This document shows positions 1 through 64,000 of a stretch of DNA of 64,000 nt, piece after piece; positions within the stretch are counted from its first letter, which is position 1, and the number at the start of each line of letters is the position of its first letter. Where the stretch lies: contig CBDHEY010000002.1 of NCBI GenBank assembly GCA_965262305.1, positions 657,135 through 721,134 on the forward strand, in the 5' to 3' direction. Under the pieces are notes generated by a model. It did not search any database. It worked only from the letters and a program-made list of their open reading frames with translations, and was not told the DNA's origin. Source of the stretch: Cellvibrionaceae bacterium (GTDB taxonomy: Bacteria; Pseudomonadota; Gammaproteobacteria; Pseudomonadales; Cellvibrionaceae). The position numbers and the translations under genes were made by a program.

Positions 1-9
1 TCATTTTCT

Positions 10-705
10 ATGAAAGCTTTTATCCTTGCAGCGGGAGAAGGCCGCAGAATGCGACCGCTCACTTTAGATACTCCAAAACCTCTTTTAAATGTTGGAGGAA
101 AGAGTCTTATCGAACATCAAATCCTTCGATTAAAAGAGGCTGGAATTGAACAAATCATTATTAATCTTTGCTACCTCGGCCATCTTATAAAACGGGAATT
201 GGGTGATGGGAGGAAATATGGTGTTGAAATTTTCTACTCTGAAGAGCCTGAAATGCTGGAAACCGCAGGAGCTATTCATTACGCAAAAGACTTGCTCGGA
301 GGGAAACCTTTTTTAATGGTAAATAGTGATGTGTGGCTAGATATTGATTATCGAGTATTTTCTGAAAACGCTAAGAGTGGGTTTTTCCATCTCTTATTAG
401 TAACCAATCCAGCGCACAATGAAAACGGTGATTTTTATCTCACAAATAGTAATTTCGTCTCAACTGAGGTTGAATCTAATTTGCAAATAAGTTCACGATT
501 TACTTTTGCTGGTGTAAGTGTGATTTGTCCAAAATTGTTCTTTTCATATCCTAAATTGAAAAAGAAATTCCCACTCATTGAAGTGTTAAATTGGGCCATC
601 GCTAAAAAGTTGATTACTGGGCAAGTGCATTCTAATTCATGGGTCGACGTGGGAACTCCTGAACGACTCGAATTTGTTCGGCAGTATTACTCAGAAAATA
701 TTTAA
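10..705 (+). CDS. murU: Sugar-1-phosphate nucleotidylyltransferase, MurU-like (N-acetylmuramate alpha-1-phosphate uridylyltransferase family)
   Basis: N-terminus MKAFILAAGEGRRMRPLTLDTPKPLL is the canonical G-x-G-x-R nucleotidyltransferase motif. The 231-aa length and overall similarity match the MurU/RmlA-like fold. Confidence 0.7.
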   Translation: MKAFILAAGEGRRMRPLTLDTPKPLLNVGGKSLIEHQILRLKEAGIEQIIINLCYLGHLIKRELGDGRKYGVEIFYSEEPEMLETAGAIHYAKDLLGGKPFLMVNSDVWLDIDYRVFSENAKSGFFHLLLVTNPAHNENGDFYLTNSNFVSTEVESNLQISSRFTFAGVSVICPKLFFSYPKLKKKFPLIEVLNWAIAKKLITGQVHSNSWVDVGTPERLEFVRQYYSENI

Positions 706-762
706 CCCTTGTTGATGGACTTATTCTAATCGCAGCTGTACCTAAAAGTTTTTTTCGCCAAA

Positions 763-1887
763 TCATTCTGTTTTTTCTAGTTCAACGCCTTTTGCATGTT
801 TCTCTAAGAAGCCTCTTATACGTCGAATGAGAAGGGTTTCTTTATTAAATGCTGCAGCGTCTGAAGCTCGCATTGGAATCTGCACGTAGTTTTCTAATTG
901 ATTTTTTTTTGCTCTTGCCATGCGATCTTTAGGTTCGTACTGGTCGAGATAGTGAGAGTGAGTATAAATATCTAGAATTGGCAGAGATAAATAATTGAGA
1001 AAGTTTGGGAGAGTTTCTGTTTCTCCGGGAATTTGATTTCGTGCATTAATTAAGATCATGGTACGAACCATACGTGTATTTACTGAGTCCACCACTTTTC
1101 CGACATCTTTTTTCAATGTGTTGCCGAGCTTTTTATCCACAAATTTAGAAATTCTTGCCGCGCCGAGCCCTTCTCCAGCAATAATTACATTAAATTGTCC
1201 CTTTTGATGCAAATACTTAACAGCTGTATCAATTCGCAAAAAAGCCTGGGATTCGATATCTGGTCTCGGTGTTTTTATTGGCATTGGTGTGGACTTTGGA
1301 GTTGGAGTGGCAGCTTCTGGTTTGTCCTTGGTTTCTACTTGCTTTGTCTCGGGTTGGTTTTCAAGTTCTTCTTTAGAGATGGGAATGGGAGTTGTGCGGC
1401 CTGGTATTTCTGACGGTAAAGGATCTGGCATCGAAACCGAAAGTGTCGCCCAACCAAAATCTGGCAATGTCGTACGCAATAAATCGATCGTTCCCGGCCA
1501 GTCAGGTGTTTGTCCTGCGCCATGAACAAATAGTACTGCGCCCAGGGTTCGTCCACCGCGTGCATTTTGCCATAATACAGCAAATTCGTCGTCACCCGAA
1601 CTGATGACCTCGATGTCGGCAGGGTCGAGTTCTGTGGAAAATATCTTTTGTTTAATTTTTTCTAGATCCGCTATGCTCAGGTGCAAGCGATCCACTTTAG
1701 GCATCTCTGCGGTGGATGATTCACTGTCGGTGTGTTTTGCTTCAGAAGTGTTTTGCTCTTCCTGGGCGAGAGAATGAAGAGAAAAAATTAACAAAATTGG
1801 GGTAATTACGAAAAAACGTAAAAATTTCGCGTTAGATTTACTCTGGTATATTAATCTGTTTCTCTGGTGGTTCTTTGAAACTATCAT
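763..1887 (-). CDS. Secreted alpha/beta-hydrolase-fold protein (DUF3530-like) with a Pro/Thr-rich linker
   Basis: N-terminal signal peptide (FFVITPILLIFSLHSLAQ). VLFVHGAGQTPDWPG hydrolase-fold core. TPTPKSTPMPIKTPRPD low-complexity linker. The ORF is uninterrupted across its length. Confidence 0.55.
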   Translation of the reverse strand: MIVSKNHQRNRLIYQSKSNAKFLRFFVITPILLIFSLHSLAQEEQNTSEAKHTDSESSTAEMPKVDRLHLSIADLEKIKQKIFSTELDPADIEVISSGDDEFAVLWQNARGGRTLGAVLFVHGAGQTPDWPGTIDLLRTTLPDFGWATLSVSMPDPLPSEIPGRTTPIPISKEELENQPETKQVETKDKPEAATPTPKSTPMPIKTPRPDIESQAFLRIDTAVKYLHQKGQFNVIIAGEGLGAARISKFVDKKLGNTLKKDVGKVVDSVNTRMVRTMILINARNQIPGETETLPNFLNYLSLPILDIYTHSHYLDQYEPKDRMARAKKNQLENYVQIPMRASDAAAFNKETLLIRRIRGFLEKHAKGVELEKTE

Positions 1888-1932
1888 ATTAAGTAGAATA
1901 GAAGAAATTTTGGTACTAGGTCTGTAAATTAG

Positions 1933-2616
1933 GTGGTTAAAACCGTGATAAAAAATAGAATTGCGCCTTCAATTTTGTCTGCTGATTTTGCTCGGTTGGG
2001 AGAGGAAGTCGACGCGGTGATTGATGCAGGGGCGGATTTGATTCATTTTGACGTGATGGATAATCATTACGTGCCAAACCTTTCATTTGGTCCAGTTGTA
2101 TGTAAATCTTTGATTAAATACGGTGTTTCAGTTCCGCTTGATGTTCACCTTATGGTTGAACCCGTTGATGATTTGATTGTTCAGTTTGCAGAAGCTGGCG
2201 CCACATATATCACTTTTCACCCTGAGGCTTCTAAACATCCTGACCGCTCCATTAAATTGATAAAAGATAAAGGGTGTAAGGCTGGTCTTGTTTTCACGCC
2301 GACAGCGAATCTTGATATTTTGAAGTATACCTTGGATCAATTGGACATGATTTTGCTCATGTCAGTGAACCCTGGGTTTGGAGGCCAAGCATTTCTTCCA
2401 TATGTGCTTGAACGTATTAAAACGGTTCGGTCATTGATTGAAGACGCTAATCTGGATGTTAGCTTAGAGATTGATGGGGGAGTTTCCCTTGATAATATTG
2501 CTCAAATTGCGGCAGCAGGCGCAGATACATTTGTTGCCGGATCAGCAATATTTGGGTCTGATGACTATAAACAAACTATCTCGTTGATGAAACAACGGGT
2601 AAATGATGTAAACTAA
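1933..2616 (+). CDS. rpe: Ribulose-phosphate 3-epimerase
   Basis: [16 protein letters not shown] and [17 protein letters not shown] are Rpe signatures. The ~225-aa length fits Rpe, and the gene sits upstream of trpE as in Pseudomonas. Confidence 0.92.
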
Positions 2617-2789
2617 CCCTTTTGGCGATAAAATTTTTGAAATAAGAGAGTAATAAAGTGTTCGTAACTTATTCATGTTCATGGCGTAGTTAGTCAATTC
2701 TATTCACTATAAGCCAATTTGACTATTTGAAATCCTAAGTTGCTTTAAGCTTGTAAGTTGCTTTAAGTATATAAGTTGCGAGACGCATT

Positions 2790-4274
2790 ATGACTCCAAA
2801 AGAGTTCGACCAGTTTAAACAAGCTGGTTTCAATAAAATTCCCCTTTACCGCGAAGTGTTAGCGGACACTGAAACGCCCTTATCAAGTTATCTAAAGTTG
2901 GCTCGCGGTAGTTACTCCTATCTTTTTGAATCTGTCCAAGGTGGCGAAAAATGGGGTCGATACTCGATTATTGGATTACCCGCGTCGGAGCGATTTGAAG
3001 CCTGGGGAAATCAAATAAAGGTGTTTCGTGACGGTGAATGCATTGATTCTTATGAGCACGAGGACCCCTTATCTGCGATTGAGCAACTTAAATCGAGTAT
3101 AAAAGTACCTAATATTGGTGGCTTGCCGAGCTTTTCTGGTGGCCTAGTGGGCTATTTCAGTTATGACACTGTTAGATATGTCGAGCCGAAGCTTGCTAAT
3201 TCAGTCCCTCAAGACAATCAAAACACCCCGGATATTTTATTACTCGTTTCCCAAGAAGTTCTAGTTTTCGATAACCTGAAGGGTAAGCTTCATATTATCG
3301 TTCATGCAGATCCTAACGAAGAGAATAGCTATGAGGCTGCAAAGTCCAAACTGGACAAGCTAGAAGCAAGGTTAAGTATGCCTATTCCTCAGCTACCTAT
3401 TATGCAAATGGCCCAATTTGTTGGTGAGCAGAAAGGGTTAAGTTGTGAAAAAGAGTTTGTTTCAAGTTTCGGCCGTGAAAACTTTATGTCTGCGGTTGAA
3501 CGAGTCAAAGACTACATTTTAGCGGGTGATGCCATGCAAGTGGTGCTGTCGCAAAAAATGCAACTACCTTTTGAATCAGAACCCTTAAATCTGTATCGAG
3601 CTTTGCGATGCCTTAATCCGTCGCCTTATATGTATTTTCTGGATATGGGAGATCATCAAGTAGTAGGATCTAGCCCAGAAATACTCGCTCGCCTAGAAGA
3701 TGATGAAGTAACAGTAAGGCCAATAGCTGGGACGCGTCGTAGAGGCTATGATGATGATGAAGATATTGCATTAGAAAAGGAGCTACTCAACGACCCCAAA
3801 GAAATAGCAGAACATTTAATGTTAATCGACCTTGGGCGCAATGATGTGGGTCGAGTTGCAAAAGTGGGGTCGGTATGCCTTACTGAGAAAATGATTGTCG
3901 AGCGTTATTCCCACGTAATGCATATCATCTCAAATGTCATCGGTAAACTCGATGATAACCTGTCAACAATGGATGTGCTGCGTGCCGCGTTGCCGGCAGG
4001 AACGCTCTCTGGAGCGCCGAAAATCAGAGCAATGGAAATTATTGACGAGCTTGAGCCTGAAAAACGTGGGATATATGGCGGTGCAATTGGTTATATGGCG
4101 TGGAATGGTAATATGGATACGGCCATTGCTATCCGAACAGCTGTTATTAAGGATGGAAAAATATTTGTTCAAGCGGGTGCAGGCGTAGTTGCTGATTCCG
4201 TCCCAGAACTTGAATGGAAAGAAACAATGAATAAAGCTAGGGCTTTATTCAGTGCCATAGATTGGGCAAAATAA
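2790..4274 (+). CDS. trpE: Anthranilate synthase component I
   Basis: Chorismate-binding-enzyme motifs [20 protein letters not shown] and [21 protein letters not shown]. The 494-aa length is typical for TrpE. Confidence 0.95.
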
Positions 4275-4302
4275 CGGAACAGGCGATCGAAGGAGTGGAT
4301 AA

Positions 4303-5025
4303 ATGGCAATTAAAGAGAGCGTGGTGTTGAATATGCAAGGTGAAGAACAGATTGCAAAAATGTCTGAAATTCACCATTTCAATGCGACTGAACTTGATCA
4401 TCTCAAGATACTTCGTCAGGGTACTAATGACGAGAAGATGCTAAAAACTTTCCGTGATCTTCGAACACAACTGTTTGAACAATCCGGCGGAGCCAACTTT
4501 AACTGTATGATCACTTGCGTAGCACCTGGCGGTGGGGCGACACATGTATGTCGTAACTTAGCGGCAGCTATAGCGCTTGATCGTACCAAAACATCTGTTA
4601 TTGTCGATTGTAATTTTTACTCTCCTACGGCTGAGGCGCTTTTAAGCGCTGAAATAAACGTGGGTTTATCTGATTATCTTAATTCCAAAGATATGGGTTT
4701 AGAGTACATCGTATATGCTTCAGGAATCCCTCGAGTAAGAGTCATTCCAGCAGGAAATAACGCAAGGGCTTCAGCAGAACGGGTCTCAACATTTCGCATG
4801 AATCAATTCTTAGACGAAATCAAAAGTCGCTATCCAGACCGTTTTATCTTAATAGATAGTCCAAGTATTTCTGAATATCCTGCTGACGCTAGAATGCTTG
4901 CTCAGGCGGTGGATTTTGTTATTTTGGTTGTACCTTATGGAATGGTTACACCTGCAGAAGTTCAAACTGCAATTAAGGCCATAGGTAATGAACGTTTAGC
5001 GGGTGTGGTGTTTAACAAGGTTTAG
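4303..5025 (+). CDS. BY-kinase / MinD-ParA-fold P-loop protein with a degenerate Walker A (Lys replaced by Ala); candidate PEP-CTERM-locus tyrosine-autokinase-like pseudo-ATPase
   Basis: An AAGGAG RBS lies 8 bp upstream, and the gene starts 28 bp after the trpE stop. FRDLRTQLF matches the BY-kinase N-terminal motif. CVAPGGGATHVCRNLAAAIAL sits where S-x-G-x-G-K-T would be. VIVDCNFYSP corresponds to the LIDxDxRxP motif. ILIDSPSI is Walker A' and DFVILVV is Walker B. There is no C-terminal Tyr cluster. Confidence 0.6.
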   Translation: MAIKESVVLNMQGEEQIAKMSEIHHFNATELDHLKILRQGTNDEKMLKTFRDLRTQLFEQSGGANFNCMITCVAPGGGATHVCRNLAAAIALDRTKTSVIVDCNFYSPTAEALLSAEINVGLSDYLNSKDMGLEYIVYASGIPRVRVIPAGNNARASAERVSTFRMNQFLDEIKSRYPDRFILIDSPSISEYPADARMLAQAVDFVILVVPYGMVTPAEVQTAIKAIGNERLAGVVFNKV

Positions 5026-5086
5026 ACTGGCAAAGAAGTTTCGAACTCTAGAGCTAAACTGCATTGCCGAAATTTATGCGCTAATT

Positions 5087-6454
5087 TCACTCCGTCGGTG
5101 CATTCGCCGATATATTATATTTTTTCATTAGGTCGTAAAGTGTCGGGCGAGTTACCCCTAATTGTTTTGCCGTAGCAGATATGTTGTATTCAGTCATATT
5201 TAATGCACGCAATATTGCGGCTCTTTCTGCGTTGTAGCGCACTTCTCTCAAATTAAGGCTGAAGTTTCCATCGGAGACCAAACCTAAGTCTTCGGAAGAA
5301 ACCAATTTTTCATCTGCCATGACCACACCACGTTTAATGCGATTTTCCATTTCTCGAATGTTTCCAGGCCAATCGTAAGCTTCAATTGCCTCAATGGCTT
5401 CTGGGGAGAAACCCGTTACCGGAGCATTATTTTGTTCGACTGATCGCTGTAAAAAGTGCCTTGCAAGGAGTAATTTATCGCCTTGCCTATTTCGCAAGGG
5501 AGGGATTTCAATTTCCATTTCACATATACGGTAGAAAAGATCTTCTCGAAATGTTCCTTCATTTACCATCTCTTGAAGATTTTTGTTTGTCGCACAAACA
5601 ACGCGAACATCGACAGGAATTTCTTCTCGTCCGCCCACTCGCTCAATGACTCTTTCCTGTAAAAAGCGAAGCAGTTTAGCTTGCAACATAAGTGGCATGT
5701 CGCCAATTTCATCAAGAAAAAGTGTGCCTCCGGATGCCGTTTCTACTTTTCCTTTAGTTGTTTTTGATGCGCCAGTAAAGGCACCTTTTTCGTACCCGAA
5801 CAGTTCACTTTCCATTAGGTTTTCTGGAACTGCAGCGCAGTTAATTGCAACTAAGCGTTTAGACTTTCGCTGGCTAAAGTTATGAAGTGCACGCGCAAGG
5901 ACTTCTTTTCCTGTTCCACTTTCCCCAGTTAGCGTGCAGGTCACATCTGACGGAGCAAGCTTTTCAATCGTACGACAGATTTTTAGCATTTTGGGGTCGC
6001 ACGCGATAATGCCATCTAAAGGGGATTGTTTTTGTTCTTCGGCTTTTCTGTGCTGTTCTTCTAGCGCGTAGATATGAAAAGCTCTTTGCAGAATAAGATC
6101 GAGAGTCTCGGGGTTTACCGGTTTTTGATAGAAATCATATGCACCCATCGCGACGGCTCTTACCGCATTTTCATAGTCTGCATTGCCAGTCATGACGATA
6201 ATTTTTGTCATGGGAGAGATGCTGGATATTTCTCGAATACAGCGGAATCCTTCATCAACACCTTCATCATCAGGTGGTAATCCTAGATCCTGCAAAACAA
6301 TAGGTGGTTCATGTAGACGAATTGCAGCAATTGCTTCTTCGCGATTTGACGCAGCGATTACTTCATATTGATCGAAATGCCAACGTAGTTGGCTTTGTAA
6401 ACCTTGATCATCTTCAACAATTAAAAGTTTTGATTTTTCTTCTTGGTGAGCCAT
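5087..6454 (-). CDS. prsR: Sigma-54-dependent response regulator, PEP-CTERM-box type (PrsR-like)
   Basis: Receiver domain (LLIVEDD...VLQDLGLPPDDEG, the distinctive LGLPPD motif of PrsR). Sigma-54 interaction AAA domain (GESGTGKEV, GAFTGA, ESELFGYEKGAFTGA). C-terminal Fis-type HTH. Confidence 0.85.
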   Translation of the reverse strand: MAHQEEKSKLLIVEDDQGLQSQLRWHFDQYEVIAASNREEAIAAIRLHEPPIVLQDLGLPPDDEGVDEGFRCIREISSISPMTKIIVMTGNADYENAVRAVAMGAYDFYQKPVNPETLDLILQRAFHIYALEEQHRKAEEQKQSPLDGIIACDPKMLKICRTIEKLAPSDVTCTLTGESGTGKEVLARALHNFSQRKSKRLVAINCAAVPENLMESELFGYEKGAFTGASKTTKGKVETASGGTLFLDEIGDMPLMLQAKLLRFLQERVIERVGGREEIPVDVRVVCATNKNLQEMVNEGTFREDLFYRICEMEIEIPPLRNRQGDKLLLARHFLQRSVEQNNAPVTGFSPEAIEAIEAYDWPGNIREMENRIKRGVVMADEKLVSSEDLGLVSDGNFSLNLREVRYNAERAAILRALNMTEYNISATAKQLGVTRPTLYDLMKKYNISANAPTE

Positions 6455-6469
6455 GAAATATTGTTTCTT

Positions 6470-8506
6470 TTAGATGGTTGGAATATTGATAACGAATGTT
6501 GTGCCTTCTCCAAGTGTGCTTTCTACGCTAATGCTCCCTCCAAGTGAAGCAATATACTCCCTCGCCTGATAAACGCCAACGCCCATTCCTTTGCCTGATT
6601 TTGTCGTCTCGAAAGGTTTAAAGAGTTTGTTTTGAATAAAGTCTTGATCCATGCCAGATCCGTTATCTTCTATTGTTAGCATAACAAATCCATCGTCAAG
6701 TTGTGCGGCAATATCTATAAATCCATTATTTGACGTTGCATCTTGAGCATTATGAATGATGTGCGTGAATACCATCACAAGGCTATCAAAGTCGGCTTTT
6801 ACTTTAATGCTCGTATCAATTGGTGCGAGTGTTGGCGTTGGAGGTGTCTTTTGGCATCGTTTAATTGCCTCGATAAGCACTTCTTTAATCGAAAGTGTTT
6901 TTGCGTGATCTGGCTCATTGTGCTGCAATTTACGCAGTAGATTATTCATTCTTTCGACAGAGTTGTTAATCGTGTTAATTGCATCTTCTACGAACGCGGG
7001 GTTGTCTTTGTGTTTCTCCGCGTTCTTAACAACCAGGGATTGCTGTGCAATCAGATTTTTTAAGTCGTGCATTACAAAAGCAGATAACTTGTTAAATGCA
7101 TCAAACTGGCGTACTTCCGTAAGTTGTTCAGCCTGTTCGTGGCGAGTCAAATAGCTTGCAAATTGACGTGCTACTGTCTTTATGAGATCTAAATCTTCCC
7201 AATTTAATGGAGTGAGTTTTTGCTTGCTTGTGAGAACCATAAATCCAAACAAATATCTTTCGGTAAGGAGTGGAAAAATCATCCAAATATTGTCGATTTT
7301 TCGTGCCCAATCAGGAAGTAATTCGTTAAATTGTGACAGGTCTCCTCCATGAGCGCGTGGAGAAAATACCCACTCTTGAGTCAGTGCCCCAGCGAATTCC
7401 GAGGATTCGGGTTCGAATGCTTCAGAAATATCGAAACTTACATTTATTTGTTTTACTGGCACTAAAACTTTTGATCTTTTGATCCAAAGTGCACCACCGT
7501 CACATTTAAACAGATCTGAGGCAACTCTTATTGCTCTGTGCGCTGGATCTTCGGCTTTTTCGTTTCGAGAAAGTTGGTTTATAAGGTTTATCCATTCGGT
7601 CCTATAGTCATATTTATAGCTAAATAGGTGTTTGTTAATTAACACGCTTAGTTTTTCTCTAAGAGAGCGAGATATCAAGATAGAACCAATAGTAAGCAAT
7701 GCCATTACGAGCAGTGCGGTATATATGACCGTACCCCAACTACCGCCATAGAGTTGCACGTAGTAACCCCCAAAAGACAGCACTGTAAGAAGCCCGCCAG
7801 CAATAGATAGTGATGTGGTGTAAAAAATTACCGGGCGCGAAAAAGTAAGCTTTACCGGGGACTCTGTTGGTTGCACTAAAGTGATAAAGCCAATACAGAT
7901 AAGTACACTAGAAGCCATGCTAACCGCAGCTCTGGTTCGCCATAATTCACTATCAAATGCGGAAAAGATTAAATTTTGCGTAAAGAGATAAGCATCGAAT
8001 ATAAATGTTGCTGCCATTACAAGACATAGCAATTTTATTACTCGATAGCGTGTGTTATTGCGATAGAGTTGCTCAACACTCAGAAGACCGACGATCGATA
8101 GCATTATTCCTTGCCAAAAGGTAATCGATTCCAGGGAGTCTACGTGAATTATGTCTAAGTAAATTGCAGAGGCAACCAATAAAAAGGTCGTGCACATCGA
8201 ATATATAACAAATTTATAGAGCTTTGGTAGGCAGTGGGTGCAGAGTTTTTCTGTTGTATGTGTAATCGCGACTATCCATACAACAAAATGGAGAGCTTCC
8301 ATAAAGTAGATTTTTGGAAGGGACTCATCACTAATATTTGAATAGTAAGCAATCGTAGATAACCAGGCAGTTTGCGTTGCTATCGCCACAAATAGTGACC
8401 ATGGTAGCTTACGCTTAATACTCTGAGTTAAAGATGCAATGGTTAGTAAAAAAGAAAGGAATGCCGCGCTTGAATAGGCAATTTGGGTTACGCTATCAAA
8501 TTCCAT
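6470..8506 (-). CDS. prsK: Multi-pass membrane sensor histidine kinase, PrsK-like (XrtA/PEP-CTERM system)
   Basis: About 8 N-terminal TM helices, a central GAF-like region, an H-box (FVMHDLKNLIAQ) and HATPase_c (DNGSGMD...GKGMGVGVYQAREY). It ends 15 bp upstream of prsR on the same strand. Confidence 0.8.
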   Translation of the reverse strand: MEFDSVTQIAYSSAAFLSFLLTIASLTQSIKRKLPWSLFVAIATQTAWLSTIAYYSNISDESLPKIYFMEALHFVVWIVAITHTTEKLCTHCLPKLYKFVIYSMCTTFLLVASAIYLDIIHVDSLESITFWQGIMLSIVGLLSVEQLYRNNTRYRVIKLLCLVMAATFIFDAYLFTQNLIFSAFDSELWRTRAAVSMASSVLICIGFITLVQPTESPVKLTFSRPVIFYTTSLSIAGGLLTVLSFGGYYVQLYGGSWGTVIYTALLVMALLTIGSILISRSLREKLSVLINKHLFSYKYDYRTEWINLINQLSRNEKAEDPAHRAIRVASDLFKCDGGALWIKRSKVLVPVKQINVSFDISEAFEPESSEFAGALTQEWVFSPRAHGGDLSQFNELLPDWARKIDNIWMIFPLLTERYLFGFMVLTSKQKLTPLNWEDLDLIKTVARQFASYLTRHEQAEQLTEVRQFDAFNKLSAFVMHDLKNLIAQQSLVVKNAEKHKDNPAFVEDAINTINNSVERMNNLLRKLQHNEPDHAKTLSIKEVLIEAIKRCQKTPPTPTLAPIDTSIKVKADFDSLVMVFTHIIHNAQDATSNNGFIDIAAQLDDGFVMLTIEDNGSGMDQDFIQNKLFKPFETTKSGKGMGVGVYQAREYIASLGGSISVESTLGEGTTFVINIPTI

Positions 8507-8578
8507 AATTAGATTATATTGTCGTCTCTATTTTATACTCGCCGTTAACAAGGCAAGAAGATTCGCGACAATATATAC

Positions 8579-10870
8579 CTAACTGACAGCCTGTGTGAAG
8601 TGATTAACGATATTGTTCATAACTCTATCAAAAAATGGTGATGAGTCTAGAATCTTTGCCTTATTAAATTGCATGTCATAGGCAAATTGTCGCCGAGTTT
8701 TTTCAAGTGTCTTAAATCCTAGTCTCGATACAAAGATGTAGGACTCTGCATCAATTTTAGCACTGAGTTTACAACGATGTATCTTGCCTTGCTTTTCGTC
8801 TTGGTATTCAATCCATGTTCCCAAGGGAAGGTCTTTTGCCTTTTGATAGTATTTCGACGATAGTTCTTCGTAACGTGACTGTTGACGTTCCAAAGCGGTC
8901 ATTTCTTCCCAGGTTTTCTCGTCTGTTTTAGACTTCCCAAGAATTTCTTTTTGTTCTTCCGAAAGTACTTTTCTTTTAACTTTTCTGCTGTCATTCCCAT
9001 CAATTCTAATAGCTTCTTCAATATTTTTAATAATTGATGATCGTGAATCTAAATTATCTATTGCGCTTTCTAGGCCAACTTCTATTCTAGAAAGTATTTC
9101 GGGCTTTAATCTTTGGGCGCGAGCTTGCGAGCGCTCGTCTGAGTGATCCTGGCTGAGCCAAATCAAATCAGTTACTAGTTGTTCGTTTTCTATCCACTCA
9201 GAAGTATCTTTTCCAGATTTTATGTAGGTAATGACTAAGACTTGAAGCCAGGTATTAGTAAGAAATTCGCTAATTTTTGGATGCAATGCCGCATCTTTCA
9301 TTTTGTCGTAAAGCACTGATTGCGCGAAACTTTTCGCATGCTTTATTTTATACTTTCCTTCTTCTGTTTGAGTTGTTCTCTTTTCGACAACCGCTGATCG
9401 CTTAGATTCTTTATTAATTAGCTTTTCAAGTTCGTCTAAGGCTTGTGCAAAAACAATGACATCTAGCTTGTATTGCTTGTTAATGGTATTAACTGCTTCA
9501 ACCACTTTCTTGTACAAAGGGTCTTTCTCTATGGGCTTGGTTTCATCAAGTGAAAGACCCACCTGCGTGATAGCATTGATTAGCTTTCTGGCAGGATGTT
9601 CCGAATTTGTTAAAAATGAAGTATCGTTTATTGCTACTTTCAAAATAGGGATTTGCAGTCGGCACACAAGAGATTGAATTGCGATGGGCAGATTTTCATC
9701 TTCGAGTACCTTATCAAAAAATAGCGCAACTAAATTGATTGTATCTTCTTCTGGTTGCTCCAAAGATTGGGGCTTTGCAGGATTTTTAGTTGCAAGAAGC
9801 TCGGTAACAAGATCTGGTAAGATATTTTTAGGTGTATCAGCTTTTGCCAGGGCTTGATCGAACTCTGGTTGCCGGTTGGACAAGTTTTTTGCCAAGTCAG
9901 GCGCTTTCATAATCGGGCCAGGATTATTGGCATAGAAATAATAATTGTTCTGACCAGAATTATTAGGGTTATTCGGGATGGTATAAATGGATCCTTGGGT
10001 CGAGCTTCTAATTGCCGCCATTAGCGTTGCTAGGGTACTTTGACTGATAGAAATAGAAGGCTCTGGAGTTGCCAATATCGGAGGCTCATTTGATATGGGC
10101 TCACTCGGTTTTTCTTGTGTCTCCGTTCCAGTTGGAAGCTCTGCATTTTTAGTTTTATTGAGGTTTTTGGGTACCTTAGGGAGTATTCCAGTTTCAACCA
10201 GTATTTGGTTTATATCTGCATAAACATGCCCAAGCTGCTTTAATACGTGTTTTTCGAATAGTTTGAAGACGATCAACCGCGTTTTAATGTTAATTTTGAG
10301 CTTTTCATTACATGCTCCAACGAAAGCAGCAGCAATCTGAGCTGGATCGAGGGGGTTATTTTTTTCGGTAACGTTTATTTGCAATAAAAGGTGGTCAAGT
10401 CGAATCGATATCTCATAAAGTTCTGTCTTGAACGATTCTCTTGTACGATTTGCCATTCCCTTAAGTGCTAAATCGACTTCTAAGTCGTCGCCTTCAACAA
10501 TCGCCAAATTCGATTCGTCTCGATCATGCGTTTCCGTAAATGAGTCCAGCTCTGCCCCGGGAGTCATAAATCGTTCAAAATTAGCCAGTAAAGCCTGAGA
10601 AACGTGTTTTGCCAACCCACCACGTTTAATCCGAAGCTCTCTCATTGACTCGAAATACAGGTTTTCTTCGTTATTGCTTGATGCGCGTTTAGATAGCTCG
10701 TAAAAAAGGTCATCAATAGCTGAGAACATATGGTCTAGATACCTCTCACATGAAGTGATAGTAGTATCTTCTATTTGATTTAACACTCTTGGAGATGGCG
10801 CCGCCTTTTTTGGTGGGGGAGTGTTTTTCACTAGTTCCAGGTGTCCGTCATTGAGTTTGGATGGCGCCAT
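8579..10870 (-). CDS. Large conserved hypothetical protein, DUF1631-like (paralog of the partial ORF at 62129)
   Basis: 763-aa uninterrupted ORF. It shares a colinear block with the ORF at 62129: DENLP...L..P.LK.A..D..F...EHPARKL in this ORF versus DENLP...HTPFLKIAFVDPGFFEKSDHPARLL in the paralog. The assignment to the DUF1631 family is from memory. Confidence 0.6.
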   Translation of the reverse strand: MAPSKLNDGHLELVKNTPPPKKAAPSPRVLNQIEDTTITSCERYLDHMFSAIDDLFYELSKRASSNNEENLYFESMRELRIKRGGLAKHVSQALLANFERFMTPGAELDSFTETHDRDESNLAIVEGDDLEVDLALKGMANRTRESFKTELYEISIRLDHLLLQINVTEKNNPLDPAQIAAAFVGACNEKLKINIKTRLIVFKLFEKHVLKQLGHVYADINQILVETGILPKVPKNLNKTKNAELPTGTETQEKPSEPISNEPPILATPEPSISISQSTLATLMAAIRSSTQGSIYTIPNNPNNSGQNNYYFYANNPGPIMKAPDLAKNLSNRQPEFDQALAKADTPKNILPDLVTELLATKNPAKPQSLEQPEEDTINLVALFFDKVLEDENLPIAIQSLVCRLQIPILKVAINDTSFLTNSEHPARKLINAITQVGLSLDETKPIEKDPLYKKVVEAVNTINKQYKLDVIVFAQALDELEKLINKESKRSAVVEKRTTQTEEGKYKIKHAKSFAQSVLYDKMKDAALHPKISEFLTNTWLQVLVITYIKSGKDTSEWIENEQLVTDLIWLSQDHSDERSQARAQRLKPEILSRIEVGLESAIDNLDSRSSIIKNIEEAIRIDGNDSRKVKRKVLSEEQKEILGKSKTDEKTWEEMTALERQQSRYEELSSKYYQKAKDLPLGTWIEYQDEKQGKIHRCKLSAKIDAESYIFVSRLGFKTLEKTRRQFAYDMQFNKAKILDSSPFFDRVMNNIVNHFTQAVS

Positions 10871-11294
10871 GCTGTATCTCTTGATGTTTCTCTAATTGTA
10901 GCCATTAAATAGGGCAATAGATGAATTAGATGCAATAAGCATTCCTGATGCTTGATTTTTGCGCAATTAAAACAATTTTAGAGGATTCCTATACCTCACA
11001 GAATTGTTAGCTATTGATTTTACTCGATTTTTGTCAACATAAACTAAGACATAATGAGAAAATGGTTACAAATTCGTTATAAACCCAGGGGTGGTGTTTT
11101 CTTTGTGTAAGAAATGTCGACATTTCGAGTGTTTGACTTGGCATTAAATGTTACTTCGTGGTTTTTATGTGAATGCGAAATTTATTTTATTCATCAAAAA
11201 TGAGCATTTGATACATTAGCGCGCTAGTTAATAAAAATGTCATTAATTCTTTCGAGCTCGAGTCTCTCCCGGTTGCGTCTTACGACACGCTCCC

Positions 11295-11300
11295 TATAAT
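11295..11300 (+). promoter_or_regulatory. Candidate sigma-70 promoter for trpGDC (TTGCGT-N16-TATAAT)
   Basis: TATAAT at 11295-11300 with TTGCGT 16 bp upstream, 60 bp before the trpG ATG. Confidence 0.4.
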
Positions 11301-11325
11301 GCTACCTTAATAAAAATGATGTACG

Positions 11326-11346
11326 CGTCTCGGATAGACGTTTTTT
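11326..11346 (+). terminator. Terminator/attenuator-like hairpin in the trpG leader (CGTCT-cggat-AGACG followed by TTTTTT)
   Basis: A 5-6 bp GC-containing stem immediately followed by a T6 run. It lies 16 bp upstream of the trpG start and downstream of the candidate -10. Confidence 0.4.
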
Positions 11347-11361
11347 GCTCAGAGGTTCTTC

Positions 11362-11940
11362 ATGCTTTTAATGATCGATAACTACGATTCATTTACCTAT
11401 AACGTCGTCCAATATTTAGCCGAGTTAAAAGCAGAGGTGAAAGTGATACGTAACGATGAATGCTCGATTGATGAAATCGAAGCCATGTCGCCTGAGCGTA
11501 TTGTTGTTTCACCAGGACCATGTACACCTAATGAAGCAGGTATCTCCGTTCAAGCAATAGAGAGGTTTGCTGGTAAGATTCCAGTTCTTGGAATTTGTTT
11601 GGGGCATCAAAGTATTGGCCAAGCATTTGGTGGAAATATCGTCCGAGCTGAACGTGTCATGCATGGAAAAACGTCTCCTATCCTGCACAAAGGTGTAGGC
11701 GTGTTTTCTGAATTGCCAAAGCGGTTTACAGCAACACGTTATCATTCATTGGTAATAGAAAAAGATACACTTCCAGAGTGCTTAGAACTTACAGCTTGGA
11801 CAGAAGATGATACGGGTGAAATCGCTGAAATAATGGGCGTGAGGCATAAGTTTTTTCCTATTGAAGGTGTGCAATTCCATCCAGAATCTATTTTGAGTGA
11901 GCATGGTCATCAATTGCTTCAAAATTTTTTACATCTGTAA
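11362..11940 (+). CDS. trpG: Anthranilate synthase component II (glutamine amidotransferase)
   Basis: [26 protein letters not shown] contains the catalytic Cys. HPES contains the catalytic His. Confidence 0.95.
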
Positions 11941-11961
11941 ATTTCACTAAGAGCAAAAATT

Positions 11962-12981
11962 ATGGATATCAAGTCTGCTATCGCTAGTCTAGTTGAAGGG
12001 AAAGACCTTTCTAAATCTGAAATGTACGCCGTTATGAAGTCGATTATGACCGGAGAGACGACTGCGGCGCAAATAGGCGCATTTTTAGTAGCACTTAGAA
12101 TCAAAGGCGAATCAATTGACGAAATAGTGGGTGCTGTGGAAGTAATGAGGGAGTTGGCAACGCCTGTTTCGATTCAATCTGAATACTTGGTCGATACCTG
12201 TGGAACAGGTGGTGATGGTGCAAACCTATTTAACGTATCCACTGCTGCTGCATTTGTAGTTGCCGCAGCTGGAGCCCAGGTCGCTAAACATGGAAATCGC
12301 TCTGTTTCTAGCTCAACGGGAAGCGCCGACCTATTAGAGAAGGCTGGTGTAAATCTAAATATTCCTGCGGATCAGGTTGCGCGCGCGGTGCAAGAGATTG
12401 GAGTTGGTTTTATGTTTGCTCCTGCTCATCATGGCGCAATGAAGTACGCAATTGGACCTCGAAAAGAACTGGGTATGCGCACCATATTTAATATGTTGGG
12501 ACCAATGACTAACCCTGCTAGTGTAAAGCGTCAGGTTATCGGCGTATTTTCACGAGATGTAGCCAAGCCAATGGCTGAGGTTTTAAGGCAGCTTGGTAGT
12601 GAGCATGTACTGGTGGTGCACTCTGAAGATGGTCTTGATGAGTTTTCAGTCTCGGCTAGAACGTTTGTCGTTGAACTAAAAGCAGGTGTAATTTCCGAAT
12701 ATGCCGTGTCACCGTCTGGCTATAACTATGACAATCTTGACGGTCTTTCAGTTAATAGCTCAGAAGAATCTCTTGCATTAATTCAAAAAGCTTTTTCTGA
12801 TGATGAGTCAGATGAAGTCGTGAAAGCACGGGACATGATTACACTAAATGCCGGTGCGGCAATTTATGTTTCCGGTTTAGCACTAGATTTAGCTTCTGGC
12901 GTTGAAATGGCAGAAGATGCGTTATCCACTGGACTTGCTAAGGAAAAGCTAAAAGAATTAATTGAATTTACCAATTGCTAA
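11962..12981 (+). CDS. trpD: Anthranilate phosphoribosyltransferase
   Basis: [15 protein letters not shown] and 339-aa length. Immediately follows trpG. Confidence 0.95.
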
Positions 12982-13787
12982 GCGGATTTGTCGTGTCAGA
13001 TACTCCTACAGTACTAAAAAAAATAATTGCGAGAAAACATGAAGAGGTGACCGAGCGCGCTTCGAAGATAAGTGAAAATGAACTTTTACAGAAAGAGTTT
13101 GTGCCATGCAGAGGATTTGTTAAGGCGATCGAAGCTAAAATTAATTTGGGTAGTCCTGCAGTCATTGCCGAAATTAAAAAAGCGTCACCAAGCAAAGGCA
13201 TCATCCGAGAAGACTTTAAACCGAGTGAAATTGCTAAGAGCTATGAGCTTGGTGGCGCGGCTTGCTTGTCTATTTTGACAGATATTGATTTTTTTATGGG
13301 AGCTGATCAGTATCTTAAAGATGCGAGGGCAAGCGTCGAGCTTCCTGTCATTCGAAAAGACTTTATTTTAGATTCGTATCAAATCACTGAGTCTCGCTTT
13401 ATTGGAGCGGATTGCATTCTTCTGATTGTTGCTGCTTTGGATAAGCACCAATTATTTGATTTAAACCAACAGGCTATTGAGTTAGGTTTAGATGTGTTGG
13501 TTGAAGTTCATGACGCAGAAGAATTGGAGTTAGCCTTGGAATTACCAAACAGACTCATAGGAATTAATAATCGCAACCTTCATACTTTCGATGTGAGTTT
13601 AGATACGACCTATCAGCTTCTTCCTAATATTCCTTCTGATAAAATTGTAGTGACCGAAAGCGGAATTTTAGAGTCTTCGCATGTTAAACAGATGCGTGAA
13701 AATAGTGTAAATGCTTTTCTAGTTGGAGAATCTTTTATGCGAGCAGATGATCCTGGTGAAAAACTTAGGTCGCTCTTTCTGTCTTAA
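12975..13787 (+). CDS. trpC: Indole-3-glycerol phosphate synthase
   Basis: [23 protein letters not shown] and VLVEVHD. The ORF track starts at TTG 12975, which overlaps the trpD stop. The in-frame GTG at 12993 ([11 protein letters not shown]) is the more likely true start. Confidence 0.9.
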
Positions 13788-13817
13788 ATTTAAATGATTA
13801 GAATAACGATAAGAGTC

Positions 13818-13842
13818 TGCTCAGCCATCGGTTAACTGAGCA
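13818..13842. terminator. Hairpin between convergent trpC and crp (TGCTCAG-N11-CTGAGCA)
   Basis: Perfect 7-bp inverted repeat with an 11-nt loop, located between two convergent 3' ends. The flanks are only moderately T-rich. Confidence 0.35.
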
Positions 13843-13860
13843 AATATGAACGATGTGTAA

Positions 13861-14496
13861 TTAGCGTGTACCAAATACAACCATTGTTTTTCCTTTGACG
13901 GAAACTAAGCCTTGATCCTCCAAAGTTTTTAGAACACGCCCAACCATCTCTCTAGAACAACCTACAATCCGACCAATTTCTTGGCGAGTTATTTTAATTT
14001 GCATACCATCTGGATGAGTCATGGCGTCCGGTTCTTTGCATAGATCAAGAAGGGTTCTGGCGACACGTCCTGTCACATCTAAAAATGCTAAGTCGCCAAC
14101 TTTACGTGTAGTATTGCGCAGACGTCGTGCCATCTGTTCCCCGATAGCGAATAAAAACTCTGGATGGGACTCTGCTAATTCTTGAAATTTTGAGTACGAA
14201 ATTTCCGCGATTTCACATTCTGATTTTGCTCTAACCCAGGCACTACGATTATCTTGTTCGTCAAAAAGGCCCATCTCTCCAAAAAAGTCACCATCATTTA
14301 AATAGGCGACGATCATTTCTCGACCTTCTTCGTCTTCTATTAATACAGTAACTGATCCCTTAATGATGTAGTAAAGTGAATCACTTTTATCACCTGCGTA
14401 GATAAGCGTGCTTTTTGCAGGGTATCTGCGTCTATGGCAATGACTTAAAAATTCATCAACATTATTTATGTGTGGCGTAAGGGATATAGCAACCAA
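13861..14496 (-). CDS. crp: cAMP receptor protein (CRP/Vfr family global regulator)
   Basis: Near-identity to the E. coli CRP C-terminal HTH ([42 protein letters not shown]). The cNMP-binding domain has YIIKGSV...[12 protein letters not shown]. Confidence 0.95.
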
Positions 14497-14790
14497 AATT
14501 TTTTCCTCTGTTCCTCTCTTTTACCGCTTAACAACTTAGTCAGTTTGCTCAAGTAAATGGTTTTATTGTTTTAGTTTTTTCAAAACCTACTTAGCAAAGT
14601 TTAGACCTAAACGGCTGCTTCAAAAAATATTATTTTGAGTATAACGCTTGGTCATACAAAATCCGACTTTTTTTCATCATTAAGGAGCAATTTGGTGACT
14701 ATTCGTCGTTTTCGTAACGGATTTTTGACTTTTAGGTGTTTAGCCTAATCTGTGCTAATCTTCGCCAATTTTTTGTAATTGGAGGGTTTT

Positions 14791-15213
14791 ATGAAAGCAA
14801 CAGTAAAATGGGTTGATGATGCGATGTTTCTTGGTGAGTCTGGCAGCGGACACTCTGTTGTAATGGATGGGCCTCCTGATTTAGGTGGAAGAAATCTCGG
14901 TGTAAGACCAATGGAAATGTTGTTGCTTGGTCTTGGTGGGTGTGCATCTTTTGATGTTATGAGTATTTTACAGAAATCTCGTCAGAAGGTGTTAGATTGT
15001 AAAGCCGAACTCATAGCCGAAAGGGCTGATGGGGTTCCAGCGGTTTTTACAAAAATTGAAATCAAGTTCATTGTTACTGGAACTTCTTTAAAAGAATCTC
15101 AAGTAAAGCGGGCTGTAGAATTATCTGCCGAGAAATATTGTTCAGCGTCGATAATGCTAGAGGCTGCTGGTGTCTCAATTTTACACAGCTATGAGGTTGT
15201 CGAAGCAGAATAG
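14791..15213 (+). CDS. OsmC/Ohr-family protein (YhfA-like), divergent from crp
   Basis: OsmC-like fold with GGC.SFD motifs. A GGAGGG RBS precedes the ATG at 14791; the ORF-track start at 14779 lacks an RBS. It is divergent from crp, as yhfA is in E. coli. Confidence 0.75.
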   Translation: MKATVKWVDDAMFLGESGSGHSVVMDGPPDLGGRNLGVRPMEMLLLGLGGCASFDVMSILQKSRQKVLDCKAELIAERADGVPAVFTKIEIKFIVTGTSLKESQVKRAVELSAEKYCSASIMLEAAGVSILHSYEVVEAE

Positions 15214-15273
15214 TGAGGAGCTATTCAGTTTGTGTCAATGGTCATAAAAATTACAACCGGATGTCTTCTTTAT

Positions 15274-15918
15274 TTAAACGTAATAACTTGTTTTTGTCAT
15301 AGCCTTTGAAATCAAACTCATCACGTTTTTGACTGGCTTTGGGAAGTTTGTACCTCCTGCATCTAATGCTGCATGACCATGAGCTTCCTCATCTTCAAGC
15401 ATCTGTTTCAATATTTCTCTGGTTTTTAGGTCGTTCTTTGGTAATTCTTTTAAGTGTGATTTTAAGTGCTCGCTGACTTGCTCCTCAGTCGCTGCGACAA
15501 AGCCTAGGCTAATCTTATCGCTGACTAGACCAGCAGTTGCTCCCAGTCCAAAAGATAAAGAATACCAAAGAGGATTAAAAACACTTGTAGGTTCGTTTAA
15601 TTCTTTTAGTCTCGATTCGCACCAAGCGAGATGATCAATCTCTTCATCAGCCGCTTGCTCCATCTCATATCTTACAGTTTCTAGTTTTGCCGTTATTGAT
15701 TGGCCTTGATACAAAGCTTGCGCACAAACTTCTCCAGCGTGATTTACACGCATTAACCCCGCTACATGTTTTTTTTCCTTCTCAGATAATTCTTGTTCGT
15801 GGTCAACTTTCGAGGCAGGTGAACTGTTTGAAGCCACTTGGGTATTTCGAGTTAACGTTCTTAATGCGCGATCAGATTGAATAATGATCTGATCAATGAA
15901 TGTAATATTTCGTTTCAT
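15274..15918 (-). CDS. coq7: Ubiquinone biosynthesis hydroxylase, COQ7/Cat5 family (di-iron carboxylate)
   Basis: RVNHAGEVCAQALYQGQ and EE..H..W E-x-x-H di-iron motifs. 214-aa length. Confidence 0.85.
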   Translation of the reverse strand: MKRNITFIDQIIIQSDRALRTLTRNTQVASNSSPASKVDHEQELSEKEKKHVAGLMRVNHAGEVCAQALYQGQSITAKLETVRYEMEQAADEEIDHLAWCESRLKELNEPTSVFNPLWYSLSFGLGATAGLVSDKISLGFVAATEEQVSEHLKSHLKELPKNDLKTREILKQMLEDEEAHGHAALDAGGTNFPKPVKNVMSLISKAMTKTSYYV

Positions 15919-16003
15919 GTTTTTCCAAAATTACGCTAATCTAAAGCGTTTCTCGATGTCTTGTATGTTAATTTTTGTGCCAAAAAAGGAAACTTTATAC
16001 TCG

Positions 16004-17491
16004 ATGAATAATAATGATTTACAGCTGATTCTCAACACAAATGTTTCTTTGGTTGTTATCGAAACTTACGATGAACCTCGTGCACTCGATTTGCTTAAAG
16101 GCGCGTTTCAGATCAATAACATTCCAGCATGGCGCTGGACCGTCACCGAGGGATTAGAGACATTGGGTTTTGGTGTAAAACTCATGGAGCATGAAAAGCG
16201 CACAGATCCAGATGAATTATTAATGCATATAAAATCGAGCCGACAAGCTTCTGCATTTGTACTTTGCGATTTTCACCCTTATCTCGAAGAACATAAAACG
16301 ATTAGGCATTTAAAAGACATTGCTCTCGAGAGTAACCGTACAGGGCACAAAATTGTCCTTATAAGCCATGAACTAAAACTTCCTCCAGAGTTGAGTCGCT
16401 ATGCGTCTTCGGTAAGACTTTCTCTGCCGGACGAAAGCGAAATACTTTCAATTGTTCGAAGTCAAGCGAGGTCTTGGGCAGAAGCAAACAAAAAATCTCG
16501 TATTAAAACAGATAATGTGACACTAAATAAATTGGTAAACAATCTTTCGGGTTTGACTCACCAAGATGTTGAGCGATTGGCTCATTCTGCAATAGCGGAT
16601 GACGGAGCAATTACGGAATCTGATTTGCCAGAGATTACACGTGCTAAATTCGAATTAATGGATATGGAAGGCGTCTTGCACTATGAGTACAGTTTGGCTC
16701 ACCTAAAAGATGTTGGAGGCCTAAACGGTTTAAAAGGTTGGCTAGCCGAGCGAAAAGATGCGGTACTAGAACCCGTATGTATCGACGAGCCTTTTCTAGA
16801 TGCTCCGAAGGGAGTGCTTTTATTTGGCGTGCAAGGTGGAGGTAAAAGCCTTGCGGCCAAAGCAATCGCTGGAATATGGGGCTTACCTTTATTACGTTTA
16901 GACATGGCGAGTCTATTTAATAAGTTTATTGGCGAAACGGAAAAGAACCTTAGAAAATCTTTAGAACTTGCAGATCTTATGGCGCCTTGTGTACTGTGGA
17001 TGGATGAAATTGAGAAAGGGCTCGCCAACGATAGCTCAGATAATGCAACAGGAAAACGTCTTCTGGGTACGTTGTTGACATGGATAGCAGAAAGAAAGAG
17101 TCGCGTTTTTATGGTGGCCACAAGCAACGACATTAGCATTTTGCCGCCGGAATTAATGCGCAAGGGAAGATTCGACGAAGTATTTTTTGTTGATCTTCCT
17201 GATAATGAAACGAGAGAAATAATTTTTCGTATTCATATGGAAAAACGAAAAATAAACCCCGAATCTTTTGACCTCACTGTTCTTGCTCAACAAACAGAAG
17301 GCTTTACCGGTGCGGAAATTGAACAAGCTATTGTGAGTGGTATCTATTCAGCTCGGGCACAAAAAGAAAATGTTAATCAAGTGCATGTCTCTCGTGCAAT
17401 CCTAAATACGCAACCTTTATCTGTCGTAATGTCGGAGAAAATTGAACGCTTGCGCTCATGGGCGATAAAGCGAGCCGTCGCTGCAAACTAA
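16004..17491 (+). CDS. Classic-clade AAA+ ATPase with an uncharacterised ~250-aa N-terminal domain
   Basis: Walker A GVQGGGKSL, Walker B VLWMDEIEK, sensor-1 ATSND and Arg finger RKGRFD. The ATG at 16004 (MNNNDLQ...) is the likely true start; the ORF track's 15896 start adds 36 spurious codons overlapping the coq7 start. Confidence 0.8.
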   Translation: MNNNDLQLILNTNVSLVVIETYDEPRALDLLKGAFQINNIPAWRWTVTEGLETLGFGVKLMEHEKRTDPDELLMHIKSSRQASAFVLCDFHPYLEEHKTIRHLKDIALESNRTGHKIVLISHELKLPPELSRYASSVRLSLPDESEILSIVRSQARSWAEANKKSRIKTDNVTLNKLVNNLSGLTHQDVERLAHSAIADDGAITESDLPEITRAKFELMDMEGVLHYEYSLAHLKDVGGLNGLKGWLAERKDAVLEPVCIDEPFLDAPKGVLLFGVQGGGKSLAAKAIAGIWGLPLLRLDMASLFNKFIGETEKNLRKSLELADLMAPCVLWMDEIEKGLANDSSDNATGKRLLGTLLTWIAERKSRVFMVATSNDISILPPELMRKGRFDEVFFVDLPDNETREIIFRIHMEKRKINPESFDLTVLAQQTEGFTGAEIEQAIVSGIYSARAQKENVNQVHVSRAILNTQPLSVVMSEKIERLRSWAIKRAVAAN

Positions 17492-17960
17492 GTCTAATCG
17501 ATCGCTTGGATATGTAAGTAATTATATAGAGTGCGAGTCACAACAAATATCTTCTTGATGAGGTGGGCTGTATCTTGTTCACCACTGGTACGATTTACAA
17601 TTTGGTCTTTAATCTCCTCGAAATGTGCCGAAATGTCAGTTTTGTAAGTAGTTTGAGGTGATCTATTCAAGTCTTTGTATCAATTCTTTGTCCACAAGGT
17701 CGCATACAGGAATGGCAGTCAGTCTTTAGCTAATATAAGCAAAATAAAGTTTCTATTTTCTTGTTTTGGCGTGTTTTTGTAACAATTTCGTAGCATTTCC
17801 TAAAGTAGACTGAAAACTCTGGGCTAGAGTACTTTATTTTTTAGACCGTTTTTTCTTTGTCGATCGCTTAAGAGTTAATCTGCTGTGGTATCGATAACTT
17901 CTAGTTCCTCTTTCTTTTTTTATAGTTTTATTTTGTCCATTTCTTTGAGGTATTTAATAC

Positions 17961-19880
17961 ATGATTAGGATTAAAAACACTGCGATTGTCATGTCAATGA
18001 CGGCCCTTATTTTAGCTGGATGTGGTGGAGATGACGACGATTCAAATGCTGAACCAATTGAAATCACCATTTTGCATATGAATGATCATCACTCCCACCT
18101 TTCTGCTGAAGATTTTGACTTTGATACATCGTCATTAAACTTGAGTACGACAGTTGAGGGAGGCGCAGCTGTTGAAGAGGTTGAGGTTACCTATGGTGGA
18201 TTTCCCATGATGGTGAGCCTTTTTGAAAGCCTTGAAGCGGAGAGTGAAAATGTATTAAAACTTCATGCGGGAGATGCGATCACTGGCACGCTATTTTATT
18301 CCTTGTTTGAAGGAGAAGCCGACGCGGCAATGATGAACCAAATATGCTTTGATGCATTTGCGTTGGGTAATCATGAGTTTGATGATGGTGATGCGGGATT
18401 GGCAGAATTCCTCGGAGATCTTGATACCGCAGACTGCGATACTCCTGTGTTAGCTGCTAACGTTGTTCCTGGGGAAAACTCAGCGATTGCAGACGGTTTT
18501 ATCGAGCCCTATACGATCATTGAGCGAGATGGTCAAGAGATTGGTATTATTGGAATTGATATTGCTAACAAGACAAAAAACTCTTCGAGCCCAGATGAAG
18601 ATACGCAGTTTTTAGATGAAACAGCAACGGCGCAAGAAAATATTGATATTCTTGAAGATATGGGAGTCAATAAAATAATATTATTGACTCACTTCCAATA
18701 TGCAAATGACTTAGTACTCGCACAAGCTTTAAGAGGTGTTGATGTTATCGTTGGTGGCGACTCTCACACTTTACTTGGTGGTGAAAATCTTGAAACGCTC
18801 GGGTTTTCTCCATCCGCGGACTACCCGACACAAGTAACAAATCTAGATGGCGAACCTGTTTGTGTTGTGCAGGCTTGGGAATATGCTCATATTCTAGGAA
18901 AGTTGGATGTAAGCTTCGATGAAAATGGTGTCGTGACTTCGTGTTCTGGCCAACCTTATATGCCAATTGCAAACAATTTTGTTTATGAGTTTAACGATGA
19001 TGAAGATCTATCGTTGGAAGGCTCCGACCAGCAAGCAGTACTTGATGCGCTCACCGCTTTCCCCGAATTAGTTTTTACTGAAGCTGATGTGGCGACAACA
19101 GAGTTATTGGCAGGTTTTAATAGTCAGGTAGAAACGCTACAAGAACGAGTCATTGGTTCAGCTAATGAAGATTTGTGTTTGGAGCGTTTTCCAGGTCAAG
19201 GACGTTCATCAATAGAAGGCTGTTCCGAAGACACATACGCACAAGGCAGTGATATTTCAAATATTGTTGCTAAAGCGTTTTTGACTGTTACTCCAACTGC
19301 AGATATTGCAATACAAAATGGTGGCGGTGTTCGTGAAGATGTCGAAGCTGGAGAATACACTATAGCAGACGCATTTACGCTACTTCCATTTTCCAACACG
19401 CTTGTAGTATTGGATCTTACTGGTCAGCAAATTCTTGATGTTTTAGAAGAAGCCCTCGCGTTTGGTCTTGATCCCGAAGGCTCAACGGGCGCTTATCCTT
19501 ATGCTTCAGGACTGCGTTATGATGTCAATGCATCTTTGACCGAGGGAAGTCGATTTAGCAATGTTCAAGTGAATTCTCGACTTGAGGGGGATTGGGTTGA
19601 TATTGATCCTACGGCTACCTATAAAGTAGTAACTAATAATTTTATTGCAGCAGGGCGTGATGGGTATGCTACTTTTGGTGTGGTTTCCAATGCAGGTAAT
19701 TTTGAAGATACATTTACCGAGTATGCACAAGGTTTTATAAATTACGTGGAAGGTTTGACAGAAAGTAACGAACAGCTGCAACGCTTACCAGCAGAGGAAT
19801 ATTCAACACAATCTTATGTTGACTCCGGTGGTTGTGATCACAGTGCGTCTGATGATTGTGCTGGTGATGGTAACCTGTAA
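17961..19880 (+). CDS. Bifunctional metallophosphoesterase/5'-nucleotidase family lipoprotein (UshA-like)
   Basis: Lipoprotein signal (LILAGCGG). Calcineurin-like phosphoesterase motifs (LHMNDHHSH, GNHEFDDG). C-terminal 5'-nucleotidase substrate-binding domain. Asp-rich N-terminal linker and Cys-rich C-terminal tail. Confidence 0.8.
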   Translation: MIRIKNTAIVMSMTALILAGCGGDDDDSNAEPIEITILHMNDHHSHLSAEDFDFDTSSLNLSTTVEGGAAVEEVEVTYGGFPMMVSLFESLEAESENVLKLHAGDAITGTLFYSLFEGEADAAMMNQICFDAFALGNHEFDDGDAGLAEFLGDLDTADCDTPVLAANVVPGENSAIADGFIEPYTIIERDGQEIGIIGIDIANKTKNSSSPDEDTQFLDETATAQENIDILEDMGVNKIILLTHFQYANDLVLAQALRGVDVIVGGDSHTLLGGENLETLGFSPSADYPTQVTNLDGEPVCVVQAWEYAHILGKLDVSFDENGVVTSCSGQPYMPIANNFVYEFNDDEDLSLEGSDQQAVLDALTAFPELVFTEADVATTELLAGFNSQVETLQERVIGSANEDLCLERFPGQGRSSIEGCSEDTYAQGSDISNIVAKAFLTVTPTADIAIQNGGGVREDVEAGEYTIADAFTLLPFSNTLVVLDLTGQQILDVLEEALAFGLDPEGSTGAYPYASGLRYDVNASLTEGSRFSNVQVNSRLEGDWVDIDPTATYKVVTNNFIAAGRDGYATFGVVSNAGNFEDTFTEYAQGFINYVEGLTESNEQLQRLPAEEYSTQSYVDSGGCDHSASDDCAGDGNL

Positions 19881-19973
19881 ATCTTTAACAGATATCAACT
19901 AGTGCTACTGGTAAAATATAAATAGTTGGTATCTTGTCTCTAGTTTATTTTTTCGCGAATTATTTATAAAATG

Positions 19974-20001
19974 AGCGCCTTTATACGAGGTGCTTTTTTA
20001 T
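19974..20001 (+). terminator. Rho-independent terminator after the nucleotidase gene
   Basis: AGCGCCT-ttatacg-AGGTGCT: a 7-bp stem with one G-U pair, followed by TTTTTTA. Confidence 0.6.
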
Positions 20002-20030
20002 AAATATATCTAAAGTTATCGGGCTTTTAG

Positions 20031-21017
20031 TTAACTCTTAAAGTTAACGATTTCCTCCCCATGTGCTTGCTTATCAGCATGGTAAGAAGAGCGCACAAGT
20101 GGGCCACATGCCGCATGAGTGAAGCCTAAATCTTTAGCCGCTTGAGTGTATTCGTCAAATTCTGCAGGTTCAACATAACGCTTTACAGGGAGATGTTCTT
20201 TAGATGGTTGCAGATACTGCCCAATTGTTAGCATGTCAATATCATGATCGCGCATGTCTTTTAATACTTCAATAATCTCATCTTTGGTTTCGCCGAGACC
20301 CACCATAAGCCCTGATTTTGTCAGTACGTCTGGCCGTTGAGCTTTGTATTTTTGAAGTAATTGCAATGACCATTTGTAATTGGCTCCAGGTCTTGCTTCG
20401 CGATATAAACGAGGAATTGTTTCTAGATTATGATTAAATACATCTGGGGGTGTTTCAGACAGAATATCAAGTGCGATATCCATTCGGCCACGAAAATCAG
20501 GTGTTAATATTTCCACCTGTAAATTGGGAGAAAGCCGTTTGGATTCTCTAATGCAATCAGCAAAATGTTGAGCGCCACCATCACGCAAGTCGTCGCGATC
20601 TACAGACGTTATTACAACATATTTTAATTTTAATTCCGCAATGGCTTCTGCTAGGTGTGAGGGTTCGTCTTGATCGAGAGGGTTCGGTTTACCGTGCCCA
20701 ACATCGCAAAAAGGGCAACGGCGAGTACAAATGTCCCCCATAATCATAAATGTCGCAGTACCACCGCCAAAGCACTCGCTTAAATTTGGGCAGTTAGCTT
20801 CTTCACAAACTGTAGATAGTTTATTTTTACGAAGTAACGATTTAATGCGGTTTACTTCTGGGGAATTACCAATACGAATGCGTATCCAATCAGGCTTTTT
20901 TAGTGTCTGATCACTGGCGATAACTTTTACTGGAATACGTTCTACCTTATCGCCATCGCGAAGCTTTTCGCCCTGTTTTATCCGGCGTGTGCGTTTTACG
21001 GGAATAGAATCTGTCAT
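20031..21017 (-). CDS. lipA: Lipoyl synthase
   Basis: Radical-SAM CxxxCxxC (CTRRCPFC) plus a second Cys cluster ([12 protein letters not shown]). 328 aa. Confidence 0.95.
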
Positions 21018-21045
21018 AGTCTATCTCTACAATTCATTATCAATA

Positions 21046-21681
21046 TCATTGTTCGTTTAGGGCTCTATCTCTGAGTAATACGAGCTGCTGTTCAAAATAA
21101 GCGACAAATTTATTCCCTATACTAAACGTGTCTTCGTTATGTAATTCGAAATGGTCGCGGATCTGAGTCATTTTTAGTTGCGCAAAACCACAAGGATTAA
21201 TGCGATTAAATGGTTCCAAATCCATATCAACATTGATCGCTATTCCATGAAAACTATAGCCTTTACGGACCCTTAGGCCAAGAGAAGCTATTTTTTCGTC
21301 GTCCACATAAACACCTGGAGCATCAGGTTTTGCGTTTGATTTAATATTTAAACTCCGAAGAAGTTCAATGGTTGCATTTTCTAATGCGTTTACTAAATCT
21401 CTTACTCCAATTTTTAATCGCTTAATATCTAGCAGTGGGTATATAACAATTTGACCTGGACCATGATAGGTTACTTGTCCACCTCGATCTGATTTAACTA
21501 TTGGAATCTTTCCCGGACACAATACATGTTCAGGTTTTCCTGCTTGTCCTTGAGTAAAAACAGGCTGATGCTCCACTAACCACACTTCATCTGATGTGTG
21601 TTTATCTCTCGAATGAGTAAATGTTTTCATGTCTTGCCAGACATGTTCATAATCTTGTTTACCCAGTTCTTTTGTGATCAT
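21046..21681 (-). CDS. lipB: Octanoyl-[ACP]:protein N-octanoyltransferase
   Basis: [13 protein letters not shown] motif. Position between ybeD and lipA. Confidence 0.92.
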
Positions 21682-21717
21682 TAACAGTTTGTGTTAAGTA
21701 CGATTGATAGAAATTTT

Positions 21718-21990
21718 TTAAAAGACCATTCGAGTTTCTTTAATTTTCTTAAGATCCTCATGAATTGCTTGAAGTTGTTGAATACCTGTTGCAGTGATAA
21801 ATACAGTAATGGAAAAAAATGTGCCTTTGTTACTATCTCGCGTGGTGGTTTTTGTTCGATCAAATCCTGGAGCGTGCTCATCAAACACGGAATAAACGCT
21901 ATCCATAAAACTATCAGCGGATTCGCCAATAATTTTTATTGGATAGTTTTCACATGGAAATTCTATTTTAGGTGGTTCTTTATCTGTCAT
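21718..21990 (-). CDS. ybeD: UPF0250/DUF493 protein YbeD
   Basis: 90-aa FPC.Y.IK.IG family member. Conserved dac-ybeD-lipB context. Confidence 0.85.
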   Translation of the reverse strand: MTDKEPPKIEFPCENYPIKIIGESADSFMDSVYSVFDEHAPGFDRTKTTTRDSNKGTFFSITVFITATGIQQLQAIHEDLKKIKETRMVF

Positions 21991-21997
21991 GAAATAA

Positions 21998-23179
21998 CTA
22001 GTTCGGGCCTGTAATCATTAACATGATAGAGTCATAAGTCCTCGAAATAAAACCCGCTTGCTCTACCGTTGTTTGGGCAACTATATCTTGTTCTGTTATT
22101 AGTTCATCGCCGAGTTTTACAATTAGTTTTCCAAGTACTTGGCCTTTTGCTATAGGCGCTTTTATCACGGTATCAATTTGAGTTTCGGCTTGAAGGTTTT
22201 TTTTACTATCACGTGGGATAGTTGCGATCACATCTTTTTTGACGCCTAAACTAATTTCTTTTGTAACGCCACCCCAAACACGTTCTGTTGCAAGTGAGTC
22301 TGCAGCACCATAAAGTGTATCTGTCTGAAAGTTTCTAAACCCATAGACCAGTAATCGTTGTGATTCAGCTGCGCGAGACTGCTTTGATTTTGTCCCCATC
22401 ACCACCGCAATCAAACGCATGTCGTTTTGCTTAGCAGAAGAGACCAAACAGTACCCGGCTTCTTCTGTGTGACCTGTTTTTAATCCATCAACAAACTTAT
22501 TGCTGAAAAGCAATTTATTTCTATTAGGCTGGTTTATACCGTTGTATTTAAAATAACGCTCAGCGTAAATTGAATAGTGTTCTGGGTGATCTTGCACAAC
22601 CGCCTGTGCTAATAGTGCAAGATCTCTTGCAGTACTTACATGTCCCTCGGCCGGCCAACCAGTTGAGTTTACGAAATGCGTATCGCGCATTCCCAATAAT
22701 TTAGCTTGTTGATTCATAATATCAGCAAACGCATCTTCGCTGCCCGCGATATGCTCTGCGAGCGCAATAGATGCATCGTTACCGGATTGAATAATAACGC
22801 CCCTCATCAAGTCAATCACACTTACTTGGGTCCGTGGCTCCAAAAACATTGTCGAACTACCACTCTTAGTACCGCCGCGGCGCCATGCATCATCACTGAT
22901 TGTAACTAGTTCATTCTCTTTAACTCTCCCAGCGGCGATTTCTTCTGAAACAATATAGCTGGTCATCATCTTAGTTAAACTTGCTGGGGGGAGGGCGAGG
23001 TCTGCGTTGTTCTCAACGAGTACTTTGCCTGTGGTGGCGTCCATCAAAAAATAGGATTTAGCCGCTAGTTCGGGTGCTGATGGGATAATAACCTGTGACG
23101 AATACACGTTTTGACTGAAAAGGACGAAAACCCCCACTAACCATGATTGAATTAGCGGATTTTTAAATTGAGAACTCAT
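21998..23179 (-). CDS. D-alanyl-D-alanine carboxypeptidase (PBP5/6 family, DacA/DacC)
   Basis: SLTKMM (SxxK), SGN and KTG motifs. Signal peptide. The C-terminal beta-sandwich domain is present. Confidence 0.9.
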   Translation of the reverse strand: MSSQFKNPLIQSWLVGVFVLFSQNVYSSQVIIPSAPELAAKSYFLMDATTGKVLVENNADLALPPASLTKMMTSYIVSEEIAAGRVKENELVTISDDAWRRGGTKSGSSTMFLEPRTQVSVIDLMRGVIIQSGNDASIALAEHIAGSEDAFADIMNQQAKLLGMRDTHFVNSTGWPAEGHVSTARDLALLAQAVVQDHPEHYSIYAERYFKYNGINQPNRNKLLFSNKFVDGLKTGHTEEAGYCLVSSAKQNDMRLIAVVMGTKSKQSRAAESQRLLVYGFRNFQTDTLYGAADSLATERVWGGVTKEISLGVKKDVIATIPRDSKKNLQAETQIDTVIKAPIAKGQVLGKLIVKLGDELITEQDIVAQTTVEQAGFISRTYDSIMLMITGPN

Positions 23180-23312
23180 TGATTACTTGAACCTTAATGC
23201 CTGCTTAATTTTGTATTTTAAAGAAAAAGAGGAAGAATTACTGATTAACGGGACAAAGACGTCATTGTACCAGAAATCTATACATATTCCTCAAGCTTGA
23301 ATTTTGAGGTAA

Positions 23313-24206
23313 TCACCTGTCGATTTGACGTTTATTTGATCTGTAGACGACATGAGGCGGAGGGTAATTCTTGAGTAGTAGTGCCTGACGGAACTTCTGC
23401 AATTCAGCATTGTTATCAAATGGGCCTACCTGAACTTTAAATAGTGGCGACCGTGATTGGGATTCGTTCACACCGGGAAAAAGGACATCGATTGGGTAGT
23501 GGGTTATATTCCTTAATTCTGCTTTGAGCGCATCGGCGTGTGAAAGATTGCTGAATGCGCCAACTTGGAGGTAGGTGTTTTCTGGCAGTTGGAATCCTGC
23601 TGAGTTCTTGGGCATTGGCGCCAGTTTTTCGGATTTATGCTTTTCATCTAAAGGTTTTTCGGGCGTATTTGCCGATTTGTATGTTTTGGGGTCAATATAG
23701 GTAACTAAGACTTTGGCGGTACCTTTTTCCACAAAACCGAGTTTCTTCGCAGCAGAGTAAGTAAGGTCAATCACCCTTTCATCGTGAAATGGCCCTCTAT
23801 CATTGATACGTACGATAACTGAAAGGTTATTTTCGGTATTTGTGACTCTAACATACGATGGAATGGGTAATGTTTTGTGAGCTGCCGTCATACCGTACAT
23901 ATTGTATATTTCGCCATTCGACGTTCGCCTACCATGAAACTTTCGCCCATACCACGAGGCTATGCCTGTTTCGCTATAGTCTTTTGGGGATTTAATAATA
24001 TGGTAAGTCTTTCCTCTTACTTTGTACGGGCTTTTATTCCCAGATTGGCTTAGGGGTTCCATCATTGGAACCGCATCTGGAATATGATCAACCCGAAGGG
24101 GTTCTTCCGGGTAGCTGTCTTTCTCTTCCACTACTCCGTAGAATTCGCAACCTGAAAATAAAACGCCTGATAAAAGCGTCAAAATTATTTTGCGCGAACG
24201 CGTCAT
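23313..24206 (-). CDS. rlpA: Septal ring lytic transglycosylase RlpA (DPBB domain plus C-terminal SPOR domain)
   Basis: Lipoprotein signal (LSGVLFSGC). ASWYG...HG..TSNGE DPBB motif. C-terminal SPOR-like region. Confidence 0.88.
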   Translation of the reverse strand: MTRSRKIILTLLSGVLFSGCEFYGVVEEKDSYPEEPLRVDHIPDAVPMMEPLSQSGNKSPYKVRGKTYHIIKSPKDYSETGIASWYGRKFHGRRTSNGEIYNMYGMTAAHKTLPIPSYVRVTNTENNLSVIVRINDRGPFHDERVIDLTYSAAKKLGFVEKGTAKVLVTYIDPKTYKSANTPEKPLDEKHKSEKLAPMPKNSAGFQLPENTYLQVGAFSNLSHADALKAELRNITHYPIDVLFPGVNESQSRSPLFKVQVGPFDNNAELQKFRQALLLKNYPPPHVVYRSNKRQIDR

Positions 24207-24224
24207 TCGATTCTCATCCTTAGT

Positions 24225-24788
24225 TTATTTCGCCTTCTTTACCTTAGACTTGCGAGCGGATGTGTGCCACAAATAAGCGAAAATTACTCCGCCCAATGCG
24301 CCACCTATGTGCGCTTCGAAAGAAATGTACGCTGACACTGGTAACAACCCATAAATCATGCCACCTTCTAGTAATATCACAAGAGTTGCGTACAAAACAT
24401 AGACAATTTTTTTTTCGAAAAATGCCCTAAATATTATTAGCGTCCACATTCCAAATATTACGCCACTGGCTCCTATGTGGATTCCTGGGCGCGCGACGAG
24501 CCACACAAATAGGCCACTGAATAGCGCCAAAAAAATCAAACTACTATAAAAATAGGTTTTACCCAAACCTACTAAGAAAAATGAAAAAAGTAAAAAGCCT
24601 ATTGAATTCGAAAGTAGATGTTCAATATTACCATGAAGAAATGGCGCACTTAACACATAAAATAGGTGCTCATTAGATCTGGGCAAAACACCGAAACGAC
24701 TTAAGTTCAGTGAGAAGTAATGATCCACAATAAATACGAGAATTAAAATCAATACGATGTTTATTGCCGTGCGATAGTTTTTTAGCAA
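24225..24788 (-). CDS. Rhomboid-family intramembrane serine protease
   Basis: Six TM helices with the catalytic GASGVIFG (GxSG) and AHIGGALGG (His) motifs. 187 aa. It is the last gene of the mltB-rlpA insertion. Confidence 0.8.
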   Translation of the reverse strand: MLKNYRTAINIVLILILVFIVDHYFSLNLSRFGVLPRSNEHLFYVLSAPFLHGNIEHLLSNSIGFLLFSFFLVGLGKTYFYSSLIFLALFSGLFVWLVARPGIHIGASGVIFGMWTLIIFRAFFEKKIVYVLYATLVILLEGGMIYGLLPVSAYISFEAHIGGALGGVIFAYLWHTSARKSKVKKAK

Positions 24789-24858
24789 TTCGGCTCCAAT
24801 GGAGTTTTACTTATTTAAAAGTGCTTAAGCTTTAAAATAGTTGAATAATCAACTCAAA

Positions 24859-27800
24859 CTAGCTGTTGAACGTTTGTTGGGTTGATGTGGTTTCAACATC
24901 AATTTTTCGCAGTTCTTCTAATACTTGTTGCATTTTGTCATGCGTTCTTAAATCGATTTCTAACTTCTTATCCATACTTCTAACGAGTGGGAAGATACTT
25001 TCTTCAATTGTTTTGGCAAGTGTATTTAATATTTTATCAATTCCTGGAACGGGTTGGTTAACAACCTCGATGTTTGTTGTATTGGGTGTTGTTTTTTCTT
25101 GTGCGGTTGAAAGTTTTCGTAAACTGGCTTCGATCTGTTGAAGCTCTCTTATACCAGCTTTTTGCATATCGTTAGATGCTGTTGATTTCGCTACTTCTGT
25201 TAATGTCGAAATGTTATTTGCCAAATCAATAAGTTGTGCGACGACGCGTCCACCTATATCGGCACTGTCACCACCCATTGCTTTATTTCTCATAAAGTCT
25301 TCTTTTATTTGCTCCCAGCGCACGCGAGACTTATCTGAAAACTGATTTCTTAACTCTTCTAGTTTTAAGAGGTTAGCTTCCGCGCCGGTTGTAAGCATTT
25401 GAGCCTCACCAAGATAATGATCTTCGATCAGTTGCTGGAGCTCATTTTCATTCATTACAGAAGATACTTTCTCGGCCATCTTGTTCATGTTTCGATAGCT
25501 ACCTTGGAGTTTAAATGGTGGTTCAGTCCTATATTTATCATCTTGCGCTGCAGATGCGATATATTCTAAGTTGATTTTTAATATTACATCTTGAATGACA
25601 AAAAGCTTTTTCAGTACTGATGTTATTTCGTTCACCTCGGCCACCGAATATTGGTGGTTCAGTTCCGAAGTTACGATATTTTTCCCTTTAGCTAAATCGA
25701 TTAGCTTATATATATCTGACATTTCTCTAGTCGCTAAAGGCGCAAGAATTGCGTTAGACGTTAAGCTGTTTTCGATGTAACTCAATGCAAATTGTTCGTC
25801 CATACCGCCAAGAATATCGCCAAGGTTATAAATATCTGCACGGTTAGCCAACATATCTGGTACTTTGAATGCTTCGCCAGCTTCCGTGTAAGGGTTACCA
25901 GCCATGACAACGCAGAATTTTTTGCCTCTCATGTCATAGGTTTTAGTTTCATTTGCCCAAACCCCTTCAATACGTCTTGTACCATCGCAAAGAGAGATAA
26001 ATTTCTGTAAAAATTCTGGATGGGTATGTTGAATATCGTCGAGATAAAGCATAACGTTGTTACCCATCTCGAACGCAAGATTTACTTTCAATAATTCTTG
26101 TTTAGCTGTCGCGTTTGGTGCCTGTGATGGATCCAGGCTCAAAACATCATGTCCAAGGGAAGGGCAATTGATTTTCATGAAAATTAGCCCTAGACGATTT
26201 GCTACGTATTCCATTAACGTCGTTTTCCCATATCCGGGTGGAGAAATCATCATTAACAATCCCATTAGATCTGATCTTTTGTTTTCTCCAACGGTGCCCA
26301 TTTGTTTCGCTAAGTTATCACCGATTAACGGTAAATATGATTCATTCACTAGTCGATTACGTACGAAAGAACTAAGCGGCCGAGGTTTGTATTGATCTAG
26401 CCTCAGGTTACTCTTTTCTTGATTAATGAGTTTTTGGCGACAATGTAAATAATTTCGATATCCTAATACAGTTTCTGTTGCGTGGGTCTCCAACCTTAGT
26501 AGAAACTCATCGAGGTCAAATTTAAGGGATTGGTTCTGGATCGTTTCATGGTTACCTAGCAAGCCCGAAGCCGTGGTTTTGAGATCAATTTCGGTGTTCC
26601 TTCTTTCAATTCTCTCTTCGGTATTAATGAGTGCAATTGCTTCCGGAATATATCGCTCTAGATGTTTGAGTGATTTATCTGCGACTAGAGCTTTCAACCA
26701 GGCTTCTGTGAGTTGCCATCTTTCTGCTGGCCAACCGAGCATTTTTTCCAGCGATGTTTGTAGTTTTCGCCAGGCAGTTTCGCTCATTTCAAGTTTTAGC
26801 TGATCAACAAGTTCTCTAGCATACTTGCTTGATACAAATTCCATACGATCTCTGCTAAGTTCTTCCGTTAAGTATTCTGCGCTTCGGCGGATCGTAATGC
26901 TCGTAATATCAATAGAGTGCTTTCCTATGAATTCATTTAATGCTGATTCAATTTCATTCTCAAGTAAATTTTTCGCCATATTGCTAGCAAAAATATCGCG
27001 CATTTGCGAAGCTGTGATCGAGCGATCCCTCCAAGTTTCATAACTTAGTTGAGAATCAGAAAGTTTAGTGTTCTGCTTAAGTCGAGTAACATACTTAATA
27101 TTTGCCCAAAATATTTGGGCTATTGCGCGTGATTCTGGATCAAATTTCAATAATTCGGCATTGGTGAGAACGGGATAAATTGCCTTTATTATTTGAGCCG
27201 CGTCAAAATCGTGTATGCCTTTTTCGTAACCTTCTTTATAGAGCGGCGTAGCGAAATCTCTTACATGACTTAGTAGCAATTTTTCATCATTTATTAGCGC
27301 ACCCAGTTTGTTACTTTTCGGACTTTTTAATATTTGATATGCAAGATACTCAGCGCGATAGACGTGAGGTGATTCCGATTCTATGTTTAGATCCCAAAAA
27401 TCGCTTAGATTGTTTAGCGCAATGTCCGTGACGAGTTCGTAATAGTCTGTGCCCGATAGATGGAAATAGAGTTGATTGTTTCGAGGAATAATCGTGAGAT
27501 CAAGCTCTTGGGTATTAACACTAAACCTATGACGAGGTCCAAGTTTTATTACTTTTCCACCATCCTCATAAATATCAGCTTTGTCCCTTAATGATCTAAA
27601 GGCATTGTCTTTTAAGTGTTTTATTTTTGCACTAATGTCGTCAGCTTTAACGCTACTAGAAAGTGAATTTAGCTGATCAACCATTTCATTTATTTTTAAT
27701 ACAAGTGCATCTGACGCAAAATAAGTATTAAGCTCGTCTTGCTCTTTAAATTTCAGTATTCTCCGATCTATGCTCGCCAATATGCGCTCAGCCGCATCAA

Positions 27801-30126
27801 AAATGTTCTGTGCTTTTCGTTGTTGAGCTTCCAACAACTGTTGCTTATGAGCTTCAAATGCTTCGTAAATTTCGTCTCGTTTAGCGAGTATATCTGCTAA
27901 AAATTGATCAAATTCACTGAATTGACTTTCTAATTCTTCTAATTGAACGAGAAGCCTTGAGAGTTGTTCATCGCATTTTTCTGGGGTTGTAGCCAGGCCC
28001 AAGGCGTTATTGATACTTTGTGAAAATAGTTTGAATTGTGCGGAGAACTGTGCGATCGCTTCGTCGGAACCCAGTGCTTTGCGTTTATTTTCGGTTTTCG
28101 CTCTGCATTGATTTAGTTTTGCATAGACTTCTGAAATAGCATCAATGATTTGTGTTCGAATGGTTGAATCTTCAATTTGAATTGTAGTCATTAATTCGGA
28201 AATTAAATCTAGCGCAGACGCGGTTGACTCAATTTCTTCTAATATCGGCTCAATGCTAGCTTTAGTTTTGGATTTATCTAGTTCTTTCGTAAAGGAATCT
28301 ATTTTTAATAGATAAGGTTTGATCGCCTCAGGGGAATTTAAAAACTGGACCGTTTTTTGTGAAAGGTTTTCTTCAAAAATTTTAAGTTCTGAATCGAGAG
28401 AGGCGATCCTTTCTTTATCAATATAACGATATTCAGAAATAGTTGCCAAGTGTCCGCGTTGTTGTCGTATACGCTTTAATGCTGCTACATAATCTCCAGT
28501 GTCTTCCCAGTTTTCCGGTCGAATGTGAGATTGAATGTCTTTTTGAGTTTTCTCTGCAGTGTCGAGCGCTTCTGCAGATTTTGCTTGAATAGATTGAATT
28601 TTTTCAAACTCGTCAATTACTAATTCAGCAGTTTCGCCGACGTCTTGCAAGCAGTTTTTTATTTCACTTGTTTCGTCTGAATTTAACCAATAATAACTAT
28701 CGAATAACTGTCTCGAATTTCTTGCCAGCTCTTCATAAAGAAAAGCTGTCACTTTTTGATTTTCAATCGCACGACAAATACTTAGTAGGTCAGATATCCC
28801 TCTTACGAGCTCCGCATTACCAATACGCCCATAAAAATTTTGCTTTTGTGGAATTTTAGCGGCGAACTCATCACTTATATAGGGAGTTTTCCAAACTTGC
28901 ATAGGATGAACCCGTGTAGGTTCATTTTCTGCCGTGAAGATAACGAGTGTTCCATCATCTGCAAGGGCATAACCGTGTCCATAGATAGGATTTTGTAGGG
29001 TCTTGTTTATCAGGTTGTAGGTTAAGAGTCCAACTATTCCATCTTCTGGTTCGTAAAAAATATATAAGACGTCTTCACCATTAGGCGATCTAATTGTGCG
29101 CTTATAAGTAAGAGAGCTATTATTAGCTTCAAATTTTTTGTGTTCTCCTGTTTGTAAATAATATCCACCAGGAAAGATTACACCATGATCTTCTGGAAGC
29201 TGCACGCAAGACTGACCTAATTCATCAATTCTAACCACTTCTTTAGTTAGTTTATTGAAAATTAAGTATCGCCATTGTTCCTCGCGATATGGTAGGACCT
29301 TAATTAGAATTAACGAGCCAACTGTGGCGTATGCCATTTCTGCATCATCTAAGGATTGTGTCTTGTCTTCCACTGGCTCGTTGTATATTCCTAGGCCGTC
29401 TTCCGTGTTGTTTTCTACCTTGACCGTTAGCGTTCCGCCCACAGTTTCAACAAAGACTTCATCCTTAATATTTGCGTGGGGGTGACGGCCGTGGATAGTG
29501 TCTTCTCTTGTTATGTTCTTCCATTCAAAGTCATTTTTAGGGGGCAGTTGTAAATCTCTTTCACCGCGGTTGTCGATATATTCAATTTTTTTTCCATCCG
29601 GTGATATGCCCCAGCGAAACACCCGAATATCTTCTATACGATCGCCAATTTGAAACCCTGCGAGTAATTTCCCATTTTTATTTACCAGTTGTAGAAGTTT
29701 TGCTTTTTTGTAATATCGATATAATTCAGAAAAATCATTCAGAAACCGAGTTTCGTATAGAAACGTTTGGCCTAGAGGTATCTCTTCTAAACTAGTTTCG
29801 TCAGCATCGAGTAGTTTAACAACCGAGAAAACATCTTCAACTTTGGTTTCTTTTTTGAGTCCGATGAACACGTTGTATCCGAATATCAATAATTCACCGG
29901 CTTGTACGATGTCTCTTGCAATTGAATTATTTCCGGTTCTAATACGGACTCGGCCTATAATAGCAAGTTCAGTACTGCCAAATTCCTTTAAACGACTTTG
30001 GTTTAAATTGTTACTTAGTTCACGAAGTTTTTTTCCTTGTTCATCTAAGCGTCTGCGGATAATTTCATACGCGCCACCTTCGGCTACGGCATTATCGATA
30101 ATGTTGCTGCTATTGTCGGTTTCCAA
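24859..30126 (-). CDS. Giant (1755 aa) multidomain protein: beta-rich N-terminal domain, ~800-aa coiled-coil region and C-terminal AAA_5 (MoxR/McrB/dynein-type) ATPase
   Basis: Single uninterrupted ORF. Walker A ISPPGYGKTTL, Walker B VMLYLDDIQH and an AAA_5-type sensor/Arg region VVMAGNPYTEAGEAFKVPDMLANRADI, all near nt 25840-26270. Long heptad-rich stretches fall between residues ~450 and ~1250. The N-terminal ~450 aa are rich in beta-strand-type sequence (YIFYEPEDGIVGLLTYNL...). Confidence 0.75.
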   Translation of the reverse strand: METDNSSNIIDNAVAEGGAYEIIRRRLDEQGKKLRELSNNLNQSRLKEFGSTELAIIGRVRIRTGNNSIARDIVQAGELLIFGYNVFIGLKKETKVEDVFSVVKLLDADETSLEEIPLGQTFLYETRFLNDFSELYRYYKKAKLLQLVNKNGKLLAGFQIGDRIEDIRVFRWGISPDGKKIEYIDNRGERDLQLPPKNDFEWKNITREDTIHGRHPHANIKDEVFVETVGGTLTVKVENNTEDGLGIYNEPVEDKTQSLDDAEMAYATVGSLILIKVLPYREEQWRYLIFNKLTKEVVRIDELGQSCVQLPEDHGVIFPGGYYLQTGEHKKFEANNSSLTYKRTIRSPNGEDVLYIFYEPEDGIVGLLTYNLINKTLQNPIYGHGYALADDGTLVIFTAENEPTRVHPMQVWKTPYISDEFAAKIPQKQNFYGRIGNAELVRGISDLLSICRAIENQKVTAFLYEELARNSRQLFDSYYWLNSDETSEIKNCLQDVGETAELVIDEFEKIQSIQAKSAEALDTAEKTQKDIQSHIRPENWEDTGDYVAALKRIRQQRGHLATISEYRYIDKERIASLDSELKIFEENLSQKTVQFLNSPEAIKPYLLKIDSFTKELDKSKTKASIEPILEEIESTASALDLISELMTTIQIEDSTIRTQIIDAISEVYAKLNQCRAKTENKRKALGSDEAIAQFSAQFKLFSQSINNALGLATTPEKCDEQLSRLLVQLEELESQFSEFDQFLADILAKRDEIYEAFEAHKQQLLEAQQRKAQNIFDAAERILASIDRRILKFKEQDELNTYFASDALVLKINEMVDQLNSLSSSVKADDISAKIKHLKDNAFRSLRDKADIYEDGGKVIKLGPRHRFSVNTQELDLTIIPRNNQLYFHLSGTDYYELVTDIALNNLSDFWDLNIESESPHVYRAEYLAYQILKSPKSNKLGALINDEKLLLSHVRDFATPLYKEGYEKGIHDFDAAQIIKAIYPVLTNAELLKFDPESRAIAQIFWANIKYVTRLKQNTKLSDSQLSYETWRDRSITASQMRDIFASNMAKNLLENEIESALNEFIGKHSIDITSITIRRSAEYLTEELSRDRMEFVSSKYARELVDQLKLEMSETAWRKLQTSLEKMLGWPAERWQLTEAWLKALVADKSLKHLERYIPEAIALINTEERIERRNTEIDLKTTASGLLGNHETIQNQSLKFDLDEFLLRLETHATETVLGYRNYLHCRQKLINQEKSNLRLDQYKPRPLSSFVRNRLVNESYLPLIGDNLAKQMGTVGENKRSDLMGLLMMISPPGYGKTTLMEYVANRLGLIFMKINCPSLGHDVLSLDPSQAPNATAKQELLKVNLAFEMGNNVMLYLDDIQHTHPEFLQKFISLCDGTRRIEGVWANETKTYDMRGKKFCVVMAGNPYTEAGEAFKVPDMLANRADIYNLGDILGGMDEQFALSYIENSLTSNAILAPLATREMSDIYKLIDLAKGKNIVTSELNHQYSVAEVNEITSVLKKLFVIQDVILKINLEYIASAAQDDKYRTEPPFKLQGSYRNMNKMAEKVSSVMNENELQQLIEDHYLGEAQMLTTGAEANLLKLEELRNQFSDKSRVRWEQIKEDFMRNKAMGGDSADIGGRVVAQLIDLANNISTLTEVAKSTASNDMQKAGIRELQQIEASLRKLSTAQEKTTPNTTNIEVVNQPVPGIDKILNTLAKTIEESIFPLVRSMDKKLEIDLRTHDKMQQVLEELRKIDVETTSTQQTFNS

Positions 30127-30214
30127 AACTGTTTTCCTTCAAAAAATGACTATACTTTGGTCCGAGAAATACTCAACAAGTAAATAGTGAGACAGAAATT
30201 TCTCTTGGTATAGC

Positions 30215-30754
30215 TTAGACTCTATAAGGGTCGTCCGATATTAAATACGCAATGATTTCAGCTTTGTGGTTAGATGATTGAACTATTGATCGCATAGCTT
30301 TTATTTGCTCAAAGTTTTCTTCAAACTGTTTTTGATAAAGTTCTTCGAGCATATCAGTCGTTTTAGCCTCCCGAACTTTTCTTTGCCAAACATCTGTAAA
30401 TATCTCGTTAAGTTTCAACGATAATCCACTATTTTTGAGTAGTTCCCACTCGCCATGATCCAACCAAATGGCATTTCTACTTGGGCTCAGATCCAAGCGA
30501 TGTTCTGTGGAAGCGGCTATTCTATATTTAATCATGAGATTTCCAGATTCAGGGCACAGTAGCGCCCTGTTTGACTCAGTAGCTTCAATCTCGAAATCAC
30601 CTACTTCATCCCTGATAGAACTTTGTTCCTTCCATTTCAGATAGTCCTGTAAATATAAAAAATTACCTTTACAGTTTGAACATCGCTTAGTGGGTAGAAA
30701 GGGTTCTAGAAAATGGTTAACCAACTTACCTTTGTTACAGCTAGTGCATTTCAT
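30215..30754 (-). CDS. Zinc-ribbon protein (zf-TFIIB-like C4 ribbon at the N-terminus plus a second, Cys-depleted copy)
   Basis: N-terminal C-x2-C...C-x2-C (CTSCNKG...CSNCKG). A second module, LLCPESGNLM...AIWLDHGEWELL, resembles the GvWlD.gEl zinc-ribbon tail but lacks three Cys. Confidence 0.55.
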   Translation of the reverse strand: MKCTSCNKGKLVNHFLEPFLPTKRCSNCKGNFLYLQDYLKWKEQSSIRDEVGDFEIEATESNRALLCPESGNLMIKYRIAASTEHRLDLSPSRNAIWLDHGEWELLKNSGLSLKLNEIFTDVWQRKVREAKTTDMLEELYQKQFEENFEQIKAMRSIVQSSNHKAEIIAYLISDDPYRV

Positions 30755-30769
30755 TTTAATCGCTCGTTC

Positions 30770-31009
30770 TTACAACCCGAATTTGGACTTGATTTCGCTA
30801 ACTCGCTGAATCATAGTTTGGTCCAGGTCTTTATCATTGAGCCTTGATATAATATTGCTTAGAACACGTTTCTCGTTCTCATCAACTACACCATCTCGCA
30901 GCGCAACGTCTACGAGGCCGTTTAATTCATCTACATCTAGCTTGCCATCATCTGCAAAACAATTGATAGATTTGAATGTCAGCTCTAAATAATCGCGTGA
31001 TTCGCTCAT
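30770..31009 (-). CDS. Small acidic hypothetical protein (79 aa; TerB/DjlA-N-like repeat character)
   Basis: Tightly packed between the flotillin and zinc-ribbon genes (15-16 bp gaps). DGKLDVDELNGLVDVALRDGVVDENEKRVL pattern. Confidence 0.4.
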   Translation of the reverse strand: MSESRDYLELTFKSINCFADDGKLDVDELNGLVDVALRDGVVDENEKRVLSNIISRLNDKDLDQTMIQRVSEIKSKFGL

Positions 31010-31025
31010 TTTGTTCTCCTTTTTC

Positions 31026-32975
31026 TTAAGGTTTTTCAGGTGTGTTTACATTTTGTGTGCCATTTTTAGGTTCCATAAACTTGGTAAGCAGAGCGTTGAT
31101 GGTGTCACTTTTTCCTGCTAATCCATCTATTGCTTTACCGATGGAAAGAGATTTCGCGAAATTGTTGAAGAAGTGATCTTCTCCGCCAACGATGTCGATT
31201 TTCGCTTTTTCAAGAGCTGTTGCAAGTACTTCGGCATTTTCTTTAGCAATGTTCTCTCCGGCATCTATTGCTGCAAGTGCTTCCTTCAGAGCCGTTTCTA
31301 AAGACATTCTAAACTCTTCGTGTTCTCTCGCTTTATCACTCATACTATTCATCGCATCGAATTTTTCTGTTAGTCCATCAGCTTCTGCTTTGAATTGTTC
31401 TCTCGTAACCTCGGCTTTAGCAGTACCAACTTGCTTCTCTGCTAGTGCTTCAGATTCTCCCTTCGCTGCGATTATTGATGCTTCTGCAAAACCTTCTTTT
31501 TCTTTTGCTGTTGCTTTGGCTTCTAAAACCTTTGCCTCTGCAATGCCTTCTTTTTCTAACGCATCGGCTTTAGCTTCTTGTATTTTTGCTTCAGCCAACC
31601 CGGGCGCAGCCACTTCTGCCTGAACTCCTTCTGCAAGTCGCTTCTTGGAATCGGCTTCTTTCGCAGCAGCATCAAGGTTTGCTTGGGCTATTGTAATTAT
31701 CTCTGCTGATTTGTGTTTCGCCGCTATTTCTTCAGCCTCAGCAGCTTTTATTTGTTTAACCTTTTCTTCTTCAGCTTTAGCTTCTGCATCAAGTATTTTT
31801 ACTTGTTTTTGACGGTCTGCTTCGGAAACTTCTCTAACCTCATTTATTCTTTCTTCTTCGATTGCAACTGTTTTATCAACAGCAATTCGTTCTCGGATAA
31901 CATTGGCAATTTCTTTCTTTTTAACTTCGATCGCTTTTTCAGCTTCAATGCGTTGAAGTTCCACTTCCCTCTCACGAGATACAATTTCAAGATCTCTTGC
32001 TCGAGCTACTTTTTCTTGTTCAATAGCAACTGCTCTCAATCGATTTTGTTCAGCAACTTCGATTTCACGCTGTTGGTTTTCTTTCTGGACGGAAAGGTCT
32101 TGATTAACTGAAATAGTTGTTTCTTCAGATTTCTTGCGTTCTTCTTCTTGTACTTTAATAGTTTCAGCTTCTTCTCTAGCTTCAATCGATGCAACTTCAC
32201 GTGATTGTCTAGCAATGGCATCTTTTTCTTGCTTGTCGAGTTCTAGAAGAGCCTCTTTGGTCTCGACATTCTTTTTAGTTATAGCTAGTTCTTCGTCTCG
32301 CTCGAGAATATTTGTTCTCACATTTTGGGTTGCGGTAAGTTCGGTAATCTTTTTTATACCTTCTGCGTCCAAAATATTGTTTGGATCTAGATCGGATTTT
32401 GGTGTTTGTTCTAAATAATCAATTGCAACATCTTCAAGAACATAACCATTTAGATCGTCACCAATAACCTGCACTATCTTCTCTCTGAACTCAAGGCGGT
32501 TTTCAAATAGTTGTACGAATTCGATTTGTTTTCCCACCGTTTTTAACGCTTCGGAGAATTTAGCATTAAAGAGTTCGTTAACCGCTTCCTTGTCTGAAGC
32601 TCGGGCAGCTCCAATGGATTTAGCAACTTTTAAAACATCTTCTGCAGTTTCATTTACTCTTAGGTAAAATGCTACGGTGATGTCAGCTCGCATATTGTCT
32701 GCACAAATAAGGCCGTCTTTACCTCTGCGATCAACTTCGAGCGTGATAAGTGAAATTCTCATTAACTCTTTTTTATGAATTACCGGCCATACTAAGGATC
32801 CTGTAAATGTGACCTTTGGTACTGACTTCATAGTGTTTACAATAAGCGCAGTACCTTGTTCAACCTTAATATAAAAAGCTTTAAATACTGTGATAATCGC
32901 CATTAGTAAAATAAATGCTACGACGATTATTGCGGCGATAAATGCTACCCCGGAAAGACCTGATAATTCGGCCAT
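31026..32975 (-). CDS. Flotillin-family SPFH/band-7 protein (YqiK/FloT-like) with a long E/A/K-rich coiled-coil tail
   Basis: N-terminal TM helix. SPFH domain. An extended EA-rich coiled coil (EAEKAIEVKKKEIANV...) with internal imperfect repeats (KEGIAEAKVLEAKATAKEKEGFAEA). 649 aa. Confidence 0.85.
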   Translation of the reverse strand: MAELSGLSGVAFIAAIIVVAFILLMAIITVFKAFYIKVEQGTALIVNTMKSVPKVTFTGSLVWPVIHKKELMRISLITLEVDRRGKDGLICADNMRADITVAFYLRVNETAEDVLKVAKSIGAARASDKEAVNELFNAKFSEALKTVGKQIEFVQLFENRLEFREKIVQVIGDDLNGYVLEDVAIDYLEQTPKSDLDPNNILDAEGIKKITELTATQNVRTNILERDEELAITKKNVETKEALLELDKQEKDAIARQSREVASIEAREEAETIKVQEEERKKSEETTISVNQDLSVQKENQQREIEVAEQNRLRAVAIEQEKVARARDLEIVSREREVELQRIEAEKAIEVKKKEIANVIRERIAVDKTVAIEEERINEVREVSEADRQKQVKILDAEAKAEEEKVKQIKAAEAEEIAAKHKSAEIITIAQANLDAAAKEADSKKRLAEGVQAEVAAPGLAEAKIQEAKADALEKEGIAEAKVLEAKATAKEKEGFAEASIIAAKGESEALAEKQVGTAKAEVTREQFKAEADGLTEKFDAMNSMSDKAREHEEFRMSLETALKEALAAIDAGENIAKENAEVLATALEKAKIDIVGGEDHFFNNFAKSLSIGKAIDGLAGKSDTINALLTKFMEPKNGTQNVNTPEKP

Positions 32976-33002
32976 GTTGTGCTCCTTAGTTACAATAATG
33001 TA

Positions 33003-33656
33003 TTAGTTAGAATTGAATTCGTTTTCAGAAATTACTGAATAGGTTCCTGATTCTTCATGTCTTTCGAGTAACACTACCTTGTCTCCTTTGTTGAATATTT
33101 TATTGTTTCGGCTTCTCACTCTTAGAAGTAATCCTGCTCCGCCGTCTTCGAGAATAGCTTCTCCAAATTTGTCATCAACACGGCTGGACCTAACTACTGC
33201 AACTTGGCCAATAACGTGTTTTATTGAAGGCGCTTCCATTTGTTTAAAAAGCTTCCTTAAGGGTTTGATTACAATTGTTGTAATCAGAACCGATATATAA
33301 AAAACGCATGCCATAATTCCAATGCCTACAACGAACTCTAGCGTGCGACCCGGAATAAAAGGGTTTATTAGTGCGACGGCAATATAACAGAGTATCCATC
33401 CTGTAAGTGACAAAATGGTGATGATGATAGGTAGAGGCACTCCATTTAATCCTATCTTCATAAGTACGCCACCGATCCCGCCTATGTTTCCTTCCGCTAT
33501 TTCAATTTCAAAAGCATCTATATCAAAAACCCCGAGTATCGATACAAGCCAGAATAAAACACTAAACCCCAAAAAAAACGTAAAAACAACTGTTGGAAAT
33601 GAGCTAATGTTGTTGTAGAACGGGCTCATCCCTTCATGTAATAAAATTGCAAACAT
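33003..33656 (-). CDS. NfeD/YqiJ-like membrane protein (flotillin partner; C-terminal OB-fold)
   Basis: Several TM helices followed by a C-terminal soluble beta-domain (GDKVVLLERHEESGTYSVI). Immediately upstream of the flotillin gene, as in yqiJK and yuaFG operons. Confidence 0.7.
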   Translation of the reverse strand: MFAILLHEGMSPFYNNISSFPTVVFTFFLGFSVLFWLVSILGVFDIDAFEIEIAEGNIGGIGGVLMKIGLNGVPLPIIITILSLTGWILCYIAVALINPFIPGRTLEFVVGIGIMACVFYISVLITTIVIKPLRKLFKQMEAPSIKHVIGQVAVVRSSRVDDKFGEAILEDGGAGLLLRVRSRNNKIFNKGDKVVLLERHEESGTYSVISENEFNSN

Positions 33657-33726
33657 GTCACACCCTTAACAATGGTTATTGAATTGGGCAATATTAATCG
33701 CGCACGTCCATTGTGCAAAGTAGAAA

Positions 33727-34413
33727 CTATTTTTTGTTTTTGATTCTCTCTAGCACACTTGAAGCGTCTGTGCCTTTGGGCGCGATTCCAGCTTCTTCAA
33801 GTTTAACCTGAAGGTCTTTATCTTCGAATTCGTCAGCAAGCTCGGATGCGGCTTTCATTTTTGCGGCTTTCATTGCTTGTTTTTCTTTAATGCGTTCTAG
33901 TGAATCCATAGCTGTTCGAAGCTTTGAGTTGGAACCGCTATGCCTCTCCGCGACGGCTTCTTGAGCCCGCTGCACGCTTTCAGTGGCTTTGACTGTGTCG
34001 ACCTGTTGCTGCATACGTTTGATGTTCGTTTCAGCTTGCTTAATCGATAAGCGCAATTGCTCTGCTTGCGCATGGAAACCTTTTATCGCTTGATCTTCTG
34101 TTGCTAAATTATTTTCCAGATCGGCAATTTTTTGAGCGATCTCTAACGCTAGATTTTCATCATTTTTATCGAGCGCTTGGGAAGCATAGTCTTCGTATTC
34201 GCTAATTTGCTTTTTTATCGAGCTAAACTTTTCCTCACCTATTTTTTTGTGTGCGATGATCGAAGCTAAGCCTTCCTTACTGTTTTTAACTTCTTCGGAC
34301 GCATCTCTTAATTCTTGATCCAAAATTCTGAGTGCCTGACTATCCGTAATTGCTTCGCCGGCTTCATTAATTCCGCCTCTAAGAGCTGTTATCATCTTTG
34401 CCCAAACATTCAT
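33727..34413 (-). CDS. PspA/IM30 (Vipp1) family protein
   Basis: 228-aa all-alpha coiled-coil protein. N-terminal MNVWAKMITALRGGINEAGEAITD fits the PspA amphipathic helix region. ESCRT-III-like heptads throughout. Confidence 0.8.
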   Translation of the reverse strand: MNVWAKMITALRGGINEAGEAITDSQALRILDQELRDASEEVKNSKEGLASIIAHKKIGEEKFSSIKKQISEYEDYASQALDKNDENLALEIAQKIADLENNLATEDQAIKGFHAQAEQLRLSIKQAETNIKRMQQQVDTVKATESVQRAQEAVAERHSGSNSKLRTAMDSLERIKEKQAMKAAKMKAASELADEFEDKDLQVKLEEAGIAPKGTDASSVLERIKNKK

Positions 34414-34425
34414 TTTAATGCTCCT

Positions 34426-35058
34426 TTATGCTGTTACTTCTGCAGATAAATTTAAAAATTCACTATAAGCCTCTGTAGCTTGAATAACGTTAGAAGCTAA
34501 AACTTCTATTTCAAGTATCACATTGCTAATTAGAGATGATGCGCTCAACGCCCCGAACATGTGGTAGTGATCTGGATGCCCTTTAACGCTCTCCAGGCAA
34601 ATCGTTGATAGTGGAAAATACTTATGTGTTTTAAGTACCGCCTCGTTAAAGCTGGCTTTATCAACCACGTCTTCGATTGACCATAGAACACATTCAACAA
34701 TGATTTGGTCACCAACAACAGATAAGTAAACAGGTAAATCGCCAAATTCTCGCATTTCGATTAAAAGGCTTGGTTCTATGCCATTTATGAGCTCGATTCT
34801 AGCCTGTCCAGTTCTAAATAGTGCTTGTTCTTTGAGCTCTTTAAGTAGTTCCACGGTAGTCCACGATTTTGTAACACCTTTCATAGGTTCTTCTCCTAGT
34901 TGCTGTTTTAAACCTTCCGCGGTCCGCAATTTCATCTCAAGTTTTGAGAGTGTTTTGCTGTGCTGTGGGAGAACCCAGACTTCCTTTTTTATAAGTCCTT
35001 GCTCGCGCAGTCTTTTGCGGTATTCGCGTTGATAATGTGCTGAAGATTTCGCTTTCAT
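34426..35058 (-). CDS. YjfI-like (DUF2170) domain protein with a basic N-terminal extension
   Basis: The C-terminal ~130 aa (LPVYLSVVGDQIIVECVLW...FNEAVLKTHKYFPLSTICL...MFGALSASS) fit the DUF2170 pattern found upstream of pspA-like yjfJ in E. coli. Residues 1-60 are Lys/Arg-rich. The family assignment is from memory. Confidence 0.5.
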   Translation of the reverse strand: MKAKSSAHYQREYRKRLREQGLIKKEVWVLPQHSKTLSKLEMKLRTAEGLKQQLGEEPMKGVTKSWTTVELLKELKEQALFRTGQARIELINGIEPSLLIEMREFGDLPVYLSVVGDQIIVECVLWSIEDVVDKASFNEAVLKTHKYFPLSTICLESVKGHPDHYHMFGALSASSLISNVILEIEVLASNVIQATEAYSEFLNLSAEVTA

Positions 35059-35075
35059 GAAGTTACTCTATAGTA

Positions 35076-35130
35076 TTACATGTGATTTTTCAATAAATTA
35101 CATGTAATTTTTATAATTATTACATGTGAT
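35076..35130. promoter_or_regulatory. Three copies of a palindromic TTACATGT(G/A)AT motif at exact 22-bp spacing upstream of the flotillin/PspA island
   Basis: Copies at 35076-35086, 35098-35108 (ATTACATGTAAT, a perfect palindrome) and 35120-35130. They lie 18-72 bp upstream of the first gene of the eight-gene minus-strand cluster. Confidence 0.5.
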
Positions 35131-35240
35131 AATTTTTTACTGTTTGGATAGAAGTCTAATTTATTGATTTTAAAGAACTTTATTTTTTGGGAGCTGGCGA
35201 TGGTTTATGCCATCGCATGAATGGATTATGACAGGAGGTT

Positions 35241-36227
35241 TTAGAGCTTAGCTTTGATCTTTTGACTTAACTGCCATACCGCCATTGCGTAAAGTCGGCT
35301 TCGGTTATAACGTGTTATTACGTAATAATTGTGGAAGCCCAACCAGTATTCATCTCCATTTTTTCCGTAATAATGAAGAGGCTTAACATTGAGGTTTTCA
35401 TCAAGGCCTTTTTGAGTCGGGTTAAAACCCATTGATTTGGCTTTGCTAAGGGGTGTATTAGGTTTTCCTTTTTTGTTGAAAAGCGTTTTGTCGAGTTCTT
35501 CAGGGAAACGCATTCGAACGAGAGTGGGTTCACCCTCGCGCCAACCGTGTTTTTTGAAATAGTTTGCGACACTACCGATAGCGTCGGCTGGGTTGTTCCA
35601 GATGTCTGCAACACCGTCTTCTGTAAAATCGACAGCGAAGTCGCGATAGCTACTTGGTATAAATTGCCCATAACCCATAGCGCCGGCATAAGATCCTTTT
35701 AGTGAAAGCGGATCAAGTTTTTGTTCTTTGGATAGAAGAATAAATTCCTGTAGTTGCTTACGGAAAAATTTTCCTCGTTTAGGATAGTCAAATCCAAGAG
35801 TAGCCAATGCATCGATTACGCGGAATTTGCCTGTATGTCTTCCATAACGAGTTTCAACTCCAATAATGGCTACAATGATTTCTGGTGACACCTGGTATTT
35901 CTTCGAAGCGGCGGTGATTGTCTCCTTGTGTTTATTCCAAAACTCAACGCCCTGCTGGATACGTTTATCGCCTAAAAATATATCTTGATACTCATCCCAT
36001 TTTTTTGTTTTTTCTGCTGGGCGAGATATGGCATCTAAAATGGATTGTTTTTTTTCAGCTTGTTTGAGTAGATCAAGTATTTCTTGTTTGTTAATGTTAT
36101 TTTCTTTTGCGAGTTTGTTTACAAAGTCATTTGCAAGTTCGTGATCTGAATAATCAGCAAAAACTAAAACGGGATAAAAAATCAAGATCGAAATAGTTAA
36201 AAGTGTGAAATGAAAGTTTTTAAACAT
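35241..36227 (-). CDS. mltB: Membrane-bound lytic murein transglycosylase B
   Basis: GSYAGAMGYGQFIPSSY and RYGRHTG motifs of MltB/SltB. Signal sequence. Confidence 0.88.
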   Translation of the reverse strand: MFKNFHFTLLTISILIFYPVLVFADYSDHELANDFVNKLAKENNINKQEILDLLKQAEKKQSILDAISRPAEKTKKWDEYQDIFLGDKRIQQGVEFWNKHKETITAASKKYQVSPEIIVAIIGVETRYGRHTGKFRVIDALATLGFDYPKRGKFFRKQLQEFILLSKEQKLDPLSLKGSYAGAMGYGQFIPSSYRDFAVDFTEDGVADIWNNPADAIGSVANYFKKHGWREGEPTLVRMRFPEELDKTLFNKKGKPNTPLSKAKSMGFNPTQKGLDENLNVKPLHYYGKNGDEYWLGFHNYYVITRYNRSRLYAMAVWQLSQKIKAKL

Positions 36228-36315
36228 AACGTGAAAATTAATCCTTTGTATTGACGATAGAATCTCGAATTCATTCTATAGATTCCGACTAAGACGTTCT
36301 AGTGCTTAAAACGTA

Positions 36316-37467
36316 TCATGTTGTCGTTCTCTTTTTTTCGGTGGAAATTGCCATCAGTATCCCAAATCCTGACATCAAAGTGACTATAGAAGTTCCCCCT
36401 AGACTCACCATTGGAAGTGGCACTCCTACAACAGGTAAAACTCCCGAGACCATTCCAATATTTACTACTACATATACAAAGAAGGTCAGTGTGACGCCTC
36501 CAGCCAGTAATCGGCTAAAATTATTTTGGGCTTGCCAAGCAACATAGAGGCCGCGTGCGACAATTAGGCTGTAAAGTCCAATTAACAAAACAACACCAAA
36601 TAAACCAAATTCTTCTGCTAAAACGGCGATAATAAAATCTGTATGACTTTCTGGTAAAAATTCGAGTTGAGATTGCGTTCCTTGCATCCAGCCTTTTCCT
36701 TCCGTACCACCTGATCCTATTGCTGTTTTTGATTGAATAATATTCCAACCAGAACCGAGTTTATCTTCTTCGGGGTTGAAAAGAGTGAGAATGCGTTGCT
36801 TTTGATAGTCTCGTAGCACGAAATGCCACATGGGCCATAGGCTTGCCACTACTAGGCCTATGCTTCCAAATATATATCGCCAGCCTATGCCCGCCAAAAA
36901 CAACACAAGAAGTCCGGATGTCGAGATCAGAATCGAAGTACCTAGATCCGGTTGTTTCAGTATCAGTATTGTAGGTAAAAAAATCACCACTAAACAAACA
37001 GAGATGTGTTTAAATTTTGGCGGGAGCATTCTCTCTGATAAGTAAGAAGATATCATAATTGGGACGGCAAGTTTTAAAACTTCGGAGGGTTGAAAACGAA
37101 TAAACCCTAAACTTATCCAGCGTTTTGCTCCATTCACATCAACGCCAATGAAAAACACAAGTATTAAAATGGCAAGACCAAGTAGGTAAATCCAAGGTGC
37201 GATTCGTTTTAGAAAGCTTATCTTAACCTGTGAAACAAAAAACATTGCTATATATGCTATAAAGAAGAACAGTATTTGTCTTTTCAACATAGCTTCGTTT
37301 TGTCCGCTAGCACTGTATAGAACGATCAAGCCATAGCTAGTAAGCGCTAAGAGAAGACTCAAAAGTATTGGGTCGATATGAAGTTTTTGCCAAATACCCA
37401 AGCCGCGACCGAAATGAAATGTAGAATCAGGTAAGTGTCGAACAAAGTCTTGGTTATTATTGTTCAC
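36316..37467 (-). CDS. mrdB: Peptidoglycan glycosyltransferase RodA (SEDS family)
   Basis: 10-TM SEDS protein with SEDS motifs (DLGTSIL, FIIAVLAEEFGLFG). Overlaps the mrdA stop. Confidence 0.92.
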   Translation of the reverse strand: MNNNNQDFVRHLPDSTFHFGRGLGIWQKLHIDPILLSLLLALTSYGLIVLYSASGQNEAMLKRQILFFFIAYIAMFFVSQVKISFLKRIAPWIYLLGLAILILVFFIGVDVNGAKRWISLGFIRFQPSEVLKLAVPIMISSYLSERMLPPKFKHISVCLVVIFLPTILILKQPDLGTSILISTSGLLVLFLAGIGWRYIFGSIGLVVASLWPMWHFVLRDYQKQRILTLFNPEEDKLGSGWNIIQSKTAIGSGGTEGKGWMQGTQSQLEFLPESHTDFIIAVLAEEFGLFGVVLLIGLYSLIVARGLYVAWQAQNNFSRLLAGGVTLTFFVYVVVNIGMVSGVLPVVGVPLPMVSLGGTSIVTLMSGFGILMAISTEKKRTTT

Positions 37468-39361
37468 TGGATGCTAGGCCCGCACTTTGAAGTTCAATTT
37501 TTTCGTTTAGTCGCTTTTGTGACACAAAGTATTCATCAAAAACTTTTCTGGCTATCGGGGCGGCTGTTTTTGAACCATGCTCTCCGTTTTCAACAATAAC
37601 CGCTACCGCAACTTGAGGAGAACTCGCAGGCGCGTACCCAACAAACAATGCATGATCTCGTAACCGTTCTGCGATTTGATCTCTATCGTATTTTTCATCT
37701 TGTGGAATACCAACAACTTGTGCGGTACCTGTTTTGCCAGCAATTAAATAATCAAGGTTTTTGTTTATTATTTTGGCTGTTCCCATCCGTCCGTGAACCA
37801 CTCCTTGCATTGCATTGTCGACATAATCCCAATATTCCTCGTAGACTTCTACTTGTGCTACAAGCTCAGGGTCGATGATTTTCTTGCCCTGTTGTTTAAC
37901 CAAGTGAGGTTTAAATCTTTCACCACGAGTCGCAAGAGTAGCTGTCATTACCGCGAGTTGGAGCGGTGTTGTTAATACGTCTCCTTGTCCAATACTCATA
38001 TTTAAACTATTTCCTGGGTACCAACTTAGTCCACGAGTGTTTCTTTTCCAATCTCTAGACGGCCATAAGCCTGGTCTTTCGCTAGGAACATCTATTCCCG
38101 TTCGTTTTCCCAATCCAAATAAGTCGCCAAATTGATGCATTCGATCCACACCCATACGAAAAGCAAGGTCGTAGAAATAGACATCACATGATTCGACTAT
38201 AGCTTTGTATAAGTCTGTTACGCCGTGCCCTTCTTTTTTCCAGTCACGATATAAGCGATCGTCATTTTCTAACTGGTAAGAACCATGACATTGCAATACC
38301 GATTTTGCCTCAATGATTTTGTGGTGCAATCCCCCCAGTCCAAGCATCGGTTTTAACGTAGAGCCAGCAGGGTATTGGCCTTGAGTCGTTCTGTTGAAAA
38401 GTGGTAAATCAATAGAGTCATATAGCGCTTGATAATTTTCATAGCTAATGCCTGTAACGAATAGGTTAGGGTCATAAGTGGGCGCGCTTAGCATTGTTAA
38501 TATCCCACCAGTTTTTACATCTATTGCGACAACAGCGCCTCGACGACCTCCAAGGGCTTTATAAGCTGCAGCTTGCATTGAGCGATCTAAATGAAGATGC
38601 AAGTCTCTTCCCGCTTTTGGGGAATCTTCACGAATGACTTTTAGAATTCGGCCATGGGCATTGGTTTCTATGTATTCATTTCCAACGCGTCCTAAAAGTC
38701 GTTTTTCATAAAATTTTTCCAGGCCAATTTTTCCGATGGAGTGCGTACCGGCATAACGGGCATAGTCTTTTTCAGAAAAGTCATTGAGTTCTCTTTCATT
38801 TATTCTTCCTACATAACCAATTGTATGCGCAAATAGATCGCCAAAAGGGTAGTGTCGAACCAATTGAGCATCTACTTTGACGCCTTTCAAGCGATACTTA
38901 TTCACTGCTATTAAAGCGATTTCATCTTGGGTTAATTTGTACCTAAGCGGTATTGGTTGGTAGGGGCGTCGACGTTGTTTTAGTGCTTTATCAAAGTTTT
39001 TTCGATCGGTATCGCTGACTGAAACAATAGTAGCTACTTCATCTATGGTTTTCTCTAAATTTTTTGTTTGTTCTTTGATAATTGATAAGGTGAAGCTAGG
39101 GCGGTTTTCAGCAAGGATTTCACCATGTCTATCAAATATTAATCCCCGGTTTGGTGGCTTAGGACGCACTTGAATACGGTTTTGGTCAGATAAAGAAAGG
39201 TAGTCTTTATGGTAAGTGACTTGGAGTATATAAAAACGGGCGATAAGCCCACTAAAAATAAGAAGAACGATCAACATCGATATGACAACCCGACGGGTAA
39301 ATATTCCGCTTTCGGATGCATGATCTTTAAAATGATGATGTTCCTCTGGTGACCAAATCAT
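37457..39361 (-). CDS. mrdA: Penicillin-binding protein 2 (elongasome transpeptidase)
   Basis: STLKP (SxxK), SCD (SxN-like) and KTGTA motifs. N-terminal TM anchor. 634 aa. Confidence 0.92.
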   Translation of the reverse strand: MIWSPEEHHHFKDHASESGIFTRRVVISMLIVLLIFSGLIARFYILQVTYHKDYLSLSDQNRIQVRPKPPNRGLIFDRHGEILAENRPSFTLSIIKEQTKNLEKTIDEVATIVSVSDTDRKNFDKALKQRRRPYQPIPLRYKLTQDEIALIAVNKYRLKGVKVDAQLVRHYPFGDLFAHTIGYVGRINERELNDFSEKDYARYAGTHSIGKIGLEKFYEKRLLGRVGNEYIETNAHGRILKVIREDSPKAGRDLHLHLDRSMQAAAYKALGGRRGAVVAIDVKTGGILTMLSAPTYDPNLFVTGISYENYQALYDSIDLPLFNRTTQGQYPAGSTLKPMLGLGGLHHKIIEAKSVLQCHGSYQLENDDRLYRDWKKEGHGVTDLYKAIVESCDVYFYDLAFRMGVDRMHQFGDLFGLGKRTGIDVPSERPGLWPSRDWKRNTRGLSWYPGNSLNMSIGQGDVLTTPLQLAVMTATLATRGERFKPHLVKQQGKKIIDPELVAQVEVYEEYWDYVDNAMQGVVHGRMGTAKIINKNLDYLIAGKTGTAQVVGIPQDEKYDRDQIAERLRDHALFVGYAPASSPQVAVAVIVENGEHGSKTAAPIARKVFDEYFVSQKRLNEKIELQSAGLASSEQ

Positions 39362-39439
39362 TCGATTGAAAGTCTATTCAAAATATCTCGTTAATTTAGC
39401 TCAGCAACAATCTATTTGTTGCTAATTTAGTGATTCATT

Positions 39440-39904
39440 TTACTTATGGTACGGATGATTTTGCGTGATCGTCCAAGCGCGATACAATTGTTCAATAATA
39501 ACAATTCGCACGATCGGGTGTGGCAATGTCATGGCCGACAACGACCATTTTTCATTCGCGCGATTAAGACATTCCTGCGAAAGACCATCGGGTCCTCCAA
39601 CTAAAATAGCGACTTGTTTTGCATTCATTTTCCAGCTTTCCAGCTTATTCGCTAATTCTTCAGTCGCGATCGATTTTCCTTTCACATCTAGTGCAACAAC
39701 ATGATGGCCATTTTTTATCGCGCTAAGTATTTTTGTACCTTCTTCTTGCTTCACTTTTTCTACATTGTTAGATTTTGTGCGCATAGAGAGCGGTAGCTCC
39801 ACGAGTCGTGGTGCTAGTTCTTTTGGTAGTCGGCGAGAATAATCTTCGTAGCCCTGTGAAACCCAGGAAGGCATTTTGGTTCCAACAGTGATCAGCGTAA
39901 GCAT
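39440..39904 (-). CDS. rlmH: 23S rRNA (pseudouridine1915-N3)-methyltransferase
   Basis: SPOUT fold. The N-terminus MLTLITVGTKMPSWV matches the RlmH/YbeA N-terminus. Confidence 0.88.
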   Translation of the reverse strand: MLTLITVGTKMPSWVSQGYEDYSRRLPKELAPRLVELPLSMRTKSNNVEKVKQEEGTKILSAIKNGHHVVALDVKGKSIATEELANKLESWKMNAKQVAILVGGPDGLSQECLNRANEKWSLSAMTLPHPIVRIVIIEQLYRAWTITQNHPYHK

Positions 39905-39942
39905 TAGTTTGGTTTATTCCAAATCGAGATTTACAACAGGAA

Positions 39943-40290
39943 TTAGTCAGAACTCTTTTGCCTGCTTGATGGCTCCATTGTCCATAATTTTTCAAGGGCG
40001 TAAAAGTCTCGAGTTGTTTGAAGCATAATGTGAACCACTACGTCTCCGTAGTCAACCAGAACCCATTCTCCCGCATCCATTCCTTCAACTCCGATCGGCC
40101 TGTGCGACTGCTTTTTTGCATCTTCAATAATGTTATTCGCTATGGATTTTACGTGGCGATTTGAGTTTCCTGTGGCTATGATGAGGCGATCCATAACGTC
40201 GCTCAACTCGGTAACATCAAGGGAAACAATATCGAGCCCTTTTAAATCATCAATGGATTCTTGAATTATGTCCTGTAATACTTGCGTCAT
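39943..40290 (-). CDS. rsfS: Ribosomal silencing factor RsfS (Iojap)
   Basis: 115-aa Iojap-family sequence with conserved nadD-rsfS-rlmH order. Confidence 0.85.
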   Translation of the reverse strand: MTQVLQDIIQESIDDLKGLDIVSLDVTELSDVMDRLIIATGNSNRHVKSIANNIIEDAKKQSHRPIGVEGMDAGEWVLVDYGDVVVHIMLQTTRDFYALEKLWTMEPSSRQKSSD

Positions 40291-40302
40291 GCATTCTCTC
40301 TT

Positions 40303-41001
40303 TTAATCTATGTATAAGTTGTTATTTCTTATATATTGCCAAACACTGTCTGGAAGAAATTGAGTCAATACATCCTGCTCTTTTGCTTCTTCCTTTTGTA
40401 GTTTAGCTATGTTTTTTTTACCGCTTTCATTTTTACTTAGCCGGTTGGCAATCGTTTTCTTTATCCAGGTTGAGGACACATCAATCTCTGTTGTCGACAC
40501 TATACTATAGTAGCCAAAAGGCCTCTTAGTTAATTGATGCTCTTCGATCAAGCGCGTTTTTAAAAAAGAATTGGCCTGTTTTTCCTGGGCCATAGCCCCT
40601 GGTCTTTTAACCACGGCAAAATTGCTAAGCTCAAATAGTAATTGCCAATTATCCCAGGTTTCTATGTCTTGCCAAGAGTCCCAGCCCAAGATAAAAATCA
40701 GGTTATCATGCTCTTTGATTTCTTCTCGGATACTTATTAGGGTCTCGAAACTATAGGATACTGAGTTTTTTTCGAGCTCTCTTTTGTCTATCCAAAACTT
40801 TGGCTTATTGATAAGCGCCATTTCAAGCATTTTTAAACGGTCTTCTGTGCTTGTTTTGTAGGCGGCTTTGTGCGCGGGAATATGACAAGGAATAAATCTA
40901 ACTTCGTCTAGCGCTAAATTTTCCAAAACTTGGGAGGCGATGCTAAGGTGCCCATTGTGAATGGGGTCAAAGCTGCCTCCTAATATACCGATTTTTCGCA
41001 C
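40303..41001 (-). CDS. nadD: Nicotinate-nucleotide adenylyltransferase
   Basis: GILGGSFDPIHNGHL (HxGH nucleotidyltransferase motif). Confidence 0.9.
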   Translation of the reverse strand: MRKIGILGGSFDPIHNGHLSIASQVLENLALDEVRFIPCHIPAHKAAYKTSTEDRLKMLEMALINKPKFWIDKRELEKNSVSYSFETLISIREEIKEHDNLIFILGWDSWQDIETWDNWQLLFELSNFAVVKRPGAMAQEKQANSFLKTRLIEEHQLTKRPFGYYSIVSTTEIDVSSTWIKKTIANRLSKNESGKKNIAKLQKEEAKEQDVLTQFLPDSVWQYIRNNNLYID

Positions 41002-41016
41002 TCGTTGGTTTTACCG

Positions 41017-42273
41017 TTAATTGCGGATATGTCCATCGCCTAAAACAATCCATTTTTGTGATGTTAGACCTTCAAGACCAACTGGTCCTCGAGCATGTAT
41101 TTTATCCGTCGATATTCCAATTTCTGCACCTAGACCAAATTCGAATCCGTCCGCAAACCGTGTCGATGCGTTTACCATTACCGAAGCTGAATCTACTTGA
41201 GTCAGGAATTTTCTGGCCAATACGAAGTTCTCCGTCACAATGGAATCGGTATGTTTTGAACTGTATCGATTGATATGCGAAATTGCATCATCTATCCCGT
41301 TTACAAGCTTTATAGATAAGATGGGTGCGAGATACTCAGTTTGCCAATCTTCTTCTGATGCTGGTTTCATTTCAGAGACGATCTGGCATGACTTTTCGCA
41401 GCCGCGTAACTCAACGTCTTTGTCAAAGAGTGCTTTTGATATTTGTGGCAAAAATTTAGCGGCGATCGATTCGTGGACAAGTAATGTCTCCATTGCATTA
41501 CAGACACCATATCGGTGAGTCTTGCTATTCAAAGCTATTGCAAATGCTTTTTCCATATCGGCAGCATCATCTACATAAACATGACAGATTCCGTCGAGGT
41601 GTTTGATAACAGCCACTTTTGCGTCGCGAGAGATGCGCTCTATTAATCCTTTTCCCCCTCGCGGAACAATCACATCGACATAGTCTTCCATTGTGATAAG
41701 TTGCCCTACGGCTTCTCGATCGGATGTTTCAATTACTTGTACCGCTGTTGATGGAAGTTCTGCTCGAATGAGTCCCTGAGTGATGCATTTTGCGATAGCT
41801 TGATTTGCGTTTATGGCTTCACTACCTCCGCGAAGAATCGCAGCATTGCCAGATTTTAAGCACAAGCTTGCTGCGTCAATAGTCACATTTGGGCGAGATT
41901 CATAGATAATTCCGATAACTCCCAGGGGAACACGCATTTGCCCAACCTGAATGCCAGTGGGACGGTATCTTAGATTGGATATTTCACCACAAGGATCGGG
42001 AAGGCTAGCAACCTGTGCAAGGCCTTCAATCATGCTATTAAAGCGCTTGGGAGTCAGTTCTAGGCGGTCTAAAAGGGGAGTATCTAGGCCATTTTTTTTG
42101 CCGTTTTCTAGGTCGATTTGATTCGCCGCGATAATAGCATCTCGCGATTCATCAATGGCCTCACCGATTGCGAGTAGGGCGGTGTTTTTAGCTCCGGTAT
42201 CTGCAGCCATCATTGCATTTGCCGCTTGTGAGGCCTGTTGGCCAACTTTGAGCATATATTCTTTAATATTCAT
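41017..42273 (-). CDS. proA: Gamma-glutamyl phosphate reductase
   Basis: Aldehyde-dehydrogenase fold with a catalytic Cys ([13 protein letters not shown]). 418 aa. Confidence 0.92.
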
Positions 42274-42371
42274 AGATTCTTTGTTGTTGCCTTTTCCAAT
42301 TACTCGTCAGATTATACCTTGTTAGGCATCGTAAAATTAAGGTTTGGCTTATTTTACGAATAGATCACTTG

Positions 42372-43337
42372 CTATATGGATGCAAAGTTTGAAGTGGCAA
42401 ATTTAATTCTATCTGCGACGCTCAATCTATCAGGGTGCCTAACAGCTTCAATTTTCTTAAGGCGTGCTAACAAGCCTTTGTTATTTGCCATTTGAATAGA
42501 CAAACCTGGGCGTGCGTTAAGTTCGAGCAGGGTGGGGCCCCTAGTTTTATCGAGAACGAGGTCTACACCGAGATATCCCAGTTCGGTCATATCATAACAC
42601 TCACATGAAAGTTCAAGAAGGCGAACCCAATTGGGCACCTGAAGGTTCATAAGGTTTTGTTGAGTATCTTGGTGGATGGTTACTGGACGATCGTTTTGTA
42701 CTGCATTTACTGCACGGCCCGTCGCAATATCAATACCTACTCCAATAGCGCCTTGGTGCAGGTTTGCCTTCCCATTTGATGCACTGCAGGCAAGTCGCAT
42801 CATAGCCATAACTGGAATACCGCGAAAAACAATCACTCTTACATCTGGTACTCCCTCAAAAGTAAAATCGTCTAGGGATGAATCCGAGATGATGAGCCCC
42901 TCGACGATGGCGACATCAGTGACGCCCGCCAAAGAGAAAAGACCCGCGAGAATATTAGATATATGGCGTTGAATATCCTTGATACTTGTTAACTGGCCAT
43001 TCGCACGGAAAAAGGTACCTTCTTCTATATTTTTAATCACGAGAATTCCTTTCCCACCAGAACCTCTTGCGGGCTTTATGCAAAAGCCTTTCTGGGACGC
43101 TAGCCAAGGTCCACAGCCGGATACGTCATGTTGGTTATCGATTATGCCTAAAAGTGGCGGTACCATCAGGCCATGCTCGATGGCAAGGTGTTTAGTTTTG
43201 AGTTTATTGTCAACTAAAGGGAAGCGTGAACGGTCATTGTATTTGGCGATATAGTCTATATTACGACGGTTCATGCCCAAAACACCTCCGCGCTGCAGTT
43301 TTTTAGCTGCGAACAAAGATTCGAACACTTGTTTCAC
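42372..43337 (-). CDS. Alpha-L-glutamate ligase-related ATP-grasp protein (RimK-like with N-terminal RLAN domain)
   Basis: ATP-grasp C-terminal half (GSGGKGILVI...ELNARPG). N-terminal RLAN-like region (GMNRRNIDYIAKYNDR). Confidence 0.75.
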   Translation of the reverse strand: MKQVFESLFAAKKLQRGGVLGMNRRNIDYIAKYNDRSRFPLVDNKLKTKHLAIEHGLMVPPLLGIIDNQHDVSGCGPWLASQKGFCIKPARGSGGKGILVIKNIEEGTFFRANGQLTSIKDIQRHISNILAGLFSLAGVTDVAIVEGLIISDSSLDDFTFEGVPDVRVIVFRGIPVMAMMRLACSASNGKANLHQGAIGVGIDIATGRAVNAVQNDRPVTIHQDTQQNLMNLQVPNWVRLLELSCECYDMTELGYLGVDLVLDKTRGPTLLELNARPGLSIQMANNKGLLARLKKIEAVRHPDRLSVADRIKFATSNFASI

Positions 43338-44869
43338 GATTTTTCAGGTGCTTTGAGTGAACGAGTGAGGGGCATGAAACGATGAAACTCTAGCAGCCTA
43401 TAGCCCTTATAACTGCCCATTATTAGTAACAGTGCCATCGCGAGAAATTGTAAGCCGATAAAATTGAACATTAGATGCTGCACTACATCGTTTAACATTA
43501 AAAAATAGGCAATAACGGCGATAAAAAGTGATCCCCCTGTTTGCACGAATACTTCGTGTGGTCCTTCTTCTTCCCATAATATGGACATCCTTTCGATGGT
43601 CCAACTGAGAATAATCATTGGAAAAAAAGTGATTTTTAAGCCTTCAGTTAATCCAGCTCGGTATGACGCTACAGTAAAAAGAGATATAAGGATAATTACC
43701 GAAACTATGATAACCGAAATGCGCGCGACGAGAAGGAGGTTATGTTGTGAAAGGTAGCCACGAATAATCAATCCAGTTCCAACAACTAAAAAGAACCCGA
43801 TTAAACCAGTGACTAAGCTAGTTTGAATAAATGCAATGGCGATAAGCACTGGCATGAAGGTTCCGGAGGTTCTTATTCCAATAAATAACCTCATAAATAC
43901 AACGATCAATATGCCAATGGGTATTAGAAGTATTCCCTTAAAAAGGGTTTGTTCTTCCACTGGAAGACTGTGAATCGAAAAGTCTAAAAGTGATTTATTT
44001 TCCAATTGGCTAATTTTTTGAATTTGGTTAATTGGGATTTCTTGCTTTAAGATTGAAAAGGAAGCTGACGCTCCGTAGCCTCCAACAACTTCTAGAATTG
44101 CCTTTGAATTATATTCCCAAAGTAGTCTATTCTTGTGGCTTAATTGAGCACCGCTTTCCAGATCAAATAGAACATATCGATTGCCCTGGAATACTTGCAC
44201 ATAAGTTTTAAGCTTTTGTCTTCTGCGCCCGTCCTCTAGCTCTACGACATGTACTTCGCGAGCCGCAACATTGGCTTGTGCAAGAAGTTCAACGACCCAG
44301 GTGCTAAGTGCTTGCTTTTGGGTTAACAACTGGCGGCTTTGAGTTTGGGTGTTGAGCTCGTAAATTAGTTGACGTGTTAAGGTATAAGCATCGGCAGATT
44401 TTTGGTTAGCTTGATTTAGGATACTGAGGGCTTCAGTTTTGTGTGGGCCAGTTCCACCTAGTCGGGGTTGGCTAATCGCAGGAATAGTCACAGTACCTGA
44501 TTGATTTAAGAACTCGTCTCGAATCATGTCGACTCTGTAGTATAAGAGTTGCCTTCCAGTTGCTTCTCGAATTGACCATTCGGCCCTGCGACTGAGATCT
44601 CTATCTACATAAGCTAGGCCGTAACCCGGACTTGCAGAATGCTCAGCAATTCGCTCAAACCCTTCTTGTGTATCAGGAATGGCTAAGGAAACTTTTACCG
44701 GATCGCCTTGAGCTTCAAATTCGACCCTAGCTTCAACGGACCAAATTTCCCTCTTTTCGCCAGGCAATAAGGAGACATCAAAGTTAATATATCGGTATAT
44801 ACACAGACCAGATCCCAAACCGATTAACCCTGTCACCAGTATGAGAAACGCAATTCTAGTTTTATTCAT
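43334..44869 (-). CDS. 7-TM membrane protein with N-terminal inactive transglutaminase-like domain (partner of the RimK-like ligase)
   Basis: Signal/TM followed by a ~280-aa periplasmic domain, then a 7-TM block. Overlaps the ligase gene start by 4 bp. Confidence 0.65.
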   Translation of the reverse strand: MNKTRIAFLILVTGLIGLGSGLCIYRYINFDVSLLPGEKREIWSVEARVEFEAQGDPVKVSLAIPDTQEGFERIAEHSASPGYGLAYVDRDLSRRAEWSIREATGRQLLYYRVDMIRDEFLNQSGTVTIPAISQPRLGGTGPHKTEALSILNQANQKSADAYTLTRQLIYELNTQTQSRQLLTQKQALSTWVVELLAQANVAAREVHVVELEDGRRRQKLKTYVQVFQGNRYVLFDLESGAQLSHKNRLLWEYNSKAILEVVGGYGASASFSILKQEIPINQIQKISQLENKSLLDFSIHSLPVEEQTLFKGILLIPIGILIVVFMRLFIGIRTSGTFMPVLIAIAFIQTSLVTGLIGFFLVVGTGLIIRGYLSQHNLLLVARISVIIVSVIILISLFTVASYRAGLTEGLKITFFPMIILSWTIERMSILWEEEGPHEVFVQTGGSLFIAVIAYFLMLNDVVQHLMFNFIGLQFLAMALLLIMGSYKGYRLLEFHRFMPLTRSLKAPEKS

Positions 44870-45665
44870 TGAGTAGCTTTGGGAGAGGCGCGCTTTTAGT
44901 TTCCGTTTTTGTTGTTACTATCCGCGTTTTCCTTGAATGAATAAACTTTTTAGAAACGTCGACGACGGCTACGTCTTGAATAAAGTTTCGACCAATTAAA
45001 ATTGGGTAGAGCATTTTTTCTCTGTTAGAGAGTGTAAACTCGCTTGCGCCTTCGAGCGACCCTATGCTCACTGAAAGCCTAACCACGGGGCGGCGTTCGT
45101 TATTATCCAGTGACGCTTGTTTTATCTTAGTGTATTTTACGAGTGGGGCTTCAAGTTGCTGCAACTCCTTTCCAAATTTAGTATTAAAACGCACCCACTT
45201 GTCGCCATCTCGCTCAAATTCGAGAATGTCTTGAGCATCAATAGATGAGGTGTTAGCACCTGTATCAATCCGAGCTTTTGCATATTTCTGGCTTTCTTGT
45301 AACCACACCCACTCAACGCGACCTAAGATCAATTTACCTTCTTGCGATTGATCTATAATGGTTTTTGATTTGCTATTGTCTGGATCTCTATCAACTTGTT
45401 TTGCGGCCGTTTCAATTTGATTGGCAATTGTGCGGGAGAGTAAAGCGATTGATGATTGAAGTTGGCTTAATTCCGTTTGAAGTGTTTTTTGCTGTAACTG
45501 AATTTCGTCTAATTTTTCTTCTTGCTTTATAAGTCGCTCAGATTGAATTTGGTTTAGTTGTTTTAATTCAGAATATACCAGATCTGGAGTAGTAGAAGAT
45601 TTTTGCGCCAAGTTGCCGCATGCGGAAGTAAAAATACAAAAACAAAACGATAAAACAATACGCAT
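44862..45665 (-). CDS. Retropepsin-like (clan AA, DTGA) aspartic protease lipoprotein; the 'putative ATP-dependent zinc protease' misnomer family
   Basis: Lipobox (FTSACG). N-terminal coiled coil. ARIDTGANTSSIDA (D-T-G-A catalytic motif). Overlaps the 7TM gene by 8 bp. Confidence 0.7.
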   Translation of the reverse strand: MRIVLSFCFCIFTSACGNLAQKSSTTPDLVYSELKQLNQIQSERLIKQEEKLDEIQLQQKTLQTELSQLQSSIALLSRTIANQIETAAKQVDRDPDNSKSKTIIDQSQEGKLILGRVEWVWLQESQKYAKARIDTGANTSSIDAQDILEFERDGDKWVRFNTKFGKELQQLEAPLVKYTKIKQASLDNNERRPVVRLSVSIGSLEGASEFTLSNREKMLYPILIGRNFIQDVAVVDVSKKFIHSRKTRIVTTKTETKSAPLPKLLNE

Positions 45666-45915
45666 AGTGATAATAACTTTAATTTTTTTCGTTTTAATAT
45701 CTGTGCGTTAAATGTGCAATACTGCATGTTGGGCGCAGAATGATAGCAGAAACAATGGGACTTTCGGTTAAAAAATCGAATTATTGTTAGCTGGTTCATT
45801 TTTGTTCGATTACTAACCGTAAGTTTTAGTGACAAAAAGGGTATTGAATCGATATTTGATTTGCCTATACTTGCGGTTAAAACTAATAAAATTAAAAAAG
45901 ATAAGAAGATTAAAT

Positions 45916-46233
45916 ATGATTAAAACTCGTGCTTTGGTTAAGTTGGTACCACTTTTTTTCGCTTTTACTCTTGCGCCTTCTTGCAGTAAAAAGGAAGATG
46001 TAACTGAGTCAATTACATTAGACGGTGGTTCTTATCCCGGTGACGATGCATTGGGAATGTGGGAATCAATTACTAAAAACAACTGTACCGACAAAGCGAA
46101 GGCAAAATATTCGGATGGTAAATCTTTTCAGTTGATGACGTTTGAGACGGTGCCTAACCCTCCCAGAAAGTCTGCAGATGGTAAAAAAAGTGAATATGAT
46201 CAAGTAAACTGTACGGTAAAAGTTTCTTTTTAA
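45916..46233 (+). CDS. Small hypothetical lipoprotein
   Basis: Signal peptide with lipobox (LAPSC). The start is taken at the ATG at 45916; the ORF-track start at 45829 adds 29 residues and is less likely. Contains a CTDKAKAK...CTVK Cys pair. Confidence 0.5.
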   Translation: MIKTRALVKLVPLFFAFTLAPSCSKKEDVTESITLDGGSYPGDDALGMWESITKNNCTDKAKAKYSDGKSFQLMTFETVPNPPRKSADGKKSEYDQVNCTVKVSF

Positions 46234-46247
46234 GGAAAGTATTACCG

Positions 46248-46757
46248 CTATTTGATTTTCCATTTACCATCTATCTTTTTCATCACGGCAACGGTTGAAA
46301 ATTTGGGTTGCCGTTCATTCAAATAATACTTAACCTCTACATGATAATTCTCTGGCTCTAGAATATGTGGCCTTATACTTATTGAAAAATGCTTGTCGAA
46401 ACGCGCGTTTGCAATATATTTTTTATCTTGAATTCCACCAAAACGTTTGATGCGATAATCAATGCCTTCTTTTGTGTAAAGTGTTTTGAGCAATTCAATA
46501 TTTTGCGTTCTTGCGATCATTGCATAATCGAACGCTGCCTTTTCTATACTGCCAGGCATATATGCAAAATTAAACGGCTCATCTATTACAAGACTTTTGG
46601 TTAAAACGGTGTGGTTTTCAATCGATTTTCGAGAAAGCTCCTCATCTTCTCTTACTGCTTCTGTTTTTGCATTTGCATTTGATGAATTTATGATGAACAC
46701 AAGCAGCAAAAACCAAGCTCTTTTCGGAGTTGAAATGAGGAGTACTAAAGCTTTCAT
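46248..46757 (-). CDS. Secreted hypothetical protein
   Basis: Cleavable signal peptide (LLLVFIINSSNANA). 169 aa. No recognisable motifs. Confidence 0.45.
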   Translation of the reverse strand: MKALVLLISTPKRAWFLLLVFIINSSNANAKTEAVREDEELSRKSIENHTVLTKSLVIDEPFNFAYMPGSIEKAAFDYAMIARTQNIELLKTLYTKEGIDYRIKRFGGIQDKKYIANARFDKHFSISIRPHILEPENYHVEVKYYLNERQPKFSTVAVMKKIDGKWKIK

Positions 46758-46811
46758 TTGTATAAGTGTCTTTATATTATTTTTATTAGTGACTGTATAA
46801 ACTCAATCTAC

Positions 46812-47255
46812 TTAAAGACTAGCAAAACTTCTGTGCTTATATGTTAATTCTAACAATCTATCTATCTGGTTTATGTCTTTCAAATAAGTAACATGTAAAT
46901 GGCTTAAACTGATATCAATATCTTTGATATCAGTTTGTTGCTCAAGAATTGTTTGTAGTTGATCAATAGTGACTTCTTTTTCAGATATTTGTTCTAATAT
47001 TTTGGGGTTGATTTCCGCGCGTCCGGTATTAGGTAAATAAATAGTCCCATTGGAAAAATCAACTGCAAACGCTATTACTCCCGGAATTAAAAAGAAAAGT
47101 AAACCAATTGCATTCAACGCTACCACACCAGTATCCAGCTGCCCATCTATTTGGCCTTTTCGTTCAGGGTATAAGATGGTTCCGCACCCAGTAGCATTAA
47201 AAATCAATGTAAAACATAAACATATGGTTGCAACTAGCTTAATTGGTTTACTCAT
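46812..47255 (-). CDS. Hypothetical lipoprotein with an internal hydrophobic segment
   Basis: Lipobox (FNATGCG). Internal hydrophobic helix (VVALNAIGLLFFLIPGVIAFAV). 147 aa. Confidence 0.45.
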   Translation of the reverse strand: MSKPIKLVATICLCFTLIFNATGCGTILYPERKGQIDGQLDTGVVALNAIGLLFFLIPGVIAFAVDFSNGTIYLPNTGRAEINPKILEQISEKEVTIDQLQTILEQQTDIKDIDISLSHLHVTYLKDINQIDRLLELTYKHRSFASL

Positions 47256-47299
47256 TTCCGGTTTTCCCCAAAATAGAAAATTAATAAGTGAACAAGAAG

Positions 47300-48592
47300 T
47301 TAGTTATTTGATTTTTCTCGTTCAATAGCACGGTAAGCAATATCTGTGCGCATATAAACATCATTCCATTTAATTTTTCTAGCCTGCTCATACGCTAATT
47401 TTTGAGCTTGTGACACAGTTTCACCTAATGCAGTAGCACACAGCACGCGACCGCCGTTAGTCACTATGTCATCACCGAGTAATTTTGTGCCTGCATGAAA
47501 TACTTTGCTTGATTCGGAGTCACAATTTTCCAGTCCTGAAATTGAATTTCCTTTTTCATAAGAACCTGGATAACCGCCCGAAGCGAGTACAACTCCGACT
47601 GAGGCCCTAGAATCCCATTTTGTTTCACATTTATCCAGTGACTTATCAAGCGCCGAAAGGCAAAGAGAGGTTAAATCAGACTCAAGTCGAAGCATGATAG
47701 GTTGTGTTTCTGGATCTCCAAAACGGCAGTTGTATTCGATTACTTTAGGTTGTCCATCGTCAGATATCATAAGGCCTGCATAAAGAAAACCTGTATATGG
47801 ATTTCCTTCATCCGCCATGCCTTTGATCGTCGGCTTAATCACCTGCTCCATAATTCGTTCGTAGATTTCAGTCGTAACCACTGGTGCGGGTGAATAGGCA
47901 CCCATGCCGCCGGTATTGAGGCCAGTGTCACCATCACCAGCTCGCTTATGATCTTGGCTGGTTGCCATAGGGAGTATATTTTCTCCATCGGCAATAACGA
48001 TAAAGCTAGCTTCTTCACCTTCTAAGAATTCTTCAATAACTACTCTCGCACCAGCATCGCCAAAAGCGTTTTCTGCAAGCATATCGATAATTGCTTCTTC
48101 CGCTGTCGCTAAATCCATTGCGACTATTACGCCCTTACCTGCGGCAAGACCATCGGCTTTTACGACAATGGGTGCGCCTTTATCGCGCACATAGGCAAGT
48201 GCTGGATCAACATGGCTAAATGCTTGATAACTTGCTGTAGGAATATTGTGTCTTGCAAGAAAGTCTTTGGTGAATTCTTTAGATCCTTCAAGTTGTGCCG
48301 CACCTTGTCGTGGGCCAAAGCACCTTAGACCTGCAGACTCGAATGCGTCAACAATTCCTGCGACTAAGGGTACTTCTGGTCCTACAATTGTAAGTTCGAC
48401 AGCATTTTTTTTTGCAAAGTCGATTTGTTTTTCAAAATCTAAAACGTCAATGGCAATGTTTTCCATTTTAGTTTCTGATGCCGTGCCTGCGTTGCCTGGT
48501 GCAACAAAAACCTTGCTAACCTTTTCACTTTTGGCGCATTTCCAAGCAAGTGCATGTTCACGGCCACCGCTTCCAATAATTAATATGTTCAT
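47300..48592 (-). CDS. purD: Phosphoribosylamine--glycine ligase
   Basis: MNILIIGSGGREHALAWK N-terminus. ATP-grasp body. 430 aa. Confidence 0.95.
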   Translation of the reverse strand: MNILIIGSGGREHALAWKCAKSEKVSKVFVAPGNAGTASETKMENIAIDVLDFEKQIDFAKKNAVELTIVGPEVPLVAGIVDAFESAGLRCFGPRQGAAQLEGSKEFTKDFLARHNIPTASYQAFSHVDPALAYVRDKGAPIVVKADGLAAGKGVIVAMDLATAEEAIIDMLAENAFGDAGARVVIEEFLEGEEASFIVIADGENILPMATSQDHKRAGDGDTGLNTGGMGAYSPAPVVTTEIYERIMEQVIKPTIKGMADEGNPYTGFLYAGLMISDDGQPKVIEYNCRFGDPETQPIMLRLESDLTSLCLSALDKSLDKCETKWDSRASVGVVLASGGYPGSYEKGNSISGLENCDSESSKVFHAGTKLLGDDIVTNGGRVLCATALGETVSQAQKLAYEQARKIKWNDVYMRTDIAYRAIEREKSNN

Positions 48593-48606
48593 TTTCCAGC
48601 TCCTAT

Positions 48607-50184
48607 TTAATGCCTAAAATGACGCATACCGGTAAATACCATGGTTATGTCATGCTCATCTGCTGCTGCAATAACCTCTTCATCACGCATGGAGCCTCCT
48701 GGCTGAATCACCGCCTGGATACCATAGTTGGCGGCGTTATCAATACCGTCTCTAAACGGGAAGAATGCATCGGAAGCCATTGCGGCTCCCTCTACTTTTA
48801 GGCCCGCATGTTCCGCCTTGATTGCAGCGATACGTGCTGAATTGACACGACTCATTTGTCCAGCGCCGACTCCAATTGTTTGGAGGCCTTTGGCATAGAT
48901 AATGGCATTTGATTTAACCATCTTGGCCACTTTCCAAGCAAATAGTAGGTCAGCGATTTGTTCTGGTGACGGAGTGCGACGAGTTACTACCTTCAAGTCC
49001 TTTTGATTTATTACACCCAAATCCCTGTCTTGAACAAGAAGACCGCCAGTAACGCGTTTGTAATCTAGTCCTGGTTCCTGATCAGAAGAAAAATCGCCGC
49101 ATTCTAGCAAACGTATATTCTTCTTAGTTTGCACTGTTTCAACGGCCTCTGGTGAGGCGCTCGGTGCAATAATGACCTCAACAAATTGTTTTTCTATTAT
49201 GCTTTTAGCCGTATCTTCATCAAGGGGGCGATTAAAAGCAATAATTCCACCAAAGGCTGATTCAGGGTCTGTATCGAAGGCTTTGAGATACGCATTTAGC
49301 TGTGAATCTGCAATTGCGACGCCACAAGGATTTGCATGCTTTACTATAACGCAGGCTGGCTCATCAAATTGTTTGACGGTTTCAAGAGCGGCATCAGTAT
49401 CGGCAACGTTATTAAATGATAATTCTTTACCGTGAAGTTGTTTTGCGGTTGCAATCGAGGCTGAGTCAGTGTTCTTCTCAGTGTAGAAAGCGGCTTTTTG
49501 GTGAGGGTTTTCACCATATCGCATATTTTGTTTTTTTAAGAACTGGGTATTAATTGTCCTTGGAAACTGAGTTTCGCTTGAATCAATTTTATTGCCAAGG
49601 TAATTGGCAATAGCAGCGTCATAGCTGGCGGTGTGTTCGAAAGCTGCGACGGATAAGTCAAATCGAGTTTCAGAAGAAACTTGACCATTATTTTGTTCTA
49701 ATTCTTCGGTTACCCTAGCATAGTCACTTGAGTTAACAACGATGGTGACGTGCTGGTAGTTTTTAGCTGCGGCTCGCACCATGGTTGGACCACCAATGTC
49801 TATATTTTCAATGGCGGTAGCAAGATCGCAATCAGGATTGGACACTGTTTTTTCGAAGGGGTAGAGGTTAACCACCACCATGTCGATTGGGGTTATACCG
49901 TGATCGGACATAACCGTGTCGTCTATTCCTCTTCTTCCGAGTATGCCGCCATGCACTCTTGGATGCAGTGTTTTTACTCGGCCGTCCATCATTTCAGGAA
50001 ATTCGGTGTAATCGGAAACTTCAGTTACCGGTATGCTATTTTGTGCTAGAAGTGTGTATGTCCCGCCCGTTGATAATATTTCTACTCCCTGATTACTCAA
50101 GGATTTAGCAAATTCTACAATGCCGTTTTTGTCGGAAACGCTAATAAGTACGCGGTTAACTTTTACCAAGCCCGATGCTGTCAT
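48607..50184 (-). CDS. purH: Bifunctional AICAR formyltransferase / IMP cyclohydrolase
   Basis: MGS-like N-terminal domain ([16 protein letters not shown]) and AICARFT C-terminal domain. The ATG at 50184 has a GAGGAA RBS. The ORF-track TTG at 50202 is less likely. Confidence 0.93.
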
Positions 50185-50221
50185 TCGATGAAAGTTCCTC
50201 AATATATAGTTGGGTACGAAA

Positions 50222-50257
50222 GGTTAAACAAACAAAGGGAACTTAGAGTTCCCTTTG
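50222..50257 (-). terminator. Rho-independent terminator downstream of fis
   Basis: Perfect 10-11 bp inverted repeat CAAAGGGAAC(t)-tag-(a)GTTCCCTTTG. On the minus strand it is followed by TTTGTTTGTTT. Confidence 0.7.
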
Positions 50258-50326
50258 TGTTTCAATTGCTGGAGAAGCGAATTTGGTTTTATCGCAGACT
50301 AAGTTTTTTAGTGCGATATTGAGATT

Positions 50327-50641
50327 TTATAGTAACCCGTACTGTTTTAATTTTTTGCGTAAAGTACCACGGTTTAATCCTAGGATATTAGCGGCTTTAG
50401 TTTGATTGTGGCGGGTAAACTTCATAACTACTTCTAGCATCGGCGCTTCTACTTCGGCTAAAACCATATCGTAAACGTCAGTAACGTCTTGGCCATCTAA
50501 GTGCTGGAAATAATTAGTTACTGCGCGCTCAACGCAATCTCTCAACGATTGATCCTGCGGGTTGTTGTAAGTTTCTGGTTGAGCCTGAAGGTTAGATAAG
50601 TCCCTAGGTTTTTCGTTATAAAGCGTGTCCGCAATACTCAT
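50327..50641 (-). CDS. fis: DNA-binding protein Fis
   Basis: C-terminal [28 protein letters not shown] is near-identical to E. coli Fis. The gene is overlapped by the dusB stop. Confidence 0.93.
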
Positions 50642-51624
50642 GCTACTTTTTCCTCGTGATTTATATACTCTTTAAAATTAATTCGAACTAAATCCAGTTG
50701 TAATTCTGTGGTCTCTATTTGATTAAAATCGCTAACAATATCTTTAGGTAGACCAAAGTTTTGGCAATACCAAAGAAAGTGTTTTCTAGCAATCCTTATA
50801 CCCTGAAGTTCTCCATAGTGGTCATATAGGCCATTAAAATGGGCTTCTATTGTATTAATTATTTGTTCCGAAGACGATTCTTGCTGTTTGGTGTCGGTTA
50901 GTTCTTGATTGATTTGCTGGAATATCCATGGGTTTCCCCACGAAGCTCTTCCTATCATTACCGCACTTGCCCCAGTCTCTTTTAATATCTTTTTGGCTTT
51001 ATAGGCGGAATCAATATCTCCGTTAACAATGACCGGGATTGATAAGCTCTTTGCCAATTGTGTCGCGGTATCGTATTCCGCTGCACCATTAAATTTACAA
51101 GCCCTTGTCCGCCCATGCATGGCAATGGCGGAAACTCCAGAATCTTCAGCTATTTTTGCTACTGTAGGTCCATTTTTTTTTAATGGGCTCCATCCCGTTC
51201 GGGTTTTGAGGGTTACTGGCACTTTTACTGCTTTAACTACTCTTTGCAATATGCTTTCAACAAGTTCTTCGTTGTCTAAAAGTGCGGACCCCGCCAACTT
51301 CTTGCATACTTTTTTTGCAGGACACCCCATATTTATATCAATTATCTGCGCCCCTCGATCTTCCGCTGCTATAGCCGCTTCTGCGAGCAGTTTTGGATCG
51401 CTGCCCGCTATTTGTATTGATGTAAGTGGGTCGTCTTCATCTGTTACTAGTCTATGAGCACTCTTTTTGGTCTTCCAAAGTGATACGTCACTTGTAATCA
51501 TTTCTGATGTTGTAAGCCCGGCTCCATAGAAACGACAGAGTTTTCGATACGGCTTATCGGTAATTCCCGCCATTGGAGCTAAAAGAACCCGACTTTTAAT
51601 CTCATAGGGTCCAATTTTGAACAA
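50638..51624 (-). CDS. dusB: tRNA-dihydrouridine synthase B
   Basis: TIM-barrel Dus motifs ([21 protein letters not shown]). In the dusB-fis operon arrangement. Confidence 0.92.
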
Positions 51625-51775
51625 AGTGTTATGCCCCCAACACCCTAATATTTTTAGTTCTCATCGATCCTGTTTGGTTATGGTTCTTTCTATCCCAAAA
51701 AGGTGGGCTATGATACCTGTTGTTAACGCATTTTGGAATGCACAATTTAATCAGATTGATTAAAAAGTGATAGAT

Positions 51776-52969
51776 TTAAGGACAAATTGCAATTTTATAT
51801 CCTAATGCAGATTTACCTGGATGCATTATCTCCAGAGCGATATGGATAGGTTGTCTCACAGGCATTAATTTTCTACCTTTAAGCTCTCCAGCGAGATATT
51901 CTTTTGGCTTAAAACAACGGGAGGCAACGACTTGATTGGTGTGATCTGTAAAGGCAAGTTCAATTGGTGGAAAGTTTTGTTCAAAGAAGGCAGAGTTTTG
52001 CAGTATAAAATCGACTACGAGCGAATTTACCGCGTTGGGGTTTTCTCTAATGACAAGGTTTCTTGCTGATACTTGGCTGAGATCGCTTATTGTTGGTAGT
52101 TTGCAGCCTAAAATTTCACACGCTTGAACGTAATAGGGGCGAAAGTTCCCGTCACGACTAAGTTTATCCATATTTATCCAGGCGTATTGAAAAAACAAAA
52201 GCGCCCCAGCCAAGATTGAAAGATTGGCCCAAAGTATATTTGAATTCCACCAAGCACCAGAAGTCCTCCAGGTAAACTCCACTGGCTCGGGTTCAATAGA
52301 GTCTAGAAACTGTGCGGATAAACCTGGAGCAATTGAGTCATTTTTTTGATAATTTTTTTTATCTCCTGGAACCTCCTGGGAGCCATAGTCTATGTCGTCG
52401 AAGTGCGCCTCTAGGTGCTGTGAATCGTCAAAATCTTCTAAGATATCGTCTTCATCTTCCAATATTTGAAACTTATCGGTTTGATAGTGGGCTGCATAAT
52501 CGACACCAGACTCTTCGATCTCTTCATATTCTTCTTCTGGTTCTGGTGGTTGAGTGTATTCCTCGTCTTCGGATTCGCTCTTAATTAGATCGAGTGCCCA
52601 CGAATCATCTGCTGATTGGTTTTCTGTTTCTTTTTCTTCGATCAGTTCACGTTCGAAAAGGTTAGAATCATTATTCGAATTGGTACGTTTGTCAGATGTA
52701 TTTTGAGTAAATTCGGAACTGAAGACTTCTTCATGGTTGGTTTGCTCGATTCCCATATCATCGCTAATGAGAAATTCTTCAGTTTCAGCTTTAGTCTCTT
52801 GCTCTTTGACAGGTTCTTCTTTTTGGGGCATCACTGCTAAGTGATCTATTGCATTAAATACCGCCAGGCAGGAGCCGCACCTAACCGATCCTTTTGCCGG
52901 TTTTAGGTGAGCATCAGTAACTCTAAAGGAGGTATGGCATTTAGGGCAGCGAGTAATATGTTCAGCCAT
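51776..52969 (-). CDS. Zinc-ribbon (MJ0042-type) / DUF3426 protein with a long acidic linker
   Basis: N-terminal CPKC...CGSC ribbon. Highly acidic low-complexity middle region. A TM segment, then a C-terminal DUF3426-like domain. It occupies the conserved slot between prmA and dusB. Confidence 0.7.
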   Translation of the reverse strand: MAEHITRCPKCHTSFRVTDAHLKPAKGSVRCGSCLAVFNAIDHLAVMPQKEEPVKEQETKAETEEFLISDDMGIEQTNHEEVFSSEFTQNTSDKRTNSNNDSNLFERELIEEKETENQSADDSWALDLIKSESEDEEYTQPPEPEEEYEEIEESGVDYAAHYQTDKFQILEDEDDILEDFDDSQHLEAHFDDIDYGSQEVPGDKKNYQKNDSIAPGLSAQFLDSIEPEPVEFTWRTSGAWWNSNILWANLSILAGALLFFQYAWINMDKLSRDGNFRPYYVQACEILGCKLPTISDLSQVSARNLVIRENPNAVNSLVVDFILQNSAFFEQNFPPIELAFTDHTNQVVASRCFKPKEYLAGELKGRKLMPVRQPIHIALEIMHPGKSALGYKIAICP

Positions 52970-53127
52970 TTAGGCGAATTCCTCAATGCAAGGTACAAAA
53001 AGCATGTAATTTTTTAGTTTAAACCTATGGGTCTTAGGAGTAAATTAATTTAATGATATTTGTTTTTAAGTATGTGCTGCAACTAGTTGTTTTGCCAGAC
53101 TATTTACTTTTTTACGAATCGAATTGT

Positions 53128-54006
53128 CTACTTTCGTGAAGCCGTGATGCACGCCCATCCATCTTTAGCCGAAATCTCTTCAATTTCAAAGTCATTTGAG
53201 TAGGCAGAGACTATTGTTGACTCTTGGATTTGCAGAATGCCTGATAGACAGAGCTTTCCTCCTGGTTTGGTAATTGCTCCAATGGGTTTGGCGAGTTCAA
53301 TCAATGGACCGGCTAAAATATTAGCAAATACAAAGTCCGCAGGCGCATCAGGGAGTTTAGATGGGAAAAATACTGGGAAATTTTCAGCTGCGAATCCATT
53401 TCGTTCAGCGTTATCTTTAGTGGCGATTATCGCTTGTGGGTCGATATCGACACCTACAACAGTATGCGCTTTGAGCAGCAGCGCTGCGATTCCGAGAATA
53501 CCTGAGCCACACCCGTAGTCGATCACGGATTTGTTTGAAAAGCTTTGCTTTGCGATCCATTGGAGGCACAAAAAAGTGGTGGGGTGCGTGCCGGTTCCAA
53601 AAGCTAATCCTGGATCAAGCATTAGATTGACTGCCCCAGGCTCCGGGGGAGGTGTCCAGCTAGGACATATCCAAAAATTTTCGTGACATTGGATCGGATG
53701 GTAGTGAGTCATCCATTCGCGCTCCCAGTCCTTGTCTTCGAGTATTTGCCACTGAAATGAGTCAATCTTGTGCTGAGTTTCTTGCTCGATTTTGCTTAAT
53801 ACTGCGTCCGTATCAATATCTGCATGAAACAACCCCGTTAAGCGAGTATCTTGCCAAAGGGGCGTCTCACCAATTTCTGGCTCAAATATTGGTTCGTCTG
53901 CGTTATCTTGGAGTGTTACAGAGAGCGCTTCGCACTTCGAAAGCGCATCTTCCAGATTGGGCGCATCATTTCTTGTGGTATTTATTCTGAGTTGAAGCCA
54001 GGGCAT
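53128..54006 (-). CDS. prmA: Ribosomal protein L11 methyltransferase
   Basis: SAM-binding DYGCGSGILGIAA. 292 aa. Conserved accC-prmA order. Confidence 0.92.
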   Translation of the reverse strand: MPWLQLRINTTRNDAPNLEDALSKCEALSVTLQDNADEPIFEPEIGETPLWQDTRLTGLFHADIDTDAVLSKIEQETQHKIDSFQWQILEDKDWEREWMTHYHPIQCHENFWICPSWTPPPEPGAVNLMLDPGLAFGTGTHPTTFLCLQWIAKQSFSNKSVIDYGCGSGILGIAALLLKAHTVVGVDIDPQAIIATKDNAERNGFAAENFPVFFPSKLPDAPADFVFANILAGPLIELAKPIGAITKPGGKLCLSGILQIQESTIVSAYSNDFEIEEISAKDGWACITASRK

Positions 54007-54017
54007 AAAATGTTTGT

Positions 54018-55358
54018 TTATAACCCTAGCTTTTTCTCTAAATAGTGAATATTAACTCCGCCCTCAGCAAAAGCACTATCTCGAACGAGATCTTTTTGCA
54101 GGTCGATATTAGTTTTTATGCCGCCAACAATAAGCTCATCTAAAGCATTTTCCATTCTCTTAAGAGCGGTATCTCTGTCATCGCCGTGAGTAATGAGTTT
54201 AGCGATCATTGAGTCGTAATACGGTGGAACTGAATAGCCACTGTAAAGATGAGAATCTACTCTCACTCCCAGTCCGCCGGGAGGATGATAATTTGAAACT
54301 AACCCCGGACTCGGCATAAAAGTTTTCGAATCTTCTGCATTAATTCGACATTCGAAAGCATGTCCTTTTACTTTTATATCTTCTTGTCTTAATGCCAGTG
54401 GTTCACCAGCACAAACTTTTATTTGCTCCCTGATTAAATCTACCCCAGTTATCATTTCTGTTACTGGGTGTTCAACCTGAATACGCGTATTCATTTCAAT
54501 AAAATAAAAGCGGCCGTCTTCAAACAAAAACTCAAATGTTCCAGCGCCTTTATAATTAATCTCAACACATGCATTCACGCAAGCTTGATAGACATCTTGG
54601 CGCACATAATCTTCAATATGTGGCGCAGGGGCTTCTTCTAACACTTTTTGATGACGTCTTTGCAGTGAGCAATCTCGGTCGAATAAGTGAACAGCATTAC
54701 CTTGACCATCTGAAAGAATTTGTATTTCTACATGGCGTGGATTTTGTAGAAATTTCTCCATGTAAACGGTATCGTCACCGAAAGCGGCTCCGGCTTCTGT
54801 TTTGGTCACCCTGATGGAATTCCAAAGCGCAGATTCAGTATGAACTACACGCATGCCGCGACCACCTCCACCAGCGGCGGCTTTGATTATAACTGGGTAG
54901 CCAATTTTTGAGGCTATTTCCATACAAGCCTCTCGATCATCTGGCAAAGGGCCGCCAGATCCTGGGACAGTTGGAACGCCGGCCTTTTTCATCGCTTCAA
55001 TAGCTGATACTTTATCACCCATTAAGCGAATCACATCGGGGTCAGGGCCTATAAACGTAAAACCACTGCGCTGAACTTGCTCTGCAAAATCTGCATTTTC
55101 GGCAAGAAAACCATACCCTGGATGCACAGCAACCGAATCCGTGATCTCCATAGCAGAAATGATCGCAGGTATGTTTAGATAACTGTCTTTTGATGCATTA
55201 GGACCGATACAAACGGACTCATCTGCGAGTAAAACGTGCTTGAGGTCACGATCAGCTTTTGAATAAACGGCAACAGTCTTAATACCCAATTCTTTACAGC
55301 TGCGTAAAATGCGCAGTGCAATTTCACCACGATTCGCAATTAGAACCTTTTCGAACAT
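54018..55358 (-). CDS. accC: Acetyl-CoA carboxylase, biotin carboxylase subunit
   Basis: [18 protein letters not shown]-terminus. ATP-grasp and biotin carboxylase C-terminal domains. 446 aa. Confidence 0.96.
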
Positions 55359-55377
55359 GAAAATTTCTCCGTGCGAA

Positions 55378-55845
55378 TTAAGAAATGACGATCAAAGGTT
55401 GATCAAAATCGACAGGTTGACCATCTTCTACAAGGATTGATTCTACGACACCGGCTTTATCGCTTTCGATTTGATTCATCATTTTCATCGCTTCAACAAT
55501 ACAAATCACATCTCCTGCTTTCACTGTCTGACCAACCTCAACAAATGCTGATGCACCGGGACTAGGTGAACGATAGAAAGTACCTACCATTGGTGAGTTC
55601 ACAGTATGGTTTGATGATGCATCTTGTTTATTTTCTGGTTCGGCTGATGGGGCTGCTACAGGAGCTTGAGTCTGAGCTGAAGCTGCTACTGGGGCTGCTT
55701 GTGGCATAGCCATTTGAGGTAGTATTGTCGTTTTTGAGCCACGACTAATCCTTACTGATTCTTCTCCTTCTTTAATTTCTAACTCTTCAATGTTTGATTC
55801 TTCAAGGAGTTCTATTAATTTTTTTATCTTTCGAATGTCCAACAC
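55378..55845 (-). CDS. accB: Acetyl-CoA carboxylase, biotin carboxyl carrier protein
   Basis: [10 protein letters not shown] biotinylation motif. Ala/Pro-rich linker. 155 aa. Confidence 0.95.
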
Positions 55846-55880
55846 ATCCCCCTAGATTAAATATCTATTTTGGTTTTTAT

Positions 55881-56324
55881 TTATTTGCCTTTGAGAATAT
55901 CAATGGCGGCTTTTAAGGCTAGTGAATAGCTATTTGCGCCAAATCCACAGATTACGCCTTTAGCAATATCAGAAAAATAAGAATGGTGACGGAAATTCTC
56001 GCGCTGGTGGACGTTCGAGAGGTGACATTCGATGAACGGAATATCAACCGCACTTAATGCATCTCTAAGTGCGACGCTTGTATGGGTAAATGCAGCTGGG
56101 TTGAAAATGATAAATTCGATGTTTTCGGATTTAGCACTATGTATCCGATTTATTAATTCAAATTCCGCATTACTCTGAAAGCTTACGAGCGAGTATCCAC
56201 TTGCAGTAACTTCAGATGTTAGTTTGTTATCTATGTCCGCTAGCGTCGTCTTACCGTAGACTTCTGGTTCTCGCGTGCCAAGCATATTCAAATTTGGTCC
56301 GTGCAAAACGAGAATGCTAGCCAT
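55881..56324 (-). CDS. aroQ: 3-dehydroquinate dehydratase, type II
   Basis: [22 protein letters not shown]-terminus. 147 aa. Confidence 0.93.
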
Positions 56325-56469
56325 CTTTATTGCCTACTGTCGCAAAATTCTGAGATTTGTAACTAAATGTTACGAAAATCCGTAAAATTCTTTATTTGTC
56401 TTTAGCTGAGCGGATTTTGCCTAAATTACGCTATTGTGTCCATTAAAAGCATAACTTTTTTGACATTTT

Positions 56470-58290
56470 TCAAAGTGTCGCCGTTTTATTGATCGCTCTA
56501 TCCATTGCATCGAGCACCATTTTTTGTGTCAGAATTTGCGGCAATACCTCAGGGGGCAACGTGTTATCTGCTGGATACATCAAATAAAGTGGCACTCCGC
56601 TACGACCATGTTGTTTGAGCAAAGCTGAAATATCTGGATCGCTATTAGTCCAATCGCCTTGCAGCATTGTTATGCCGAGTTGCTCCGCTTTTTGAGTGAC
56701 GGCATTAGTGTTTATGGCTACGCGTTCGTTAACTTTACAGGTTATGCACCAGTCAGCGGTTAAATCTACAAATACGGGTGTTCCCTGGCGTCTCAGCTCT
56801 TCCAATATGTTTGGTGAATATGCTTGCCACTGTTCGTCGGTGCTTGGTTGAAAGGTTTTTACATCCAGTGCCAATACCGCAGCGCTTCCAAAGGACGCGG
56901 CGATAAGTCCCCTTGACATAAATTGGCTCAGTTTTTTCTGAGGGTTTAGTTTTAACAGCCAAACTCCAAAAGCAATTAGCACCGCTCCTAAAACTATGGC
57001 CGCTGCACCATCACTAGAAACTTGATTACCCAGAACCCATACGAGCCATACACTAGTCGCAAACAACGGATAAGCAAGGAATTGCTTCAATTTGTCCATC
57101 CAAGCGCCTGGTGCAGGTAAAATCTTAGCAAAGCTCGGGATATAGCTTAGCAAAAGAAAAGGTAACGCCATGCCGAAGCCAAGTGCGATAAAAACGAGTA
57201 ATGCGATCGCCATGGGTTGAGTTAATGCAAATCCTAATGCGCTTGCCATAAATGGCGCTGTACAAGGGCTCGCGACAACTGCCGCTAATACGCCAGTAAA
57301 GAATGAAGAGCTCAGACCCTTGCCGCTCGTTAATGATTGCCCTGCACCCATCCAGCTTGTGCCAATTTCGAGCATTCCAGAAAGGCTAAGCCCCATTATG
57401 AAAAATAAGTAAGCCATGAAAGCAACAAATACAGGATGTTGGAGTTGGAATCCCCAACCAAGTGCTTCGCCCGCTTGGCGGGCTCCCAGAATAATTAAGG
57501 CTACGAGAACAAATGACCCAATCACGCCTGCAGTGTAAGCCCAACCGTGAAGCTTTTGATTGTGTCCGGACATGTTTGAGGAGGCAAAGCTAAGCGCCTT
57601 AAGCGATAAAACGGGAAACACGCATGGCATGAGATTCAGGATTAAACCACCAATGAGAGCGCTGATAAGAATAAAGGGTAAAAAGTGACCCTCTGAGGCA
57701 TTTCCGGTTGATACTGACTGATTTTGGTTCCCAGTGTTCGAGCCTCCAGTGCCAGAATTTGAGGAAGCACTCACAGGCGCAAAGCTCGTTTTTTCTTTTT
57801 CAATAATATTTAGGTTTTTATCCACATGAAAGAAGTGTTTTCTAGGGGGATAGCATAGCCCAGCGTCAGCGCAGGCTTGAGAGCGAACTACTAACTCAAA
57901 TGGTGGGCTAATCTTGGGTATTTCAGCAGAAGTTTGAGTGTTGTTGTAATAAACCGTGACGGTTTTTTGAAAATACTCGTCGTACTTTTCTTCTCCTTGT
58001 TGAAAGCTAAGCGAGAGTTTTTCTTGAGTATCAAAGTTTTTCGCCTCTGCTTTAAATTGGTGTTGGTACAGGTAGTATCCGGGCGCAGCGAGCCAATCTA
58101 CATAAATCTTATTGTTGTCAATGCTCAACACCGCTTGATAAGCGTCCTCAACGCTTAAAAATTCATCGTCACCATTCGATGAAAATGGGTCACTACTGTG
58201 ACTCAACGACGCTATGATGAATATAATTAGGGCGGTTATTGTTTTGGGCAGCCAGCGTAAAGTCATAGTTGTTAATACATCTCTAATCAT
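56470..58290 (-). CDS. dsbD: Thiol:disulfide interchange protein DsbD
   Basis: N-terminal periplasmic domain, central 8-TM domain with the Cys pair, and C-terminal thioredoxin domain with WCITC (CxxC). Confidence 0.9.
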   Translation of the reverse strand: MIRDVLTTMTLRWLPKTITALIIFIIASLSHSSDPFSSNGDDEFLSVEDAYQAVLSIDNNKIYVDWLAAPGYYLYQHQFKAEAKNFDTQEKLSLSFQQGEEKYDEYFQKTVTVYYNNTQTSAEIPKISPPFELVVRSQACADAGLCYPPRKHFFHVDKNLNIIEKEKTSFAPVSASSNSGTGGSNTGNQNQSVSTGNASEGHFLPFILISALIGGLILNLMPCVFPVLSLKALSFASSNMSGHNQKLHGWAYTAGVIGSFVLVALIILGARQAGEALGWGFQLQHPVFVAFMAYLFFIMGLSLSGMLEIGTSWMGAGQSLTSGKGLSSSFFTGVLAAVVASPCTAPFMASALGFALTQPMAIALLVFIALGFGMALPFLLLSYIPSFAKILPAPGAWMDKLKQFLAYPLFATSVWLVWVLGNQVSSDGAAAIVLGAVLIAFGVWLLKLNPQKKLSQFMSRGLIAASFGSAAVLALDVKTFQPSTDEQWQAYSPNILEELRRQGTPVFVDLTADWCITCKVNERVAINTNAVTQKAEQLGITMLQGDWTNSDPDISALLKQHGRSGVPLYLMYPADNTLPPEVLPQILTQKMVLDAMDRAINKTATL

Positions 58291-58448
58291 TGTGAGTTGC
58301 GGTAATTTATGTATTGTCTCGGTTCGACAAGGATTTCTAACGATAGTTTTGCCTAATTTAGAATTAATCGTTATTGAATTAGCATAGTTTAAACGATCTA
58401 ATAACGGACTATCGCTAATACACCATTAAAGCTTAAATGTTGAGTGTT

Positions 58449-59243
58449 ATGAGGATTTTATTGACCGTTCTGCGAGCTAAAGCTAATTGGTATCCTTTGT
58501 TTCTAATTGGGATAAGCACAATCTCATTAATAGGATGTCAAACGCTTACGCCTCAAAAAAATCTTCAGAGCCATCCTTTAATAGATCCTCCTTCTAAGCA
58601 CTTAGTCACAAAACAAGAGCCGGTGAAAAGATTATCCATAGAAGATCGATTACTGGAGCGAGCCGAAATAGCGTTTAGACAAGGACACTATTTACCACGT
58701 CAAAACGCCTCCAACGCCTATGATCGGTTTCATTCTGTTTTAGTTGTAAACGCTGACAACAAACAGGCGCGAGCAGGTTTGCAAGCGATTATGCTGACCT
58801 ATACTGATCGTGTTCGAAAGGCATTAAGCTCGGGAAAGTTATCGAGCGCGAAAGCTATTTTACAACGTATCGAGGTTTACTTTCCTGGTAATAATCTTCT
58901 TATCGATTTAAAAAAGCAGATTTTAGAGCAAGAAAAGAAAACGCTAGCTAGTGAAGCTGTTGTTAATAGTCAAGAATTAAAGAAAACTGAGATACTAGAT
59001 TATGAGGATTTTCCGCTGGATCCTGCAAATTTAAGCTCTAAAGCGGAGGAAACGTTGAGTTTATTAAGTGCTATCGCATACAGGTTAAAATCAACGGATG
59101 AAAGTATCCTTATTTTTGCCAGAAATGACGCTGAAGGGCGTTGGATTTACAAGAAGATGAAACAAGCAGCGAAGGGCTACCGGGTGAGGGGTGATATTCG
59201 CTACTCAAAAACACCAAAAATAAGAATTCTTCCACCATTATAG
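58449..59243 (+). CDS. Hypothetical lipoprotein
   Basis: Lipobox LIGC after the ATG at 58449. The ORF-track start at 58437 adds 4 residues. No recognisable catalytic motifs. Confidence 0.5.
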   Translation: MRILLTVLRAKANWYPLFLIGISTISLIGCQTLTPQKNLQSHPLIDPPSKHLVTKQEPVKRLSIEDRLLERAEIAFRQGHYLPRQNASNAYDRFHSVLVVNADNKQARAGLQAIMLTYTDRVRKALSSGKLSSAKAILQRIEVYFPGNNLLIDLKKQILEQEKKTLASEAVVNSQELKKTEILDYEDFPLDPANLSSKAEETLSLLSAIAYRLKSTDESILIFARNDAEGRWIYKKMKQAAKGYRVRGDIRYSKTPKIRILPPL

Positions 59244-59292
59244 TTTTTAATAGTGCGATAATGAAACATGAAAATAAACAAGCCAGAAAGCA

Positions 59293-59742
59293 GTGATTGA
59301 GTCAAAAGGATTCCAATACAAAAATCATATTTTGTGCATCATTTTCATACTCGCCTGTGTTGGTTGTTCAGGCCATGAAAAGCGCATTATTCACGGCGCG
59401 TTTATGCATGAAATGTCTGAAACTGAGACTGATGGTATCGTTTATTTTTCGATGGTGAATCCTTATAAAGAGGAGTTGGTTTTTAACTATGCGCATACTC
59501 AGATAGCGGATTACTTGAGTATCCATCGAGATTTCTACGAAAATGGAACTAAAAAATCACTTGAGGTGAGGCATTTGCGCCTTTCCCCTGGAGAAAAACT
59601 TTTATTTAAGCCTGGTGGTTATAGTTTAAAGTTATTTGGTTTGGCAAACAGGTTGGTGTCGGGCGATACTTTTGAAGTGGTTTTTGAATTTGAGAATAAA
59701 ATTTCTCAAACTGTGGTTGTTGAAGTCCGAGTCGGACGTTGA
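59293..59742 (+). CDS. Periplasmic copper chaperone PCu(A)C-like (DUF461) lipoprotein
   Basis: Lipobox (LACVGC). Beta-sandwich size (149 aa). The candidate H/M copper-ligand cluster (AFMHEM... MVNPYKEE) is consistent with PCuAC but diverges from the classic H(M)x10Mx21HxM motif. Confidence 0.45.
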   Translation: MIESKGFQYKNHILCIIFILACVGCSGHEKRIIHGAFMHEMSETETDGIVYFSMVNPYKEELVFNYAHTQIADYLSIHRDFYENGTKKSLEVRHLRLSPGEKLLFKPGGYSLKLFGLANRLVSGDTFEVVFEFENKISQTVVVEVRVGR

Positions 59743-59792
59743 CATATTTAGTTTAAATTTAAAACAAAAATACAATTGCTTAAAACCAAGGA

Positions 59793-60869
59793 ATGTTAAT
59801 TTTGAAGGAAAAGTACTCATTAAAGAGAATTAAAGATCTAGCTGAAACCCGCTGGCTGGATTTTCGTGGTGATTTAAAGGATTCGCATCGGTGGATTAAA
59901 GTCTCGGTGGGTGTCGTTTCTGTTTATCTTATTATCGCGATTGTTTTAGGGTTTATTTGGACTTTTGAGCCGGATCCTTTTGATGTTTCATTCGTGGCAA
60001 ATCAAGAAATAGAAAGTCAGGGTAACAATCTGGTGACGGGGGTGCATACCACAGCGTCGTTAATCGGTGTTGTTGAGGTTCTCCTTAAAAAGAGTGGGGG
60101 GTATATTTCTAATGATATAACTCCTCCAGGGATTTGGATGGATAATATTCCTAACTGGGAGTATGGGGTTCTCATTCAAGCTCGTGATTTCACCAAAGCA
60201 ATGCGCGAAGCTTTTAGTCGATCGCAATCTCAGTCTACAGAAGACAAAGATCTAGCGCTTGCTGAATCGAGGTTTAATTTTGATCATAGAAGCTGGCTCC
60301 TGCCTCAAACTGAAGGCGAATATCGAGAAGGTGTTAAGTATTTACGAGCATATTTAAAGAGACTTTCTGATAGTACACAAACTGATGCTCAATTTTACGC
60401 TAGAGCGGATAACTTGCGATATTGGTTGAGCACGGTTGAAACTCGCTTGGGTAGTTTATCTCAAAGACTGAGCGCTAGTGTGGGTCAGAAACGCTACAAC
60501 ACAGATTTGGCTGGAGACGCGAATGCCGCCCAATCGACTAGTGCCCCTAAAGAAGTCATTGTTAAAACTCCTTGGCTAGAAATTGATGATGTATTTTTTG
60601 AAGCGCGAGGCAGTGCCTATGCGATTACCCACTTTCTGAAAGCAATTGAAGTTGACTTTGCACCAGTTTTAGAGAAAAAGAATGCGCGTGTAAGTTTGCA
60701 ACAAATTATCCGCGAATTGGAATCTGCACAAGACCCAATTTACAGCCCAATAATATTAAATGGCAGCGGCTTTGGTATTTTAGCTAACCATTCTTTGGTT
60801 ATGGCTTCTTACCTTTCAAGAGCAAATGCTGCAATTATTGATCTTCGAGATTTGTTGTCGCAAGGGTAG
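59793..60869 (+). CDS. Membrane-anchored hypothetical protein (DUF2333-like)
   Basis: Single N-terminal TM helix (VSVGVVSVYLIIAIVLGFIW) followed by a large soluble domain. 358 aa. The family assignment is from memory. Confidence 0.45.
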   Translation: MLILKEKYSLKRIKDLAETRWLDFRGDLKDSHRWIKVSVGVVSVYLIIAIVLGFIWTFEPDPFDVSFVANQEIESQGNNLVTGVHTTASLIGVVEVLLKKSGGYISNDITPPGIWMDNIPNWEYGVLIQARDFTKAMREAFSRSQSQSTEDKDLALAESRFNFDHRSWLLPQTEGEYREGVKYLRAYLKRLSDSTQTDAQFYARADNLRYWLSTVETRLGSLSQRLSASVGQKRYNTDLAGDANAAQSTSAPKEVIVKTPWLEIDDVFFEARGSAYAITHFLKAIEVDFAPVLEKKNARVSLQQIIRELESAQDPIYSPIILNGSGFGILANHSLVMASYLSRANAAIIDLRDLLSQG

Positions 60870-60919
60870 GCCGTTTTAGGTGAGCGAGAGATTGCCTCGC
60901 CCACAAAGTAGTTCGCAAG

Positions 60920-61912
60920 TTAAATACTTTTGAGTATTTCTTGATGTTGCTCAGGCGCTAACCTTGGTCCAAATTGCGTTACTACGACTGAGGATGCTTT
61001 AGATGCAAGTTTGCCGGCTTGTTCAAAATTCCAACCTTGGCTTATACCGTAGAGAAATGCACCTGCAAACATGTCTCCTGCTCCGTTTGAATCGACTGGT
61101 GTAACAGTATTGGGTGCAATTTCAATATATTTTTCTCCATCAAAGAGCCTCGCTCCGTCTCCTCCGAGAGTGACAGCAAATTGCTTTGCGTGTTTTTTTA
61201 GAGCTTCACAAGCCTCGTCTAATGAGTTTGTTTGAGTAAAACCTGTTGCCTCGTCTTGGTTACAAAATAAGAGATCGACACCATCGCCAATCATTTCCTC
61301 GAGCCCTTCTTTAAAGAATTCAACCATTGCTGGGTCAGAAAGACTGATCGCTGTTTTTACACCAAATTGTTCTGCAGATTTTCTTAAACTAATAGCTGCG
61401 GGTTTTGCTGTTTCAGACGTAACCAGATAGCCTTCAATATAAACATACTCCGATTGTTTTAGAGCTTCTTCATCGATTTCTGATTCACTAAGCTTTTCAC
61501 TTATGCCAAGAAAAGTATTCATCGTGCGCTCTGCGTCTGGCGTTACAAGTACAAGGCATTTTCCTGTGATACCTTCCGAAGAGCCGTTTTGTTTGTGATA
61601 TTTAACATTTGCTGCGGCTAAATCATTTAAATAATGCTCGCCATTTTGGTCATTAGAAACTAGACAGCTGTAAAAGGTATTTGCGCCGAAATAGCTGGCA
61701 GCAATAACCGTATTTGCCGCCGAACCTCCACTGGCCCTCTTGGAAGCAATAATATTGCTGTCTAAATGTTCGACGATTTCTTGTTGTTTTGCTTCATCTA
61801 CGAGTGTCATAACACCCTTGTTTATGCCAAGAAGCTCTAAATCCTTATCGGAAACTTCGATTTCAGTGTCTAGTAATGCTGCGCCTATACCGTAAATATT
61901 GAATTGGGTCAT
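60920..61912 (-). CDS. PfkB-family carbohydrate/nucleoside kinase (adenosine-kinase-like)
   Basis: PfkB signature DSNGAGDMFAGAFLYG near the C-terminus and an N-terminal GG motif region. 330 aa. Confidence 0.8.
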   Translation of the reverse strand: MTQFNIYGIGAALLDTEIEVSDKDLELLGINKGVMTLVDEAKQQEIVEHLDSNIIASKRASGGSAANTVIAASYFGANTFYSCLVSNDQNGEHYLNDLAAANVKYHKQNGSSEGITGKCLVLVTPDAERTMNTFLGISEKLSESEIDEEALKQSEYVYIEGYLVTSETAKPAAISLRKSAEQFGVKTAISLSDPAMVEFFKEGLEEMIGDGVDLLFCNQDEATGFTQTNSLDEACEALKKHAKQFAVTLGGDGARLFDGEKYIEIAPNTVTPVDSNGAGDMFAGAFLYGISQGWNFEQAGKLASKASSVVVTQFGPRLAPEQHQEILKSI

Positions 61913-62128
61913 ATTTATTCACTTAATTAAAATAAGGGTTCGGGGGAATAAAATTTGCGTGTAAAATATTGATTTGCAATCAATTAGTCAACAAAAGATA
62001 CGAATTAACTTAATACTGTCTATTATGTATGAGTGGGGACATAAATCATAATAGATCGCCAGCTCATTTTAGAGCGAGTTAATAAGCGTTGACCGAACGA
62101 CGAGTGTCGAAGGAAATGTAAACTAACC

Positions 62129-64000
62129 ATGTCTAAGTTAATACGCGAGAATAACAGTTCTGAGAATCAAATTACTCCTGCGATTTTGCCTCTGGCGAAT
62201 TCGGTAGTGATTTCCCACCTAAAGGCGTGTCAACGTATCGCCGCGGATCATTCTCGAAGTGCGTTTAAAAACTATTTAAAAGTCTTAGACGAAGTCCTGT
62301 TTAGACGGTCGAATAATGCTAGATCAAATGACGATGCAACTAAATTGAGTGAATTGCAACGTGCAATTCGCAGTCAACAACAAGAATTAGAACGTTATTT
62401 TTGCGGCTATATTTCCGAAGGATTTGTAAAGTTCAAAAAGGGTGAGTTAGATACCAACATTGGTCGAGATGAAGAACAAGAAAGTGAAGAAGAACTGTCT
62501 TTAGTCGGTAATGAAGATCTGGAAGAAGATATTGCTATTAGTTCTTTAACTCAGCGTGCAGATAGTTATTTTGCAGAACCCTTATGGGCACTTAATCAGC
62601 GGTTTGCAGTATTGAATGGTGGTGAACATGTAACTGAGTCAACCAACCCTGCAGCGCCGATTCAATACTGTGAGTCTTTGCGAAAAGCAATGAAGTTGAT
62701 CAGCATGAGCATCTCCCAAAAAATCATCGCTTACAAGGTTTTTGATACTCAGCTATTAAACTTAACGCGATCAATCGTAGAAGATATAAATCATTTCCTA
62801 AAAAACCAAGGTATTTTACCAAATTTAAAATACACGCTTCCTTCTGGTAAAGCGCCCGCGTCTTATCTCTCAGAAGAAGGTGATCCAATCTTGGCGGATG
62901 CCAATGCCCTCTCGGAACACTATCAGCCTGTAAGCGCTCAGGAAAATGTTATTCCTAACCCGACTCAGCCTACGGAACAGTATCAAAATGATTTATTGCA
63001 AGCAATTCGCGGTCTACAAAATCAATTGTTATTTCCCGGAGGCTTAACACCGCTTGGTACTGCAGCAGTGCCCGAAGGAGCCATTCCTATAACTGAAGCG
63101 GAGCTCCTTAAGGCAATTCAGTTAATGCAGCAACAAACGCAACCTGTTACCGCGATGACAACTGACGGACAGCCTCTTATTCCAGTGGATATATCTGAAG
63201 TCGCCAAGCGTTTGCAGGAACAGTTAAAAACCGAAGATAGTGATGTTACGGTTGAAAATCTCGATATGCAGACTATCGATTTGGTGGGTATGCTTTTTGA
63301 GTACATGCTAAACGATGAGAATTTACCCGATCAGGTAAAAGCATTGCTCAGTTATTTGCATACCCCATTTTTGAAGATAGCCTTTGTTGACCCGGGTTTC
63401 TTTGAAAAATCTGATCACCCCGCGCGCTTGCTATTAAATAACCTGGCTGAAGCGGGAGTTCAATGGGTGGGAAATGATGACACCTCTCAATACGGTGTAT
63501 TTGAAAAAATACAAGATATGGTAAATCGGGTTCTCAAAGAGTTTCAAAGCGATGTAAAAATTATTACTGAGCTGCTTCTAGAATTTAGTAGCTTCTCTAA
63601 AAATATTGTGCGTCGACAAGAGTTAATGGAAAAGCGAGCTACTGAAAAAGCTCAGGGAGAAGAGAAGCTTCGTGAAGTTAAAATTCGTGTTAATGACGAA
63701 ATTAGAGGTCGTACTCAAGATAAAGAATTACCCTCTGCGGTGCTACTGTTTTTATTGCAGCCCTGGACTGATTATTTATCCTTTGCGTTGCTGCGATTTG
63801 GCGATAAATCAGATTCTTGGGTAAAAGCAATCGCGTTGGTAGATGATCTGCTTTGGTGTATTAACCCTAAAGTAAAAGCTGTTGATCGCGATCGACAAAA
63901 AGAAATGCATGATGGCTTGATAAGATCTATCGAAGGTGGGTTTTCGACTATTGGTTTTGATCCTGCTCGAGGTAAAAAACTTATTGAAGCACTTTCTGCA
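62129..64000 (+). CDS. DUF1631-like large hypothetical protein, N-terminal 624 codons (runs off the window end); paralog of 8579..10870
   Basis: Not in the ORF track because no stop is reached. The open frame from ATG 62129 translates as MSKLIRENNSS...DENLPDQVKALLSYLHTPFLKIAFVDPGFFEKSDHPARLLLNNLAEAG..., colinear with the 763-aa protein at 8579..10870. Confidence 0.65.
   Translation, partial: MSKLIRENNSSENQITPAILPLANSVVISHLKACQRIAADHSRSAFKNYLKVLDEVLFRRSNNARSNDDATKLSELQRAIRSQQQELERYFCGYISEGFVKFKKGELDTNIGRDEEQESEEELSLVGNEDLEEDIAISSLTQRADSYFAEPLWALNQRFAVLNGGEHVTESTNPAAPIQYCESLRKAMKLISMSISQKIIAYKVFDTQLLNLTRSIVEDINHFLKNQGILPNLKYTLPSGKAPASYLSEEGDPILADANALSEHYQPVSAQENVIPNPTQPTEQYQNDLLQAIRGLQNQLLFPGGLTPLGTAAVPEGAIPITEAELLKAIQLMQQQTQPVTAMTTDGQPLIPVDISEVAKRLQEQLKTEDSDVTVENLDMQTIDLVGMLFEYMLNDENLPDQVKALLSYLHTPFLKIAFVDPGFFEKSDHPARLLLNNLAEAGVQWVGNDDTSQYGVFEKIQDMVNRVLKEFQSDVKIITELLLEFSSFSKNIVRRQELMEKRATEKAQGEEKLREVKIRVNDEIRGRTQDKELPSAVLLFLLQPWTDYLSFALLRFGDKSDSWVKAIALVDDLLWCINPKVKAVDRDRQKEMHDGLIRSIEGGFSTIGFDPARGKKLIEALSA

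What the first reader, a model, noticed from the sequence alone, without database searches (positions are those of the whole stretch)
2790..11361. The trpE-trpG junction carries a PrsK/PrsR signalling module plus DUF1631 instead of being contiguous
trpE (ending at 4274) and trpGDC (starting at 11362) are separated by ~7 kb. The insert encodes a BY-kinase-like pseudo-ATPase, a PrsR-type sigma-54 response regulator, a PrsK-type multi-TM histidine kinase and a 763-aa DUF1631-like protein. In P. aeruginosa the same junction hosts the R/F-pyocin cluster, so this is a recognised insertion hotspot. PrsK/PrsR normally sit beside exosortase (XrtA)/PEP-CTERM exopolysaccharide genes. No exosortase, PrsT or EPS genes occur anywhere in this 64 kb window, so the module is either orphaned or controls distant targets.
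Basis: partly seen in the sequence, partly recalled or inferred. Interest (0 to 1): 0.6.

Follow-up and report, generated by a model that had tools for sequence, protein, structure and literature searches.

The report
PrsK/PrsR sensor module with DUF1631 partner
Between the tryptophan genes trpE and trpG lies an intact, anciently inherited two-component switch of the kind that controls slime and surface-protein export, and its unknown-function neighbour DUF1631 turns out to be a conserved partner and probable target of that switch.

Summary
trpE (2790-4274) and trpGDC (from 11362) are 7.1 kb apart. Between them lie a 240-aa BY-kinase-like protein, PrsR, PrsK and a 763-aa DUF1631 protein. PrsR (TIGR02915, 681 bits against a 503 cutoff) and PrsK (TIGR02916, 572 against 300) pass NCBI's equivalog cutoffs, and their catalytic motifs are intact. 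The BY-kinase-like protein fails TIGR03018 and lacks the Walker-A lysine and the Tyr tail, as do all its orthologs. No exosortase, PrsT, PEP-CTERM or EPS gene lies in the 64 kb.

The "insertion hotspot" reading is not supported. The trpGDC|DUF1631-PrsK-PrsR arrangement is shared across the Cellvibrionaceae, has the same GC as its flanks, and shows no mobile-element marks. In many relatives EPS genes or PrsT directly follow PrsR. In Cellvibrio an exosortase and a PEP-CTERM gene do.

New here: DUF1631 sits immediately upstream of PrsK in 47 of 70 loci, in three different flanking contexts. In the window and about 24 relatives it is preceded by a sigma-54-type promoter (10931-10945) and a 17-nt TGTCG-N6-TTTACA box (11106-11122). 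The same box precedes PEP-CTERM genes in relatives and fits the published description of the predicted PrsR site. DUF1631 therefore looks like a PrsR/sigma-54 target. Whether this genome keeps an exosortase could not be tested.

The parts
2790..4274 (+). trpE (anthranilate synthase component I). It is the left flank, not part of the module.
   Evidence: TIGR00564 564 bits against a 517.7 cutoff. Its adjacency to the module varies among relatives.
4303..5025 (+). BY-kinase-like pseudo-ATPase of 240 aa. It is a degenerate relative of the XrtA-associated tyrosine autokinase and starts 28 nt after the trpE stop.
   Evidence: TIGR03018 158.4 bits, below the 230.65 cutoff. The closest solved relatives are the Wzc, VpsO, CapB and Etk kinase domains. 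The Walker-A Lys is replaced (GGGAT) and there is no C-terminal Tyr cluster, in the window and in all 14 Cellvibrionaceae orthologs. The Walker A' and B Asp residues are kept. A similarly degenerate copy follows the XrtA chain-length determinant in L076.
5087..6454 (-). prsR: PEP-CTERM-box response regulator (REC, sigma-54 AAA+ and Fis-type HTH domains).
   Evidence: TIGR02915 681.1 bits against a 502.6 cutoff. Pfam finds Response_reg, Sigma54_activat and HTH_8. D56, GESGTGK, GAFTGA and the Walker B motif are intact. It is 82-89% identical to orthologs in other genera.
6470..8506 (-). prsK: multi-TM, GAF-containing histidine kinase. It ends 15 nt before prsR.
   Evidence: TIGR02916 571.7 bits against a 300 cutoff. 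It has at least 6 hydrophobic segments in residues 1-280. The H-box HDLKN and the N/G boxes are intact. The median PrsK-to-PrsR gap is 14 nt across 70 loci.
8570..8599 (-). Sigma-70-like promoter match (TTCACA-18-TATATT) at the end of the DUF1631 ORF. It may give basal prsKR transcription.
   Evidence: Consensus scan, 10 of 12 positions. This is a pattern match only. No terminator-like hairpin lies on the minus strand between DUF1631 and prsK.
8579..10870 (-). PrsK-linked DUF1631 protein (763 aa). It is cytoplasmic, mostly helical, and has a small C-terminal beta-barrel.
   Evidence: PF07793 619.6 bits. PacR NF058594 scores 184, below its 1200 cutoff. It lies immediately upstream of PrsK on the same strand in 47 of 70 loci, in trpG, meaB and ispB contexts. 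It forms one clade distinct from the window's second DUF1631. The AF2 model has pLDDT 81, with no informative PDB match.
10931..10945 (-). Sigma-54-type promoter (GGAATGCTTATTGCA, i.e. -24 GG / -12 TTGCA). Its GC dinucleotide is about 62 nt upstream of the DUF1631 ATG.
   Evidence: Conserved in the closer relatives L081 and L082. GG-N8-TTGC[AT] occurs within 180 nt upstream of DUF1631 in 20 of 52 cases, against 18 of 537 for other gene families. It is the only strong PWM hit in the window.
11017..11032 (-). Conserved A/T-rich block AAAAATCGAGTAAAAT between the enhancer box and the promoter. It may be a DNA-bending (IHF-like) site; this is untested.
   Evidence: Identical in the window, L081 and L082. 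AAATCAA-type k-mers recur in other loci. The proposed role is inference only.
11106..11122 (-). PEP-CTERM-box-like enhancer TGTCGACATTTCTTACA (17 nt, TGTCG-N6-[C/T]TTACA). It lies 160 nt upstream of the sigma-54 promoter and is the predicted PrsR binding site.
   Evidence: Conserved in L081 and L082. The motif is upstream of DUF1631 in 24 of 52 regions and upstream of a few EPS-linked genes, but in none of the 462 upstream regions of the other families scanned. The same motif sits directly upstream of PEP-CTERM genes in L031, L035, L036, L041 and L047. It fits the text description of motif 1 in Haft 2006: 17 nt with TTTACA at the 3' end.
11362..13787 (+). trpG-trpD-trpC, the right flank, transcribed divergently from DUF1631.
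   Evidence: NCBIfam hits. trpG is always adjacent to DUF1631 in the Cellvibrionaceae loci.

Best explanation
The interval holds a vertically inherited, functional PrsK/PrsR two-component system with two conserved accessory genes.

Shown:
- PrsK is a multi-TM/GAF histidine kinase with all catalytic motifs intact. PrsR is a sigma-54-dependent enhancer-binding response regulator, also with all catalytic motifs intact.
- DUF1631 is the conserved upstream neighbour of prsK.
- DUF1631 is preceded by a sigma-54-type promoter and a 17-nt TGTCG-N6-TTTACA box. In related genomes the same box precedes PEP-CTERM genes.

Inferred:
- PrsK senses an unknown signal in the membrane or through its GAF domain and phosphorylates PrsR.
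- Phosphorylated PrsR binds the box at 11106-11122 and activates the sigma-54 promoter at 10931-10945.
- This raises DUF1631 and, by read-through, prsK and prsR, giving a positive feedback loop. A weak sigma-70-like promoter in front of prsK would supply basal expression.
- The same regulator drives box-bearing PEP-CTERM and EPS genes elsewhere in the genome, if they exist.
- The Walker-A-defective BY-kinase-like protein is a retained non-catalytic component of the former XrtA-type polysaccharide export and chain-length machinery.
- DUF1631 acts as an output or feedback modulator of the circuit. Its biochemistry is unknown.

The position next to trpGDC is ancestral synteny of the Cellvibrionaceae. 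In this sublineage the EPS genes that follow PrsR in many relatives have been lost or moved, leaving PrsR next to the pseudo-kinase, trpE and rpe.
For: - HMM scores are above the equivalog cutoffs for PrsR and PrsK, and the catalytic motifs are intact.
- Purifying selection is evident: PrsR is 82-89% identical, PrsK 52-62%, DUF1631 44-58% and the BYK-like protein 53-63% to orthologs in other genera, with no pseudogenes among about 30 Cellvibrionaceae loci.
- Synteny is conserved, including in a 70%-identity relative on a 1.6-Mb contig.
- GC is flat, and there are no tRNAs or repeats.
- In relatives PrsR is followed by PrsT plus glycosyltransferases (L028, above the TIGR02917 cutoff), by a WcaJ-type priming transferase and GT4s (L012-L021), or by a PEP-CTERM protein plus an exosortase (L035 and others). 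L037 has DUF1631-PrsK-PrsR followed by an exosortase fragment.
- DUF1631 adjoins PrsK in 47 of 70 loci and in three different upstream contexts. The PrsK-linked DUF1631 proteins form a single clade.
- The box and sigma-54 promoter are conserved upstream of DUF1631 and pass clean negative controls. The same box lies upstream of PEP-CTERM genes, with the sigma-54 site 64-65 nt downstream, in L041 and L047. This matches Haft 2006.
- PrsK, RpoN and PEP-CTERM genes have been linked genetically to floc formation in Aquincola.
Against: - No PEP-CTERM, exosortase, PrsT or EPS gene is in the window, and the whole genome was not available. The main presumed regulon is therefore unverified.
- Profile searches for exosortase and PrsT found nothing on the complete genomes of Teredinibacter or Agarilytica, which carry the same module. 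Those searches also missed known positives, so this is weak evidence.
- The window's box has one mismatch to the TTTACA core (CTTACA). Its 160-nt spacing to the promoter is longer than the 32-92 nt reported for PEP-CTERM genes.
- A PWM score as high as the window's box occurs in about 4 of 30 shuffles of the whole 64 kb. Its significance therefore rests on position and cross-species conservation.
- The published logo could not be inspected, only its text description.
- DUF1631-to-PrsK gaps have a median of 123 nt, so co-transcription is not certain.
- Non-Cellvibrionaceae loci that have DUF1631-PrsK lack the box upstream of DUF1631.
Confidence: 0.65

Rival explanations
1. Orphaned and rewired module. 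This sublineage (the window, Agarilytica, Teredinibacter) has lost exosortase, PrsT and PEP-CTERM proteins altogether. PrsK/PrsR survive because they now control only DUF1631, themselves and perhaps the pseudo-kinase, or other non-PEP-CTERM genes.
For: No EPS, exosortase or PrsT gene is in the 64 kb. Exosortase and PrsT profile searches returned no protein on contigs with the lengths of the complete Teredinibacter or Agarilytica genomes, or of the 1.6-Mb relative contig. All of these did yield DUF1631 orthologs in the same database. The only box plus sigma-54 promoter pair in the window is the one in front of DUF1631.
Against: The protein searches depend on shared 5-mers. They failed to return most of the query sequences' own genomes and also missed known XrtA-positive species, so the negative result is weak. 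PrsR is 82-89% conserved, and the pseudo-kinase derived from an XrtA-type kinase is retained; both suggest a larger regulon is still served. In Haft 2006, PrsK, PrsR and PrsT matched the PEP-CTERM-box phylogenetic profile exactly.
Confidence: 0.3
2. Recent horizontal insertion of a signalling cassette into a trpE-trpG hotspot, analogous to the pyocin cluster of P. aeruginosa.
For: The same two trp genes flank the pyocin locus in P. aeruginosa. The content between PrsR and trpE/rpe does vary among relatives.
Against: GC content is the same as in the flanks. There are no tRNAs, integrases, transposases or bounding repeats. The trpG-DUF1631-PrsK-PrsR order is present in essentially every Cellvibrionaceae locus examined, and the DUF1631 tree follows taxonomy.
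Confidence: 0.03
3. The DUF1631-PrsK adjacency is inherited synteny without a functional link, and the upstream sigma-54 promoter is served by a different enhancer-binding protein.
For: DUF1631-to-PrsK gaps are loose (median 123 nt). The Cellvibrio-type loci have PrsKR without DUF1631. DUF1631 proteins exist widely without PrsK, for example the second copy in this window and PacR in Xanthomonas.
Against: The adjacency survives three independent changes of upstream context and a tandem duplication. The box upstream of DUF1631 is the one found upstream of PEP-CTERM genes in relatives, and it is absent from all 462 control upstream regions of the other gene families.
Confidence: 0.1
4. The pair is a generic NtrC/AtoC-type system that was mislabelled as PrsK/PrsR.
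For: PrsR also scores 407 bits against AtoC and 380 against NtrC, as any member of this architecture does.
Against: The TIGR02915 and TIGR02916 scores exceed the curated equivalog cutoffs by wide margins, and every other model falls far below its own cutoff. Orthologs sit beside exosortase, PEP-CTERM and PrsT genes in relatives.
Confidence: 0.02

Closest known systems
PrsK/PrsR/PrsT regulatory system of the PEP-CTERM/exosortase (XrtA) system (Haft et al. 2006, PMC1569441). PrsK, RpoN and PEP-CTERM genes were later tied genetically to floc formation in Aquincola and Zoogloea (PMC9850573).
   Same: It has the same two protein families, both above equivalog cutoffs, and the same tandem kinase-regulator arrangement. 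The cis-architecture is of the same kind: a 17-nt box ending in TTTACA followed by a sigma-54 promoter. Orthologs in relatives lie beside exosortase, PEP-CTERM, PrsT and EPS genes.
   Different: There is no PrsT, exosortase, PEP-CTERM or glycosyltransferase gene within 64 kb, whereas 12 of 13 genomes in Haft 2006 had EPS markers nearby. The only box-bearing gene here is a DUF1631 gene, not a PEP-CTERM gene. The box-to-promoter spacing is about 160 nt rather than about 63 nt. A DUF1631 partner has not been described for this system in the literature searched.
XrtA-associated tyrosine autokinase (TIGR03018) and BY-kinases (Wzc, CapB, Etk, VpsO)
   Same: It has the same P-loop kinase-domain fold family by sequence (E 4.5e-12 to Wzc 3LA6) and keeps the Walker A' and Walker B aspartates.
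   Different: It scores below the family cutoff, the Walker-A lysine is replaced, there is no C-terminal tyrosine cluster, and no adjacent chain-length-determinant partner is present. It is therefore predicted to be non-catalytic. All orthologs are equally degenerate.
PacR (XC_3388) of Xanthomonas campestris, the only studied DUF1631 protein (PMC9543026)
   Same: It belongs to the same Pfam family, PF07793. PacR is implicated in biofilm, motility and c-di-GMP-related gene expression, which is the same physiological area as EPS and floc control.
   Different: It scores only 184 bits against the PacR model (cutoff 1200) and belongs to a distinct PrsK-linked clade. A link between PacR and PrsK, or between PacR and sigma-54, is not mentioned in the passages of the PacR paper that were read. 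The biochemical function is unknown for both proteins.
R/F-pyocin cluster between trpE and trpG in Pseudomonas aeruginosa
   Same: It has the same pair of flanking genes.
   Different: The pyocin cluster is a domesticated prophage-tail element. The module here is a chromosomal regulatory unit with family-wide conserved synteny and no mobile-element features.

Membership tests
[quoted passage not shown] | Score at or above the curated equivalog cutoff | tested here: met
   681.1 bits against 502.6, full length (10-448 of 455). The next best model is AtoC at 406.7, below its 714 cutoff.
[quoted passage not shown] | REC + sigma-54 AAA+ + Fis-type HTH architecture with an intact phospho-acceptor Asp, Walker A/B and GAFTGA | tested here: met
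   Pfam finds Response_reg, Sigma54_activat, AAA_lid_14 and HTH_8. D56, GESGTGK, GAFTGA and LFLDEIGD are visible in the translation.
[quoted passage not shown] | Presence of the cognate cis-element (17-nt box ending TTTACA followed by a sigma-54 promoter) in the genome | tested here: met
   One instance lies in the window, at 11106-11122 with the promoter at 10931-10945, upstream of DUF1631. It is conserved in relatives and identical in form to the boxes upstream of PEP-CTERM genes in L031, L035, L036, L041 and L047. Caveats: one mismatch in the core and longer spacing.
PrsR/PrsK system | Co-occurrence in the same genome with PEP-CTERM proteins and an exosortase (the phylogenetic profile of Haft 2006) | not testable with these tools
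   Only 64 kb of the source genome is available, and none of these genes is in it. Indirect searches in relatives were inconclusive.
PrsK (TIGR02916) | Score at or above the curated equivalog cutoff, over the full length | tested here: met
   571.7 bits against 300, covering residues 10-676 of 678.
PrsK (TIGR02916) | Polytopic N-terminal membrane domain plus a cytoplasmic histidine kinase, encoded in tandem with PrsR | tested here: met
   At least 6 hydrophobic segments in residues 1-280. GAF_3 and HATPase_c hits. H-box HDLKN. There is a 15-nt gap to prsR.
PrsT (TIGR02917) | TPR lipoprotein encoded in the genome, often in tandem with PrsKR | tested here: not met
   It is absent from the window: a tblastn with 13 PrsT sequences from related loci gave no hit. 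It is present after PrsR in L028, L031, L041, L053 and others. The rest of the genome could not be tested.
XrtA-associated tyrosine autokinase (TIGR03018) / BY-kinase | Score at or above the curated cutoff | tested here: not met
   158.4 bits against 230.65. A genuine member from L072 scores 255.6.
XrtA-associated tyrosine autokinase (TIGR03018) / BY-kinase | Walker A GxxxxGK[ST] with the catalytic Lys | tested here: not met
   The motif reads APGGGATHV, and the Ala aligns with Wzc residue 540. All 14 orthologs lack the Lys.
XrtA-associated tyrosine autokinase (TIGR03018) / BY-kinase | C-terminal tyrosine cluster (autophosphorylation sites) | tested here: not met
   The protein ends ...AGVVFNKV with no Tyr. 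The L072 and L073 kinases end in Y-rich tails.
DUF1631 (PF07793) | Full-length match above the gathering score | tested here: met
   619.6 bits against 33.7, covering residues 23-756.
PacR (NF058594) | Score at or above the curated cutoff | tested here: not met
   183.9 bits against 1200. It is the same superfamily but not a PacR ortholog.
Genomic island / hotspot insertion | Compositional deviation, mobility genes, a tRNA or repeat boundaries, and patchy distribution among close relatives | tested here: not met
   GC is 0.37-0.43 inside and 0.37-0.47 outside. There are no tRNAs, and only chance-level repeats. The arrangement is conserved family-wide.

The most novel reading that the evidence does not exclude
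The PrsK-linked DUF1631 subfamily is a dedicated, previously unrecognised component of the PrsK/PrsR circuit. It is co-inherited with the kinase, is transcribed from a PrsR-box/sigma-54 promoter, and acts as the feedback modulator or effector of the system. This would be consistent with the c-di-GMP and biofilm phenotypes of the distant relative PacR. In this lineage the circuit may persist with DUF1631 and a pseudo-kinase after losing the exosortase/PEP-CTERM machinery it was first defined by. That would give the first mechanistic handle on the widespread DUF1631 family.
Probability: 0.35. Interest if true: 0.6.

Novelty: new variant of a known kind. Interest (0 to 1): 0.42.

Why it matters
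PrsK/PrsR is the predicted master switch for PEP-CTERM/exosortase-dependent exopolysaccharide and floc formation, but its signal and its accessory factors are unknown. DUF1631 is a large, widespread gammaproteobacterial family with no known function. Its one studied member, PacR, affects virulence, biofilm formation and c-di-GMP-related genes.

This analysis shows that one DUF1631 subfamily is the constant neighbour of PrsK and carries the PrsR-box/sigma-54 signature. That turns both unknowns into a testable hypothesis using deletions, EMSA and two-hybrid assays in culturable Teredinibacter, Saccharophagus or Agarilytica. It also corrects a tempting but wrong "hotspot insertion" reading of the trpE-trpG interval.

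Tried and rejected
- **Exact-sequence look-up of PrsK.** The protein is not on record. The source genome is also absent from genome contigs: the best PrsK hit is 62% identical. A whole-genome check for xrtA was therefore impossible.
- **Strict sigma-54 consensus scan.** TGGCAC-N5-TTGCW with up to 2 mismatches gave 22 hits against 31 expected, none of them intergenic. It missed the real candidate, which has 3 mismatches in the -24 hexamer. That site was found only by aligning the intergenic region with closer relatives.
- **Rfam scan of the window.** No family was found.
- **Repeats and tRNAs around the interval.** Nothing was found beyond chance.
- **Exosortase and PrsT profile searches of the 5.8-billion-protein set.** The aim was to learn whether Teredinibacter and Agarilytica genomes carry these genes elsewhere. 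No hits came from those genomes. The searches also failed to return most of the query sequences' own genomes and known XrtA-positive species, so the result was rejected as decisive evidence.
- **Whole-window PWM scan for the box.** The top hit is the DUF1631 site, but random shuffles of 64 kb reach that score in about 4 of 30 trials. The PWM alone is not proof.
- **Rhomboid at 24225-24788 as a possible rhombosortase.** Rejected: TIGR03902 scores 31.8, below its cutoff of 84.

Full report
**1. Observation**

The ORF map matches the finding exactly:
- trpE 2790-4274(+)
- a 240-aa ORF 4303-5025(+)
- a 455-aa ORF 5087-6454(-)
- a 678-aa ORF 6470-8506(-)
- a 763-aa ORF 8579-10870(-)
- a 490-bp intergenic region
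- trpG 11362(+), then trpD and trpC

- PrsR scores 681.1 bits against TIGR02915 (cutoff 502.6).
- PrsK scores 571.7 bits against TIGR02916 (cutoff 300). Every other two-component model falls far below its own cutoff, so the "generic NtrY/NtrX" refutation does not apply.
- DUF1631 scores 619.6 bits against PF07793. It scores only 184 bits against NCBIfam PacR (cutoff 1200).
- The 240-aa protein hits TIGR03018 (XrtA-associated tyrosine autokinase) best, at 158.4 bits, below the 230.65 cutoff.

PrsK has at least six strongly hydrophobic segments in its first 280 residues, a GAF hit, an H-box (HDLKN) and intact N/G boxes. PrsR has D56, GESGTGK, GAFTGA and a C-terminal HTH. Both therefore look catalytically competent.

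**2. The pseudo-kinase**

The closest solved relatives of the 240-aa protein are BY-kinase domains: Wzc, VpsO, CapB, BceF and Etk. Its Walker A reads APGGGATHV. The Ala aligns with residue 540 of Wzc, the catalytic lysine, which is mutated to Met in structure 3LA6. There is no C-terminal tyrosine cluster.

An alignment of the 14 Cellvibrionaceae orthologs shows the same loss in all of them. The Walker A' and B aspartates are kept, and overall identity is 53-63%. This is a conserved pseudo-enzyme, not a decaying gene.

Genuine TIGR03018 kinases in L072 and L073 have GEGKTF or GDGKTF and Tyr-rich tails. In L076 (Pseudohongiella) an equally degenerate copy sits after the XrtA-type export protein (TIGR03027) and chain-length determinant (TIGR03007, above cutoff), in a locus that also holds PrsR, PrsK, PrsT and an exosortase-EpsI fusion. 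The window protein is therefore best read as a non-catalytic derivative of the XrtA-system kinase.

**3. Surroundings**

The rest of the window is housekeeping:
- murU, rpe, crp, osmC, coq7, nadN, lipA, lipB
- dacA, rlpA, mltB, rodA, mrdA
- rlmH, rsfS, nadD, proA
- purD, purH, dusB, prmA, accC, dsbD and others

A tblastn of every ORF from 80 related loci against the whole window found no exosortase, PrsT, priming transferase or EPS glycosyltransferase. A scan for C-terminal PEP-CTERM signatures found seven clear cases in related loci and none in the window.

**4. Not an insertion**

GC content is flat across the interval and its flanks. There are no tRNAs, no bounding repeats beyond chance, no mobility genes, and no Rfam elements.

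A scan of one genome per species with PrsK returned 80 loci. The best are only 62% identical, and all the closest are Cellvibrionaceae: Agarilytica, Teredinibacter, Saccharophagus and Marinagarivorans. Synteny mapping shows coq7-osmC-crp-trpCDG | DUF1631-PrsK-PrsR in essentially every Cellvibrionaceae locus that has enough flank. A closer relative on a 1.6-Mb contig (DUF1631 70% identical) has exactly the window's order, including the 240-aa gene, trpE, rpe, a DUF3530 gene and murU.

What varies is the far side of PrsR:
- pseudo-kinase, then trpE, then rpe (the window, Teredinibacter-type)
- pseudo-kinase, then rpe, without trpE (Agarilytica)
- a WcaJ-type priming transferase plus GT4 and WecB-family transferases (Saccharophagus- and Marinagarivorans-type)
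- PrsT plus an aminotransferase and glycosyltransferases (Exilibacterium L028)

In the Cellvibrio-type loci, PrsKR lies elsewhere and is followed by a PEP-CTERM protein, an exosortase and glycosyltransferases. The module is therefore ancestral next to trpGDC. The window represents a reduced state in which the adjacent EPS genes are gone. The P. aeruginosa pyocin parallel is factually right but is only a coincidence of flanking genes.

**5. DUF1631 is a partner, not a bystander**

Among 70 loci with enough upstream sequence, 47 have a DUF1631 gene immediately upstream of PrsK on the same strand. The pairing persists in three different upstream contexts:
- trpG in the Cellvibrionaceae
- methylmalonyl-CoA mutase/meaB in L041, L046, L048, L049 and the Ketobacteraceae locus L053
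- ispB in L037, L055 and L060-L069, where DUF1631 is tandemly duplicated

L041 and L053 also carry PrsT and a PEP-CTERM protein. L037 runs straight from PrsR into an exosortase.

A neighbour-joining tree places all PrsK-linked DUF1631 proteins in one clade that mirrors taxonomy. A second DUF1631 gene at the window's right end (62129 onwards) falls outside it.

PrsK-to-PrsR gaps are tight, with a median of 14 nt. DUF1631-to-PrsK gaps are looser, with a median of 123 nt and 72 nt in the window.

**6. Cis-regulatory evidence**

The trpG-DUF1631 intergenic region was aligned with two closer relatives. This revealed conserved blocks on the DUF1631 strand:
- GGAATGCTTATTGCA (10945 to 10931), a -24 GG / -12 TTGCA sigma-54-type promoter whose GC lies about 62 nt before the ATG
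- AAAAATCGAGTAAAAT (11032 to 11017)
- TGTCGACATTTCTTACA (11122 to 11106)

GG-N8-TTGC[AT] occurs within 180 nt upstream of DUF1631 in 20 of 52 regions, against 18 of 537 for other gene families. Several of those 18 are PEP-CTERM, PrsT or exosortase genes.

The 17-nt element has the consensus TGTCG(A/G)-N5-TTTACA. It occurs on the correct strand upstream of:
- DUF1631 in 24 of 52 regions
- the pseudo-kinase gene in 3 of 18 regions (L022, L026, L032)
- a few EPS genes
- none of the 462 upstream regions of the other families scanned, including trpG, which shares the same intergenic DNA on the other strand

The same element sits directly upstream of the PEP-CTERM genes of L031, L035, L036, L041 and L047. 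In L041 and L047 a sigma-54 site follows 64-65 nt downstream.

This corresponds to the text description in Haft et al. 2006. Their motif 1 is 17 nt, ends in TTTACA, is the predicted PrsR site, and is followed after about 63 nt by a sigma-54 motif that lies about 71 nt before the start codon.

Caveats:
- The published logo could not be viewed.
- The window's box has CTTACA.
- The spacing here is about 160 nt.
- A PWM score equal to the window's occurs in about 4 of 30 shuffles of the full 64 kb. The case therefore rests on position and conservation.
- No other convincing box or sigma-54 site exists in the window.

**7. Mechanism proposed**

Shown:
- an intact kinase-regulator pair of the PrsK/PrsR families
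- a conserved DUF1631 partner
- a conserved box plus sigma-54 promoter in front of DUF1631

Inferred:
- Phosphorylated PrsR activates this promoter. That induces DUF1631 and, by read-through, prsK and prsR. No terminator-like hairpin lies between them, and a sigma-70-like match at 8599-8570 could give basal prsKR expression.
- The same regulator would control box-bearing PEP-CTERM and EPS genes elsewhere, if the genome has them.
- DUF1631 is cytoplasmic, helical, and has a small C-terminal barrel. No solved structure is informative about it. Its role as feedback modulator or effector is a hypothesis. It is coloured by the biofilm and c-di-GMP phenotypes of the distant family member PacR.
- Genetic work in Aquincola links prsK, rpoN and a PEP-CTERM gene to floc formation. 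This supports the general logic of the system.

**8. What stays open**

It is not known whether the source genome still encodes an exosortase/PEP-CTERM system. Profile searches with Cellvibrionaceae exosortases and PrsT proteins returned no hits on contigs matching the complete Teredinibacter or Agarilytica genomes, or the long contigs of closer relatives. Those same genomes did yield DUF1631 orthologs. However, the searches also missed most of the queries' own genomes and classical XrtA-positive species. This is only a weak hint toward the "orphaned" alternative, which I put at about 0.3.

**9. Verdict**

- The "insertion at a hotspot" interpretation is wrong.
- The "orphaned or distant targets" question is unresolved.
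- The pair itself is an ordinary member of known, automatically annotatable families.
- The added value is the DUF1631-PrsK linkage, the PrsR-box/sigma-54 signature in front of DUF1631, and the conserved pseudo-kinase. Together these make this a new variant of a known system and give a testable entry point to DUF1631 function.
- Interest is moderate (0.42).

Noticed in passing
window 62129-64000 (+), runs off the window end: This is a second DUF1631 paralog, at least 624 aa long (PacR model 205 bits, below cutoff). It is 24-34% identical to the PrsK-linked DUF1631 proteins and falls outside their clade. No PrsR-type box lies upstream of it.
   Followed up: partly
window 24859-35058 (-): A 1755-aa protein carries DUF3686 ('ATPase involved in DNA repair'), DUF7902 and an AAA domain. 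Its neighbours are a Zn-ribbon protein, two proteins of 649 and 217 aa with no Pfam hit, PspA/IM30 and DUF2170. The cluster is uncharacterised and may be related to stress or defence.
   Followed up: no
window 42372-45665 (-): A three-gene set encodes a sugar-transfer-associated ATP-grasp protein, an inactive transglutaminase fused to 7 TM helices, and a putative ATP-dependent Zn protease. This is a recurrent but poorly understood gene trio.
   Followed up: no
window 11283-11361 (+): A TATAAT-like box and a terminator-like hairpin (11325-11341) with a T-run lie immediately before the trpG start codon. They are conserved with relative L081. This may be a leader or attenuator for trpGDC. There is no Rfam match, and no obvious Trp-rich leader peptide was seen.
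   Followed up: partly
window 24225-24788 (-): This rhomboid-family protein lies next to rlpA. It is not a rhombosortase: TIGR03902 scores 31.8 bits against a cutoff of 84. Relatives such as Saccharophagus and Teredinibacter are nonetheless listed as GlyGly-CTERM species (PMC3237569).
   Followed up: yes
L060-L065 and L069, about 5000-9900: Two divergent DUF1631 genes lie in tandem directly upstream of PrsK-PrsR, in Pseudomonadales MAGs. They are followed by deacetylase, glycosyltransferase and ~880-aa genes (clusters c89/c91; the one scanned, L060, had no NCBIfam hit, so a PrsT identity is unconfirmed).
   Followed up: partly
L022 ~12039, L026 ~14328, L032 ~14375 (minus strand): In one Cellvibrionaceae subclade the PrsR-type box also sits upstream of the pseudo-kinase gene, in the trpE-pseudo-kinase spacer. 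In the window that spacer is only 28 nt and holds no box.
   Followed up: partly
window 15896-17491 (+): A 531-aa AAA+ ATPase (Cdc48/FtsH-like domain, with a weak IteA anti-phage hit below cutoff) overlaps the start of coq7. It is conserved at this position in relatives.
   Followed up: no

Follow-up and report, generated by a model that had tools for sequence, protein, structure and literature searches.

Gene order around gene X

The window (the whole 64-kb stretch of DNA analysed) comes, judging by synteny and best matches, from a relative of the Cellvibrionaceae with low GC content (~40%). The gene under study, here called gene X, lies in it among the following features.

2790..4274, + strand: trpE, anthranilate synthase component I (TIGR00564, 564 bits), directly upstream of gene X
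4290..4295, + strand: ribosome-binding site AAGGAG of gene X, read directly from the sequence
4303..5025, + strand: gene X, 240 aa, stand-alone BY pseudokinase of a lysine-less sister clade of TIGR03018 (ORF, HMM, AF2, Foldseek)
5087..6454, - strand: prsR, PEP-CTERM-box sigma-54 response regulator (TIGR02915, 681 bits, cutoff 502.6)
6470..8506, - strand: prsK, XrtA/PEP-CTERM system histidine kinase (TIGR02916, 572 bits, cutoff 300)
8579..10870, - strand: DUF1631/PacR-like gene, fourth member of the conserved block (PF07793, 620 bits)
11362..12981, + strand: trpG-trpD, marking the other edge of the inserted block, followed by trpC and crp (ORFs, synteny)

As the first-pass annotation had described, gene X is a real ORF that runs from the ATG at 4303 to a stop codon at 5023-5025, begins 28 nt after the trpE stop codon (4272-4274) and is preceded by a strong ribosome-binding site 7 nt from the ATG. 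It is convergent to prsR and prsK, which both lie on the minus strand, with a gap of 61 nt between X and prsR. In the window, neither the trpE-X gap nor the X-prsR gap contains a sigma-70 promoter or an intrinsic terminator, and the trpE-X gap forms no stable hairpin. No convincing sigma-54 promoter (TGGCAC-N5-TTGC) was recognised upstream of gene X, either here or in the class A/B loci described below, and an Rfam scan of the 64-kb window returned 0 matches and therefore no trp leader. The GC content is uniform, and a recent horizontal transfer of gene X is unsupported for this reason.

Related loci were retrieved with a 14-sequence alignment as query, a diverse 43-sequence alignment being too divergent. 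The block X-prsR-prsK-DUF1631 is conserved in the 15 genomes of the window's clade, and DUF1631 adjoins prsK in 14/14 class A/B loci. The presence and spacing of trpE vary: the trpE-containing relatives (class A) have gaps of ~56-350 nt between trpE and X, five class B genomes keep the block with no trpE upstream of X, and among the class C/D loci trpE precedes X in L033 only. The earlier proposal of a link between X and trpE is not supported as a conserved feature. The 28-nt gap and the absence of promoter and terminator signals suggest that transcription probably reads through from trpE into X in the window, but this is a chance product of the local gene order. X came to lie beside trpE because of the history of the locus: in the window's lineage the XrtA polysaccharide locus sits between (rpe-)trpE and trpG, and in L033 trpE is followed by the whole locus.

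Fold and family of X

The AF2 model of X (pLDDT 87, pTM 0.84) finds its best Foldseek matches in Wzc, CapB, VpsO, BceF and Etk, and aligns with the Wzc kinase domain (3LA6) at E 1.7e-14, with an rmsd of 2.2 Å over ~199 residues and a TM-score of 0.72-0.77. Among sequence profiles TIGR03018 scores best (158.4 bits, E 1.5e-46). Matches of this strength lie far outside what chance would produce. Both the BY-kinase fold and the relatedness to TIGR03018 that had been proposed therefore hold, the latter even though the score lies under the curated cutoff of 230.65. TIGR01007 (polysaccharide biosynthesis tyrosine autokinase) gives 63.3 bits and does not reach its cutoff of 108.05, and no Pfam model and no NCBIfam HfsB-type model matches X at E<=0.01. 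The lysine-less relatives tested score 161-205 bits on TIGR03018, all below 230.65, while P0267, the one lysine-bearing protein tested, passes at 291 bits. Judged by these sequence comparisons, X falls into a large sister clade of TIGR03018 whose members lack the lysine and for which no curated model exists, comprising at least ~150 clusters at 50% identity and covered by neither Pfam nor NCBIfam. Annotations within this clade vary and include 'XRE family transcriptional regulator', 'CpsD/CapB tyrosine kinase' and 'Mrp ATPase'.

Catalytic motifs and their conservation

Alignment of X to E. coli Wzc locates four motif regions in the gene.

4444..4464, + strand: KTFRDLR, residues 48-54, remnant of the EX2RX2R oligomerisation motif, aligned with Wzc E508/R511/R514
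4522..4548, + strand: APGGGATHV, residues 74-82, degenerate Walker A loop
4597..4626, + strand: VIVDCNFYSP, residues 99-108, degenerate Walker A', aligned with Wzc LLIDCDMRKG
4846..4869, + strand: ILIDSPSI, residues 182-189, Walker B with Asp185 kept, aligned with Wzc VLIDTPPI

Ala79 (GCG, 4537-4539) occupies the column of the catalytic Walker A lysine K540 of Wzc, in agreement with the missing lysine reported at first pass. Among the 120 closest homologues this column holds alanine (51), cysteine (29), glycine (20), serine (18) or threonine (2) and never lysine, and no conserved lysine lies in or beside the loop; Gly78 is kept in 120/120 and Ser/Thr80 in 119/120. The count of 0/120 excludes a sequencing error at the lysine codon and leaves no orthologue with an intact GKT or GKS among these homologues, the two outcomes that had been named as speaking against a genuine loss. 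Among the 150 next-best representatives of the family, clustered at 50% identity, the canonical GxGK[ST] occurs once, in P0267, a tandem protein that combines a degenerate domain with a canonical kinase domain.

The first-pass annotation had mislabelled two motifs, assigning ILIDSPSI to Walker A' and DFVILVV to Walker B: the Wzc alignment identifies the former as Walker B and the latter (residues 204-210) as the strand after it. The degeneracy of the true Walker A', VIVDCNFYSP, had been overlooked. Here the pattern DxDxR has become D102-x-N104-x-Y106, with asparagine in place of the second aspartate and tyrosine in place of the arginine, and this state is itself conserved among the 120 homologues (D102 in 120, N104 in 118, Y106 in 115). 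The Walker B motif agrees with hhhhDxxP (D185 in 117/120, P187 in 120/120). In addition, the segment FRDLRTQL holds both arginines of the oligomerisation motif of helix alpha-2, R51 and R54, which are invariant in the family, and the glutamate position is taken by a lysine (K48).

Thr109 stands where Wzc has Y569. The chain ends at N238-K-V, two residues past the last beta-strand (N238), and therefore has no tail that could carry the tyrosine cluster, as had been noted; 102 of the 120 homologues end at the same point, with a mean of 0.64 tyrosines in the last 20 residues. Members of the family keep the Gly-rich loop, the Ser/Thr of Walker A, the aspartate of Walker B, the first of the two Walker A' aspartates and both ring-forming arginines, and throughout the family the Walker A lysine, the second aspartate and the arginine of Walker A' and the tyrosine cluster are lost. 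The earlier view that ATP hydrolysis and autophosphorylation are unlikely is strengthened by these combined losses, and from its motifs we consider X almost certainly unable to autophosphorylate. The reading frame is intact in 35/35 loci, dN/dS is 0.010-0.018, and the dN of X is under that of PrsK and Rpe in 8/8 pairs; gene X is under strong purifying selection.

Coupling to a co-polymerase in the wider family and its loss in the window's clade

In all 22 class C/D loci a TIGR03007-like co-polymerase (PCP) gene adjoins the X homologue. For example, L028 carries a TIGR03027 exporter gene, then TIGR03007, X and an exosortase gene. In two further loci, L038 and L039, TIGR03007 (390 and 352 bits) lies directly upstream of X, followed by TIGR03016-like and TIGR03015-like genes. 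Six loci show a spacing of -4 to +2 nt from PCP to X, which amounts to start/stop coupling. In the more distant relatives of X, a protein of the lysine-less clade takes the 'tyrosine autokinase' position of XrtA/PEP-CTERM polysaccharide loci, frequently with start/stop coupling to the TIGR03007 chain-length determinant. When compared with the PDB, the full-length PCP matched the periplasmic regions of PslE and Wzc and missed the docking segment, for which a separate profile was therefore needed. This profile of the segment after TM2 matched the CapA activator peptide alone (4jmp, 2ved, 3bfv, 4jlv), at marginal E values of 0.07-0.9, and the segment resembles the CapA activator/docking peptide.

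The window's clade (15 genomes) has a single origin and is derived, having lost the co-polymerase and exporter adjacent to X. In the window and the 14 class A/B loci, X is not beside TIGR03007 in an XrtA/PEP-CTERM polysaccharide locus, and homologues of a co-polymerase, exporter or exosortase were found neither in the 64 kb of the window nor in the 10 kb to either side of X in those 14 loci. Six-frame translations of the window and the class A/B loci gave noise alone when searched for a CapA-like docking peptide (best E 0.6). A word-indexed database search with the nearest PCP as query returned 117 relatives down to ~20% identity, with 0 on class A chromosomes or on the window's 2,062,187-bp contig, and 0 of the 120 exporter matches listed lay on these sequences. 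Between prsRK-adjacent and PCP-adjacent X proteins, 51 positions are at least 90% conserved in both and three show class-specific shifts, all of them conservative, so that the sequences give no sign of a changed interaction surface in the prsRK-adjacent class.

prsRK is often found near XrtA polysaccharide loci (Haft, 2006); that paper mentions neither a tyrosine kinase nor Saccharophagus. The T. turnerae genome paper makes no statement on EPS or PEP-CTERM, and we found no literature linking PEP-CTERM with Cellvibrionaceae.

X as a proposed scaffold for an unlinked co-polymerase

We favour the reading, to which we assign a probability of roughly 0.6, that X is a catalytically dead BY pseudokinase which acts as a cytoplasmic scaffold and serves an unlinked co-polymerase in the window's clade. 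By analogy with EcpK/EpsV and HfsB/HfsA, X would bind to a co-polymerase that has no kinase domain (PCP-2) by docking on its cytoplasmic peptide. Docked X may then assemble into a ring, perhaps stabilised by the binding of Mg-nucleotide without turnover as in Wzc K540M, and this ring would organise the co-polymerase oligomer without cycles of phosphorylation. In the window's clade, gene X would have parted from the co-polymerase and exporter genes and remained beside prsR-prsK. Most economically, it would still serve an unlinked co-polymerase, comparable to the non-adjacent ecpK and epsV, within a matrix programme controlled by PrsK/PrsR.

The first-pass annotation had instead suggested that X is an adaptor of PrsK/PrsR, an idea whose one basis is the synteny conserved in 15 genomes. 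Developed further, it holds that X in the window's clade has been co-opted and no longer serves a co-polymerase but acts as an accessory or adaptor of the PrsK/PrsR module, perhaps together with the DUF1631/PacR-like protein, for example by modulating PrsK or by reporting envelope or nucleotide status. The conserved block, which persists in the five genomes without upstream trpE, the single origin of the clade, the very strong purifying selection on X despite the lack of a linked PCP, and the failure to detect a PCP or, among the matches listed, an exporter on class A chromosomes are all in line with this idea, as is the connection of DUF1631/PacR with c-di-GMP and biofilm regulation in Xanthomonas known from the literature. 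However, X is convergent with prsR and outside its operon, has no recognisable sigma-54 promoter and, with three conservative shifts against 51 shared positions, presents nearly the same conserved surface as its PCP-coupled relatives; in the wider family the coupling is to the chain-length determinant of the XrtA system and not to PrsK/PrsR. Moreover, its adjacency to prsRK can be residual, because prsRK is commonly found near XrtA loci (Haft, 2006), and the absence of a PCP is limited to what a word-indexed search and the matches listed covered. We therefore regard co-option as unlikely. A stricter version, in which the genomes of the window's Cellvibrionaceae clade really have no XrtA-type co-polymerase and exporter and X is kept as a dedicated partner of PrsK/PrsR and the PacR-like DUF1631 protein, appears improbable to us; if true, X would be the first case of a bacterial tyrosine pseudokinase that left polysaccharide assembly for a role in two-component signal transduction.

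There is little probability that X retains ATPase or kinase activity by means of non-canonical residues, such as an arginine or lysine that a partner or adjacent subunit contributes in trans, and phosphorylates another substrate. The strict conservation of the Gly-rich loop, Ser/Thr80, D102 and D185 does suggest that a phosphate- or Mg-binding site is maintained, and the P0267 tandem shows that heteromeric arrangements can include an active kinase. Against this, replacement of the Walker A lysine abolishes the ATPase activity of Wzc (K540M) and ExoP (K589I), and mutations of the Walker A' aspartates reduce or abolish activity (PMC9800525); X lacks the lysine, the second aspartate and the arginine all together, has no tyrosine acceptor tail and offers no substitute lysine within or beside the loop.

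A tryptophan-related role of X through co-transcription with trpE, to which the short gap, the strong ribosome-binding site and the lack of intervening signals in the window might point, is very hard to reconcile with the absence of upstream trpE from the five class B genomes and nearly all class C/D loci, the wider gaps in class A and the lack of any family link of X to amino-acid metabolism. Finally, although X is the sole component of a polysaccharide locus left at the site, the notion that it is a sequencing error or the pseudogene remnant of a deleted locus is refuted by the comparative data, namely the absence of the lysine throughout the closest homologues, the at least two base changes that separate GCG from AAA or AAG, the intact frames, the low dN/dS with a conservation exceeding that of PrsK and Rpe, and the uniform GC content.

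Comparison with known systems

X is thus best described as a conserved, catalytically dead relative of BY-kinases, of a known kind of polysaccharide-export scaffold, that in this lineage is separated from its customary membrane partner and lies beside a biofilm-related two-component regulator. Its relatives hold the same position in XrtA loci as the 'XrtA-associated tyrosine autokinase' TIGR03018, straight after TIGR03007, whereas X and the lysine-less relatives tested differ from that family in lacking the Walker A lysine and the tyrosine cluster and in scoring 158-205 bits against a cutoff of 230.65. The occupation of this slot by a lysine-less clade implies that phosphorylation-independent control of co-polymerases may be common in floc- and biofilm-forming systems. 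With the canonical BY-kinases (Wzc, 3LA6 and 7NHR; CapB, 2VED and 4JLV; VpsO, Etk and BceF) X shares the fold, Walker B and RX2R; in contrast to them, it has no Walker A lysine, DxDxR, counterpart of Y569 or Y-cluster, and it is not fused to a co-polymerase. The cytosolic BY-kinase-like domain of Xanthomonas GumC, described as a 'pseudo-BY-kinase' (PMC9800525), likewise lacks a tyrosine cluster and has a proposed role in oligomerisation or scaffolding, but forms one polypeptide with the co-polymerase, in contrast to the free-standing X.

BY pseudokinases were first defined experimentally in 2025 with EcpK, HfsB being the second, and were proposed to be widespread (PMC12004946). X shows their defining trait, a BY-kinase fold with loss of catalytic residues and Tyr tail, but the loss is partial, as the Gly-rich loop, S/T80, D102 and D185 are kept. 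The combination of a stand-alone pseudokinase with a kinase-less PCP-2 bearing a CapA-like docking peptide is seen for the relatives of X next to TIGR03007, and no such partner turned up in the window, the class A/B loci or, in the searches described above, the class A chromosomes. In Caulobacter crescentus, HfsB is such a stand-alone pseudokinase without catalytic residues or Tyr tail, its PCP-2 HfsA has no kinase domain, and both are required for polysaccharide synthesis (PMC12004946); HfsB differs from X in that it belongs to the holdfast pathway and touches the PCP with a C-terminal helix, and X gives no match to the HfsB-type model.

A close parallel by published description is EcpK (MXAN_7447) of Myxococcus xanthus, which works with the PCP-2 EpsV (Blocher et al., 2025, PMC12004946). 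Like X, EcpK is a stand-alone BY-kinase fold that lacks catalytic residues and a Tyr-rich tail and is encoded apart from a PCP gene, and it is proposed to be a phosphorylation-independent scaffold that binds a kinase-less co-polymerase at the cytoplasmic peptide of its C-terminus, as we suggest for X. In contrast to X, EcpK has lost all three Walker motifs and carries a basic C-terminal helix, whereas X ends at the last strand and belongs to an XrtA/PEP-CTERM-associated clade. The lineage of the window offers a natural experiment, in which a pseudokinase has stayed under strong selection beside PrsK/PrsR after the loss of the linked co-polymerase. Moreover, since the X clade, unlike EcpK, keeps the signature of a phosphate loop and Mg site, X may be a natural equivalent of Wzc K540M, which is ATPase-dead yet binds ATP/ADP-Mg and oligomerises, the EX2RX2R motif driving ring assembly in BY-kinases (PMC9800525). 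This makes the X clade well suited to testing whether the ring can be assembled by the binding of nucleotide alone.

Fold and motifs of X

The gene for X, a 240-aa protein with a BY-kinase fold, lies among the following features, with residue equivalences taken from the alignment of X to E. coli Wzc.

Features of X and its surroundings in the window
4272-4274 (+): trpE stop codon, 28-nt gap to the ATG of X
4290-4295 (+): AAGGAG, ribosome-binding site of X (ATG at 4303)
4303-5025 (+): ORF of X, 240 aa
4537-4539 (+): GCG codon of Ala79, aligned with the Walker A lysine K540 of Wzc
5087-6454 (-): prsR, convergent with X; TIGR02915 at 681 bits, far above the curated cutoff
6470-8506 (-): prsK, convergent with X; TIGR02916 at 572 bits, far above the curated cutoff
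K48/R51/R54 of X: oligomerisation motif, aligned with Wzc E508/R511/R514
Residues 99-108 of X: Walker A', VIVDCNFYSP, aligned with Wzc LLIDCDMRKG
Residues 182-189 of X: Walker B, ILIDSPSI, aligned with Wzc VLIDTPPI

The reading frame, the gap to trpE, the AAGGAG and the convergent prsR-prsK pair were read directly and are as the first-pass annotation had described them, and the BY-kinase fold that it proposed is borne out by both family and structural matches. The best family of X is TIGR03018, 'XrtA-associated tyrosine autokinase' (NCBIfam; 158.4 bits, E 1.5e-46), a family named in that annotation, though the cutoff of 230.65 is not reached; lesser NCBIfam matches are Wzc, TIGR01007 and EpsG, and a Pfam scan of X gave no match. 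An AlphaFold2 model with 43 homologues as input is confident (pLDDT 87.3, pTM 0.84), and its top structural matches are BY-kinase catalytic domains only (Wzc 3LA6, CapA/B chimeras, VpsO, BceF and Etk), with Wzc 3LA6 at E 1.7e-14 and an rmsd of 2.2 A over about 199 residues. The alignment of Ala79 with K540 agrees with the reported loss of the Walker A lysine. Two motif labels had to be corrected: ILIDSPSI, called Walker A', is Walker B by the Wzc alignment, and DFVILVV, called Walker B, is the next strand after it. Walker A' itself is degenerate, with DxDxR changed to DxNxY, and since X ends two residues past its last strand, it lacks a tyrosine cluster, as claimed.

Loss of the lysine is a family trait

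A word-indexed search with X returned 298 homologues, the best 120 of which were aligned (45-100% identity, about 240 aa) and include Saccharophagus degradans, several Teredinibacter species and Agarilytica. Among these 120, position 79 is Ala in 51, Cys in 29, Gly in 20, Ser in 18, Thr in 2 and Lys in none, which makes the loss a trait of the family and not a sequencing error, one of two outcomes that the first-pass annotation had held could undo or weaken its reading. The surrounding signature is nearly invariant in the same set (G78 and D102 in 120/120, Ser/Thr80 in 119/120, N104 in 118/120, D185 in 117/120, Y106 in 115/120), and 102/120 end at the same C-terminal point as X. The second such outcome, orthologues with an intact GKT/GKS, is not seen either. 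An exhaustive search of 1.84 billion representatives gave 20,526 matches at E<=1e-3 and 154 at E<=1e-30. Among the best 150 representatives a canonical GxGK[ST] occurs in P0267 only, two are ambiguous (P0270, GKN; P0242, GKS out of register), and the remainder read S-x-x-P-x-GG-[AGS]-[ST]-F/Y-V. Nine lysine-less representatives score 161-205 bits against TIGR03018 (NCBIfam), all under the cutoff, and P0267 scores 291, which places X in a large lysine-less sister clade of TIGR03018 outside every curated model.

P0267 (L040 8001-9560) is a 519-aa tandem of a degenerate, lysine-less BY-kinase-like domain (~27-230) and a canonical GEGKS TIGR03018 domain (~299-499), a fusion that may hint, in Rosetta-stone fashion, at cooperation between pseudo and active domains; the neighbouring gene (L040 7139-7942) encodes a product with a weak PEP-CTERM domain match. 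Public names within the clade are inconsistent ('XRE family transcriptional regulator', 'CpsD/CapB family tyrosine-protein kinase', 'Mrp family ATPase'). The first is the NCBI name of orthologues P0028, P0035, P0036 and P0070 (S. degradans, T. turnerae, Teredinibacter sp. and Agarilytica), and looks like a propagated misannotation, because no HTH or any Pfam domain is detectable in them.

Gene order around X

Thirty-five genome loci and S. degradans 2-40 were probed with the window proteins and with relatives' neighbour proteins, and the contexts of X fall into four classes.

Gene-order classes around X
Class A (9 loci and the window): rpe-trpE-X-prsR(-)-prsK(-)-DUF1631(-)-trpG-trpD
Class B (5 loci, Agarilytica and others): the class A block with rpe directly upstream and trpE absent
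Class C (11 loci, X 46-52% identical): rpe-exporter-X-PCP-glycosyltransferases
Class D (9 loci and two short contigs, X 40-46% identical): exporter-PCP-X-(outer-membrane protein or exosortase)...

Here PCP denotes a polysaccharide co-polymerase. In locus L028 the neighbours of X pass TIGR03027 (203 bits) and TIGR03007, 'XrtA system polysaccharide chain length determinant' (281 bits), and include an exosortase, a priming sugar transferase and an Asn-synthase-type amidotransferase. Two far more distant lysine-less representatives share the PCP-X arrangement: L038 encodes TIGR03027 (197 bits) and TIGR03007 (390 bits) proteins, then, after a 2-nt gap, X, a TIGR03016-like outer-membrane protein and a TIGR03015-like ATPase (308 bits), and in L039 a TIGR03007 protein (352 bits) precedes X by 4 nt. 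Six class D loci have the start of X within -4 to +2 nt of the PCP stop, so that the two overlap or abut. When probed with relatives' neighbour proteins, neither the 64-kb window nor the class A/B loci showed a homologue of PCP, exporter or exosortase, and the remainder of the window consists of housekeeping genes.

The DUF1631 gene (window 8579-10870 (-), 763 aa; PF07793 at 620 bits, 'PacR family' at 184 bits, far under cutoff) adjoins prsK in 14/14 class A/B loci. In Xanthomonas campestris, PacR has been connected with c-di-GMP, biofilm and motility phenotypes (PMC9543026).

X had also been proposed to be co-transcribed with trpE. Because the gap between them in the window contains no promoter-like site, terminator-like site or stable hairpin, read-through from trpE into X is likely there. 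The linkage, however, is not conserved: it is a local feature, since class B has no upstream trpE and class A gaps run from ~56 to 350 nt. A sigma-54 promoter for X was not found, an Rfam scan of the whole window (1-64000) returned no family at gathering score, and ahead of trpE (2617-2789) and trpG Rfam recognised neither a trp leader nor an attenuator. Within window 2790-12981, an inserted block parts trpE from trpG-trpD-trpC. In L033 (6215-13646), rpe-gph-trpE is followed by an entire XrtA/PEP-CTERM polysaccharide locus. The trpE..trpG interval is thus where the XrtA locus resides in this lineage, and it seems to have received insertions for a long time. The R/F-pyocin cluster of Pseudomonas aeruginosa sits in the same interval. 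The L004, L018 and L033 contigs, labelled as Flavobacteriales, Sphingobacterium and Polaribacter MAGs, are probably mis-binned; they show Cellvibrionaceae-type synteny (rpe/trpE/X/prsRK or the XrtA locus) and 60-88% protein identity to the window.

Elsewhere in the window, a block between rlpA/rhomboid and mltB (24859-35058 (-)) lacks NCBIfam names. One product, of 1755 aa, combines DUF3686, DUF7902 and AAA; the others are a 179-aa Zn-ribbon protein, two of 649 and 217 aa that match no family, one of PspA/IM30 type, and a BacA-like 'biofilm formation regulator' whose 290 bits narrowly miss the cutoff of 300. As called, the divergent ORFs of coq7 (15274-15918 (-)) and a 531-aa FtsH/proteasome-ATPase-like AAA+ protein (15896-17491 (+)) share 23 nt at their 5' ends, and one of the two probably starts further downstream. 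The GC content of ~0.38-0.45, low for a Cellvibrionaceae relative, and the source contig of ~2.06 Mb could reflect a reduced, host-associated genome.

A putative docking segment in the linked co-polymerases

In the TIGR03007 co-polymerases beside X, TM1 and TM2 enclose a long periplasmic region; TM2 leads into a cytoplasmic segment of ~40 residues that carries a conserved motif ('DPRxR...L..(LP)..PVLAVVPH..TP'), and a third TM comes after it. A profile of this segment matched only four entries among all PDB sequences, with marginal E-values (0.07-0.9), and in each of the four the matched part is the C-terminal CapA activator peptide of CapA-CapB chimeras ('VIFDKRIKDEEDVEKELGLPVLGSI' vs 'VLLDPRIRFKEQLEQKLGIPVLAVV'), a striking specificity despite the marginal statistics. 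CapA, EpsV and HfsA dock their BY-kinase or pseudokinase partner through a peptide of this type (PMC12004946). Theirs is a free C-terminal tail, whereas the third TM after the segment in the PCPs beside X (L015-L036; e.g. L028 8368-9894) makes it a loop tethered at both ends. No CapA-like docking peptide is encoded in the window or class A/B loci. A search with the nearest PCP gave 117 relatives, down to ~20% identity, of which none lies on a class A chromosome or the window contig, and the same holds for the best 120 of 6,809 exporter matches (at least 57% identity). Coming from word-indexed searches or from the top of a longer list, these negatives do not prove absence.

Phylogeny and selection

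Neighbour-joining with the canonical domain of P0267 as root puts classes A and B and the window into a single clade inside the PCP-adjacent classes, with class D basal and class C sister to A+B. This nesting indicates that a place beside prsRK without a linked PCP is a derived state, reached once; upstream trpE was lost more than once inside the A+B clade. X is not decaying. In the two pairs whose dS is not saturated, dN/dS is 0.018 and 0.010. In 8/8 pairs X has a lower dN (0.015-0.20) than PrsK and Rpe, and one similar to PrsR; GC content is uniform. Only three positions, all conservative (M69/L, A157/G, D195/E), differ consistently between the prsRK-adjacent and PCP-adjacent groups, and 51 are at least 90% conserved in both.

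A proposed scaffold model

The Walker A lysine is required for ATPase and kinase activity (Wzc K540M, ExoP K589I), and the Walker A' aspartates take part in catalysis; Wzc K540M still binds ATP/ADP-Mg, and binding leads to a closed conformation and oligomerisation into an octameric ring, which is built by the EX2RX2R motif and dissolved by phosphorylation of the Tyr cluster (PMC9800525). X keeps the Gly-rich loop, Ser/Thr80, D102, D185 and R51/R54. Its lack of the Walker A Lys, the second Asp, the Arg, a Y569 equivalent and the Tyr cluster excludes autophosphorylation cycling. We propose that X is a nucleotide-binding-competent, catalytically dead ring-former. It would bind the CapA-like peptide of a co-polymerase that has no kinase domain and arrange the oligomer of that co-polymerase with no phosphorylation involved. 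The same phosphorylation-free docking has been proposed for EcpK/EpsV and HfsB/HfsA (PMC12004946). For the PCP-linked relatives of X, gene order and start/stop coupling support this model well.

In the window clade, X may serve as the scaffold of an unlinked co-polymerase within a PrsK/PrsR-controlled matrix programme, a reading to which we give a probability of about 0.6 because the partner searches cannot prove absence, ecpK and epsV are themselves unlinked (PMC12004946) and the conserved surface of X is unchanged. The residence of X beside prsRK, in loci where no PCP was found, would also fit a co-opted PrsK/PrsR accessory, which we consider unlikely; the unchanged surface argues for the same molecular activity as in the relatives. 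Slightly more doubtful still is the reading of X as a pseudokinase recruited into two-component signalling.

Comparison with known BY pseudokinases

BY pseudokinases are already known (EcpK, HfsB and GumC-like fused forms), and a sequence survey of them by Cuthbertson et al. is cited in PMC12004946. X has their defining negative features together with the fold, and falls outside both the catalytic BY-kinases and TIGR03018. What sets it apart from EcpK is a retained phosphate-loop and Mg signature, membership of a clade associated with XrtA/PEP-CTERM and, in this lineage, a syntenic pairing with prsRK and with a DUF1631 protein that is PacR-like.

Follow-up and report, generated by a model that had tools for sequence, protein, structure and literature searches.

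A variant of the Pseudomonas bac operon, with rhomboid, zinc-ribbon and TerB-like genes, between mltB and rlpA in a Cellvibrionaceae genome

Among the closest known relatives of the genes reported here is the ‘biofilm-associated cluster’ bacABCDEF of P. aeruginosa (PA3732-PA3727 / PA14_16140-16200; Macé 2008, PMC2587700; Wallart 2024, PMC10948618). By RT-PCR, bacA-F is a single transcript in P. aeruginosa PA14; a bacA::Tn mutant has 6 to 13.5-fold more BacB-F, and a BacA-BacB interaction is cited as unpublished (PMC10948618). The transposon itself, through polar or read-through effects, could account for this derepression. Several stimuli act on the Pseudomonas orthologues: osmotic shock induces them (PMC2587700); PA3731 is up with S. 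aureus PSM toxins (bioRxiv 10.1101/2023.01.29.526047); PA3728-PA3732 are up in all phage-infected samples (PMC12041424). A PA14 mutant of the flotillin paFlo3 forms about 20% less biofilm and displays no strong stress phenotype (PMC13086221). The parts of Ravi et al. 2024 (PMC11237479) consulted describe the operon computationally as DUF2170-PspA-YqiJ-flotillin-giant AAA+ and mention an abbreviated flotillin-YqiJ-AAA+ form.

The window, i.e. the whole 64-kb stretch of DNA that was analysed, contains eight co-directional genes on the minus strand (24225-35058; Table 1) with intergenic gaps of 12, 70, 27, 16, 15, 88 and 70 bp. One flank is rsfS-rlmH-PBP2-rodA-mltB and the other rlpA-dacA-ybeD-lipB-lipA; the cluster therefore interrupts that block. 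The first-pass annotation had reported such an insertion of eight tightly spaced genes between mltB and rlpA, and its coordinates, gene order and products are borne out. It had further known of no described system that combines these components with a giant AAA_5 protein, a view contradicted both by the operon of Ravi et al. 2024 (PMC11237479, in the parts consulted), which has the same five-component CesT/Tir-PspA-YqiJ-flotillin-AAA+ architecture as the window, and by bacABCDEF of P. aeruginosa (PMC2587700, PMC10948618). The eight genes are thus a variant of the described, poorly understood ‘bac’ stress operon of Pseudomonas and not a new kind of system.

Table 1. Features of the cluster and its promoter region, in window coordinates.
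Feature	Position	Strand	Evidence or remark
Promoter/operator region	35065..35130	-	Motif search and promoter scan
Three 12-bp palindromes, ATYACATGTRAT	35075-35086, 35097-35108, 35119-35130		Spaced 22 bp
Sigma-70-like -35, TTGAAA	35093-35088	-	Promoter scan
Sigma-70-like -10, TAGAGT	35070-35065	-	Promoter scan
BacA-type protein, 210 aa	34426..35058	-	Pfam DUF2170 5e-47
BacA type, basic N-terminal domain, residues 1-48	34915-35058	-	Conserved across ~50 loci
BacA type, DUF2170 / CesT-Tir-like chaperone domain, residues 65-202	34453-34866	-	Homology
PspA/IM30 (ESCRT-III-like), YjfJ/BacB type, 228 aa	33727..34413	-	Pfam PspA_IM30 5e-48
YqiJ/YuaF-type short NfeD homologue (BacC type), 217 aa	33003..33656	-	Family profile vs YqiJ
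Flotillin-family SPFH protein (YqiK/BacD/PaFlo3 type), 649 aa	31026..32975	-	BLASTP
54-nt tandem repeat in flotillin gene	31479-31586		DNA level
Small acidic TerB-like protein, 79 aa, accessory	30770..31009	-	Pfam TerB 0.0075
Zinc-ribbon protein, 179 aa, accessory	30215..30754	-	Pfam Zn_ribbon_TFIIB 1e-6
Giant ATPase (BacE type), 1755 aa	24859..30126	-	Pfam DUF3686 5e-202, DUF7902, AAA
Giant ATPase, N-terminal helix and beta-propeller (DUF3686), residues 34-479	28690-30027	-	
Giant ATPase, DUF7902 and long coiled coils, residues ~480-850			
Giant ATPase, helical domain, confidently predicted, residues ~924-1240			
Giant ATPase, single MoxR-like AAA+ module, residues ~1250-1460	25747-26379	-	
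Six-helix rhomboid intramembrane serine protease, 187 aa, accessory	24225..24788	-	Pfam Rhomboid 9e-18

Judging by sequence, the first five core genes are orthologous to the P. aeruginosa genes bacABCDE and, pairwise, to yjfIJ and yqiJK of E. coli. The first four have the order and orthologues of BacA, BacB, BacC and BacD, with BacE to follow, and the locus of the close relative P. paraeruginosa (L039) aligns gene for gene. There are departures from the bac arrangement: the TerB-like and zinc-ribbon genes stand between the flotillin and giant genes; a rhomboid gene, lacking in P. aeruginosa, follows the giant gene; P. paraeruginosa instead has a PLD-family gene in that place (PLDc_2, 1e-29), presumably bacF, which the window lacks; and the genomic position of bac differs from the mltB-rlpA position seen here.

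Related loci were sampled as 80 genome loci, the best-scoring of at least 571 matches, all at least 51% identical to the query and mostly from Gammaproteobacteria; the gene frequencies from this sample are therefore not an unbiased census. Among 82 related loci, the giant gene is immediately preceded by a flotillin gene in all 76 that are evaluable and accompanied by a YqiJ-type NfeD gene in 72 of 72. DUF2170 and PspA are present in 51 and 52 of 71 loci, respectively, with the PspA gene directly after the DUF2170 gene in 50 of the 71 evaluable. The flotillin-YqiJ-giant ATPase triad occurs without PspA in about a quarter of loci, and the abbreviated form noted above is seen as well. The core is also found in Deinococcus, Streptomyces and Hymenobacter, and the operon type in hundreds of species. 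Chance falls far short of explaining such co-occurrence; the genes for the YqiJ-like protein, the flotillin and the giant ATPase are strictly coupled across several phyla. The idea of one conserved module, which frequent giant genes devoid of flotillin neighbours would have undermined, is upheld by their absence from the 76 loci. The same neighbourhood data (76/76 and 72/72, kept across phyla) effectively refute both a chance juxtaposition and a giant protein that acts as a DNA-repair ATPase unrelated to its neighbours, a reading to which we give next to no credence. Databases do name the protein ‘DNA repair ATPase’, and Pfam describes DUF3686 as ‘ATPase involved in DNA repair’; no experiments that would justify the name came to light, a full-text literature search for DUF3686 returned no papers, and the domains identified in the giant protein include no nuclease, helicase or DNA-binding domain.

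The G+C content is uniform (0.37-0.41) across the cluster and its immediate flanks, a tRNA gene is lacking, and no convincing repeats lie on either side: the cluster is not a recent island. Its position is lineage-specific, being common to only one of the 82 related loci (L001); in the next closest relative (L002, 69% identity) the cluster is found at an unrelated locus. Since the rodA-mltB-rlpA-dacA block encloses it and it may share a transcript with rlpA, whose start is 18 bp from the rhomboid stop and separated from it by no terminator, the cluster could be thought to serve cell-wall growth or division, and L001 does have the same mltB-rlpA position. Yet no other of the 82 loci has mltB or rlpA nearby, the locus in L002 has no such setting, and periplasmic domains related to peptidoglycan are lacking in all eight proteins. 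Hence, the position does not imply a cell-wall link, and we regard such a role as very improbable.

Phage defence had also been suggested as a possibility at first pass. The cluster could then be a dedicated abortive-infection system, the giant ATPase sensing infection and the membrane proteins killing or protecting the cell. Defence systems often include large ATPases and PLD-family nucleases, and a PLD gene follows the giant gene in 28 of the 82 loci. However, PADLOC gave no meaningful matches, only coiled-coil noise for PspA; phage records hold no copy and plasmid records 13 in 72,556, mostly on megaplasmids or chromids; core housekeeping genes surround the cluster, which shows neither a break in G+C nor mobile-element marks; and its gene order is stable over phylum-level distances, unlike that of typical defence islands. 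Moreover, classical Psp systems are also phage-induced and yet are not immune systems. A dedicated role of this kind thus finds no support and is improbable. The envelope- or membrane-stress role proposed alongside it fits the published induction of the Pseudomonas orthologues by osmotic shock, PSMs and phage.

The BacA-type protein is related to E. coli YjfI (9e-19) and scores 290 bits against NCBIfam BacA over positions 1-205 of 206, where the cut-off is 300. The BacA crystal structure (PDB 8q8o, 146 aa) aligns just to residues 65-203, and the crystallised protein is without the conserved basic N-terminal domain. This domain is weakly like the DNA-binding family Pfam MazE-like (18 of 29 members match, best E 0.0012, below threshold) and has no match in the PDB; we infer that it binds DNA.

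The palindromes interleave with the sigma-70-like -35 and -10 elements, and these three matches, all in the promoter of the DUF2170 gene, are the only ones in the whole window. The -10 ends only 6 nt before the ATG (35058), ahead of which there is no Shine-Dalgarno sequence; the mRNA of the operon is therefore probably leaderless. Of the 51 related loci in which the DUF2170 protein bears the N-terminal domain, 49 repeat this operator layout; counted from the start codon, the proximal site is fixed at -28/-29 and the distal one at -50 to -53. The -35/-10/CATG geometry is kept across related loci. The motif YYACATGTRR has 99 matches in 1.87 Mb of loci, about 92 of them at DUF2170 5' ends. Palindromes are absent from the cluster in all 29 best-scoring loci without DUF2170, as well as from E. 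coli yjfI; in the loci compared, they occur only where the DUF2170 protein has the conserved basic N-terminal domain. Upstream of bacA in P. paraeruginosa there are the same paired palindromes with the same -35/-10 geometry. No convincing sigma-54 promoter was found in the cluster; for the Pseudomonas bac operon, a sigma-54 promoter has been proposed instead (PMC2587700, PMC10948618). Neither an operator nor the N-terminal domain is described in the passages of Ravi et al. 2024 on this operon (PMC11237479). The tandem ATTACATGTAAT palindromes overlapping a probably leaderless, predicted sigma-70 promoter, their pairing with the N-terminal domain and the absence of that domain from crystallised BacA go beyond the published descriptions consulted.

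Next in order are the PspA, YqiJ-type and flotillin genes. The PspA protein and E. coli YjfJ share 32% identity (E 1e-34). A Pfam search matched neither the 217-aa nor the 649-aa protein, though the first-pass labels ‘NfeD/YqiJ’ and ‘flotillin’ hold by direct comparison with YqiJ and YqiK: the 217-aa family profile matches E. coli YqiJ with an hhalign probability of 90% (E 1.4e-6, 139 columns), and the 649-aa protein matches E. coli YqiK, which carries Band_7 and Flot, by BLASTP (2e-42, 28% identity over 454 aa, residues 12-451). The former has membrane helices and a C-terminal OB-like domain; the latter an N-terminal membrane anchor, the SPFH domain, a coiled coil and a C-terminal Ala/Glu-repeat region.

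In the giant ATPase, Foldseek on the predicted structure (AlphaFold models with pLDDT 79 and 75.5) retrieves propellers with a probability of ~1 and, for the AAA+ module, NorQ/CbbQ MoxR ATPases as the best PDB matches (E 1.9e-3, probability 1.0). Ravi et al. 2024 had assigned a beta-propeller and AAA+ to this protein, and the predictions confirm both independently. ‘AAA_5’ was a fair label, if not a clear-cut one: by sequence, Pfam AAA has a small lead (2.4e-7, against 2.9e-6 for AAA_5), and the structure points to the MoxR type. The VWA partner typical of MoxR ATPases is not present, and no MIT domain was detected. The AAA+ region, followed by a helical C-terminus, is the most conserved part of the protein, with Walker A GYGKT (residues 1298-1302) and Walker B LYLDD (residues 1360-1364). 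In the latter an aspartate replaces the usual catalytic glutamate, and all homologues have DD rather than DE; hence, ATP turnover may be slow or switch-like.

The remaining genes are recurrent accessory members. The 79-aa protein has two conserved DG..D..E motifs; 13 of the 18 members of its family match TerB (best 5.8e-5) and 8 match EF-hand_7; its gene is found in 20 of 69 best-scoring loci at varying positions. The zinc-ribbon gene, in 19 of these 69 and often adjoining the former, encodes an intact N-terminal four-cysteine ribbon (conserved C3, C6, C25, C28), a degenerate second ribbon (WLDxGEW) and a helical tail. The rhomboid gene starts with a TTG preceded by GGAG; its catalytic residues Ser108 (GASG) and His160 (AHIGG), accompanied by an H57xxxN61 motif, are at least 95% conserved in 36 cluster-linked rhomboids. 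It occurs in 32 of the 69 best-scoring loci and in 14 overlaps the stop of the giant gene by 4 nt. The searched text of Ravi et al. 2024 and of the bac papers contains none of the three genes: the main text and one supplementary file of the former make no mention of a rhomboid, its passages on this operon name no TerB-like partner, and a zinc ribbon figures there just in the B. subtilis ydj operon and in a figure-legend list of PspA-neighbouring domains (PMC11237479). As recurrent members, these genes go beyond the published descriptions consulted.

Alternatively, the cluster could be a membrane-protein quality-control hub rather than a bilayer-repair system: a flotillin/NfeD cage would corral membrane proteins as clients, the rhomboid cleave them and the giant AAA+ protein extract or unfold the fragments, with PspA only protecting the membrane during extraction, in parallel to SLP2-PARL-YME1L (SPY) of mitochondria and erlin-RHBDL4-p97 of the ER. 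RHBDL4 associates with erlins. Consistent with such a hub are the presence of SPFH, active-site-intact rhomboid and AAA+ ATPase genes in one operon, the translational coupling of rhomboid to ATPase in 14 loci, the core triad without PspA in about a quarter of loci, and reports, in the parts consulted, that bacterial rhomboids take part in quality control by acting on orphan membrane proteins (PMC7232013) and RHBDL4 with p97 (PMC9437926). However, more than half of the loci, that of P. aeruginosa among them, have no rhomboid, and the AAA+ module looks MoxR-like rather than like a classical unfoldase, with no fused protease domain. We hold this alternative to be rather unlikely; it overlaps with the preferred explanation and differs mainly in the primary substrate.

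We consider it quite likely that the eight genes form one bac-type (CesT/Tir-PspA-YqiJ-flotillin-AAA+) operon that acts as an inducible inner-membrane stress-response module. The BacA-type protein would be a two-domain autorepressor: its basic N-terminal domain, as a dimer, would bind the tandem ATTACATGTAAT palindromes covering the -35 and -10 of the sigma-70 promoter, from which a leaderless transcript would arise, and its CesT-like domain would bind the PspA-like protein. On membrane damage PspA would move to the bilayer, the BacA-PspA state would change and repression would be lifted, a partner switch analogous to PspA-PspF. The YqiJ-like protein and flotillin would build a membrane-anchored SPFH cage or microdomain, while PspA may form an ESCRT-III-like coat by polymerising on the stressed bilayer. 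The propeller and coiled coils of the giant protein could serve as adaptor and spacer, with its MoxR-like AAA+ ring remodelling or recycling the flotillin/YqiJ-like and PspA assemblies; the rhomboid might clip transmembrane segments inside the microdomain, and the TerB-like and zinc-ribbon proteins might be optional adaptors.

Parts of this module recur in other known systems. The E. coli pairs yqiJ-yqiK and yjfI-yjfJ each have homologues in the window cluster, but they are unlinked and no giant ATPase accompanies them; the N-terminal domain is missing from YjfI (133 aa) and the palindromes from its locus, and yjfIJ is part of the polyamine-linked yjfIJKLMC operon. In B. subtilis, pspA-ydjGHI (samGHI) couples PspA, an SPFH protein and a zinc-ribbon protein in a membrane stress response (PMC8581546; bioRxiv 10.64898/2026.02.06.704340). 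Its partners, however, are the TPM-domain YdjH, the cytosolic SPFH protein YdjI and the double-ribbon YdjG, with no DUF2170, YqiJ, AAA+ or rhomboid; by these descriptions, it is analogous and not orthologous to the window cluster. PspA-PspF offers a precedent for regulation by sequestering a regulator on PspA, although the cluster, compared to classical PspFABC, is without PspF, PspB, PspC and a convincing sigma-54 promoter. ESCRT-III/Vps4 resembles it in that PspA, a polymer of the ESCRT-III fold, is encoded alongside an ATPase potentially able to remodel it, but, unlike Vps4, this ATPase is MoxR-like with no detected MIT domain. Finally, mitochondrial SLP2-PARL-YME1L (SPY) and, in the ER, erlin-RHBDL4-p97 bring together an SPFH scaffold, a rhomboid and an AAA+ protein at one membrane platform; their partners are separately encoded and their ATPases are classical AAA (protease or p97) rather than MoxR-like, and the likeness is best read as functional analogy only, not as common descent of the assemblies.

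The cluster comprises eight minus-strand ORFs running from 35058 to 24225, separated by seven gaps of 12 to 88 bp, and is flanked on one side by rsfS-rlmH-PBP2-rodA-mltB and on the other by rlpA-dacA-ybeD-lipB-lipA. Pfam identifies five of the eight products outright (see the table). The first gene, coding for a DUF2170 protein (9e-19 against E. coli YjfI), is directly followed after 12 bp by a gene for a YjfJ-type PspA/IM30 protein (1e-34 against E. coli YjfJ). Because neither Pfam nor NCBIfam recognized the next two products, these were compared directly with those of the E. coli yqiJK locus. The 649-aa protein matches YqiK (BLASTP 2e-42 over 454 residues, SPFH domain included), which itself has Band_7 and Flot domains, and is a flotillin with a membrane anchor, an SPFH domain and a coiled coil; toward the 3' end of its gene, a 54-nt tandem repeat (70% identity) codes for Ala/Glu/Lys-rich 18-residue units, typical of flotillin C-termini. 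The 217-aa membrane protein, aligned as a profile of 76 homologs (hhalign probability 90%, E 1.4e-6), belongs with YqiJ; YqiJ and YuaF are regarded as NfeD homologs associated with SPFH proteins (PMC2636767). Two invariant DG..D..E motifs mark the 79-aa acidic protein, which scores 17 bits against Pfam TerB, below the gathering cut-off of 24.4, with 13 of 18 members of its family matching TerB weakly (best 5.8e-5). An EF-hand reading was rejected by eye: the loops depart from the canonical 12-residue pattern, and the label TerB-like is therefore retained, short of membership in Pfam TerB. The gene list, layout and mltB/rlpA flanks reported in the first-pass annotation are thus correct by ORF scan, Pfam and the YqiK/YqiJ comparison.

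Coordinates of the features discussed, in the window and in related loci
Feature	Sequence	Position	Strand	Evidence or remark
DUF2170 protein	window	34426-35058	-	Pfam, 5e-47
PspA_IM30 protein	window	33727-34413	-	Pfam, 5e-48
Zn_ribbon_TFIIB protein	window	30215-30754	-	Pfam
1755-aa giant protein, DUF3686 + DUF7902 + AAA	window	24859-30126	-	Pfam, DUF3686 5e-202
Rhomboid protein	window	24225-24788	-	Pfam
Tandem repeat in flotillin gene	window	31479-31586
Walker B of giant protein	window	26035-26049		residues 1360-1364
Rhomboid stop to rlpA start	window	24207-24224
Tandem palindromes over -35/-10 pair	window	35065-35130
Tandem palindromes over -35/-10 pair	L001	5049-5104
Tandem palindromes over -35/-10 pair	L039	5645-5695
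Basic N-terminal domain	window	34915-35058
Basic N-terminal domain	L039	5696-5875
Hairpin past mltB	window	35197-35216
Cadherin/Big_9-repeat gene	L001	1458-4919
Reduced cluster	L002	5814-15448
PLDc_2 gene	L039	15216-15923

The first-pass annotation knew of no described system combining these genes. This claim falls: the operon belongs to the described bac / CesT-PspA-YqiJ-flotillin-AAA+ family (PMC2587700; PMC10948618; PMC11237479). The first protein scores 290 bits against the NCBIfam equivalog NF050185 'biofilm formation regulator BacA' over model positions 1-205 of 206, below the cut-off of 300 bits, and matches the BacA structure 8q8o at 1.5e-36; by these scores it is a close BacA homolog just outside a Pseudomonas-tuned equivalog threshold. 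Two further features of the bac operon are present in the window: the expected order of a YqiJ-type gene followed by the flotillin gene, and a large propeller, coiled-coil and single AAA+ protein encoded downstream of the latter. The giant proteins of the Pseudomonas-group loci (L028-L039 among our related loci) are 54-55% identical to that of the window.

In P. aeruginosa, PA3732-PA3729 were named bac in 2008, and the operon was found to influence biofilm formation, swarming and virulence: its PspA-like PA3731 is required for these and for rhamnolipids, and is induced by osmotic shock (PMC2587700). RT-PCR work of 2024 enlarged the operon to bacABCDEF, and BacB-F over-accumulate 6 to 13.5-fold in a bacA transposon mutant (PMC10948618). 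The same operon was described computationally by Ravi et al., 2024 (PMC11237479). PA3731 is also up with S. aureus PSM toxins (bioRxiv 10.1101/2023.01.29.526047), and a mutant in the flotillin, PaFlo3, has only mild phenotypes (PMC13086221). The experimental data on a single transcript, stress induction and a biofilm/virulence phenotype all come from P. aeruginosa; what the window sequence offers on co-transcription is short gaps and no internal terminator. The rhomboid goes without mention in the main text and one supplementary file of PMC11237479 and in the related papers, and a literature search for YqiK/YqiJ with AAA+ or rhomboid returned no paper on the combination.

The giant-protein family has more than 5,500 members at E <= 1e-10 among 8,000 candidates, and at least 571 species-representative genomes match two exact giant-protein peptide motifs. 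We compared 82 loci, namely the 80 best of these genome matches and two metagenome loci, using jackhmmer profiles seeded by the window proteins against six-frame ORFs and counting only loci with sufficient flanking DNA; the 80 are top-scoring, all at least 51% identical to the query and mostly from Gammaproteobacteria, and the frequencies carry this bias. The flotillin gene lies directly upstream of the giant gene in all 76 loci that could be scored. Near the giant gene are also found the YqiJ-like gene (72/72), those for PspA (52/71) and DUF2170 (51/71), the rhomboid gene (32/69), and the genes for the 79-aa protein (20/69) and the zinc-ribbon protein (19/69); all seven partners occur together, as in the window, in 7 of 69. 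The core is likewise retained in annotated records of other phyla: Deinococcus (a hypothetical protein, a 652-aa hypothetical protein and a 'DNA repair protein'), Streptomyces (a 'flotillin family protein' and a 'DNA repair ATPase') and Hymenobacter ('chaperone Tir', PspA/IM30, DUF1449, a hypothetical protein and a 'DNA repair ATPase'); it is present in at least five phyla. The first-pass annotation had proposed that genes scattered in relatives, or a giant gene frequently without flotillin or PspA neighbors, would mark a chance juxtaposition. Neither pattern is seen in these loci, and chance is effectively excluded.

Individual loci vary around this core. A locus with 69% identity (L002) has the DUF2170 gene with two palindromes, the YqiJ-like, flotillin, zinc-ribbon and giant genes, and no adjacent PspA gene, 79-aa gene or rhomboid gene; evidently, the regulator can persist without a neighboring pspA. 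All-against-all clustering of neighboring ORFs gave mostly shadow-frame noise but revealed a PLD family, whose gene lies 3' of the giant gene or of the rhomboid gene in 28 of the 82 loci and is an optional rather than a defining feature; the bacF-type PLD gene has been placed in 'some Proteobacteria' only. In P. paraeruginosa (L039), a single-HKD PLDc_2 gene, presumably bacF, starts 2 nt past the giant-gene stop.

The giant protein is best conserved over residues 1251-1450. An AlphaFold2 model of residues 1-600 (pLDDT 79) has an N-terminal helix, a β-propeller at about 55-413 and long helices, and Foldseek matches it to WD40-type and other propellers with a probability of about 1. In the model of residues 840-1755 (pLDDT 75.5), an all-helical domain predicted with confidence is followed by a single AAA+ core and a tail of helices; the top PDB matches of this model in Foldseek are the MoxR-type NorQ and CbbQ, followed by ClpA, Skd3 and RuvB, with E from 1.9e-3. 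By sequence, the ATPase module matches Pfam AAA slightly better than AAA_5 (2.9e-6, above the cut-off) and weakly resembles the Walker A region of Rix7/p97 D1. The motif 'AGNPYTEAGEAFKVPDMLANRAD' resembles the MoxR signature, 'NPxE...P.A.LDRF'. No gene for VWA, the usual MoxR partner, is present in the cluster. The Walker A motif (GYGKT) is canonical, and the Walker B motif reads LYLDD, with Asp replacing the catalytic Glu; it is invariant in 17 aligned homologs (the window protein and 16 relatives at 62-73% identity). Given this replacement, the ATPase may be slow or switch-like. Neither the profile of the entire giant protein nor the flotillin found a relevant PDB match by sequence, and a full-text literature search for DUF3686 found no paper. 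As for the database name 'DNA repair ATPase', nothing supports it, and an explanation through DNA repair is, like chance, effectively excluded.

The catalytic residues of the rhomboid, Ser108, His160 and H57/N61, are intact and show at least 95% conservation among 36 homologs linked to the cluster. Judged by its motifs (Ser in GxSG of TM4, His in TM6 and HxxxN in TM2), the protein fits the pattern of an active rhomboid protease and is predicted to be one; the rhombosortase model gives 31.8 bits against a cut-off of 84, and it is therefore not a rhombosortase. Its start overlaps the giant-gene stop by 4 nt in 14 loci. The recurrence of an active rhomboid beside the ATPase suggests that intramembrane proteolysis is part of the machine.

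Placement between mltB and rlpA is shared with a single related locus (L001), whose giant protein is 72% identical to that of the window; neither gene lies near the cluster in any of the other 80 loci, and the reduced cluster of L002 sits at an unrelated locus. An extra gene, for a 1153-aa protein with cadherin/Big_9 repeats, follows mltB in L001 and precedes the bacA-type gene, so that this insertion site has taken up further cargo. A recent horizontal island was ruled out: the G+C content is level throughout the region, no tRNA gene lies in it, and no flanking repeat is credible, the only candidate being a chance-like match of 20 nt (85% identity). It follows that the insertion is an old one, particular to this lineage. 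The position is uninformative on function, and a cell-wall role for the cluster is effectively excluded. The rhomboid stop is separated from the rlpA start by 18 bp with no terminator between them; part of rlpA-dacA transcription in this lineage may therefore come by read-through from the stress operon.

Three 12-bp palindromes, ATYACATGTRAT, with a 22-bp spacing, lie in the 182 bp ahead of the first gene, and the motif matches nowhere else in the 64-kb window. Across 1.87 Mb of related loci, the consensus YYACATGTRR occurs 99 times, about 92 of them at the 5' end of the DUF2170 gene. Once start codons had been corrected to the conserved Met, at least one site was found in 49 of 51 loci whose DUF2170 protein carries an N-terminal extension, and two or more in 45, the proximal starting at -28/-29 and the distal at -50 to -53. 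The aligned promoters, that of P. paraeruginosa included, share one layout: a site, a TTGAC-like -35, a second site in the 17-bp spacer, a TAnnnT -10, 6-7 nt and CATG; the tandem ATTACATGTAAT palindromes overlap the -35/-10 pair in the window, L001 and L039. As the -10 ends 6-7 nt before the start codon and none of the aligned promoters has a Shine-Dalgarno sequence, we infer a leaderless transcript; the whole is probably a conserved operator on a leaderless promoter. The motif is absent from the cluster in 29 of 29 loci lacking DUF2170, from loci whose DUF2170 has no such extension, and from the 14 kb that surround E. coli yjfI. A sigma-54 promoter was considered and rejected: the intergenic region offers only TGGCAT-N8-CGC, with the wrong spacing, and the conserved sigma-70-like layout is favored. 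A hairpin, GCGATGG-CATAAA-CCATCGC, lies 25 nt past the mltB stop with no T-run; it holds the sole GG...GC element that might pass for a sigma-54 site and may be the end of the mltB transcript.

The N-terminal extension is a basic domain of about 48 residues (KSSAHYQREYRxRLREQGLVKKEVWILPE), residues 1-48 in the window protein, and is better conserved than the DUF2170 core. It bears a weak likeness to Pfam MazE-like (18 of 29 members match, best E 0.0012), and its profile has no match in the PDB. The crystallized BacA (8q8o, 146 aa) aligns only to residues 65-203, and the 2008 study took PA3732 for a protein of 16 kDa (PMC2587700); judging from these lengths, the published BacA structure and promoter analysis therefore probably rest on a truncated gene model, as probably does the proposed RpoN site. 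Taken together, the operator, the N-terminal domain and the derepression in bacA::Tn are most simply explained by BacA-type proteins acting as autorepressors, whose chaperone domain would tie DNA binding to the PspA state. In that case, the sigma-54 model published for bac would be wrong.

The best-supported interpretation of the operon is an inducible inner-membrane stress module. The SPFH/NfeD pair would provide a scaffold and PspA an ESCRT-III-like coat; the giant MoxR-like ATPase would act as the remodeler, with its own propeller as adaptor; the rhomboid would supply intramembrane proteolysis; and the TerB-like and zinc-ribbon proteins would be adaptors of an optional kind. Its chief rival on mechanism is a hub for the quality control of membrane proteins, by analogy with SLP2-PARL-YME1L or erlin-RHBDL4-p97; the two readings are compatible rather than exclusive. 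A dedicated phage-defense system, which the first-pass annotation had raised as a possibility, is unlikely: seven of the eight proteins have no match in PADLOC-DB 2.0, and PspA only weakly matches SMC-like models through its coiled coil (E >= 1e-4), so that no cluster protein has a usable match. More tentatively, and with less than even confidence, we propose a joint picture: BacA would be a DNA-binding autorepressor, its N-terminal domain sitting on the tandem ATTACATGTAAT operators of a leaderless sigma-70 promoter with a switch set by PspA, and the remaining proteins would form an SPFH-rhomboid-AAA+ platform like SPY/erlin-RHBDL4-p97 with ESCRT-III-like PspA attached.

The bac/PspA-flotillin-AAA+ operon is widespread. 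The operator and the overlooked BacA N-terminal domain yield a testable model of its membrane-stress sensing, and for the cooperation of AAA+ motors with SPFH cages, ESCRT-III-like polymers and rhomboids the operon offers an accessible bacterial setting. Among the new leads, two are the most useful: the operator together with the BacA N-terminal domain, and the recurrent, often translationally coupled rhomboid. The classical Psp system (PspF-PspABC) has PspF, a sigma-54 promoter and PspB/PspC; in contrast, the window cluster lacks PspF, PspB and PspC domains and its promoter is sigma-70-like. Compared with the bac operon, the window carries three additional accessory genes, and its rhomboid gene takes the place of the PLD (HKD) gene behind that for the ATPase. 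The operon is real and biologically interesting, but it is a member of a described family, of which the window presents a fuller, eight-gene form.
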